Assembly (NCBI GenBank): GCA_937906355.1
Contig: CALCWF010000191.1
Location: forward strand, 1-37,147
Reading direction: 5' to 3'
Length of the DNA stretch: 37,147 nucleotides
Source of the DNA: an uncultured Rickettsiales bacterium
GTDB lineage: Bacteria > Pseudomonadota > Alphaproteobacteria > Rickettsiales > Deianiraeaceae
Each line of letters opens with the position of its first letter. The first letter of the stretch is position 1. Below the pieces are notes generated by a model. The model made no database searches. It was given only the letters and a program-made list of their open reading frames with translations, and was not told where the DNA came from. This document shows, in pieces, positions 1 through 37,147 of this stretch. Both the position numbers and the translations under genes were made by a program.

Positions 1-1262
1 TGCATTGTGCTGATAGTTTGAATGTAGCGAAAGAGGGTTCACAATTTGGTGTTAATTTGAAAGTTGAAAAGATTGATATAGCAAAGATCGTTGAATATTC
101 GAGAAACGTTGTCAAGAAGCTGACCGGCGGGGTTGAAATGCTCTTTAAAAAAAACAAGGTTCAACTTGTCAAAGGCTATGGTGTTTTTAAAAAAAAGAAT
201 ACACTCGAAGTAAAGACTAGTGACGGCAAGATTGAGACAATACAAGCTAAGTATTTTGTTATTGCAACAGGTGCTTCTCCAAGGATTTTAGATGGTTATG
301 ATGTCGATGAGGATTTAATAAGCACGTATCGTGGTGCAATGACGCCAAAAGTTTTACCGAAGGAGGTCGTGATTATTGGTGGTGGTGTTATAGGTATAGA
401 ATTTGCATCGTTCTATAATGCAATTGGCTCTAAGGTTCATGTTTTACAGTCTGGTGTTGATATTTTAATGACGGAAGATGCTGAAATTCGTAAGAAGGCA
501 CGAACGACCTTTACGAAGAATGGAATAGACATTCATACGAGCGTGAAGGTCTTATCTAATAAGAAGATGGGTAGCAGACAGATCGAGCTCTTGTATGAAG
601 AAAATAATAAAAAAGAAAAGCTGATATGTGATAAGTTAATTTTATCAGTTGGAGTTATACCAAATACAACGAACTTTGGTCTTGAAAAAACCGGTGTTTT
701 ACTTGATAAAGGTTGTATTAAAACTGACGATAAGTGCAAGACGAACGTAAGTAATATTTATGCGATCGGAGATGTGACTTATGGACCTTGGCTGGCTCAT
801 AAAGCTTCACGCGAGGGGATCATTGTTGCTGATTCGATAGCGATTGTGGAGAAAAAGATTGAGTGTAGTGCGATTCCGGTTCCGATGAATAAGAATAATA
901 TTCCTGGATGTATTTATTCGTTTCCACAAATTGCGAGTATAGGGCTCACAGAGGAGAAAGCGAAGGAGAAGGGGATAAAGTATAAGGTTGGAACGTTTTC
1001 TGGCGTTGGTAATGGCAAGTCCATTGCTTCAAATGAGCTGGATAATTTTGTTAAGGTTTTGTTTGACGAGAAAACGCATGAGTTGATAGGGGCTCATATG
1101 TTTGGCTCGAATATGGCTGAGATGATTCACTCTTTGTGCGTTGGTAAATGTGCCGAGTTGTTGCCGGAAGATTTAGATGCTACTATTTTTGCACACCCGA
1201 CCGTAAGCGAGATGATACCAGAGGCGATATTAGATGCTTTTGGTAAGGCGATACATAAGTAA
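1..1262 (+). CDS. lpdA: Dihydrolipoyl dehydrogenase (E3 component), 5'-truncated by the window edge
   Basis: Frame 3 is open from nt 3 (HCADS precedes the TTG where the ORF track starts), so the N-terminal FAD/redox-disulfide part is off-window. It has the NAD-binding GGGVIGIEFA, AIGDV, and the C-terminal interface motif FAHPTVSE typical of LpdA. Confidence 0.85.
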   Translation, partial: HCADSLNVAKEGSQFGVNLKVEKIDIAKIVEYSRNVVKKLTGGVEMLFKKNKVQLVKGYGVFKKKNTLEVKTSDGKIETIQAKYFVIATGASPRILDGYDVDEDLISTYRGAMTPKVLPKEVVIIGGGVIGIEFASFYNAIGSKVHVLQSGVDILMTEDAEIRKKARTTFTKNGIDIHTSVKVLSNKKMGSRQIELLYEENNKKEKLICDKLILSVGVIPNTTNFGLEKTGVLLDKGCIKTDDKCKTNVSNIYAIGDVTYGPWLAHKASREGIIVADSIAIVEKKIECSAIPVPMNKNNIPGCIYSFPQIASIGLTEEKAKEKGIKYKVGTFSGVGNGKSIASNELDNFVKVLFDEKTHELIGAHMFGSNMAEMIHSLCVGKCAELLPEDLDATIFAHPTVSEMIPEAILDAFGKAIHK

Positions 1263-1305
1263 AATATATACGTGCTGGCTATAGTCATTATTATATAATT
1301 GATTA

Positions 1306-1623
1306 TTATACGGTTTTTCCATATTTATTTTGTAGAATTTTTGTTCTTTTAGTATTGTTCTTATTATTCTTATTCTTTTTTGCTACGTTTGTTGCATCTA
1401 GCTTATTCGATGTTTTTTTGTGCGATCTATCTGATTTTACATTTGTCTCGATTGTTATAGAGTTGTAGGTAGCAATACTGCATAGCGATGCTATTAGTAT
1501 AAATATAAAGCATTTGTTAGGAAAGTTTTTGCTCGTCAAAAATTCAACGAATAGTTGAATTCGTTTATTTACGTAATTGTCAAGCAATATATGATATATA
1601 TATATATAGTTTATATCTATCAT
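1306..1623 (-). CDS. Hypothetical small protein (one hydrophobic helix, basic K/N-rich tail)
   Basis: ORF track only. It has a single hydrophobic stretch CFIFILIASLCSIATY. Its N-terminus is encoded by an (AT)n run at 1594-1608, so the annotated start is doubtful. No family recognised. Confidence 0.2.
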   Translation of the reverse strand: MIDINYIYIYHILLDNYVNKRIQLFVEFLTSKNFPNKCFIFILIASLCSIATYNSITIETNVKSDRSHKKTSNKLDATNVAKKNKNNKNNTKRTKILQNKYGKTV

Positions 1624-1771
1624 GTATACAAATATATGTCTTTAACATTTGACGGAGATATATAGAATTGCTGAAAAGAAGTTGCTGAAATGACAATACC
1701 ATTATACCCTTATGATTATGAGTGTGGGTGGGGTGATTATTGCTACCAATTACTACCATTATATGATAGTA

Positions 1772-4750
1772 TTATAACATAATATCAAATGTATCGCCAC
1801 AACAGATTTCTTCGATACTTAACATTGATTTTACATCTTCGAACAGATCTTTCATCTCCTTATCTTTTTCAAGTAAGTCATCTAAGCTGTTTGATTTTTT
1901 ATCAGCTTTTACTTTACTTTTTTGCAAGCATTTGCCATTCTTGTTAATGCTGACATTGCTATTATAGCAGTCATCTAGCAACTTATTTGGAATAATGAGT
2001 TTTTTGATTGGGGCTTTAATTGAAATCTTCATTTCTGCTTTTTTTTGACGAATGAAATTTATTATTTCTAGTGCGATTTTTTGCGTTTTTTGTGTTGCTT
2101 TTACGAGAGAATCATTGCAAGAATCATATTCTTGTTGAATGCAACAGATGAATTTGTTGAGCATGCCACGTTCGTGGACTTCGTTGCCGAAAATTTCACG
2201 ATATATCGTGCTAGTTACGTGCGGTATGAACGGTGCGAACAGTAACAGAAAGGCTTCTGTCATTATTCTCAGAGTGATAAGTGCCGATTCGTCTTCGTTA
2301 TAGGCTCTTGCTTTGCAAATTTCTAGATAATTATCGCAAAATTCATCCCAGAAGAAACGTTCAACGACGTATTTTGCTTGTGAATATTCGAACTCATTGA
2401 ATGATTTTTTGTACTCTTCTATTACCGATTGCAGACGGGAAATTATCCATTTATCTGTTGTTTTATTTATTAAATCTTTGAAGTGTAGTTCCTGTTTATT
2501 GTTCTTTTTACCCCCTTCTTTTTTATCTAATACCATTGCGAACGTCGTGCCATTTTCGTTGGTTTCTTTGATTATGAAATTTTGCAGTTCTTTTTTTTCG
2601 AAGTGCGATACGGCAAATTTTGTTGAATTGATTAATTTATTGATTAGCTTTTTTCCGTCTAAAAATTTTGTCTCATTAAATGCCGTATCAACGCCTAAAC
2701 TGCAACTTGCCGACCAATAGCGAACAATATCACTGCCCTTCTCCTCTATTAAAGAGGTTGGAGTAATTACATTTCCAGCACTCTTTGACATTTTATTTCC
2801 ATCTTTTGCCAGACACCAACCAGAAAGCATTACATCTTTCCAAGGCAAAAAGTTGTTTTTACAAAATTCAACGCCAAGCTCTTCAAACCAACTTGTTGCT
2901 GTTTTGCCTTTTTTCAGCCATTTTGCCCTTTCATTTAATAATTTATTATCATTTTCGCACAATTTCATTAAATATGTTTTTAATAATGTTGTAAAAGTCC
3001 AAGTTCTGATTATTTCGTGTGCTTGTGGTCTTAAAGACGTTGGAACTAACCTGCCGTCTTCCCTTATTTTTGTTGATATAAAAGGACTTGATGAACTTGT
3101 AAACCATGTGTCAAAAACTTGGTTTAATGTATTTAACTCTATAAATTCATCAATTTCGTTTTTAATATCATTATAATTTTCTTTTTCAGCATATTTTTCT
3201 TCTATTTTTTCATATTTTTCTTTCCATTCTTTATTATATTCTTTATATTGTGTTGTATAATCATCTAATATTCCATTTGTATAACAACCTTCAAGATAAT
3301 GAAATGGATGTTCTATGTCTTCTATTTGTAAATTACAATACTCTTCAATAAAATTTTCACAATCTTCATATTCTTCTATTAAATCTTCTTTTAATTCTTC
3401 AAAACCATTATAATCAAAAGGTATCTCAATCCCAAAAAACCTATCTCTTGAAATACACCAATCTTGATTTAATCCCCCAATCCATTGAATTAAACGATTT
3501 TTGAAATGTGCCGGATGAAACTCTAACAGGTTTGCTAAGTACAACGAATCCTCTCTAAATTGAATATCTTTTACATACCATTGTATGCTTTCAATAATCT
3601 CAACTGGCTCTTTTGATCTTTCACCAACTTTTACAATGTGTTTTATTGGTTTTATTTCTTTTATCAATTTTACATTGTTTTCTTGTTCTTGTTTTTGTAT
3701 ATAATCTAAAATATATTTTCTTGCCTCTTTTGCTTTTGGATATTGTCCTTTTTCATTCTGTTGATAAAAATCTTTTTCAAATAATGTTTGTTCTTTGCGA
3801 AATCTACCTTCTTTATTTACAATAATTTTGCTTTTCAAATTATATTTTTTCACCCACTCAACGTCCTGCCAATCACCATAGGTGCAACACATTACAAGAC
3901 CTGTTCCTTTATCAATTCGCACTGCTTCGTCTGGCAGACAAGGTACTTTTTCTGTAATATTTGAAAATTGAATATATTTTCCTTTTAAATGTGCAAATCT
4001 TGGATCTTCTGGATTATAAAATACTGCAACACAAGCAGGTAAAAGCTCCGGTCTTGTTGTCATTATTTCAACTTGTTCTATTGATTTTTCACTATCTTTT
4101 GCATCAAAAACATTCCAAATTAAATAATGTTCCGCACCATCAACTTCTTTATCTTCGATTATAGACTGTGCCAATGCAGTTTGATCGACGACATCCCAGT
4201 AAACCGGTCCCGTTCTTTGTTCTGCAAGTCCTGCTTTTTTGAATGTTTCAAATGTTTTCCAAATATATTCTTTTGTTGTTGGCGCGATAGTTTGATATTT
4301 TTGTCTCCAATCGTATGAGATACCTAATGTTTTGAATAATTTTTCAAATTCTCTTTCTGCGTTATCGACGACGTCGTAGCACATTTTTATGAACTCATCT
4401 TTTTTGCCTTGTTTATTCATCCAAGAGCCTTTTACGTTGTTTGTTTTTTCGACAAGACGTTCCGTTGGAAGACCATTGTCGTCGAATCCTATTGGATAAA
4501 ATACGTTTTTACCTATCATTCGTTGATAGCGTGCAACGAAGTCGGTTTGACAGTATGAAAATACGTGTCCCATGTGTAAAAAACCAGATACAGTTGGCGG
4601 TGGCGTATCTATTATGAAATCTAGTTTTTTTGGTAAGGTTTCGTCCCATTCGTATATACCTTTTTTATTATCTTCTTTATTTTTTTTGAACCACAATTCT
4701 TGTTCTTTTGGTTCATTTTCTTGTGGGTTATACTTGATATCTATTGACAT
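1772..4750 (-). CDS. valS: Valyl-tRNA synthetase, archaeal/eukaryal-like type as in Rickettsiales
   Basis: 992 aa with an ATG start at 4748-4750. Class I signatures are present: LHMGH (HIGH) and KMSKS. TPPPTVSGFLHMGHVFSY..DFVARYQRM and WCISRDR are typical of ValRS. Confidence 0.95.
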   Translation of the reverse strand: MSIDIKYNPQENEPKEQELWFKKNKEDNKKGIYEWDETLPKKLDFIIDTPPPTVSGFLHMGHVFSYCQTDFVARYQRMIGKNVFYPIGFDDNGLPTERLVEKTNNVKGSWMNKQGKKDEFIKMCYDVVDNAEREFEKLFKTLGISYDWRQKYQTIAPTTKEYIWKTFETFKKAGLAEQRTGPVYWDVVDQTALAQSIIEDKEVDGAEHYLIWNVFDAKDSEKSIEQVEIMTTRPELLPACVAVFYNPEDPRFAHLKGKYIQFSNITEKVPCLPDEAVRIDKGTGLVMCCTYGDWQDVEWVKKYNLKSKIIVNKEGRFRKEQTLFEKDFYQQNEKGQYPKAKEARKYILDYIQKQEQENNVKLIKEIKPIKHIVKVGERSKEPVEIIESIQWYVKDIQFREDSLYLANLLEFHPAHFKNRLIQWIGGLNQDWCISRDRFFGIEIPFDYNGFEELKEDLIEEYEDCENFIEEYCNLQIEDIEHPFHYLEGCYTNGILDDYTTQYKEYNKEWKEKYEKIEEKYAEKENYNDIKNEIDEFIELNTLNQVFDTWFTSSSSPFISTKIREDGRLVPTSLRPQAHEIIRTWTFTTLLKTYLMKLCENDNKLLNERAKWLKKGKTATSWFEELGVEFCKNNFLPWKDVMLSGWCLAKDGNKMSKSAGNVITPTSLIEEKGSDIVRYWSASCSLGVDTAFNETKFLDGKKLINKLINSTKFAVSHFEKKELQNFIIKETNENGTTFAMVLDKKEGGKKNNKQELHFKDLINKTTDKWIISRLQSVIEEYKKSFNEFEYSQAKYVVERFFWDEFCDNYLEICKARAYNEDESALITLRIMTEAFLLLFAPFIPHVTSTIYREIFGNEVHERGMLNKFICCIQQEYDSCNDSLVKATQKTQKIALEIINFIRQKKAEMKISIKAPIKKLIIPNKLLDDCYNSNVSINKNGKCLQKSKVKADKKSNSLDDLLEKDKEMKDLFEDVKSMLSIEEICCGDTFDIML

Positions 4751-5009
4751 GTTTTACTATTTCTTTTTTGGAGATATTGATTTTATTTTCAACGACTTTT
4801 AGTGTAAATTAACGTAATATATAAAAACGACGTTGAGTGCTTTTGCTTTACTTGCTTATTTCTCGAAGAGATCGTTGTTTTATTATTATAATAATATGTA
4901 TTCGATTGTGTTTTGTTATCAACATTGATATTACTTTGAATACTTGATTCAAGTCCTGTTTGAGATTTGATACTATTTTTGCTAAGTTTTCTTACTTTTA
5001 GTATTTTGA

Positions 5010-6473
5010 CTATATTTTTCTAATTTTTGGTTCAAATTGAGTTGTTTTTTTGCCGAAATTATACCAGTTTATAAACTGTGAAATGCTATCGACTTGATCG
5101 TCGTGTTTGCATGCCGGGAAGGATAGTAGCTCTACTTCTAGTTCTTGCGTCCAAGGTTGTTCTTTTGCTATGAATAGACTACCAGCTTCGAGAATAGTTA
5201 ATATATCGTTTACTCTACATTCTTTTGACTTGGTGGGTTTGATAGCTATTATATTGTTATTGTCGACTTGCAGATCTTGTATCATTGAAGAGCCGTTTGA
5301 TTTATCTTCTATTAGGACTGCAATTGGTTTGTATTTCTCGATTAGTTCGAGGATTTTATTTTTTAATTCTGGATATGGGATTTTTAGTCTATACATATTG
5401 TATAGGTAGAATTTATTGTCTTTTATTGTAAAAATAGATATTGCCGTGAAGTCGTTCTCTGTTCCGAGACCAGAGGCACAGTCTATGCTGATGTAGTAGT
5501 TGAATGCGATTTTATTGTTAAATAGATTTTTTAGTTCTGTGATATCGAAGTATTTTAGCCAGCTTTTTTTAATCATATTACCTTCTAATGCGACTGGCGA
5601 TTGTTGATATTGAGCTTCAAAGTTATATTCTCCTAGGTCCTTACGAATAGTATTTAGAATTTTTTCTCCTTCCATTGACGGATGTAAAATGTCCCCGGGT
5701 TTACGTATTTTGTATAGTTTATCAAATAAATAGTATTTTTGCTCTTGTTCTGTGATTGACGGTAGGCAGACGCAAAACCAATCGTTATTTTTGTCATTAG
5801 ATAGAATATATCCGCTCAGATCCTCCATATGAAGTCGTTGCATTACGACGATTATTGAGCCATTATTTTTGTTATTCAATCTCGACGAGAACACTCCGGT
5901 GAACCAATTGATCGTTTTTTTACGATTTGCTTTGTTGTAGATTCCGACCGGATTGTGCGGATCGTCGATGATTAGAATATCTCCACCTTCTCCTGTTAGT
6001 GTTCCATTTACAGACGTAGCGAAACGAAAGCCATTTGCTGTTGTGCAAAATTTGTTTTTTTCATTCATTCCGTTTGATATTATTGTATTTGGAAAGGCTT
6101 TTTTATACCATTTTGATTGCATGATTTGTCTTGTATCTGTCGAGTGTTTTGTTGCTAATATTTTTGAATAGCTTGCGACTATTATACGTTTTGTCGGATC
6201 TTTACCGAGGATCCAAGCGGGAAACGAAACGCTACAAACGATTGATTTTAGGTATCTTGGTGGAATATTTATTAATAAACGCTTTATTTTTCCATTTTCG
6301 ACTTCTTCGAGAATATCACACAGATAGTCAAGATGCCAATTCCATTGTAGTTTTATAGACGGATTCAGTGTAGAGAAAGCTCTGCGTAGGAAATATTTCA
6401 TTTTTATCTTCGTGAGGGTTGAAAGTTTTTGCTTTGTTGTTTTTTTTATATTTTGATGTTCTTCTTTTTGCAT
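5010..6473 (-). CDS. Phage terminase large subunit-like protein (ATPase plus nuclease domains)
   Basis: 487 aa. It has a Walker-A-like IPPRYLKS, a Walker B ILIIDDPHNP, VVMQRLHMEDL, and the C-terminal nuclease motif HDDQVDSISQ. This layout matches terminase large subunits. No other phage genes are adjacent. Confidence 0.75.
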   Translation of the reverse strand: MQKEEHQNIKKTTKQKLSTLTKIKMKYFLRRAFSTLNPSIKLQWNWHLDYLCDILEEVENGKIKRLLINIPPRYLKSIVCSVSFPAWILGKDPTKRIIVASYSKILATKHSTDTRQIMQSKWYKKAFPNTIISNGMNEKNKFCTTANGFRFATSVNGTLTGEGGDILIIDDPHNPVGIYNKANRKKTINWFTGVFSSRLNNKNNGSIIVVMQRLHMEDLSGYILSNDKNNDWFCVCLPSITEQEQKYYLFDKLYKIRKPGDILHPSMEGEKILNTIRKDLGEYNFEAQYQQSPVALEGNMIKKSWLKYFDITELKNLFNNKIAFNYYISIDCASGLGTENDFTAISIFTIKDNKFYLYNMYRLKIPYPELKNKILELIEKYKPIAVLIEDKSNGSSMIQDLQVDNNNIIAIKPTKSKECRVNDILTILEAGSLFIAKEQPWTQELEVELLSFPACKHDDQVDSISQFINWYNFGKKTTQFEPKIRKI

Positions 6474-6741
6474 ATTGCATTTTTTTATTACGTCATATAG
6501 TGAGCGATGTTAAAACTTTATGGAAGGCAAAAGAGAACTTCTTTATGAAAACTTCTTTATTATCTTTTATTCGAAGCGGATGACATCCGGTCGACGTTTA
6601 TCGCTCGTTGCATTCTTATGAATAATCTCGTGAATAATTTACTTAAGGATTAAGACGATGTTATAGTTAATATGAAACGACGAAACGACATAATAGCAGT
6701 TAGTCGTGATTATGATCATATAGTTGCGATTAATTTAGCAA

Positions 6742-7434
6742 TTAATTACAACGGAAAGGTTTTCCGGTTATAACTGTCACGATAGAGTCGTAACCAAATA
6801 TTGCGGCCATACCACATACAATAGCGAGCACCAATCCCCACGTTACTTTTCCAAAGAAGAACATTATACCAAGAACTATAAAGGCGACCCCTGATATTGC
6901 ACGACCGACACTACCTGTTATTATTTTTATTGCATTACATATTGCCTGACCGAAAGCGTTACTTTCACTTGTACCACCAAGTGATACACAAATACCGACG
7001 TGATCCGTTTCTTTTTCCATTTGCTCGTCTTTGTCATCGTCTGTAAATTGATCTTCGAACTTTTTCGAACTCCCTTTGCTTATTACGCATGTATTCTTTC
7101 CTAAGACTTGACAATCAGTGTCTTTCATGCAATACATTTCGCCAGCCGCGTTGCACATGTACATTGGCTCGTTTCTTGAAAGCGTGCTTTCTATTGCCTC
7201 ACAACTTGTATTTTTTAGTATTGAATATCTATCGCAAAGCGATTGATCTGCCACATTATTTGTGTCATCGTAGCAATTTATTGCAATTGCTTTTTTATGT
7301 TCCGTTCCTTTTGTGACAGGATACCCTTTTATATCATCGGCTGACGCTGTGATACTAAAAGAAGCGAAAAAAAACATTAATAGAGATAATAAAATTTCTT
7401 TTCTCACGAATAACATATTGTTTTTCATAACCAT
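6742..7434 (-). CDS. virB2: TrbC/VirB2-family T4SS pilin-like protein with an N-terminal Cys-rich extension
   Basis: Signal peptide LLSLLMFFFASFSITASA. The C-terminal ~70 aa (AICNAIKIITGSVGRAISGVAFIVLGIMFFFGKVTWGLVLAIVCGMAAIFGYDSIV) has the two-helix hydrophobic pilin core of VirB2/TrbC. The ORF track starts at a TTG (7443); the first ATG codons are at 7434 and 7428. Confidence 0.55.
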   Translation of the reverse strand: MVMKNNMLFVRKEILLSLLMFFFASFSITASADDIKGYPVTKGTEHKKAIAINCYDDTNNVADQSLCDRYSILKNTSCEAIESTLSRNEPMYMCNAAGEMYCMKDTDCQVLGKNTCVISKGSSKKFEDQFTDDDKDEQMEKETDHVGICVSLGGTSESNAFGQAICNAIKIITGSVGRAISGVAFIVLGIMFFFGKVTWGLVLAIVCGMAAIFGYDSIVTVITGKPFRCN

Positions 7435-7523
7435 TGATATCAAAATAAATTGAATATTATTTTCTTTTTAGAGAAGAACTTTAGAAAATATATTTTTCAA
7501 GCGTTTTTTGCATTTTGATTTAT

Positions 7524-7856
7524 ATGGGTGAGAAAGTGAGAATAACTTTTATTCAAAAAGACAAAGCAAAGGTTGAAGTTGATGCTGAGGTGGGACAGAC
7601 TTTGCTTGACGTTATAAAGGCAAATTCAATTGACGTTATTGGTGCTTGTGATGGTGCTTGTGCGTGTGGCACATGCCATGTCTATGTAGATCAAGAGACA
7701 TTGAAGAGGATTGGCGATATTTCTAGCGACAAAGTTTCTGACGATGAAAAAAATGTTCTCGATATTGTTTTTAACGTTCAGCCGAATTCACGTCTTGCGT
7801 GTCAGATGTTGATAACAAAAGACATGGATGGTGCCGTGATAACAGTTCCAGAGTGA
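7524..7856 (+). CDS. fdx: Adrenodoxin/putidaredoxin-type [2Fe-2S] ferredoxin
   Basis: Cluster ligand pattern GACDGACACGTCHVYV plus the distal LACQ. Size is ~110 aa. The first ATG is at 7524; the track start at 7515 is a TTG. Confidence 0.85.
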   Translation: MGEKVRITFIQKDKAKVEVDAEVGQTLLDVIKANSIDVIGACDGACACGTCHVYVDQETLKRIGDISSDKVSDDEKNVLDIVFNVQPNSRLACQMLITKDMDGAVITVPE

Positions 7857-7896
7857 TTTACGCGACATCTTTGCTATATAATTGAGTTATAGACAA

Positions 7897-8751
7897 ATGA
7901 AACATATAAAAGAGATAGTGCATGTAAACAATCTACATTGTGTCGACGAAATGTTGAGAATTATGCCATCTGTAATTTGTTTTGATTATTTACATCTACA
8001 AGATCAGTTAGATCTTCTAAAAAAAGGTGGTATTAAAACAATACATGCGGACGTTATGGACGGTGCATTTGTTAGACAGATTACGATTGGAGCAGATTTT
8101 ATAAATCAGATAAAGAATGATAACCCTGATATTGCAATAGATACGCATTTGATGATCGTTGATCCGCTAAGTAAGATTGAAATGTTTGCGAAGTGTTCGG
8201 ATGAGATTACTTTTCACTATGAAGCGACGGGTGCAAATAATATTGGCGATATTGATGAGTGTATCGAGATTTTAGATAAAATTCATTCTTGCGAGAGTAA
8301 TATTAAAGCCGGAATTGCTGTAAGTCCGGATACTCCGATTGATGTTTTGAAACCTCTATTTGAGAGGGAAAATAGTCGCAAAAAGAAGGAGAAAGATTGT
8401 ATGGCTTTGATTAATAAGATATTGATAATGTCGGTTAAACCCGGTTTGTCAGGTCAAGTGTTTATCGAAAAATCGATAGAAAAGATTGACAAATTAAGCG
8501 AGTTGCTACGTGAGTTTGATTTAGTTGATACGGTTGATATACAGATTGACGGAGGTATAAACGAACGGGTGCTAACAGAATTATTGGATAAAAATATAGC
8601 TTCATTTGTTGTTGGTAGTGCTTTGCATAAAAACATAGACGGGCGTGTTTGTGGCGACAGACGACGAATTTTAAAAAATAATTTAGAGAGATTTAGAAAA
8701 ATTCTTTGTGCCAAGAAAGAAAACAGGAAAGAAAAATTGATGGAAAAATAG
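7897..8751 (+). CDS. rpe: Ribulose-phosphate 3-epimerase (with internal insertion and C-terminal basic extension)
   Basis: Motifs PSVICFDY, HADVMDGAFV, IDTHLMIVDP, ITFHYEA, MSVKPGLSGQVFI, IQIDGGIN and VVGSAL follow the Rpe TIM-barrel order. The start is uncertain: candidate ATGs at 7897 or 7954, while the track uses a TTG at 7882. Confidence 0.75.
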   Translation: MKHIKEIVHVNNLHCVDEMLRIMPSVICFDYLHLQDQLDLLKKGGIKTIHADVMDGAFVRQITIGADFINQIKNDNPDIAIDTHLMIVDPLSKIEMFAKCSDEITFHYEATGANNIGDIDECIEILDKIHSCESNIKAGIAVSPDTPIDVLKPLFERENSRKKKEKDCMALINKILIMSVKPGLSGQVFIEKSIEKIDKLSELLREFDLVDTVDIQIDGGINERVLTELLDKNIASFVVGSALHKNIDGRVCGDRRRILKNNLERFRKILCAKKENRKEKLMEK

Positions 8752-8811
8752 ATTCAAGAAAAGGTAGAGAAAAGAGCGAAATTGTTCTAATTTTGGAAAA
8801 GAGACGATAGT

Positions 8812-9162
8812 TTATTTTCTTATATATAGACGCATTGCGTTGTATAGCCCGGCAATTGAACAGAATATAAGCAATAATGCGAAGATGGCGACATTTTTTA
8901 CGAAGAAATACGAGTAGATCTTATTTAAGATGAATGCTGTAATTATACCGCCGGCTAAGTCGGCAACTACGTTGTATACGATCATTAGATTTTTTTTTTC
9001 GATTGTTGTTTTTGTTATATTTGATTTTTTGTTTTTCTGTTTAAAAGTTTCAATTTGTTCCTGCAGACTTTTAATATTGTCGTTCTTGGTGTTGTTGTTC
9101 TTGGTGGGCTCGTTTGTTGTATCATTATTTTCAATAATACTACTATCAGCTTTCATTATCAT
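8812..9162 (-). CDS. Small membrane protein, AtpI/AtpZ-like (putative)
   Basis: The polar N-terminus is followed by two hydrophobic helices ending in GLYNAMRLYIRK, resembling the ATP synthase protein I / ATPase_gene1 family. The assignment rests on topology and weak motif similarity only. Confidence 0.35.
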   Translation of the reverse strand: MIMKADSSIIENNDTTNEPTKNNNTKNDNIKSLQEQIETFKQKNKKSNITKTTIEKKNLMIVYNVVADLAGGIITAFILNKIYSYFFVKNVAIFALLLIFCSIAGLYNAMRLYIRK

Positions 9163-9204
9163 GATAATAAACTTAAAGTATCTAAATACAAAGTTATTTA
9201 ATTG

Positions 9205-10425
9205 CTATTTATTACTAAGCGGTTTTTGCTCTCCACTATTTAGATCTTTTATGAAAATTTCCCCGTCTTTTTCGAAAATGACGAAGTCTGCTTTAATTTG
9301 ATTTGCCCATTTTAGTCCCTTGATGAAATCGATGTTATAGTTGATTTCGTTGCGTGCTCCGTTGACAAAATGACTTTTATTTGTTAAATGACAGTATAGT
9401 GGTTTTTTGTCTGGCATTGTTGAGTTGTCCATTAGCTCCATTAGACGTTCGATTCCGAGAGCCCATCCGAAGGCAGTGAGTTTTTTTCCGGACATTTCTT
9501 CAATTAGATTGTTATATTCCCCGCCACCGCATATAGCATCTTGTGTTGCTCCGAGTTTGTTAGTTGTTATTTCGAAGACAAAACCACTATAATAGTCTAG
9601 ACCGCGCACCAAGTTGTCGTCAATTCGAATATTGCATTTTTGGTCATCTCTATTATTTTTTTCTCCAAACAGATTTTGTTCCTTCTTTTTCTCTAGAAAA
9701 GAATATAGGAACTTTTTATTCTCGTTGCCCAAGAAGTCTTCAATTTTTGGTGCTTGTTTCAATATATTTTTGTCGTTTTCGTCTTTACTATCGAGTATAC
9801 GTAGAATGTTTTTTTCTAATCGAATTTTACTATCATCAGACAGATCTTGTTTGTATTGTTGCAGATATTGATACAATGCATTTGTATATTTTTTTCTTTC
9901 ATCTTTTCTACCCAAATAGTTTATTTTTATAGCGACATCGTCTATTCCGATGCTTATTAAAAGTTTTCGTATAAACATTAGATATTGATATATCTCGTCT
10001 GCTCTTTCTCTAAGTCCAAAGATCTCGAAATTTAATTGATTAAATTGTCGATAACGACCTTTTTGCGGTCTATCATAACGAAAGACGGGCCCATAAGAGA
10101 AGAACTTATGTGGAAAAGGTCCTTGAAATAGTCCGTTTTCGATTACGTATCTACAAACGCCAGCAGTCATTTCGGGACGAAGTGCTACCGCGTCTCCGCT
10201 CTTATCTTCAAAACGATAGAGTTCTTTTTTCACTACATCGCTCTCGTTGCCTAAGTTTCTGTCGAAGAGATTTGAATATTCAAGAATTGGTGTTGTTAGA
10301 TGAGAAAAATTCATTTCTTCCGCTAGATTGCTCGCTGTTTTAACTATAAAATCAAATTTACGTGCATCATTGTCGCACAAGTCTTTCATTCCTCTTAGGA
10401 GTCTATAATCACAACGTGATGTCAT
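9205..10425 (-). CDS. hisS: Histidyl-tRNA synthetase
   Basis: Motif 1 region VALRPEMTAGVCRY, motif 2 FRYDRPQKGRYRQFNQLNFEIFG, motif 3 region GGGEYNNLIE. ATG start at 10423-10425. The C-terminal anticodon-binding domain looks short. Confidence 0.9.
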   Translation of the reverse strand: MTSRCDYRLLRGMKDLCDNDARKFDFIVKTASNLAEEMNFSHLTTPILEYSNLFDRNLGNESDVVKKELYRFEDKSGDAVALRPEMTAGVCRYVIENGLFQGPFPHKFFSYGPVFRYDRPQKGRYRQFNQLNFEIFGLRERADEIYQYLMFIRKLLISIGIDDVAIKINYLGRKDERKKYTNALYQYLQQYKQDLSDDSKIRLEKNILRILDSKDENDKNILKQAPKIEDFLGNENKKFLYSFLEKKKEQNLFGEKNNRDDQKCNIRIDDNLVRGLDYYSGFVFEITTNKLGATQDAICGGGEYNNLIEEMSGKKLTAFGWALGIERLMELMDNSTMPDKKPLYCHLTNKSHFVNGARNEINYNIDFIKGLKWANQIKADFVIFEKDGEIFIKDLNSGEQKPLSNK

Positions 10426-10615
10426 ATTTATATGATGGATTTAATATTTTTTCTTAATAAGAATCAAGTCTATCTATTCATAATAGAAGGGCGTAAAATT
10501 GTCGAGAGTGCAAATTGATAGATAGTATAATTTATTTTTTGTATTTATGTTATATTAATTGTTTTTCTATCTCTTGTTTTTTATAAGAATATAGCCATAA
10601 CCGATTGCTGGCAGG

Positions 10616-11896
10616 ATGATTTTGCTTAAAGATGTTTTTCTAAGTGGAGAACAAAAGGATATTTTGATTAAGGGCAATTTAATTAGTAAAATTCTTGATA
10701 GAATAGATGTGCATAATTTACAGGATGATAATGACGTAGACAATGATACTGAAATTGAAATAATAGATTGTAGTAATAAGGCTATTTTACCTTCGTTTTG
10801 TAATACTCATACTCATGCGTCGATGATGTTTTTACGTGGAATTGGTGAAGATAAAGATTTATTTGCTTGGTTGCAGGAGGAAATATGGCCGAGAGAGGTA
10901 AAAATAACACCCGAGATGATATATCATTTGACTCGTTTTGCAATGTTAGAAATGATAAAAAGTGGAACGACGATGTTCTCTGATATGTATTTTTTTCCTG
11001 AGGAAACCATTAGAGCTATTAAAGAGATGGGAATACGTGGTGCTATTACGTATTGCGGAATGGATCTTTTTGATAAGAAGAAAACAGAAGAGCAGAAAGA
11101 GCTTTGTGAGAAGTTTTTATCGACGAAATCTCCGTCTGCGAGAATTATTAAAGGTCTAAGTTGTCATGCAATATATACGACATCAGAAGATATGTTTCTT
11201 TTTGCGAAAGGACTAACAAGACGAGAAGATACATATTTACATATTCATTCTTCCGAGACTTTAAAAGAAGTAAATGATTGCTTGGAAGAGCACGGTTGTC
11301 GTCCGGTAGAGCTAATGAATGATTGGGGAGTATTAGACGATAAAACGATATTAGCACACTGCGTTCATCTTGATGATGACGAGATAGATGTTTTACACAG
11401 TAAACAAACGACTGTTGCACACTGTCCGTCTTCAAATTTTAAGCTTAATTCTGGGCGAATGGAGACGCAAAAATTGATAGATGCTGGTTTGCGTATAACG
11501 TTAGGAACGGACGGAGTTTCTTCAAATAATTCTTTATCGATGATATCTGAAATGAAGACGATGGCTTTTTCTGGTAGAAGTATAGCTAACAAGGCAGATG
11601 CCGTGAGGATCGACGATATCTACAAGATAGCTACAAAAAACGGTTTTGATTTCTTTGGCGTTAATGCTGGCGAGATAAAAGAAGGCAAATTAGCTGACTT
11701 TATATTGGTTAATTTGAATAACATATTTCTCTTGCCGAACAATAACTTAAAATCGAATATTATATATTCAGCGGATAGTTCGTGTATAACTGATGTTTTT
11801 TGCGATGGTAAGGCGGTAATGAGAGACGGGAAGATACGCAACGAAGACGAGATTATATCTAAATTTAAGAAAGTCTGTGACGCATTACTCAAATAA
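10616..11896 (+). CDS. mtaD: Amidohydrolase of the MTA/SAH deaminase (chlorohydrolase/ATZ-TRZ) family
   Basis: Metal ligand pattern NTHTHASMMFLRG..WLQEEIWP, HIHSSET, AHCVHL and LGTDG, in the order expected for MtaD-type deaminases. Confidence 0.75.
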   Translation: MILLKDVFLSGEQKDILIKGNLISKILDRIDVHNLQDDNDVDNDTEIEIIDCSNKAILPSFCNTHTHASMMFLRGIGEDKDLFAWLQEEIWPREVKITPEMIYHLTRFAMLEMIKSGTTMFSDMYFFPEETIRAIKEMGIRGAITYCGMDLFDKKKTEEQKELCEKFLSTKSPSARIIKGLSCHAIYTTSEDMFLFAKGLTRREDTYLHIHSSETLKEVNDCLEEHGCRPVELMNDWGVLDDKTILAHCVHLDDDEIDVLHSKQTTVAHCPSSNFKLNSGRMETQKLIDAGLRITLGTDGVSSNNSLSMISEMKTMAFSGRSIANKADAVRIDDIYKIATKNGFDFFGVNAGEIKEGKLADFILVNLNNIFLLPNNNLKSNIIYSADSSCITDVFCDGKAVMRDGKIRNEDEIISKFKKVCDALLK

Positions 11897-11947
11897 GTGA
11901 AATACTTTATTAAGTAAAACAATTTACAGAGTTTGTTTAAACTTTTC

Positions 11948-12012
11948 GCTATAAGTTTTTGCTATAAGTTTTCTCAGTTTGATATATAATTTGATATACT
12001 AAATTTGATATA
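11948..12012. repeat. Two short tandem repeat modules in the mtaD/dnaK convergent spacer
   Basis: GCTATAAGTTTT occurs at 11948-11959 and 11961-11972. TTTGATATA occurs at 11978-11986, 11990-11998 and 12004-12012, spaced 12 and 14 bp. Read directly from the sequence. Confidence 0.8.
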
Positions 12013-12025
12013 TTAATTTACTTTA

Positions 12026-12059
12026 CTTGAAGCATGTGCCGATGCTTCAAGTATTTTTT
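12026..12059 (+). terminator. Rho-independent terminator downstream of the amidohydrolase gene
   Basis: Perfect 10-bp stem CTTGAAGCAT (12026-12035) / ATGCTTCAAG (12042-12051), a 6-nt loop GTGCCG, then TATTTTTT. It lies between convergent genes. The T-run is present only in the + orientation. Confidence 0.6.
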
Positions 12060-12131
12060 CACTCATTTTGTTTATTTATTCAATTGGTTATTTGTTTAAT
12101 TAGTTTGCATTTTCGATTATTGCATTTCCAA

Positions 12132-14033
12132 TTAGTTTGCATCCTTTGCACCATCGGCACCGCTACCGCCATTATCACCGCCTTCGCTACCAGTGTTGCT
12201 ACTGTCGCCGTTGCTTCCGGCGTTGTTTTGATAAATTAGCTTACCAATTTCCATTGCTTGATTTCGCAAATTTTCAACGGCGTTTTTGATTTTTTCTAAG
12301 TCTTCTCCGTCCTTACAGTCTTTGACGTCGCTGATTGCTTTCTCGACTTTTTCTTTTAGATCGCTTGGGATCTTATCCTTATTCTCGTTGATAGACTTCT
12401 CAGTTGAATAAATAAGCATATCAGCGTCGTTGCGAGCATCTGCGAGTTCCTTCATCTCTTTGTCCTTTTCTGCATGAGCTTCTGCTTCTTTGACCATATT
12501 TTCAATTTCAGCATCGCTTAGTCCGCCGGAACTTTTGATTGTTATATTTTGCTCTTTTCCAGTTCCTTTGTCCTTTGCAGAAACGTGCATAATACCGTTT
12601 GCATCGACATCGAATGTAACCTCAATTTGTGGTATTCCACGAGGTGCAGGTGCTATACCGTCTAACAAAAATTCACCTAATAGCTTGTTATCACGAGCCA
12701 TTTGACGTTCACCTTGATAGATTTTAATTCCAACAGAACTTTGATTATCTTCCGCCGTTGAGAACACTTGCGACTTTGTTGTTGGAATTGTTGTGTTTCT
12801 TTCTATCAGCTTGGTCATAACACCACCCATTGTTTCGATACCGAGTGATAATGGTGTTACGTCGAGTAAAACTATATCTTTTACACTGCTATCTCCTTTC
12901 AAAACTGCGGCTTGTATCGCAGCTCCGATAGCGACTGCTTCATCAGGATTTACACCTTTTGAAGGTTCTTTACCGAAGAAGTCCTTAACAGCTTTTTGAA
13001 CCGCTGGCATTCTTGTCATACCACCGACAAGCAATACTTCATCTATGTCGCTCGTTTTTAACTTTGCATCTGCCAATGCTTTCTTGCATGGTTCAATAGT
13101 TCTTTTGATTAAATTTTCAGTTAGTTCCTCGAACTTTGCTCTTGTTAACTTTACGTTCAAGTGCTTTGGTCCCGTTGCATCGGCTGTTATATATGGCAAA
13201 TTAACTTCACTCTCTAATGTAGAAGATAGTTCGATTTTTGTTTTTTCTGCTGTTTCTTTGAGTCTTTGACAAGCTAATGGATCTTTCGACAAATCGATAC
13301 CCGGATTTTGTTTTTTGAACTCGTCCATCAAATATTGTTGAATGCATTGATCGAAGTCTTCACCTCCTAGAAACGTATCTCCGTTCGTTGAAACAACTTC
13401 GAATACGCCACCTCCCATTTCGAGAATTGATATATCGAATGTTCCACCACCTAGATCGAATACAGCGATCTTCATATCTTTGCCTTTTTTGTCTATACCA
13501 TAGGCAAGAGCAGCGGCCGTAGGTTCGTTTATGACTCTTAGCACATTTAAACCGGCTATTTTACCCGCATCTTTTGTTGCTTGTCTTTGTGAGTCGTTAA
13601 AGTAGGCAGGACAGGTTATGACGACATCCTTGGACTCACTTCCGATAAATTTTTCGGCTGCCGATTTTAGTTTTGACAGAACGAATGCACCAATTTGACT
13701 TGGTGAATACTCTTTTCCGTCGACTTTTATCCAAGCGTCTCCATTTTTGGACGCGACAATGTCGTAAGGTGATGTTTTTTTCCAGTCTTCTATTTCCTTA
13801 TCTGTGAATTTACGACCAATCAACCTTTTTGCAGAGAAAACAGTACCCTTAGGATTTACGACTTTTTGTCTCTTGGCAGGATCACCTACTATGACTTCGT
13901 CGCCTTTGAAAGCAACCTCGGAAGGAGTTGTAGAGTGTCCTTCGTCGTTTGGACAGATTCTATGTTGTCCATTATCCCAGACACAGCAACATGAATACGT
14001 CGTTCCTAAATCAATACCGAATGGTTTACTCAT
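12132..14033 (-). CDS. dnaK: Molecular chaperone DnaK (Hsp70)
   Basis: 633 aa. Motifs [32 protein letters not shown] and the DnaK-specific [15 protein letters not shown], with a G/S/D/N-rich C-terminal tail. ATG start at 14031-14033. Confidence 0.95.
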
Positions 14034-14250
14034 AAAATAAAACTACTAGACAAAACACTATCAAACATAATTTGAAAAATTTTTTTTCAAGAGTGTCTTA
14101 TTTTTTTATTTTATTTTTCAAAGAATTGGCACGTTATAACTCAACTATTTTTGCGGCAGATCTGCATTTTTGCAGTAAATGTTTTTTTTGACTTTATACG
14201 TGATGTTGATGTTATAAATTGTGAATATTGTAAATATTTCCACAAGAACG

Positions 14251-14325
14251 TCGGAGTGGTGAGATTTGAACTCACGACCTTCTGTACCCAAAACAGATGC
14301 GCTAGCCAGGCTACGCTACACTCCG
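14251..14325 (-). tRNA. tRNA-Pro (anticodon UGG)
   Basis: The reverse complement folds as a cloverleaf: acceptor CGGAGTG/CACTCCG, D arm GCGT-AGCCTGGCTA-GCGC, anticodon arm TCTGT-TTTGGGT-ACAGA (TGG anticodon), variable loop AGGTC, T arm GTGAG-TTCAAAT-CTCAC, discriminator A. CCA is not encoded. Confidence 0.9.
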
Positions 14326-14458
14326 TGTGTTGTATATTGAATGGTTGCCTATTTTATTTGCAAGAAAATTGATTTAGAGGTTTTTTGCTGTTGCCCTGAA
14401 CGTGCAACGTTTTAGTATTTTAACTAAGAGACTTAGAATTTTGATTAAAAGATTAATA

Positions 14459-14788
14459 CTACTTGATATTATTGTTCTGTTGTTTATGTAAATCATGGTT
14501 ACATCTTTCAAGTTGTATGTTACGTCTTTCAACTTGTCCTTTTAATTCAATGTTTTCTTTTGTTGCTGATATAAAATATGTTAAACCGCCAAAAATTATA
14601 AAAGTGGAAAATGCAACTGTTACAAGAACATAAACTGTTTTTTTCGCTAATCCGCTTATTATTTTGTCTTGTATGCTATCTGTATTTTCTTCAATACTTT
14701 GTGAAACTATTTTCTTTAGTTCTTGCAAAAGATCTTCATTCTCACTGTTTTCTACTTCTCTCTCAATAGATTTATTGTTATCGCTCAT
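14459..14788 (-). CDS. Hypothetical single-pass membrane protein
   Basis: 109 aa with an acidic N-terminus, one TM helix (VYVLVTVAFSTFIIFGGLTYFI) and a coiled-coil-like tail. Its start codon lies 4 nt downstream of the ImmA-like pseudogene stop. No family recognised. Confidence 0.35.
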   Translation of the reverse strand: MSDNNKSIEREVENSENEDLLQELKKIVSQSIEENTDSIQDKIISGLAKKTVYVLVTVAFSTFIIFGGLTYFISATKENIELKGQVERRNIQLERCNHDLHKQQNNNIK

Positions 14789-14792
14789 ATAT

Positions 14793-15296
14793 TTATCTTG
14801 ACAATCCGCAGTTTATCAATCTATAGCCCATAGCTTCCCAAGAAACCCCGAAATAATCTGCCGTCATCCAAACACTTTGATTGAAATCTGCAAATTTTCT
14901 TCTTAAAATATCTTTTGGCATCAGGAATTCTGCTACAAATGAATTTGCACACATTTCATTAAAATTCAAGTTTTCATCTCTATTACTATTTTGATTATTC
15001 AATACATGGTATAGTTCATGACATAACGTGAATTTTTTTCTTTGAGGATTTTCGTCTTTATTTACAAATATCCTTTTGAGTTTTCTACAATCTCACTTCT
15101 GCCTGAAATTGCCTTTCTGTCTTTGTCTAATAAATTGTTTTCAAAGATGACTTGAATATTTAATCGCTTGAAGATACTATCAAACGGAATATTAAAGCTA
15201 TCTTTTCCTTCTGCTTTATCGTATAGAAAATGTATTATCTATTCCATACTCTCTTTTAAGAGTTTCAAATGTATTTTCTACTTGCTTAAAGTTCAT
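14793..15296 (-). pseudogene. ImmA/IrrE-family (COG2856) zinc metallopeptidase, disrupted by two frameshifts
   Basis: Three collinear pieces on the minus strand.
1. ATG at 15294-15296, MNFKQVENTFETLKREYGIDN, stop at 15216-15218.
2. Shifted frame, 15238-15062: HFLYDKAEGKDSFNIPFDSIFKRLNIQVIFENNLLDKDRKAISGRSEIVENSKGYL.
3. Original frame, 15092-14793: KRIFVNKDENPQRKKFTLCHELYHVL (HEXXH) then ANSFVAEFLMP and GVSWEAMGYRL.
Concatenated, they give a normal ImmA/IrrE layout. Confidence 0.65.
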
Positions 15297-15467
15297 AAAC
15301 ACTTTTACTTAAAAAAAAACACCAAAAATCTAATTGTTTCTATATAAAAATCAATCAATTTTACTTGACAATTTAAAATTAAATTTTCCCGCCATGGAAG
15401 GCAAAGGGGCAAAAATGCTCTTTTATCGTCAATATTTATTTCCCAATATCAATAATTTCTGTTGCAG

Positions 15468-15489
15468 TTGATATTTGATTGATATTTGA
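15468..15489. repeat. Perfect tandem duplication of an 11-bp unit TTGATATTTGA
   Basis: 15468-15478 and 15479-15489 are identical, read directly. The repeat overlaps the TTG start that the ORF track proposes for the 99-aa ORF. Confidence 0.85.
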
Positions 15490-15778
15490 CTTTTATTTTG
15501 TAGACGCTTTTTCTCGTGATATGATTGCTATCTTTATCAATAACGCATTTGAGAACGAGTTGAGAATAGAGTGTGAACGAGTGAGAGTAAACACGAAGAA
15601 AGACGGCGAGATATGCATATTGCCAAAGTATTATAATTCTATATTCGAAGTGAGCGATACGACGATAGGAATCATGTCTGACAAGAAGGAGAGAAAGATA
15701 AAAATTACAGGCAATGGGATAGTTAAAGTCGACGGCGATAATGTTTGTTGCTTCGGACAATTCGAGGAGGTGCAGTAG
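15479..15778 (+). CDS. Hypothetical protein upstream of mrpE
   Basis: It is the only same-strand ORF filling the gap, ending 30 nt before mrpE. The first ATG is at 15521. No motif recognised. A competing antisense ORF (15449-15760) exists, so coding status is uncertain. Confidence 0.3.
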   Translation: MIFDFYFVDAFSRDMIAIFINNAFENELRIECERVRVNTKKDGEICILPKYYNSIFEVSDTTIGIMSDKKERKIKITGNGIVKVDGDNVCCFGQFEEVQ

Positions 15779-15807
15779 ATTGCAACGAAGGTTTTGCGTG
15801 AAGTTGT

Positions 15808-16341
15808 ATGAATTTTAATTATAACAAGGTGACAAAATTTGCTATTAATAACGTATTGCGTCTCTATTTAAAGATTTTCGCATATACAAAGATCTTTTTA
15901 TTGCTAGTTTGTTTGTGGATTTTATTTTCCGGAAATGATGACAAGTTTATAATTGTATGTGGAGTCATATCTATCATGATAACATTCGTTGTTTGTGTTA
16001 TATGTAAGATAATATCTCCAGATTCTTATGTAATAAAGTTTGCATTCTTTAAGTATGTTTATGCTTTGTTGCGTGATATCGTGTGTTCGACGATCAAAAT
16101 GGTTAAGATAATCTATTCGGAGAAGTTGAGTATAGATCCAGGAACGGTGACGATTAATACGTCTTCGTTGACGAATCAAGAGAAGGTTTTATTTGCAAAT
16201 TTAATAACAATGACGCCTGGAACGTTTGTTATTGCCATTAATGGCGACGATTTCTTGGTTCACGCGCTTGATAGGAAGAATTTGAATTTTGAAGATAGTA
16301 AAGAATTGACGGAGCTCTTGAAGAAGATTCGTGGTTCATAA
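15808..16341 (+). CDS. mrpE: Multisubunit Na+/H+ antiporter subunit E (MnhE/MrpE)-like
   Basis: Two N-terminal TM helices followed by a soluble C-terminal part with LITMTPGTFVIAINGDDFLVHALD, matching the MnhE signature (TLTPGT...vH.ld). Confidence 0.6.
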   Translation: MNFNYNKVTKFAINNVLRLYLKIFAYTKIFLLLVCLWILFSGNDDKFIIVCGVISIMITFVVCVICKIISPDSYVIKFAFFKYVYALLRDIVCSTIKMVKIIYSEKLSIDPGTVTINTSSLTNQEKVLFANLITMTPGTFVIAINGDDFLVHALDRKNLNFEDSKELTELLKKIRGS

Positions 16342-16364
16342 TGCATGTTTTATTGTATTAGACG

Positions 16365-16655
16365 ATGATTGGTATAATTTGTATATATATTTTTTCGATT
16401 ACGGTGATGCACGTGTTGCTATATATGAGGTCCGATAATATGAGTAAGATATTGCTGATAAATAGTGCGATTTCGTGTATCGCGGTTACGATTTTACTTT
16501 CAGCTTTTTATTTCAAGGATACTAACTTCATAGATGTTATTTTTTTCTATATAATAATGTCACCAATTGGGTTCTATGGAATATTTTTATATTGCCAGAG
16601 AGTGCATAAATTAGCAAGAAAGACAGAGAACGATCTCGTAGATAATAAGATATAG
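16365..16655 (+). CDS. mrpF: Multisubunit Na+/H+ antiporter subunit F (MnhF/MrpF)-like
   Basis: 96 aa with three TM helices, immediately after mrpE. The FIDVIFFYIIMSPIGFYGIFLY region resembles the MrpF/PhaF family. Confidence 0.5.
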   Translation: MIGIICIYIFSITVMHVLLYMRSDNMSKILLINSAISCIAVTILLSAFYFKDTNFIDVIFFYIIMSPIGFYGIFLYCQRVHKLARKTENDLVDNKI

Positions 16656-16789
16656 AGACATTTTGTTGTTTTTGTGTCGATTCAGCCAAATCTATTGATA
16701 GATGGGCGATCATGTGGGAAATGGCTCCGATGGTATCGATAAAATAGTTGACTTTATTTTACTACAATTAACTTTTCAACGTTGTAGAT

Positions 16790-17626
16790 ATGTTAAAAGT
16801 CGGTTTACGTTTACTTCTAACATTATGTATCACTTGCATACTGAGTGCAACTGCTTTTGCGACACCGGAGAGGGAGACTCCATTGCCAACCGATACGAGA
16901 ATAAAGACTTTTTTGTATAATCCGAATGAGATTTATACGGTAAAATTTGTTGTCGGTTATCAGTCTCTTATAGAGCTACAAGAAGGTGAGGTTGTTAAAT
17001 TGATTGCTTTTGGCGATCACGGACCGTGGAAAGTTACAAATTTGGATTACAATCTTCATAAATTATTCATTAAGGCAACCGATCCTGGTGCTAAGACGAA
17101 TATGATAATATTGACCAACAAGAGAACTTATTCTCTTGAGATAGAGTCTGTTAGCGACAGTGGCGATGCGGACGACAAGATTACGTATGTTTTACGTTTC
17201 TTTTATCCAGATATAAATGTGGATGTTCCGCCAACGACGACGAAGCTTGCGAAGATTGCCCTTAACAAGCAAGTTGCATTAGGAGGGCACATGAATTCAT
17301 TTGTTAATGAGAAGATGATGGCGAGTGCTGGTTCTATAAATACAAATTATACGTATAGTGGCGATGGAAAGAACATTGTTCCGACAATGGTGTTTGATAA
17401 TGGAACTAAGACGTATTTTAAATTTACTGATATGGAAAATTTACCAATAATAAGTGCCGTTAATGAAAAAACGAAAGAAATACCACTTCGTTTACGTAAG
17501 AGCGGTGAATATATTTATGTTGATACAGTAGAGCAACAGTTTACGATTCGAAAGGGAAGGGAATTGATTTGTATTTTCAACGAAGCAGAGGAGAAGGAAG
17601 TTGCTTACTTGAATAAGAAAAAATAA
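16790..17626 (+). CDS. virB9: Type IV secretion system protein VirB9 (both N- and C-terminal domains present)
   Basis: Signal peptide MLKVGLRLLLTLCITCILSATAFA. The VirB9/CagX/TrbG pattern is present: TDTRIKTFLYNPNEIYTV..GYQSLIEL.EGE.V..IAFGD..PWKV...LFIKA...GAKTNMIILTNKRTYSLEI. The C-terminal domain reads YTYSGDGKNIVPTMVFDNGTKTYFKF. Confidence 0.85.
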   Translation: MLKVGLRLLLTLCITCILSATAFATPERETPLPTDTRIKTFLYNPNEIYTVKFVVGYQSLIELQEGEVVKLIAFGDHGPWKVTNLDYNLHKLFIKATDPGAKTNMIILTNKRTYSLEIESVSDSGDADDKITYVLRFFYPDINVDVPPTTTKLAKIALNKQVALGGHMNSFVNEKMMASAGSINTNYTYSGDGKNIVPTMVFDNGTKTYFKFTDMENLPIISAVNEKTKEIPLRLRKSGEYIYVDTVEQQFTIRKGRELICIFNEAEEKEVAYLNKKK

Positions 17627-17894
17627 TCAATCAAGATAATATAATCATTAGAGTATGCGTTATTTTACGTCTCAGCGTTGGATAGAACTATTTGACTAAT
17701 GATTTACGGAGAAATAATGAAGTCTAACGACAAATGCGTTAGTTTATATTTTCACGATAGAAAATTAATCAAAATTGCTTGCAATTTATCACATTGATTC
17801 TCTCTATCAATAGAATGGTTGACTATATAGACTCTATTAAAAAAGACAGACTATTAGCAGTTCTACCAAATACTCAGGAGTAAGTGAGAAATGT

Positions 17895-19550
17895 ATGACA
17901 ACAAAGTTCATATTTATAACTGGTGGCGTTTTATCTTCTCTGGGAAAGGGGCTTGTTGCTGCAACGACCGGATGTATATTGGAAGGATATGGCTTCAAAG
18001 TTAATTTGAAGAAGATGGATCCGTATCTTAATGTCGATCCTGGGACCATGAATCCAATGCAACACGGAGAAGTGTATGTTACGGACGATGGCACTGAGGC
18101 AGATCTGGATCTTGGGAATTACGAAAGAATAGCCGGCATTAAGACAAATTTTTATAGTACGACAACATCTGGAAAGATTTATCAAGAACTCTTGAGGAGA
18201 GAGAGAAAGGGAGTTTATTTGGGTAAGACGGTTCAAGTTGTTCCTCACGTTACCGGGTTGATAAAAGAATTTATATTGAATGGAGCGGAGGACTATGACT
18301 TTAATATAATTGAAGTTGGTGGCACTGTTGGCGATATAGAGAGTGAACCTTTTTTAGAGGCTATTCGTCAACTGTCAATTGATGTTGGACGAAAAAATGT
18401 TATGTTCTTGCATCTATCTTTCGTGCCTTATCTCGGACAAACTGACGAGATAAAGACAAAACCTACGCAACACAGCGTTAAAGAGTTGATGCAATCTGGC
18501 ATCGTAGCAGATGCTATAATGTGTCGCACAAAACAAAAGATTAGCGAGAAGGATAAGAAAAAAATAGCGATGTTTTGCAATGTTAGTTCAGATAATGTCT
18601 TGGAAGCACCAGATGTGAGCGAGATCTATTGTCTGCCATATATATATGCAAAGCAGGGACTATCGCGTGTAATTTTCGAACATTTTAATATCACGAATGT
18701 CGAGGAGCAAACAGAAAGGTTTTTGAAGTGGAATGAGTATGATACAAAAAATAGTCGATTGAAGTCTCAGGAAGTTGTCGTCTGTGTCGCAGGCAAGTAC
18801 GCAAATGCGAATGATTGTTATAAATCACTGTTTGAAGCTATCAAACATGCCGGATTTGCTAATGACGTTAAGATAAAGTTAAAGTGGATAGATACTCATA
18901 AGATTACAGCAGAAAACGTCAAAGAGCAGATAGATGGAAGTGATTGTATTATTATCCCCGGTGGCTTTGGATTTGACGGTGTTGATGGTAAGATCGAGGT
19001 GATCAGATATGCAAGAGAGAATAATATTCCTTTTCTTGGAATTTGTCTCGGAATGCAGGTTGCGGTTATTGAGTTTATGCGTAATGTCGTAGGAGTTAGA
19101 GATGCGAATTCGACAGAATTTGATAAAGAAACAAAAACGCCAGTTGTGCATTTGATGCAAGCGTGGGAGTGTGATAATGGTAAAATAGAAGAGAGAAGTC
19201 GCGATTCGGATCTTGGTGGAACAATGAGACTAGGTGCTTATACGTCTATAATTTCTCCTAATACGTTGGCGAGAAAAATTTACGATGCAGACGAGACAAC
19301 CGAGCGTCATAGACATAGATATGAGATAAACAGCGATTATATGGAGACGATCGAGAAACACGGTGGAAAGTTTTCAGCTTTTGCAAAGGTCAAGGGTGAT
19401 ATAAAAAAATTACATATTCCGGAGATGTTTGAAATTCCAAAGCACAAGTTTTTCGTATCATGTCAATTTCATCCGGAGTTTCTGAGTAGACCGTTTAATT
19501 GTCATCCATTATTCAGAGAGCTTATAAAGGTGGCAAAAGAAGAAAAGTAA
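17895..19550 (+). CDS. pyrG: CTP synthase
   Basis: 551 aa. N-terminal KFIFITGGVLSSLGKG and the glutaminase domain GICLGMQ with FHPEF. AGGAG lies at 17876-17880 upstream of the ATG. Confidence 0.95.
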   Translation: MTTKFIFITGGVLSSLGKGLVAATTGCILEGYGFKVNLKKMDPYLNVDPGTMNPMQHGEVYVTDDGTEADLDLGNYERIAGIKTNFYSTTTSGKIYQELLRRERKGVYLGKTVQVVPHVTGLIKEFILNGAEDYDFNIIEVGGTVGDIESEPFLEAIRQLSIDVGRKNVMFLHLSFVPYLGQTDEIKTKPTQHSVKELMQSGIVADAIMCRTKQKISEKDKKKIAMFCNVSSDNVLEAPDVSEIYCLPYIYAKQGLSRVIFEHFNITNVEEQTERFLKWNEYDTKNSRLKSQEVVVCVAGKYANANDCYKSLFEAIKHAGFANDVKIKLKWIDTHKITAENVKEQIDGSDCIIIPGGFGFDGVDGKIEVIRYARENNIPFLGICLGMQVAVIEFMRNVVGVRDANSTEFDKETKTPVVHLMQAWECDNGKIEERSRDSDLGGTMRLGAYTSIISPNTLARKIYDADETTERHRHRYEINSDYMETIEKHGGKFSAFAKVKGDIKKLHIPEMFEIPKHKFFVSCQFHPEFLSRPFNCHPLFRELIKVAKEEK

Positions 19551-19678
19551 AATAGGTTGCGGAGTTTGGAGAAAAATAAAAAGCAAAAAGTTAGCAAAAA
19601 AGCAGAAGAAGTTGGAGAATAGGAGATAGAAAAATAGAAAGAAAATAAAGCAGAAAAATAGCATAGAATAAAAATTGT

Positions 19679-19706
19679 TTGACACATCTCTCGAAAAATG
19701 TATAAT
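19679..19706 (+). promoter_or_regulatory. Near-consensus sigma70-type promoter (TTGACA-N16-TATAAT)
   Basis: TTGACA at 19679-19684, a 16-nt spacer ending in TG, and TATAAT at 19701-19706. This is 30 nt upstream of the ATG at 19736 and is preceded by a long A/G-rich tract. Confidence 0.5.
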
Positions 19707-19735
19707 AAAGTGATTTGATTATTTAGTGCATTGTT

Positions 19736-21178
19736 ATGAGCCAAAACAATCAACCAACCGATAATTTTGAAGAGAGAGAGAAAGAGTTGCAGAAAAAAAT
19801 TGACAATCTTGGTGCGACCATCAAAGAAATCGAAGGTAATAGTGACTTTCAAGAAAAATTAGAGAAAATTAATAAAAGTTTAACGGAATTAAAGGAAAAG
19901 AAAGAAGAAGAAAAAAGAGGTCAACGATCTGGTCAAAATAACCAAAATAACAACAACGAAGAAAAAGTCGAAAATAAGCTTGAAGACGTGGAGAAAAAGA
20001 TTCAAATGCTTGAAAGGGAAATTAATAAGTGTTGTGTCGCGTCCTTTAATTCTGTTGAAGGAAAGATAGTCTTTAAAGATAATGAAGGCAATGAGAAAAA
20101 GAAAGAAGAGGCAATAAATTCTCCAATCAGAAATGCTAAACAGGCGATGGAACAGATGAAGAGTGGGTTATTCAGAGATCAGGTTGCGATCATTGGATTC
20201 GATGATGGTAGTGACGGTAATTATCATGAAGTAGCAAATCTTGTAAAGAGCGTTGGAAATTCGAAAAGTTTATCAGAATTTATTAATCAATACGCTTCTT
20301 TTAACGAGAGGCTTGATAAAATATATGGATGTCATGACGCGGAAGGTCTTCAAGCAAAGCTGAAGGACAAGATAGCAGACAAGCAAAGCAATATTAAAGA
20401 CAACGTTACGAAGATGTATATACAAAGTCTGCGTGAAATGGCGAAAAAATACAATAAAGCAGACGATAAGATATTTGACTATATTAAAGCAATAATGCGG
20501 TTAAGTCCAGAGCTTTCAAATGAGGAAGTCATTAAACGTCTTGACAATCGCTCGGTTGAGGAACAATTTAATATAGTTAATAATCTTAAAACGAGATATC
20601 CAAATCTTTTCGCGAGCAAGAGGGAAGAGATAGGTCAAATGATATACAGTTATAATGAAGGCATCAGGGACTGTAGCAATATATTCAGTGAGAAGCTAAA
20701 TTTCACCAAAGATATACAAAAAGTTTCTTCTAATTTGGGAGTAACGATAGAACAATACGAGGAGAGAAGAAAACAGGTAAATAAGGAATTTGAGAAAAAA
20801 CATGGAATTAGGCATTTTTTCAGAAATTTGATCGGTCTAGAATCGCCAGAAGGTGAGGAGTGTATAAAAAAGATTAATGAGATGAGAAAAAAGCAAGATG
20901 CTGCTTATGATAGACAAATGGAGGCAACGAATGATATTCTTAAAAGTAAGGAGGGTGGTACTAGCGTTATTGATTTGAAGGATAAACTACTCAGTAACAA
21001 GCTTCAGCAAATAAGAGAAAGATCGGAAATACCGATTAGACATGACGTTGCAAGTTTGTCGGATAAGAAGGAAATTACGGGAATTTATTATTCGAATATG
21101 CAAGATATGGGAAATGAAGGTAAGTATTCTAGTGGAGTTTCTTCCGGTTGGAAGGGACATTTCGTGGGGCGATATTAG
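19736..21178 (+). CDS. Hypothetical 480-aa protein with N-terminal coiled-coil (orphan)
   Basis: A long uninterrupted ORF with an ATG start and the consensus promoter upstream. The N-terminal ~100 aa are K/E-rich heptad-like. No family recognised. Confidence 0.6.
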   Translation: MSQNNQPTDNFEEREKELQKKIDNLGATIKEIEGNSDFQEKLEKINKSLTELKEKKEEEKRGQRSGQNNQNNNNEEKVENKLEDVEKKIQMLEREINKCCVASFNSVEGKIVFKDNEGNEKKKEEAINSPIRNAKQAMEQMKSGLFRDQVAIIGFDDGSDGNYHEVANLVKSVGNSKSLSEFINQYASFNERLDKIYGCHDAEGLQAKLKDKIADKQSNIKDNVTKMYIQSLREMAKKYNKADDKIFDYIKAIMRLSPELSNEEVIKRLDNRSVEEQFNIVNNLKTRYPNLFASKREEIGQMIYSYNEGIRDCSNIFSEKLNFTKDIQKVSSNLGVTIEQYEERRKQVNKEFEKKHGIRHFFRNLIGLESPEGEECIKKINEMRKKQDAAYDRQMEATNDILKSKEGGTSVIDLKDKLLSNKLQQIRERSEIPIRHDVASLSDKKEITGIYYSNMQDMGNEGKYSSGVSSGWKGHFVGRY

Positions 21179-21227
21179 ATAATCTAAATTATTAATTATT
21201 GTTTTTAATTTGTTGTTATAGGTTATC

Positions 21228-21788
21228 CTACATCTTTGCGTTTTCGTTGTTGTCTGTTTGATTAGAATTTATCTCATTTAGGAGCGTATAGAATATTCTT
21301 GAAACACTAGAAGATACGATAAAAGCTATACCAAGTTCGATGATAAAAACGCCACGTGCATTACTATGTTCGAAGGGTAGAAATGTGAAATCTAAGAACT
21401 TACCAGTGATAAAAAAGCTCGTAATTCCAAAACCGGTATAGAGTATAAAACCTATTATAGCAAATATTGTGAATATCCAATTAATGAGAGACTTTTTGCG
21501 TTCGTTGTTCGTTTTACTCGATGCTACGTTTGATCCGTTTAGATTAATAAAACAATATAGACATAACGCACATGCGAAAATTATACCTGCCTGAAAACCA
21601 CCACCGGGTGTATAATCTCCGTGTAAATGAACGTAGAAACCGAATATTAACAATATTGGTAGAATGAACTTTGATAGCAGGTTTATTATTAAAGTATCAT
21701 CTTTAATATTGACTTGTGTCAACTCGTGTGAATTTTGATATATTGTCGACATCAACTTATCTGTTATTATAGATAATACATTTACCAT
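21228..21788 (-). CDS. mrpB: Multisubunit Na+/H+ antiporter subunit B (MnhB/MrpB)-like
   Basis: Polytopic membrane protein with the MnhB-domain signature HGDYTPGGGFQAGIIFA. Confidence 0.65.
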   Translation of the reverse strand: MVNVLSIITDKLMSTIYQNSHELTQVNIKDDTLIINLLSKFILPILLIFGFYVHLHGDYTPGGGFQAGIIFACALCLYCFINLNGSNVASSKTNNERKKSLINWIFTIFAIIGFILYTGFGITSFFITGKFLDFTFLPFEHSNARGVFIIELGIAFIVSSSVSRIFYTLLNEINSNQTDNNENAKM

Positions 21789-21907
21789 GCTGAATTAGTA
21801 TGATTACATTTTTTTTATGCAAGTTTTTAATGCGAACGGCGTTGTTGTTGCGTAAAATAATAATTTACATTAATTTATGATTTTATCTATTGAATAGCTT
21901 TTTGCAT

Positions 21908-23338
21908 ATGTTTACTATCGCGATAGTAGGAAGAGCTAACGTTGGAAAGACGACAATATTTAATCGCTTGACGGGCAAGAAGATGGCGATTGTTGCCGAT
22001 TATCACGGAGTGACGAGAGACAGAAACGAAGTCGAGGTAGACTATTTTGGCATGAAAATTAAGTTCGTTGATGCCGCCGGAATTGAGTATCAAAATGATA
22101 AAACTGCGATTGCAAAGCAGATGCTAAGACAGGCGCTCATAAGCGTAGACAATGCGGACATATGTTTGTTTATAGTTGATATAAGAAATGGCATTATAGA
22201 TAGGGACATTGATGTATTGAATATTTTGAGAAAAAAGAATAAAAGAACGATAGTTTTGTTAAATAAAGCTGAAAATCCGCAAAACATAAATACAGACGAG
22301 CTATACAAGATAAATTGTGAGACGAAAATTTTGCTTTCAGCGGAACATAATCTTGGTTTTAATGATGTATATAATGCTATCAAAACGGAATATGAGAAAA
22401 GTGAAAATGATGTTCGGAGTGTAGGCGTAGACGTTGACAGTGGTGGTGGCAGTGATGATCGCGGGCGTTTTATACAAGATGGCGATACGGTTAAAAATAA
22501 CATTATTGAAAATGATACGAATACGACGGTAGATAAGCATACCATAAAGATCGCCATTCTTGGGCGTCCAAATGCTGGAAAGTCTACATTTTTGAATAAT
22601 TTGTTGAACGAGGATAGACTCATAACGAGCGATATTGCCGGCACGACAAGAGATAAGATTGAGCTGAATTTTTCATATAAAAATAATAATTTTATATTAA
22701 TTGATACTTCCGGTATACGTAAAAATTATAAAAATGGCGATGATTTAGAATTTGCATCTGTTGAAAAAAGCTTAGAGGCTTTGCAATTTGCTGATATTGC
22801 CATTGTTTTAATGGACGTTACCGTTGCATTAGAAGAGCAAGATTTGTCTCTTTGTCAAAAAGTTGTAAACAGTGGTAGAATATTGATAATATGTTTCAAT
22901 AAATGGGACTTAGTGGCAAAAGATAAAGAGGAAAAACTTTTAGATAAACTAAAAGGCGTCATTTGTAAATCGATAGCTCAAATTAAGGGTATAGTATTTT
23001 TTACATGTTCTGCGAAAAATGACGATAATTTGACGCAAGTGCTAGATGCGTCAAGCAAGCTTTATCGGCTGTGGAATAGTAAAATTTCCGCCGGCAAAAT
23101 GAATAAAGCAATAGAAAACGCAAAGCTAAATATCAATGTAATTAGTGAGTTAAAAATTAGATATATTAATCAGATAAAAACACGTCCACCAGCATTTGTT
23201 GCATTTAGCGGAAAGAATGAGATCGATATAACGATCGCAAAGGTCGAGAATTTGAAGAATTGGTTATATCGTGAATTCAATCTGTTCGGGATTCCTCTGA
23301 GACTGAGTATTAGGGGAAAGAGAAAGAATGGTAGTTAG
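21908..23338 (+). CDS. der: Ribosome-associated GTPase Der (EngA), two tandem G domains plus KH-like tail
   Basis: G1 motifs IAIVGRANVGKTT and IAILGRPNAGKST. DAAG/DTSG and NKAE/NKWD are in the correct order. The first ATG is at 21908; the track start at 21890 is a TTG. Confidence 0.9.
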   Translation: MFTIAIVGRANVGKTTIFNRLTGKKMAIVADYHGVTRDRNEVEVDYFGMKIKFVDAAGIEYQNDKTAIAKQMLRQALISVDNADICLFIVDIRNGIIDRDIDVLNILRKKNKRTIVLLNKAENPQNINTDELYKINCETKILLSAEHNLGFNDVYNAIKTEYEKSENDVRSVGVDVDSGGGSDDRGRFIQDGDTVKNNIIENDTNTTVDKHTIKIAILGRPNAGKSTFLNNLLNEDRLITSDIAGTTRDKIELNFSYKNNNFILIDTSGIRKNYKNGDDLEFASVEKSLEALQFADIAIVLMDVTVALEEQDLSLCQKVVNSGRILIICFNKWDLVAKDKEEKLLDKLKGVICKSIAQIKGIVFFTCSAKNDDNLTQVLDASSKLYRLWNSKISAGKMNKAIENAKLNINVISELKIRYINQIKTRPPAFVAFSGKNEIDITIAKVENLKNWLYREFNLFGIPLRLSIRGKRKNGS

Positions 23339-23393
23339 TTATTCTACATTATTAAATCAACGAAGAATCAGCTAACTGAACCATCTCGATGAT

Positions 23394-24788
23394 TTATTTT
23401 TGTATTTTTTTCTCTATTAATTTGTCTAAATTGGTTATTAGTTCTCCTGCTTTTTCTCGTTCTTCTTGTTTTAAATTTTGATTTAAAATCACCCTTTCTT
23501 TGAAAGAGTTATATGCATCAATTACTTCAAGAAGGGTTGTGTTTTTTTTGTCTTCTGTAAGTATTGTTGCAAAGTTTCGAAATGTTGAAACTACTAGTTC
23601 CGGCTTCATTAATTCTGGGCATCCATTTTTCAGAATCGAGATTCGTTGTTCTAGTATGTTAATTTGTTTGACAATATTGTTGCTCTGTCCTTGCTTTTTG
23701 AGCGTTTTGCTAAACGTTGCGAACGACTTGATAAGAGGTTGTAGCTTATCATATGGTACGTATAATGATTTATTGTTTGCTTCAAGTTTTGCTAACTCTG
23801 CGACAAACATTTTGATCCCCTTTTCTGTAAGTCCAGTCTCTATTGAATTCAATATGACCAATTTTTCTTCGTCAGTGATTGACGAATTGTGTTTACGAAA
23901 ATCAATGAAATCGTGATATATGTCATTCAATTCCGATAGACTGCTTTGATTGTTGTCGAGAAACTTTTGATATGCGTTGCATTTATTTTCAAAATCATCA
24001 TCATTGATGATGTTATTATTATTAATATAATTAATATCGATGGCATTGTTATTGTTTTTGTTACGCCTTGCATAGTAAATATTTCTTTCTTGTTCTTGAA
24101 ACTCTGCTTGTCTTACGAGACGTTCATTGTATTCGGCATCGGTTTCTCCCGGAAATCGTTCGGTCATCAATAGAGCATTATTATGCTGTTTGTCCAACTG
24201 TTTTTCAATGTTTTCTTCATCTATTTTTTTTCTAAAATCTTCAAATATACTCGACATTTTAATTACTTTCATCAATTGTTCTTCGTCGACGATGTCTTGT
24301 TGAAAATTTTCACAAAATATGCGAAATTCTTCACATTGCTTGATTGTAGGTGCAGGGTTATTACCTAATATTTTCTTGAATTCTTCAATTCTAGAACTTA
24401 GCCACTCTTCGTAAGATGTTTTAAATAGAGCTTTCAATTCTTCAGGTTTCGCACCTTTGAATTGTTCAAAGACATTTTTAGCAAGAGTTAACTTTCTAAA
24501 AAATATATATCGATCCAATTTTTTATCTTCTCCTTTTTCCCCAATTGTCAAAAAAGCTTTATTTGGTGATTTGAAGTTTTTTTCTAACGCTTCTACGCCT
24601 TGCTTATACAATTCTTGCTTTGTTACTCCTATCACGTTTGCGACGTCTTCGGCTCTTTGCTCCGTGTAGTATTCGATCAATGCATCCCATGCGTCATTAT
24701 CTATTTCCTTAAATGATTTGACATCGCGATTACCGAGGACTTGACAAAATGCATTTGTACATCGAAGACCTTTTATAATAGTTTCCAT
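23394..24788 (-). CDS. Hypothetical ~464-aa helical protein (orphan)
   Basis: Long ORF whose first ATG is at 24786-24788 (METIIKGL); the track starts at an upstream TTG (24812). It is K/E/N-rich and helical in character. No family recognised. Confidence 0.55.
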   Translation of the reverse strand: METIIKGLRCTNAFCQVLGNRDVKSFKEIDNDAWDALIEYYTEQRAEDVANVIGVTKQELYKQGVEALEKNFKSPNKAFLTIGEKGEDKKLDRYIFFRKLTLAKNVFEQFKGAKPEELKALFKTSYEEWLSSRIEEFKKILGNNPAPTIKQCEEFRIFCENFQQDIVDEEQLMKVIKMSSIFEDFRKKIDEENIEKQLDKQHNNALLMTERFPGETDAEYNERLVRQAEFQEQERNIYYARRNKNNNNAIDINYINNNNIINDDDFENKCNAYQKFLDNNQSSLSELNDIYHDFIDFRKHNSSITDEEKLVILNSIETGLTEKGIKMFVAELAKLEANNKSLYVPYDKLQPLIKSFATFSKTLKKQGQSNNIVKQINILEQRISILKNGCPELMKPELVVSTFRNFATILTEDKKNTTLLEVIDAYNSFKERVILNQNLKQEEREKAGELITNLDKLIEKKIQK

Positions 24789-25005
24789 ATTGGGAATAAT
24801 AAAACAAAACAATTAATTTTATTAAAAAAAGTAGTTGTGTCAATTAATTTTATCAACTTTTGATTGGTTTATATTTATATCGTTATTTCGTGATACCTTT
24901 TGAATACACTTTTTTAATACAACTAACTTTATTTAGTTTATTTGATTAGTTGACTGAAAATTTTTTGAAAATTTTATAATTTTTGCATAAAGTTATACTC
25001 ATAAT

Positions 25006-25037
25006 TTGAATTATTTAATCATTGAATTATTTAATCA
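25006..25037. repeat. Perfect tandem duplication of a 16-bp unit TTGAATTATTTAATCA
   Basis: 25006-25021 and 25022-25037 are identical, read directly. The repeat lies in the 335-bp AT-rich spacer upstream of the orphan gene and downstream of dnaE. Confidence 0.85.
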
Positions 25038-25123
25038 TAATAAAATTGATACGAGAACTAAATCTACATATGATAAATCTATACACAAGGTTTGATATTG
25101 TGTGTGTTGAGTTATAAAAGATG

Positions 25124-28100
25124 TCAATTTTTCTTTGTATTTACGACAATTTCTGTATCTTCAATTTGAAGTATCAGTTTTTCAAATTCGCTATACTTAC
25201 CATTTTCGATGTCTGATTTTATTTGCTGGATTTGAGATATGTCATCTATGTTAATTGTCTTTGAGTTTGCGATTTTTAAAGATGGGATTTGATGCCCGAC
25301 GTAGGGCGACGAGACGAGCGGACGTCTTGTCGCTTGTATTACTGAAGAAGTGGAGATTGATATATTGCTTGTTGAGTTTTTAGAAAACTCATGAGGATAA
25401 TTGTCGCTGACGAAAGAATTATTTGTGTTGTGTGAATCTTGGCTACAATTATTCGCATTTTGCTGTTTGATTGTGCCACTGCTCGTGTAGGTATTATTAA
25501 GATACGATATATTGTTATTGTTTTCCCCATTTCCTGCATCGATAGTGTTTCCACTGTAGTTGTTGCTATATTTACTATTGCTTGTTTTCTTTTTTCTATT
25601 TGCTCCCAGTTTAATGTCTTTCTTTGTCGGGAATTTAACGAAAAAATCATCTAGATCGTAAATTTCGCTTATTTGTAAACGTGTTCCAGTTTCTGGATTA
25701 GTTTTTGCATCAACCTCCATTACAATTTTTTTCCCTTCGACTAAATCGTTTTCATGCTGATTTATTAAATTATCATCAAAGATTGATGTTTCGTAGAGTC
25801 CGCTTAAATCTAGTAAATGAACGAAGGCGAATTTCTTCTTGTTTTTAAACCTCATTCTAACCTCAGTCACGACTCCACACATCAAAAGTCTTGTCTCAGT
25901 TTGATAGTTTGTTTCTAATACATCCTCCGCTGTTTCGAAATTATATTTTTCCAATTTACTCTTATAGTGATCTAGTGGGTGGGTCGTCATATAGAAGCCG
26001 AAAATTTCGAATTCAAAAGCTGATAATTTGTTCGAGTCGTATTCTGGATAGTTTTTCAGCTTTGGTATTAAAGGAATGTTGTCGTCTTGCCCGAACATAT
26101 TTATAATGGATTCTGTTTTTTTTTCTCTTTGTCGCCGTGAGAAATCCAATGCTGTATCGACAATAGCCGTTTCATTCTCGATGATTGTCCTAATGTTAAT
26201 TCCGAGACTTTTCCATGTTCCCGACTTAGTTAGACTCTCTATGACTTTTTTATTCAAAAGCTGTCCGCAACGATTAAAAAAATCTTGTAGATCTTTAAAT
26301 TTTCCACTACTATCTCTAATATTGCAGATTTCTTTTGCCAAATTTGCCCCGATTCCTTTTATTGCTCCGAGTGCGTAAACGATTTTTCCTTCATGACAAG
26401 AAAATTCCGCCATAGATGTATTAATATCAGGTGGGATTATTTCAATTTTCATATTACGGCACTCGCTAACGAAGCCATTTAGCTTATCTGTTTTGTTTAT
26501 ATCTAGATTCATTAATGCCGTCATGAATTCTACCGGATAGTTTGCTTTTAGATATGCGGTTTGATAAGATATTATTGTATAACTTATAGCATGTGCTTTA
26601 TTGAAGCCGTAGCCGGCGAATTTCGCGATTATATCAAATAATGCCTTTGCTTCGTTTCGACTTACAAGACCGAGTTTTTCGGATCTATCTATAAAAACAG
26701 CAGATTGCTTATCCATCTCTTCTTTAATTTTTTTACCCATTGCTCGACGTAATAAATCTGCTTCACCAAGTGAATATCCTGCTATTTTTCTAGCGACTTC
26801 CATTACTTGCTCCTGATATATTATTATGCCGTATGTTTCTTTCAAAATTGGCTCTAATATTGGATGATAATAGCTTATCTTTTCTTCGCCCATTTTACGA
26901 CGAATGAAGGACGGCATATTTTCCATTGGACCTGGTCGATTTAATGACGTGATAGCCGCGATGTCTGATATCTTATCTGTTTTTATTTTTTTTAAGGCGT
27001 TTCTTGGTAGCGGAGTTTCAAGTTGAAATATACCTTTTAAGTGCCCTGTTTGCAACAAGTCGAATGTTTTTTTATCATCTGTTGGTAGTCTATCGACGTC
27101 GATGTCGCGACCTGTATTTTTCTTTATCATTTCGCAGGCTTTTGTTAGAACAGTCAATGTTTGCAGACCTAAGAAGTCGAATTTAACAAGTCCTATTTTT
27201 TCGCAGTCCTTCATGTCGTAGCCAAAGACGGCAATACGATTTTCTGGTTTTGCATCAAAAAAACTAACATTTCCTTCGTATTTTAATTTCTCATTCTTGT
27301 TGCTCTTATTGTCGTTCTTGACGATATTTTCGTTTTCATCGCGTTCTTTGACGGCGTGATTGACGCTTTTGACCTGTGAAGCAGTCATGTTTTCGTCGTT
27401 GTCCTCGTTTTCTTCGTTATTTTTATCGTCGATACAGTTATCGTTATTTTCTTCGCTACATACAGGACCGATTTCAACAAGAGGCTTATCTCCAATAACA
27501 ACGCCGGCGGCGTGCATAGATGTATTACGATTCAGATCTTCCAGATCCATGGCAATAGTCATCAATTTGTGCATTTTTGGATTGTTATCCATTTCGTCTT
27601 TTAGACGAGGTATCATATCTAGTGCTTTTTGAATTGTTATTGGCTCGATAGGATTAAATGGTATCAGTTTGACAATATCGTTTGTCTCGTTAAACGACAT
27701 CTGTGTAACACGACCGACGTCTTTGATGACCATTTTTGCTTTCATTTTACCGTATGTTATAATTCGTGAGACGCTTTCTTTGCCGTATTTATTGACTACA
27801 TAGTCGATTGTTTTCCAACGATTTTCCTGACAAAAGTCTATATCGAAATCTGGCATTGATACGCGTTCAGGATTCAAAAATCTTTCAAAAAATAGTCCAT
27901 ATTCAAGAGGATCTACTTCTGTAATTTTTAGACACCAAGCGACAAGAGAGCCGGCACCGGAACCACGACCAGCACCAATAGCTACACCGTTGTGTTTAGA
28001 CCATTGAACGAAATCGGAGACTATAAGAAAGTATCCGGGGAAGCCCATTTTTTCTATAACATTAATTTCGTATTTTAGTCTATCCAAATATTGTTCTTTT

Positions 28101-29071
28101 GTATGTTCTGCTTTATTCCAGTTGATTTGTTTGAATCTTTCTTCCATTCCGTCGTATGCCATTTGCTCCATTATTTTTGCTTCTTCCTCCTTACTTTTGC
28201 AGAAGTGAGGGAGCGTTGGTTTTCGTCCGCGAACTGAGAAATTACTTTTTTTTACAATTAATTCTGTATTCTCGATTGCCTCCGGAATATCGCTAAACAA
28301 TTCTTCCATTTCTTTTGCTGATTTCAAGTAATATTCTTCGTTTAGTCTTTTTCTATTTTCTTCTGTTAGGAACATTTTATCACGTATGCAGGCCAGTGCG
28401 TCGAAAGCTTCGAAATGTTTTCTTTTGTAGAAGCAACAATCGTTTGTTGCTGCGAGTGGAATGCTAGCTTTATATTTGTTATTTTCGTAGGCGTAATTTA
28501 TTAAAAAATCTTCCAATTCTTTTTCTTTTGTTCTACCGTGTCTTGTTAGTTCTATATACATCCTATCTTCGAAGATTTCATGCAATTCGTCGAGCGTATC
28601 AGTTGCGACTTTTTCTCCATAATTTAGAAATTCATATCCAATGACGCCACGATATCCGCCCGTCAGCAGGATTACGTCTTTTGAATATTTTTTTAGTTCT
28701 TCCATTGTTATCCATAATTGTTGAAAATCGTTTTCAATGTGTTCGAAATGTCCGCAACGTAAAAGTTTTAGGAGATTTAGATATCCATTTTCATTTTTTG
28801 CAATTAGTCCGAGCTGCGGGAAGGGATCATTTAAGTCGTAGTTTTTTTTTCCGATAAAAACGTTTAGACCAATTAGAGGTTTTACTTTTAAATCTCGTAG
28901 ATGCATCGACCATCGAAGACCTGCGGACAGAGACATATCATCCATTAGGCACATTGCTTTTATCTTGTTTTCCTTTATGAATTCTTCTAGTTGTCCTAGT
29001 TTTAATGCACTTGTTAACAAGCTATATTCCGAACGTGTGCGAAGATGATAGAACGACATAACGTTTTTCAT
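25124..29071 (-). CDS. dnaE: DNA polymerase III alpha subunit
   Basis: 1315 aa. N-terminal PHP domain (HLRTRSEYSLL), PDFDIDF, GLVKFDFLGLQTL, the NRPGP region, and HAISYTIISYQTAYLKANYP, plus an OB-fold region. It contains low-complexity insertions. Confidence 0.95.
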   Translation of the reverse strand: MKNVMSFYHLRTRSEYSLLTSALKLGQLEEFIKENKIKAMCLMDDMSLSAGLRWSMHLRDLKVKPLIGLNVFIGKKNYDLNDPFPQLGLIAKNENGYLNLLKLLRCGHFEHIENDFQQLWITMEELKKYSKDVILLTGGYRGVIGYEFLNYGEKVATDTLDELHEIFEDRMYIELTRHGRTKEKELEDFLINYAYENNKYKASIPLAATNDCCFYKRKHFEAFDALACIRDKMFLTEENRKRLNEEYYLKSAKEMEELFSDIPEAIENTELIVKKSNFSVRGRKPTLPHFCKSKEEEAKIMEQMAYDGMEERFKQINWNKAEHTKEQYLDRLKYEINVIEKMGFPGYFLIVSDFVQWSKHNGVAIGAGRGSGAGSLVAWCLKITEVDPLEYGLFFERFLNPERVSMPDFDIDFCQENRWKTIDYVVNKYGKESVSRIITYGKMKAKMVIKDVGRVTQMSFNETNDIVKLIPFNPIEPITIQKALDMIPRLKDEMDNNPKMHKLMTIAMDLEDLNRNTSMHAAGVVIGDKPLVEIGPVCSEENNDNCIDDKNNEENEDNDENMTASQVKSVNHAVKERDENENIVKNDNKSNKNEKLKYEGNVSFFDAKPENRIAVFGYDMKDCEKIGLVKFDFLGLQTLTVLTKACEMIKKNTGRDIDVDRLPTDDKKTFDLLQTGHLKGIFQLETPLPRNALKKIKTDKISDIAAITSLNRPGPMENMPSFIRRKMGEEKISYYHPILEPILKETYGIIIYQEQVMEVARKIAGYSLGEADLLRRAMGKKIKEEMDKQSAVFIDRSEKLGLVSRNEAKALFDIIAKFAGYGFNKAHAISYTIISYQTAYLKANYPVEFMTALMNLDINKTDKLNGFVSECRNMKIEIIPPDINTSMAEFSCHEGKIVYALGAIKGIGANLAKEICNIRDSSGKFKDLQDFFNRCGQLLNKKVIESLTKSGTWKSLGINIRTIIENETAIVDTALDFSRRQREKKTESIINMFGQDDNIPLIPKLKNYPEYDSNKLSAFEFEIFGFYMTTHPLDHYKSKLEKYNFETAEDVLETNYQTETRLLMCGVVTEVRMRFKNKKKFAFVHLLDLSGLYETSIFDDNLINQHENDLVEGKKIVMEVDAKTNPETGTRLQISEIYDLDDFFVKFPTKKDIKLGANRKKKTSNSKYSNNYSGNTIDAGNGENNNNISYLNNTYTSSGTIKQQNANNCSQDSHNTNNSFVSDNYPHEFSKNSTSNISISTSSVIQATRRPLVSSPYVGHQIPSLKIANSKTINIDDISQIQQIKSDIENGKYSEFEKLILQIEDTEIVVNTKKN

Positions 29072-29191
29072 TTAGACTTCTATTTAGATGATTTATTTGT
29101 ATTTATCTAAATGCATCTTTCAGTAGTTCGAGAGCTTTACAAAAATCAAACGATTTTTTAAACTTACTTATTGACTTTTTTCATTTAATGA

Positions 29192-30592
29192 ATGAGTTCC
29201 ATTCTCATGGAAGAAGATAAGGCAAAAGCTAAAAAGCTAAGCGTGGATTACATTCACTTTGAGGCGACGAGCGATACGATAGAAATTCATAGAGGTAGAA
29301 ATGGGTATGAATGGAGCGGTCAGAAGGGTAAAATATGTGAGTGGACTCTTCCTATTCTTGTCGAAAAAGACGCTGATGAGATTTTAGAGCAGATATATAA
29401 TTGCAAAGAATGGGAACCTTATGGCAAAGGTCGTGAAACATCAAAAGATACTCCAGGTCTGAGAGACAGGATTTGGCAAATAGTTTTACCACATATTGAC
29501 ATCAGATCGCTTAAACCGGTGCCGAAAATAGGAGAACAAGAATTCGAAGGTTGTAAAAGAAGTGATAGAGCTTCAATGAATAGAGCACAAAATCAAGGAA
29601 GCTACGTAGATAAAGATAGAATAAAACAGCCGAAAGTCGTTGGTTCAGATGAGTGCTATACTTTCTATCAAGGTGTAGAACTTGTTGCTGATTGGTTTGT
29701 AAATAACGTTGATGAGAACTATTTTAGAAACAAAATTGTCTACTGTAACTGCGATGATACGAAATCTGCTTTTTGGATATATTTTTATAACAACTTTCAT
29801 AAGTTAGGTTTGAAAAAACTTATCGCCTCTGCTTTCGATAAAACCGGCTTGTCTTATGGAAATAATTACGAAGAACATATGAGAGGGCTGTATGCAAAAC
29901 AGGAAGAGTGCGGTGGATATATCTACGAATACAATGGGGGGGATGTTAAAAGATTTCCACCAGAAGGCGAAAAATCAACGTTTCATGGAGATTTCAAGGA
30001 GCCAATATGCTACAATATAGCAAAAAATGAGGCAGATATTATAATGACAAACCCGCCATTTGGCAAGAAGTGGAGATCTTTTGTTGAAACGATGCTTGAA
30101 ACTGGCAAGAAAGTTATTTTTTGGGGTAATGGCGGTGCTCCTCTTTATAACTGGTTTATGCCTCTATTGAACGAGAAAAAAGTTTTCATTATACGAGGTT
30201 GTAGCGATCATTATTTTACTGATCACTATTTATCTCCGACATATCACAGAAAAAGAGCACTTGCCTATATATATACAACCGAAGATTTGAGCTTTCAAAA
30301 ACCAGGGGAAAAGCATTATTCGACGAAGAAAAAAATGTTAGAGAACGACACCGCTTGGTATGACGACGATGGAGTACTTTGTTGCGATAATGCTATGATA
30401 CCGAAGGACACAGACGAAATCTTAGCTGTAAGCATAAATGTGTTAAAACATAACATTTTGAACGATGGATATGAAATTGTCGATTATCACGGACACTTTC
30501 CTTATAAAAGTGGTAAAAAGTATTTTTGGCGAATCAAAATCCAAAAAGAATCAAAAAGAAAGGCAAACCTGAGTGGAAAGAAGAAAAGCTGA
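29192..30592 (+). CDS. N6-adenine DNA methyltransferase, EcoRI-methylase-like family, with ~150-aa unknown N-terminal extension
   Basis: Catalytic motif IV IIMTNPPF (nt 30050-30061). DECYT, VYCNCDD..SAFWIYFYNNFHKLGLKKLIA, KKVIFWGN, and the C-terminal IPKD...LAVSINVL...GYEIV resemble the family I recall as EcoRI_methylase (PF13651). Confidence 0.7.
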   Translation: MSSILMEEDKAKAKKLSVDYIHFEATSDTIEIHRGRNGYEWSGQKGKICEWTLPILVEKDADEILEQIYNCKEWEPYGKGRETSKDTPGLRDRIWQIVLPHIDIRSLKPVPKIGEQEFEGCKRSDRASMNRAQNQGSYVDKDRIKQPKVVGSDECYTFYQGVELVADWFVNNVDENYFRNKIVYCNCDDTKSAFWIYFYNNFHKLGLKKLIASAFDKTGLSYGNNYEEHMRGLYAKQEECGGYIYEYNGGDVKRFPPEGEKSTFHGDFKEPICYNIAKNEADIIMTNPPFGKKWRSFVETMLETGKKVIFWGNGGAPLYNWFMPLLNEKKVFIIRGCSDHYFTDHYLSPTYHRKRALAYIYTTEDLSFQKPGEKHYSTKKKMLENDTAWYDDDGVLCCDNAMIPKDTDEILAVSINVLKHNILNDGYEIVDYHGHFPYKSGKKYFWRIKIQKESKRKANLSGKKKS

Positions 30593-30627
30593 TTTTGAGT
30601 GTGTGAGAAGATAATAGAGCGACATAG

Positions 30628-31278
30628 TTATTGTATATTGTTGCTTTCAAAAAGTATTCTTGCTCCAAAATTATTTGAATATAGTTCTTTATTACTTGCA
30701 TTAAACTCACTTTTCAAATTACAATACAAGGAATTTAACGAGATTATTTTGTATGATTTTACATAAAAACAATCTTTTCGTTTTTCTACTTCAAATGAAA
30801 ATAAAAAATGAACCGTATTTGCAGTAATTTTTGAGTGTTTTTCAGGAGAGAAGTAAAAAGTTCTAAAACTATCATTAACGTTCTTTTTATTAAATGTTTT
30901 ACACTCCAAGTAATATATTTTGTTTTCAAGTTCAAAAGCAATATCGGGATATCCGCTTGCTGCTTTTTTACCTTGTGAATTTGTAGGAATATCAGCATTT
31001 AGATTTAATTTATTCATTTCGTTTTTTACAATTATTTCGATTTGATTACCAAATTCATTTGGGCGACCTTTGAAATTATAAGTTTTATTTACTATATTAA
31101 AACCAACATTTTTTAATATTTCCAAAGTTTTAATGTGTTGTTTATTGTTGAAATCAAAGAATTCAACTTCATAGCCAAACATAGATTTTATAATTAGATT
31201 AAATGGTATATTTTTCATTGGTCTAATCATTTGTTCTATACAATTTTCTAATTGTTTTACATATTTATCATCTTCCAT
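30628..31278 (-). CDS. Candidate type II restriction endonuclease (PD-(D/E)xK-like), otherwise orphan
   Basis: 216 aa. Its start codon lies 2 nt downstream of the stop of the upstream methyltransferase on the same strand. Single nuclease-like signature GYPD(112)IAFELENKIYYLE(125)CK(127), i.e. PD-X12-ExK. No further family recognised. Confidence 0.45.
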   Translation of the reverse strand: MEDDKYVKQLENCIEQMIRPMKNIPFNLIIKSMFGYEVEFFDFNNKQHIKTLEILKNVGFNIVNKTYNFKGRPNEFGNQIEIIVKNEMNKLNLNADIPTNSQGKKAASGYPDIAFELENKIYYLECKTFNKKNVNDSFRTFYFSPEKHSKITANTVHFLFSFEVEKRKDCFYVKSYKIISLNSLYCNLKSEFNASNKELYSNNFGARILFESNNIQ

Positions 31279-31280
31279 AA

Positions 31281-32453
31281 CTATTTTTCACAAAAAACTA
31301 TTCTATTTGAGTTTGTTCCTTTTTTATTGTTTTCAACTCCCCAAATATTAGATGTCTTAGTGAAAGTTTGTATATTTATTAGAACGTCAATCTTGTTAAA
31401 TTGCAGTTTTTTGACTATTTTTATAATACTTTCTTCGAGTTTTATTTTACCATTCTTAACTTCTCCGACTTCGAAGGCGATATGACCTCCCGTTCTTAGT
31501 ATTCTTTTTAATTCAATTAAAACTCTTTCCATTTTTCCTTCCCAGTCTTCGAGTTTTTTAAATTGAGATATTTGTATTTTATCGACGTCGATACCGCAAA
31601 ACCAGCATCTCATCCAGTTATCTTGTTTATAATTTATAACATCTAAAAATGGAGGAGAAGTAATAATCAAATCAACCGAATTGTCTTTGATTTCTGGCGT
31701 ATTATCGGCATCTTTTGTTAGGAACAAAGTCTTTTGTTTTACGTTTTCTAATATTTTTTTTGTAAAAATATCAATATCTTTTGTTAGAGTTTTATATTTT
31801 TTTAAGCAACATTCTTTAACATTTCTATATTCAATTTTATTATTGTATTTTTTATTTATTAAAATTTGTCTTTCCGGCGTTATTGCTTGATTTGGCGGTA
31901 AAGTGAATGTAGACAAGAAGCCGACCGAATGACCCGTGAGACGATTTAACACGAGCAGTCTTATCCATTTGTCTATAATATCTAATTCATTCTTCTCTTG
32001 TTTATGTATTAAATAATTTTTAATTTTTACTATTTCTTCAAAGGTTTTTTGATGAAAAAACATTGATAAATCTGGTTCATTTGTGATTTGAGTTTCTTGC
32101 TCTAATATTGAATTAAATCTTTTTTCAATATCGATGATATCGATGATAAAAATTCTTGGTTCTGACATTATTCTTGATAGCGGGTTGATGTCGTTAAAAT
32201 ATGCGATTCTACCTAATAAACTTGCTTCTATTCCGGTCGTTCCTCTTCCTGAGAATGGATCATATACAATATCGCCTTCTTTTGTATATCTTGTGATGAA
32301 GTAATTTGGTAGTTGTGCTTTAAAGCAGGCTCTATAAGATATTTCGTGGATCGAATTGCATTGTTTCTGTCTATTAGGCCAGAACTCTTTTTCCTGAAAG
32401 TTGACAGACCGTATACCGTCCTCATTATCGGTGTTTGGTTCGTTATTATCCAT
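31281..32453 (-). CDS. DNA methyltransferase (N4-cytosine/N6-adenine class; SPPF motif suggests N4-cytosine)
   Basis: AdoMet-binding motif I VYDPFSGRGTTGIEA at aa 63-77, and catalytic motif IV DLIITSPPF at aa 261-269. ATG start at 32451-32453. Confidence 0.8.
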   Translation of the reverse strand: MDNNEPNTDNEDGIRSVNFQEKEFWPNRQKQCNSIHEISYRACFKAQLPNYFITRYTKEGDIVYDPFSGRGTTGIEASLLGRIAYFNDINPLSRIMSEPRIFIIDIIDIEKRFNSILEQETQITNEPDLSMFFHQKTFEEIVKIKNYLIHKQEKNELDIIDKWIRLLVLNRLTGHSVGFLSTFTLPPNQAITPERQILINKKYNNKIEYRNVKECCLKKYKTLTKDIDIFTKKILENVKQKTLFLTKDADNTPEIKDNSVDLIITSPPFLDVINYKQDNWMRCWFCGIDVDKIQISQFKKLEDWEGKMERVLIELKRILRTGGHIAFEVGEVKNGKIKLEESIIKIVKKLQFNKIDVLINIQTFTKTSNIWGVENNKKGTNSNRIVFCEK

Positions 32454-32455
32454 GA

Positions 32456-32482
32456 ATTTATTCGATAGTCTATCGAATAAAT
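32456..32482. promoter_or_regulatory. Perfect 27-bp palindrome abutting the methyltransferase start codon (function unknown)
   Basis: ATTTATTCGATAG (32456-32468), centre T (32469), CTATCGAATAAAT (32470-32482). The arms are exact reverse complements. The palindrome ends 2 nt from the ATG at 32451-32453. A minus-strand TTGACA (32482-32487) abuts its distal end. Confidence 0.6.
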
Positions 32483-32581
32483 GTCAAATTCGTATCAAAT
32501 TGATATTTATTGAAACGGGAGACGATGTGTAAACTTTATTGCGTAATATGACGACGTTTTTCTATTTTCTCGTTTTTATTA

Positions 32582-34945
32582 TTATGACTTTAAAATCATT
32601 CTCTTTCCCGTGTGATCTGGTGCAGATAGTATACCGTCGCTTTCCATTTGCTCTATGAAATTTGCGGCTTTGTTATAACCAATCCGCAGTTTGCGTTGTA
32701 GATAGCTTATTGACGTTTTTTTTTCGTTTAGAACAATTCCTATTGCCTGTCTATACATTGCATTGTCACTGTCATTATCGTTAATCTTGTAAGATTCACC
32801 GTCACCGTCTTCATCTTCGTCGGTTGTTAACGTTATATATTTTGGTTCATCGTTGTTATCTTTTAGAAAGTTTACGACATTTTCGACTTCGTCGTCTGTT
32901 ATAAGAGGTCCATGAACACGAAGCGTCTTTGTGCCACCTAGCATGAAAAGCAGATCTCCTTTTCCAAGTAGTTGTTCCGCACCTTGCTCTCCGAGTATTG
33001 TTCGACTATCGATTTTTGATGTTACATGATAGCTTATTCTTGTAGGGAAATTTGCCTTGATAACGCCAGTTATAACGTCGACAGAAGGACGTTGTGTTGC
33101 CATTATCAAGTGAATTCCGGCAGCACGTGCCATTTGAGATAGACGTTGAACCAGAACTTCAATTTCTTTTCCCGCTACAACCATCAGATCTGCCATTTCG
33201 TCTATTACAACAACGATATATTGCATCAATGCATTTTCTGAATGCTCGTCATCTTCGTATTGCTTTCTGTCTACGATTTCATACTCCGTTGGATCGATTG
33301 TGATGTTGTTATAGTTAATGTTATCATTTTTTATCATATTTTTTATGTTGTTTATTTCACTTTTTGTTATTTTGTGCTTTATATTATTATTGCTATGGCT
33401 CTTTTTTGATTTATTTTCTTGTTTTGCTATTTTAGATTTAATTTTTTCGTTATAACCGGTGATGTTTCTAACGCCTGCGTTTGACATCATGCGATAGCGA
33501 TTTTCCATTTCACGGACGACCCATTTTAACGCAAGAACGGCACGTTTTGCGTCAGTTATAACCGGCATCATTAAGTGTGGTATTCCTTCGTATGCTGAGA
33601 ATTCGAGCATTTTTGGATCGATCATTATTAATCTACATTGCTCCGGCGATAGTTTATATAGCATAGATAGAATCATTCCATTTATACCGACTGACTTTCC
33701 ACTGCCAGTTGTTCCAGCTATTAATAGATGTGGCATATCTGCCAAATTTGCGATAATTGGTTTACCGAATATATTACATCCTAATATCATAGGAATTTGT
33801 GCGTCAGACTGAGTATACTCGTTGCTTTCAATCAGTTTTCTAAAACACACGGTTTCTCTCTCTTTATTTGGAACTTCAATTCCAAGCGTATCACGTCCAG
33901 AGATAGTTGCAATACGAACGGAACTTACCATCATTGTTCGTGCTATGTCCTCTGACAGACCTATGACGCGCGATGCCTTTACGCCGGCTTGCAGTTTGAA
34001 CTCATAGAGAGTTACGATAGGACCAGTTCTAAAATTAATCATTTCTCCTCGAACGCCGAAGTCCCCGAGTATATTAGAAAGCTTTTGCATGTTCTCTTTG
34101 CAGATTGCTTGACTTTGGAGCACATCTTTTCGCTCTATAAATTTTAGCAGATCCGATGTTGGTGCGATGTATTCAGATATTTTGCACGATTTGTCGTTGT
34201 CGTTATGATTAACGTTATTTTCAATGATTTCTGTTTTATTTCTTTTTCGAGAGAAGATTTTTTTAAAAAATATTAATACTATTCTTAGTAAGAATATCGG
34301 AGATTTAACTATGAATATTTCAATTTTTATTAAACGAATGATGAAGTTGAATATTTTTGTAATAAATTCATGCATTGTGATAAGTATTTTTAGACAACAA
34401 TTTGATTTAATTGCTACAATGCGAGTTTTTTTACCGAGGACGAATACTGCGTATGGATAGAACAGGAGCGTTGCGACTAAAAATAGAACTATATATTTTT
34501 TAAGTTTAGGTTCTAACGTTAGAAACGCCTCTTTAAGTAAAAGTCCCATACGTCCACCGTAGGGTATCAAGGAGTATAAGCGATTGCGATCGTCGATCAT
34601 TAAGACGGCGAAGAAGCATAGACACAATGTTATAAAGGCAGTGTAAAGAGTTTTAAATAAAATAAACCTTGGTGGTTTTTTCAAAGTCAATCTTGCTGAC
34701 AGATATAGTGCGAACGGAAACATAGCGAATATTGCTGGTCCAAAATTTTGAAATAGTAGATCAGCTAAGATTGCACCGAACTTTCCAAGTACATTGCGTA
34801 CAGGAACTGTGCTTACGACGTTCAAACATGTGTCTGAAACAGTGTATGTTACCAGTGATAGCACGGTAATCGCGATACATGCAAGTAAAACGATTCCTTT
34901 GTTTCTTGTATTGACATTCAATGTTGATAACGTTTTTGGCTTCAT
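32582..34945 (-). CDS. ftsK: DNA translocase FtsK
   Basis: 787 aa. N-terminal TM helices, Walker A LLIAGTTGSGKSVGIN, Walker B IVVVIDEMADL, ATQRPSVDVITG, and the gamma winged-helix SISYLQRKLRIGYNKAANFIEQME. Confidence 0.95.
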   Translation of the reverse strand: MKPKTLSTLNVNTRNKGIVLLACIAITVLSLVTYTVSDTCLNVVSTVPVRNVLGKFGAILADLLFQNFGPAIFAMFPFALYLSARLTLKKPPRFILFKTLYTAFITLCLCFFAVLMIDDRNRLYSLIPYGGRMGLLLKEAFLTLEPKLKKYIVLFLVATLLFYPYAVFVLGKKTRIVAIKSNCCLKILITMHEFITKIFNFIIRLIKIEIFIVKSPIFLLRIVLIFFKKIFSRKRNKTEIIENNVNHNDNDKSCKISEYIAPTSDLLKFIERKDVLQSQAICKENMQKLSNILGDFGVRGEMINFRTGPIVTLYEFKLQAGVKASRVIGLSEDIARTMMVSSVRIATISGRDTLGIEVPNKERETVCFRKLIESNEYTQSDAQIPMILGCNIFGKPIIANLADMPHLLIAGTTGSGKSVGINGMILSMLYKLSPEQCRLIMIDPKMLEFSAYEGIPHLMMPVITDAKRAVLALKWVVREMENRYRMMSNAGVRNITGYNEKIKSKIAKQENKSKKSHSNNNIKHKITKSEINNIKNMIKNDNINYNNITIDPTEYEIVDRKQYEDDEHSENALMQYIVVVIDEMADLMVVAGKEIEVLVQRLSQMARAAGIHLIMATQRPSVDVITGVIKANFPTRISYHVTSKIDSRTILGEQGAEQLLGKGDLLFMLGGTKTLRVHGPLITDDEVENVVNFLKDNNDEPKYITLTTDEDEDGDGESYKINDNDSDNAMYRQAIGIVLNEKKTSISYLQRKLRIGYNKAANFIEQMESDGILSAPDHTGKRMILKS

Positions 34946-35607
34946 AAATCTTCGTTTTTATTGATTTTTTCTAATACTTTTTTGAGAATTGTTTTCGTAT
35001 TTTTTAAGCTTTCTATGCAGTTAATATTATTCTTTTTTCTTTGATCGATTTTACTGAATATTTGATGTAAAACTTTTTTTACTCTTTCGTCGTTTGCTAT
35101 TTTATTAGTATTACTAATATTATTGACGACATTCGTGTCAACTGTTGATTTTTTATCTTGCTTGTCGATGTTAAATTCATCGTTCTGTTCGATGACATCA
35201 TTGGCAGTTATGTCTATTGTATAATCATTCTTGCAATTTTCTTCTACCGTTACATCATTTACGTTTGCTGAAATATTATCGTCTATACCATCGTCATTAA
35301 CGTCAGTTGTGCTTTCTATTGTTTGCCAGATCGGTGTCCGTGTATTCGTGCCGTTATTCATGTCGTTATTATCGAACGTATCGTTGTCGTTTTCTTCATC
35401 GAGAATTTTATCAAAAGAGTCGTCGTCAATATTTTTATTGTTGTCTATAATTATATTGTTGTTTATGATTACACTATTTTCGTTGCTAACGTTATCTTTT
35501 TCATTGTTTATTTCTTCGGCGACAAATAAACTATCTTCGTCTTCATATTCTTCTCCAAATAGATTGATATTAACATTTTCGTACTTATTTTTTGCATCAT
35601 CAGTCAT
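34942..35607 (-). CDS. Hypothetical acidic D/N/E-rich low-complexity protein
   Basis: 221 aa with an ATG at 35605-35607, 6 nt after the mlaE stop. Its TGA overlaps the ftsK ATG (ATGA at 34942-34945), suggesting translational coupling. No family recognised. Confidence 0.45.
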   Translation of the reverse strand: MTDDAKNKYENVNINLFGEEYEDEDSLFVAEEINNEKDNVSNENSVIINNNIIIDNNKNIDDDSFDKILDEENDNDTFDNNDMNNGTNTRTPIWQTIESTTDVNDDGIDDNISANVNDVTVEENCKNDYTIDITANDVIEQNDEFNIDKQDKKSTVDTNVVNNISNTNKIANDERVKKVLHQIFSKIDQRKKNNINCIESLKNTKTILKKVLEKINKNEDL

Positions 35608-35613
35608 ATGGAT

Positions 35614-36501
35614 CTAATCCATGATCCATGTAATTATAAAATTCAATATCAAGATATGCACGCACGACAAAACAACAGTTAAAATTGTTGTTTTTTTAAT
35701 CCCAACGGCTCCGTCTACTGTATTATTTCCCTCGTAGCATGCTATTAACGATATTACAAGACCGAAGATTATACCTTTAACGATACTCATAAAATAATCT
35801 TGCCATTCGAATCCTTCCCATATTAGACGTAGAAAGTATACGTCCGTGAAGTCATACATTGTTGTTGTCACTATGTAGCTACCGATAATACCGGTTATAA
35901 TTACGATTGTTGTTAGAAGTGGCTGTGCTACTATCATAGACAACACTCTTGGAAAGTATAGAAATCGATATTTATTGACAGACATACTCGTCAGCACGTC
36001 GAGTTGATTATTTGTTGCCATTCCGCCTATTTCTGATGCCATAGACGAGCCTACACGTGAGACTATCATTAGACCGCATAGGACGGGTGCCAGTTCTTTC
36101 ATTAGAGATATCAACACGATATACGGAAGTTTATCGTTTATACCAAACATTTGTAAGCTACTAAAAAGTTGAACGGTTAAAACCGCACCAGTGAAAAGTC
36201 CAGTTAGACCAACGACTGGTATTGAGCAAAAGCCATTGATGCGCATTGAGTCGACGAAATTACTAAAAAAGAATCTTCCACTTAATGCTTTTGTGAAAAG
36301 CATCCACGTAAAAATAATAAATCTTCCAAAAGATGAGACAAAAACGCAAATATTATGTCCTATACTATAAAATAAGCTGTAAATAGCTTCGAATAAACGA
36401 CTTTTACGTATATACGATACGAGAGCAACTCTATTCATAGAGTAGGAATGGTTTGAAAAAAACATAAAAAGCAAGTCTCGTTTCGCTAGGATTTTTTGCA
36501 T
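35614..36501 (-). CDS. mlaE: Phospholipid ABC transporter permease MlaE
   Basis: Polytopic permease with the conserved MlaE core ELAPVLCGLMIVSRVGSSMASEIGGMATNNQLDVLTSM..N...FLYFPRVLSMIVAQPLL. Confidence 0.85.
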   Translation of the reverse strand: MQKILAKRDLLFMFFSNHSYSMNRVALVSYIRKSRLFEAIYSLFYSIGHNICVFVSSFGRFIIFTWMLFTKALSGRFFFSNFVDSMRINGFCSIPVVGLTGLFTGAVLTVQLFSSLQMFGINDKLPYIVLISLMKELAPVLCGLMIVSRVGSSMASEIGGMATNNQLDVLTSMSVNKYRFLYFPRVLSMIVAQPLLTTIVIITGIIGSYIVTTTMYDFTDVYFLRLIWEGFEWQDYFMSIVKGIIFGLVISLIACYEGNNTVDGAVGIKKTTILTVVLSCVHILILNFIITWIMD

Positions 36502-36536
36502 TTATTGTTATAGAAAAATTTTCATGCTATCGTAAT

Positions 36537-37117
36537 TTACTTTTGTAAATTGCTTTTAGTAGCGTTAGGTTTTACGTTCTTTTTGTCTTTAACGACGATT
36601 TTTTCGATTGATAAATTGTGGTTTGTGTAAATACATAGATCGCCGGCTATTTTCATTGACTTCCTGACAATATTTTCAGCATTGAGATTTGTATTCTCGT
36701 ACAATGCTCGAGCCGAGGCGATAGCGAAGACACTTCCGCTACCAACGGAGGTTATATGTTTATCCTCTGGTTCTAGAATATTTCCATCTCCAGACAGAGA
36801 TAGAATTATATTTCCATCCGTAACTATGATTGAAGATTCTAAGTTTCTGATGTATTTATCTGTTCTCCACTCCTTTGCGAGTTCGTAGCACGCTCTTTCC
36901 AAATCGTCATATTGTTCTACTTTTTTTTCTAATCTATCGATAACACTTTTGTTATGAACTATTTCCCCAAGACAATAAATTGAACTTTCATTTTTAGTGT
37001 TTTATTATTTATGTTTATATTTCTATTTGAGATATATTGCTTATGCAAATGTGTTGTTGATTCTTTTGCTGGATAAATTATTACTCTTGGTTGAGGAGAG
37101 TCGTTGTAATTATTCAT
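36537..37117 (-). pseudogene. hslV: HslV (ClpQ) peptidase gene, intact C-terminal two-thirds but N-terminal part out of frame or degraded
   Basis: 36537-36902 encodes ELAKEWRTDKYIRNLES...SVGSGSVFAIASARAL...IAGDLCIYTNHN, a clear HslV C-terminal region. That frame is open up to 37001 but has no start codon above the TTG at 36902. A 52-aa ORF in another frame (37117-36959, MNNYNDSPQPRVIIYPAKESTTHL...NKTLKMKV...) looks like a shortened remnant of the catalytic N-terminus. No hslU follows. Confidence 0.5.
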
Positions 37118-37147
37118 TGATTTATATTCATCATTTATTTGAAAATT

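Follow-up and report, generated by a model that had tools for sequence, protein, structure and literature searches.

A probably mobile MjaV-family Type IIP restriction-modification cassette beside a solitary methylase gene in the dnaE-ftsK interval of an uncultured Rickettsiales bacterium

The interval between dnaE and ftsK most likely contains two independent neighbours: a mobile and maintained cassette of the MjaV family of Type IIP systems, consisting of the methylase M2 and the nuclease R, and a stand-alone methylase, M1. The initial annotation had described all three genes as a restriction-modification-like module, and this holds for M2 and R, which form a classical Type IIP pair (PF01555 and PF27324). 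The module is a well-understood kind of defence or selfish element and not a new system. Throughout the text, the window means the whole stretch of 37,147 nucleotides that was analysed.

Three open reading frames fill the interval; their coordinates and strands were confirmed, and the motifs quoted earlier for M1, M2 and R are all present in the translations. The features are as follows.

25124-29071, minus strand: dnaE, flanking gene
29072-29191: dnaE-M1 divergent intergenic region, 120 nt
29192-30592, plus strand: M1, 466 aa, predicted solitary N6-adenine DNA methyltransferase of the EcoRI-methylase family (PF13651)
30593-30627: M1-R gap, 35 nt, with convergent stops
30628-31278, minus strand: R, 216 aa, predicted MjaV-family Type IIP restriction endonuclease (PF27324)
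30640-32393, minus strand: block of nucleotide homology, the transferred unit (nucleotide alignment)
31279-31283, minus strand: M2 stop codon and 2-nt spacer ahead of the R start
31281-32453, minus strand: M2, 390 aa, cassette DNA methyltransferase (PF01555, N6_N4_Mtase)
32454-32581, minus strand: ftsK-M2 intergenic region, 128 nt, where the promoter of the M2-R operon is presumed to lie
32456-32482: perfect 13+13-nt palindrome, candidate operator or translational hairpin
32582-34945, minus strand: ftsK, flanking gene

As had been noticed before, R starts 2 nt past the M2 stop (TAG, then TT, then ATG). The GC content is 24.0% for R, 30.1% for M2 and 36.9% for M1, with 34.1% for the window, while GC3 amounts to 0.166, 0.263 and 0.336, respectively, versus 0.329 ± 0.028 for the 18 other genes of the window. 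M1 is thus host-like in GC3, and R lies about 6 SD below the window genes. The earlier statement that M2 and R are lower in GC than M1 is therefore correct, but it overstated the low GC of M2. M1 shares the 120-nt divergent control region with dnaE. No terminator-like hairpin was found in the 35-nt M1-R gap, and the ftsK-M2 spacer gave weak consensus matches only, with no convincing sigma-70-like promoter; the promoter and terminator scan as a whole did not rise above background (16 promoter-like sites versus 17.4 expected). The Rfam and tRNA scans returned no match inside the island, and a search for transposon-like flanking direct or inverted repeats revealed only short repeats at chance level.

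Judged by its sequence, R is an MjaV-family Type IIP restriction endonuclease (PF27324) with an intact catalytic site. It carries the precomputed Pfam assignment PF27324 'MjaV', as do all of its homologues, and the PADLOC profile REase_II PDLC03511 matches it at 2e-32 over residues 1-203 of 216; R had no match in our own scans of Pfam and NCBIfam, the Pfam release used being older than PF27324. A profile search with R collected 1198 members of the family, about 214-230 aa long; one of them, named 'type II restriction endonuclease MjaV', is 43% identical to R, most members being only 35-50% identical. The motif consists of P111-D112, 12 residues and E125-C126-K127, which gives D112/E125/K127 as the PD-(D/E)XK site. 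All 18 columns that are invariant in a 33-sequence family alignment are present in R, among them R72, N74, E75, G109-Y-P-D112, K127, T128, K189, E191 and N193; position 125 is E or D across the alignment and E in R. We also compared an AF2 model of R (pLDDT 92.1, pTM 0.86) with the PDB by Foldseek. The best matches were exclusively Type IIP PD-(D/E)XK enzymes (EcoRV, SfiI, HincII, SwaI) and Hjc, with probabilities of 0.97-1.0, but with weak E values of about 1e-3 and TM scores of 0.33-0.47, so that R is placed within the restriction-endonuclease-like fold at weak TM. Compared by sequence, R had no match in the PDB even at E=10.

The partner of R is equally well assigned at the family level. 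M2 matches PF01555 at 68.6 bits, far above the cutoff of 26.7, and the PADLOC profile MTase_II PDLC03325 at 9e-134 over residues 18-389. Its motif I, DPFSGRG, lies at residue 65 and its motif IV, SPPF, at residue 266, an order permuted in relation to the Pfam model, and both motifs are kept in all copies of the cassette. The best PDB sequence matches of M2 are N4-cytosine methyltransferases, which cover the motif I region only. SPPF is a strong, although not absolute, marker of m4C enzymes; together with the precedent of M.MjaV described below, it favours the prediction that M2 is an N4-cytosine enzyme. The order M2 then R, on one strand and with a spacer of 1-5 nt, recurs in the contigs L001, L082, L083 and L085-87, as well as in a distant pair (L099), so that a cognate methyltransferase adjoins R and the linkage is conserved across genomes. 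Since this tight junction is kept in all cassette copies, translational coupling of M2 and R is likely. The 5' end of M2 is peculiar to the window: its first 20 codons are specific to it, the N-terminus having been replaced relative to the other copies. Directly upstream of the M2 ATG lies the hairpin-forming palindrome at 32456-32482, which is missing from the other cassettes. We considered this palindrome as a repeated genomic element and rejected the idea, as it occurs in the window in a single copy.

In order to propose a target for the pair, we turned to the namesake of the family. MjaV (MJ1500) is an active restriction enzyme (PMC2615612), and it recognises the palindrome GTAC together with a single methylase, M.MjaV, which makes m4C at this site (PMC11033074). 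Because the namesake's site is a palindrome protected by m4C, one methylase suffices for such a cassette. GTAC occurs 17 times in the window versus 61.1 expected (O/E 0.28, z -6.6), and this z is the largest depletion among all 16 4-bp palindromes; the median O/E of GTAC in 67 alphaproteobacterial loci is 0.78. In relatives bearing the cassette GTAC is again the most significantly depleted palindrome (O/E 0.24, z -9.4), and its O/E is 0.40 in relatives with no cassette seen within the sampled 10-20 kb. In the window, however, GCGC and GGCC show the same degree of depletion, and thus the depletion of GTAC is not specific proof of the target. On the basis of family membership and of this depletion, the target of M2-R is probably GTAC, methylated as GTA(m4)C.

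The specificity of a working Type IIP pair could also have diverged, so that the site is not GTAC and/or M2 makes m6A. The likeness to characterised MjaV is by family, R is only 35-50% identical to most family members, plasmids carry M2-like methylases (37% identical to M2) that have no MjaV-family partner, and the equal depletion of GCGC and GGCC leaves room for another site. Nevertheless, this is a compact family, whose members are uniform in length, share a mean column identity of 46% and keep the putative recognition residues unchanged. GTAC leads the depletions both in the window and in the cassette-bearing relatives, and SPPF and M.MjaV both point to m4C. We therefore regard diverged specificity as rather unlikely and keep GTA(m4)C as the preferred product.

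The cassette is mobile and evolves under purifying selection; we conclude this from the high identity in several contexts, the homology ending at its borders, the low GC3 and the dN/dS values. Copies in three Rickettsiales-like contigs (L001, L082, L083) share 89-90% protein identity with M2 and 85-87% with R while having three different, unrelated flanks. For comparison, FtsK of the window is 57-65% identical to that of L001, and the C-terminal half of DnaE is 62.7% identical to that of L092. At the nucleotide level the homology to the three cassettes (83-84% identity) is confined to 30640-32393, beginning near codon 21 of M2 and ending shortly before the R stop, and since the flanks are unrelated on both sides, we take this block as the transferred unit. 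The cassettes have a GC content of 0.24-0.26, their hosts one of 0.26-0.34. Both genes show a dN/dS of 0.04-0.13 in each of the 20 pairwise comparisons, the dS comparisons being approximate because low GC3 compresses synonymous distances. Horizontal acquisition of M2 and R, proposed in the initial annotation, is thus well founded, and, as far as intact catalytic residues and dN/dS can tell, so is the suggestion that the module may still be functional. On the other hand, the case for an unusual cargo in a reduced intracellular genome loses weight: relatives of this bacterium commonly carry the cassette, and the window itself does not establish an intracellular lifestyle.

Part of the history may be vertical here, because in L085-87 the cassette also stands directly upstream of dnaE, with R abutting dnaE. 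The dnaE-ftsK junction itself showed no conservation in a DnaE-based contig scan, in which none of the 80 loci had FtsK or any gene of the island at a distance of up to 10 kb; the comparison of this junction among relatives was informative for L085-87 only. As to the vector of transfer, a tblastn search with R found no match among phages or plasmids, and a scan of IMG/VR gave only one distant pair (R 28%, M2 47%); these searches pointed to no vector. The neighbourhoods of the plasmid homologues of M2, which have no MjaV-family partner, were uninformative.

Selection also bears on the question of whether the cassette is an inactive relic, unexpressed or no longer cutting, which decays in a shrinking genome. 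Such decay would fit the lack of a convincing promoter in the ftsK-M2 spacer, the replaced M2 N-terminus with a strong hairpin abutting the AUG, and the GC3 of M2, which seems to be drifting toward the host value and so suggests long residence. Both reading frames, however, are full length in comparison to their homologues, every invariant catalytic residue is present, and dN/dS is 0.04-0.11 on the branches that include the window. Moreover, a nuclease without a working methylase would be lethal, while a methylase without the nuclease would not hold R under constraint. A relic is thus quite improbable, and a maintained cassette remains our reading.

M1 is, by its sequence, an N6-adenine enzyme of the EcoRI-methylase family that lies outside the cassette. 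Its match to PF13651 (EcoRI_methylase) reaches 104.5 bits, far above the cutoff of 26.4, over residues 149-432. In the motif DIIMTNPPF, N287-P-P-F290 is invariant in a 31-sequence alignment of the subfamily, and M1 keeps all 70 invariant columns, NPPF included. The subfamily comprises proteins of 440-470 aa with a conserved N-terminal domain of their own (about residues 17-110), and typical PF13651 members are only about 30% identical to M1. The predicted structure (pLDDT 79.5) gave weak Rossmann-methyltransferase matches only, and a search with it found no structural match for the N-terminal domain. M1 is filed as solitary because no further open reading frame, and thus no cognate nuclease of an EcoRI-type system, fits its 120-nt and 35-nt flanks, and because its homologues (L088-L094) sit alone between housekeeping genes (L088/89, L090/91/93/94); in L095/96 a homologue stands beside a Type I S gene. 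M2-R occurs without M1 in four other distinct contexts (7 contigs, including L001, L082, L083 and L085-87), M1 homologues occur without M2 or R in three (9 contigs), and the window is the only sampled locus with both. The fallback idea of the initial annotation, an orphan M1 next to M2 and R as the true pair, agrees with this distribution, whereas two chemically different methylases for one asymmetric target do not, as M1 and the M2-R pair each occur without the other in all of these further contexts.

A more far-reaching version may be conceived, in which M1, with its EcoRI-type catalytic domain and a confidently folded N-terminal domain without known relative, would be a solitary m6A methylase retained by the lineage for a regulatory, cell-cycle- or replication-linked role, and in which, separately, the site upstream of dnaE would be a recurrent spot for capture or allelic replacement of MjaV-type cassettes. 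We hold this doubtful, at a low level of credence. Rickettsiales are reported to lack CcrM.

A functional tie of M1 to the cassette is still less probable. M1 could be a second protective methylase, with a site that coincides or overlaps with that of the cassette (e.g., GTm6AC), and would then buffer loss or gain of the cassette, or it could be the surviving half of an older restriction-modification system displaced by M2-R. It is wedged exactly between R and dnaE, which abut in L085-87, and M1-like genes occur beside other restriction-modification genes in L095/96; but M1 and M2/R co-occur nowhere else, the flanks of M1 hold no remnant nuclease frame, and four contigs carry its homologues in a stable, solitary and syntenic position. 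Finally, a single three-gene system of the MboII type (Type IIS), in which M1 would make m6A on one strand of an asymmetric site and M2 m4C on the other, could draw on the adjacency of M1, R and M2, on the different chemistry of the methylases and on tandem M1-like paralogues (P0115/P0120) in one Cytophagia contig, which indicate that this methylase family can pair, but it is scarcely credible, as M2-R travels as a bare pair, M1 homologues never adjoin M2 or R elsewhere, M1 lies on the opposite strand with a host-like composition unlike that of the cassette, and R is a small single-domain protein of 216 aa without Type IIS architecture whose namesake cuts palindromic GTAC (PMC11033074).

With two independent neighbours as the preferred reading, events may be pictured as follows. 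M2 would be transcribed first in the M2-R operon and, using S-adenosylmethionine, would modify both strands of a short palindrome, most likely converting GTAC to GTA(m4)C. R would be translated from its start 2 nt past the M2 stop, and this small Mg2+-dependent PD-(D/E)XK endonuclease, presumably a homodimer with a blunt type of cleavage, would cut unmethylated copies of the M2 site. If expressed, the pair would restrict DNA that enters the cell and could enforce its own retention, as other Type II pairs can. The cassette was probably acquired horizontally from a related Rickettsiales-like bacterium of lower GC, either as a newcomer to the lineage or in place of an allele already present, and purifying selection would maintain it. 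M1 would carry out N6-adenine methylation on its own, without a nuclease partner and functionally independent of the cassette.

An intact Type II cassette thus appears to be still exchanged, and kept under selection, in at least one clade of uncultured Rickettsiales that seem to be associated with the gut or rumen, and the genomes bear a matching scar, a three- to four-fold depletion of GTAC. It follows that these bacteria may encounter foreign DNA and one another's gene pools more than the classic picture of an isolated, decaying endosymbiont suggests. In practical terms, transformation of such organisms would have to match a predicted methylation barrier of GTA(m4)C and an m6A motif from M1. 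Furthermore, a restriction-enzyme family without a solved structure gains bacterial members.

Among known systems, the closest one is MjaV/M.MjaV of Methanocaldococcus jannaschii: R shares its Pfam family PF27324, a length of about 215 aa and the PD-(D/E)XK site, the nuclease adjoins a co-oriented amino-methyltransferase with an SPPF-type motif IV, and the host DNA here is strongly depleted of GTAC. The likeness rests on family membership, with the site and the methylated base predicted here; moreover, our host is a bacterium of the Rickettsiales and not a hyperthermophilic archaeon, and in its cassette the N-terminus of M2 has been replaced and a unique palindrome precedes the gene. The blunt-cutting Type IIP enzymes EcoRV, HincII and SwaI are the best structural matches of R and share its arrangement of catalytic motifs. 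They are small single-domain enzymes acting on palindromes, as R is predicted to be, but the resemblance in fold is remote (about 10% identity at the TM scores given above). M1 resembles the M.EcoRI-family gamma-type N6-adenine methyltransferases in its PF13651 match and NPPF motif, yet it belongs to a distinct subfamily with an extra N-terminal domain, and no EcoRI-like nuclease lies near it. In its orphan lifestyle, though not in its family, it is like Dam and CcrM. With MboII-type systems the locus shares two methylases of different predicted chemistry adjoining one nuclease gene; in contrast to those systems, M1 and M2 are not inherited together, R does not resemble a Type IIS enzyme and the target of the family is palindromic, so the resemblance is a coincidence of position.

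Three open reading frames lie between dnaE and ftsK in the window, and the ORF listing places them at exactly the coordinates of the initial annotation:

25124-29071, minus strand: dnaE
29192-30592, plus strand: M1, an EcoRI-methylase-family gene (466 aa)
30628-31278, minus strand: R, a nuclease ORF (216 aa)
31281-32453, minus strand: M2, a PF01555 methyltransferase gene (390 aa)
32582-34945, minus strand: ftsK

All the motifs described there were found in the translations, i.e., DIIMTNPPF in M1, DPFSGRGTT at residue 65 and IITSPPF at residue 266 of M2, and P111-D112 followed after 12 residues by E125-C126-K127 (PD-X12-ECK) in R, as were the 2 bases that separate the M2 stop from the R start. 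The Pfam families anticipated for both methylases were likewise recovered, far over the curated cutoffs: PF13651 (EcoRI_methylase) for M1 with 104.5 bits and PF01555 (N6_N4_Mtase) for M2 with 68.6 bits.

The M2-R pair is a Type IIP restriction-modification cassette of the MjaV family. M2 matched the PADLOC Type II methyltransferase model over residues 18-389 (9e-134), and R matched the Type II restriction-enzyme model over its full length (2e-32). R and every one of its homologues carry the precomputed Pfam label PF27324 'MjaV', and a profile search with R returned 1198 family members of uniform length from bacteria and archaea, one of which, 43% identical to R, bears the NCBI name 'type II restriction endonuclease MjaV'. 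R retains all 18 invariant positions of a 33-sequence family alignment, including R72/N74/E75, K189/E191/N193, G109-Y-P-D112, and K127 of (E/D)125-x-K127; the last two elements form the classical PD-(D/E)XK site. The AlphaFold model of R, a confident one (pLDDT 92.1, pTM 0.86), gave only weak top matches in the PDB (TM 0.33-0.47), and these were solely Type IIP PD-(D/E)XK enzymes (EcoRV, SfiI, HincII, SwaI) and the Hjc resolvase, while no solved relative of R was detectable by sequence in a PDB search.

Motif IV of M2 has the SPPF form, a variant typical of N4-cytosine enzymes, and for a palindromic target one methylase suffices. MjaV (MJ1500) is a restriction enzyme active in experiment (PMC2615612), and its companion methylase M.MjaV places m4C in the palindromic site GTAC (PMC11033074, which cites REBASE and methylome studies). 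GTAC is thus the probable target site of the cassette. To check this independently, we compared all sixteen 4-bp palindromes with maximal-order Markov expectations. GTAC was found 17 times in the window against 61.1 expected (O/E 0.28, z -6.6), the most significant deviation among the 16, and pooled over five cassette-bearing relatives its O/E was 0.24 (z -9.4); for comparison, 67 further alphaproteobacterial loci, each at least 10 kb long, had a median of 0.78 and a 5th percentile of 0.24. This depletion is consistent with prolonged restriction at GTAC but falls short of proof, since GCGC (O/E 0.21) and GGCC (O/E 0.22) are as depleted in the window, and related loci with no visible cassette are depleted in GTAC too (O/E 0.40). 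Together with the enrichment of CCGG in the window (O/E 1.67), the depletion of GCGC and GGCC may point to restriction pressures of another kind in this genome, or to effects of composition.

An MboII-like system with two methylases, the main idea of the initial annotation, is rejected, as M1 and the cassette are found apart in the other loci sampled and M1 reads as a solitary methylase. Its fallback, with M1 as an orphan and M2 plus R as the true pair, was borne out: M1 occurs together with M2 and R in no sampled locus other than the window. Homologues of M1 were found in three other contexts:

L088/89: between eamA and uvrA
L090/91/93/94: between a HIT gene and hydrolase/comM, syntenic in four contigs
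L095/96: beside a Type I S subunit

Given these separate contexts, the host-like GC3 of M1 (0.336) and the lack of co-occurrence, a solitary N6-adenine methylase is the best reading of M1. Its subfamily comprises proteins of 440-470 aa with relatives 53-70% identical; MAGs of Rickettsiales and Chitinispirillales are among the named members, with a 40% group in Bacteroidota. M1 retains 70/70 invariant subfamily positions, NPPF included. A domain is predicted with confidence for its N-terminal ~110 residues; it is conserved in the subfamily (~17-110, window 29192-29520, pLDDT ~90), and neither a Pfam match nor a PDB fold match was found for it. Proteins that fuse an EcoRI-type methylase domain to a GIY-YIG nuclease domain (T5orf172/MUG113) are numerous among 30%-identity matches to M1, and in related genomes two of these fusions (L090:2007-3317, L091:2838-4139) lie ~4-5 kb from an M1-like gene.

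The M2-R pair was found in four contexts besides the window:

L001: beside trmD/tilS/xerD/ftsK
L082/L092: between gyrB and dapA
L083: after an IS1595 transposase and RhuM, before rpoZ
L085-87: spoT-M2-R-dnaE (L085:1493-7353, also L086 and L087)

Between the window and L001, L082 and L083, M2 is 89-90% and R 85-87% identical, whereas identity of housekeeping proteins is lower (FtsK 57-65% with L001; C-terminal half of DnaE 62.7% with L092). The DnaE proteins nearest to that of the window are those of uncultured Rickettsiales (L023, 72%; L085-87, 71%), with Deianiraea at 44%. Nucleotide homology of 83-84% runs from about codon 21 of M2 to just short of the R stop codon, and the flanks on either side are unrelated. 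The compositional split noticed initially is real, but for M2 it is milder than spot counts implied: R has a GC of 24.0%, M2 of 30.1% and M1 of 36.9%, as against 34.1% in the window as a whole, and GC3 is 0.166 for R and 0.263 for M2, compared with 0.329 +/- 0.028 for 18 other window genes. Across loci the cassette keeps a GC of 0.24-0.26 and a GC3 of ~0.15 regardless of host GC (0.26-0.34). For M2 and R, dN/dS (Nei-Gojobori) was 0.04-0.13 in every pair, with cassette dS unsaturated (0.8-1.4) and housekeeping dS saturated, the values being approximate under strong AT bias. Taken together, the identity contrast, homology borders, composition and dN/dS show a bare two-gene unit that moves between related lineages and is maintained in apparently functional form. 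Searches of phage, plasmid and IMG/VR collections turned up no vector for it. The sole viral-collection relative found is a pair of distant M2 (47%) and R (28%) genes, in the same order and spacing, on a viral-classified contig (L099:3898-5642, IMGVR_UViG_2791354996_000001).

In L085-87 the cassette is immediately adjacent to dnaE, with the stop of R 1 base before the dnaE ATG. The window has the same order except that M1, on the opposite strand, stands between the two; L023 carries an unrelated 443-aa ORF at the corresponding position. The window cassette is 70-77% identical to the L085 copy, and copies in other contexts are closer. The position upstream of dnaE could be the ancestral home of the cassette, with later replacement of the allele, or else a hot spot for its insertion. 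At the other end, the 20-residue N-terminus of M2 is private to the window copy, and a perfect 13+13-nt palindrome, ATTTATTCGATAG-T-CTATCGAATAAAT (32456-32482), ends 3 nt before the M2 AUG. It occurs once in the window and is missing from other cassette copies; as RNA, it is predicted to form a 12-bp hairpin over the M2 ribosome-binding region. It is a candidate operator, translational throttle or insertion scar.

Outside the island, the window consists of ordinary core genes of Rickettsiales. Type IV secretion genes (VirB2/TrbC pilin, 6742-7443, minus strand; VirB9/CagX, 16790-17626, plus strand) are dispersed amid housekeeping genes, a pattern typical of the Rickettsiales rvh system. Also amid housekeeping genes, a 487-aa ORF (5010-6473, minus strand) contains an RNaseH-like domain of the terminase large subunit (Terminase_6C, 1.9e-15) and could be what remains of a gene transfer agent or prophage. 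DnaE and FtsK contain long Asn/Lys/Asp-rich low-complexity inserts, e.g., a ~70-aa stretch mid-DnaE and a long Asn-rich C-terminal tail, which are missing from the conserved cores of relatives. Three ORFs had no Pfam match (19736-21178, plus strand, 480 aa; 23394-24812, minus strand, 472 aa; 34942-35607, minus strand, 221 aa), and the last, N/D-rich, shares 4 nt with the start of ftsK.

The locus is of modest interest, chiefly for the evidence it gives that a clade of uncultured Rickettsiales still exchanges the cassette and avoids GTAC; as a restriction-modification system, the MjaV-type pair is of a known kind.
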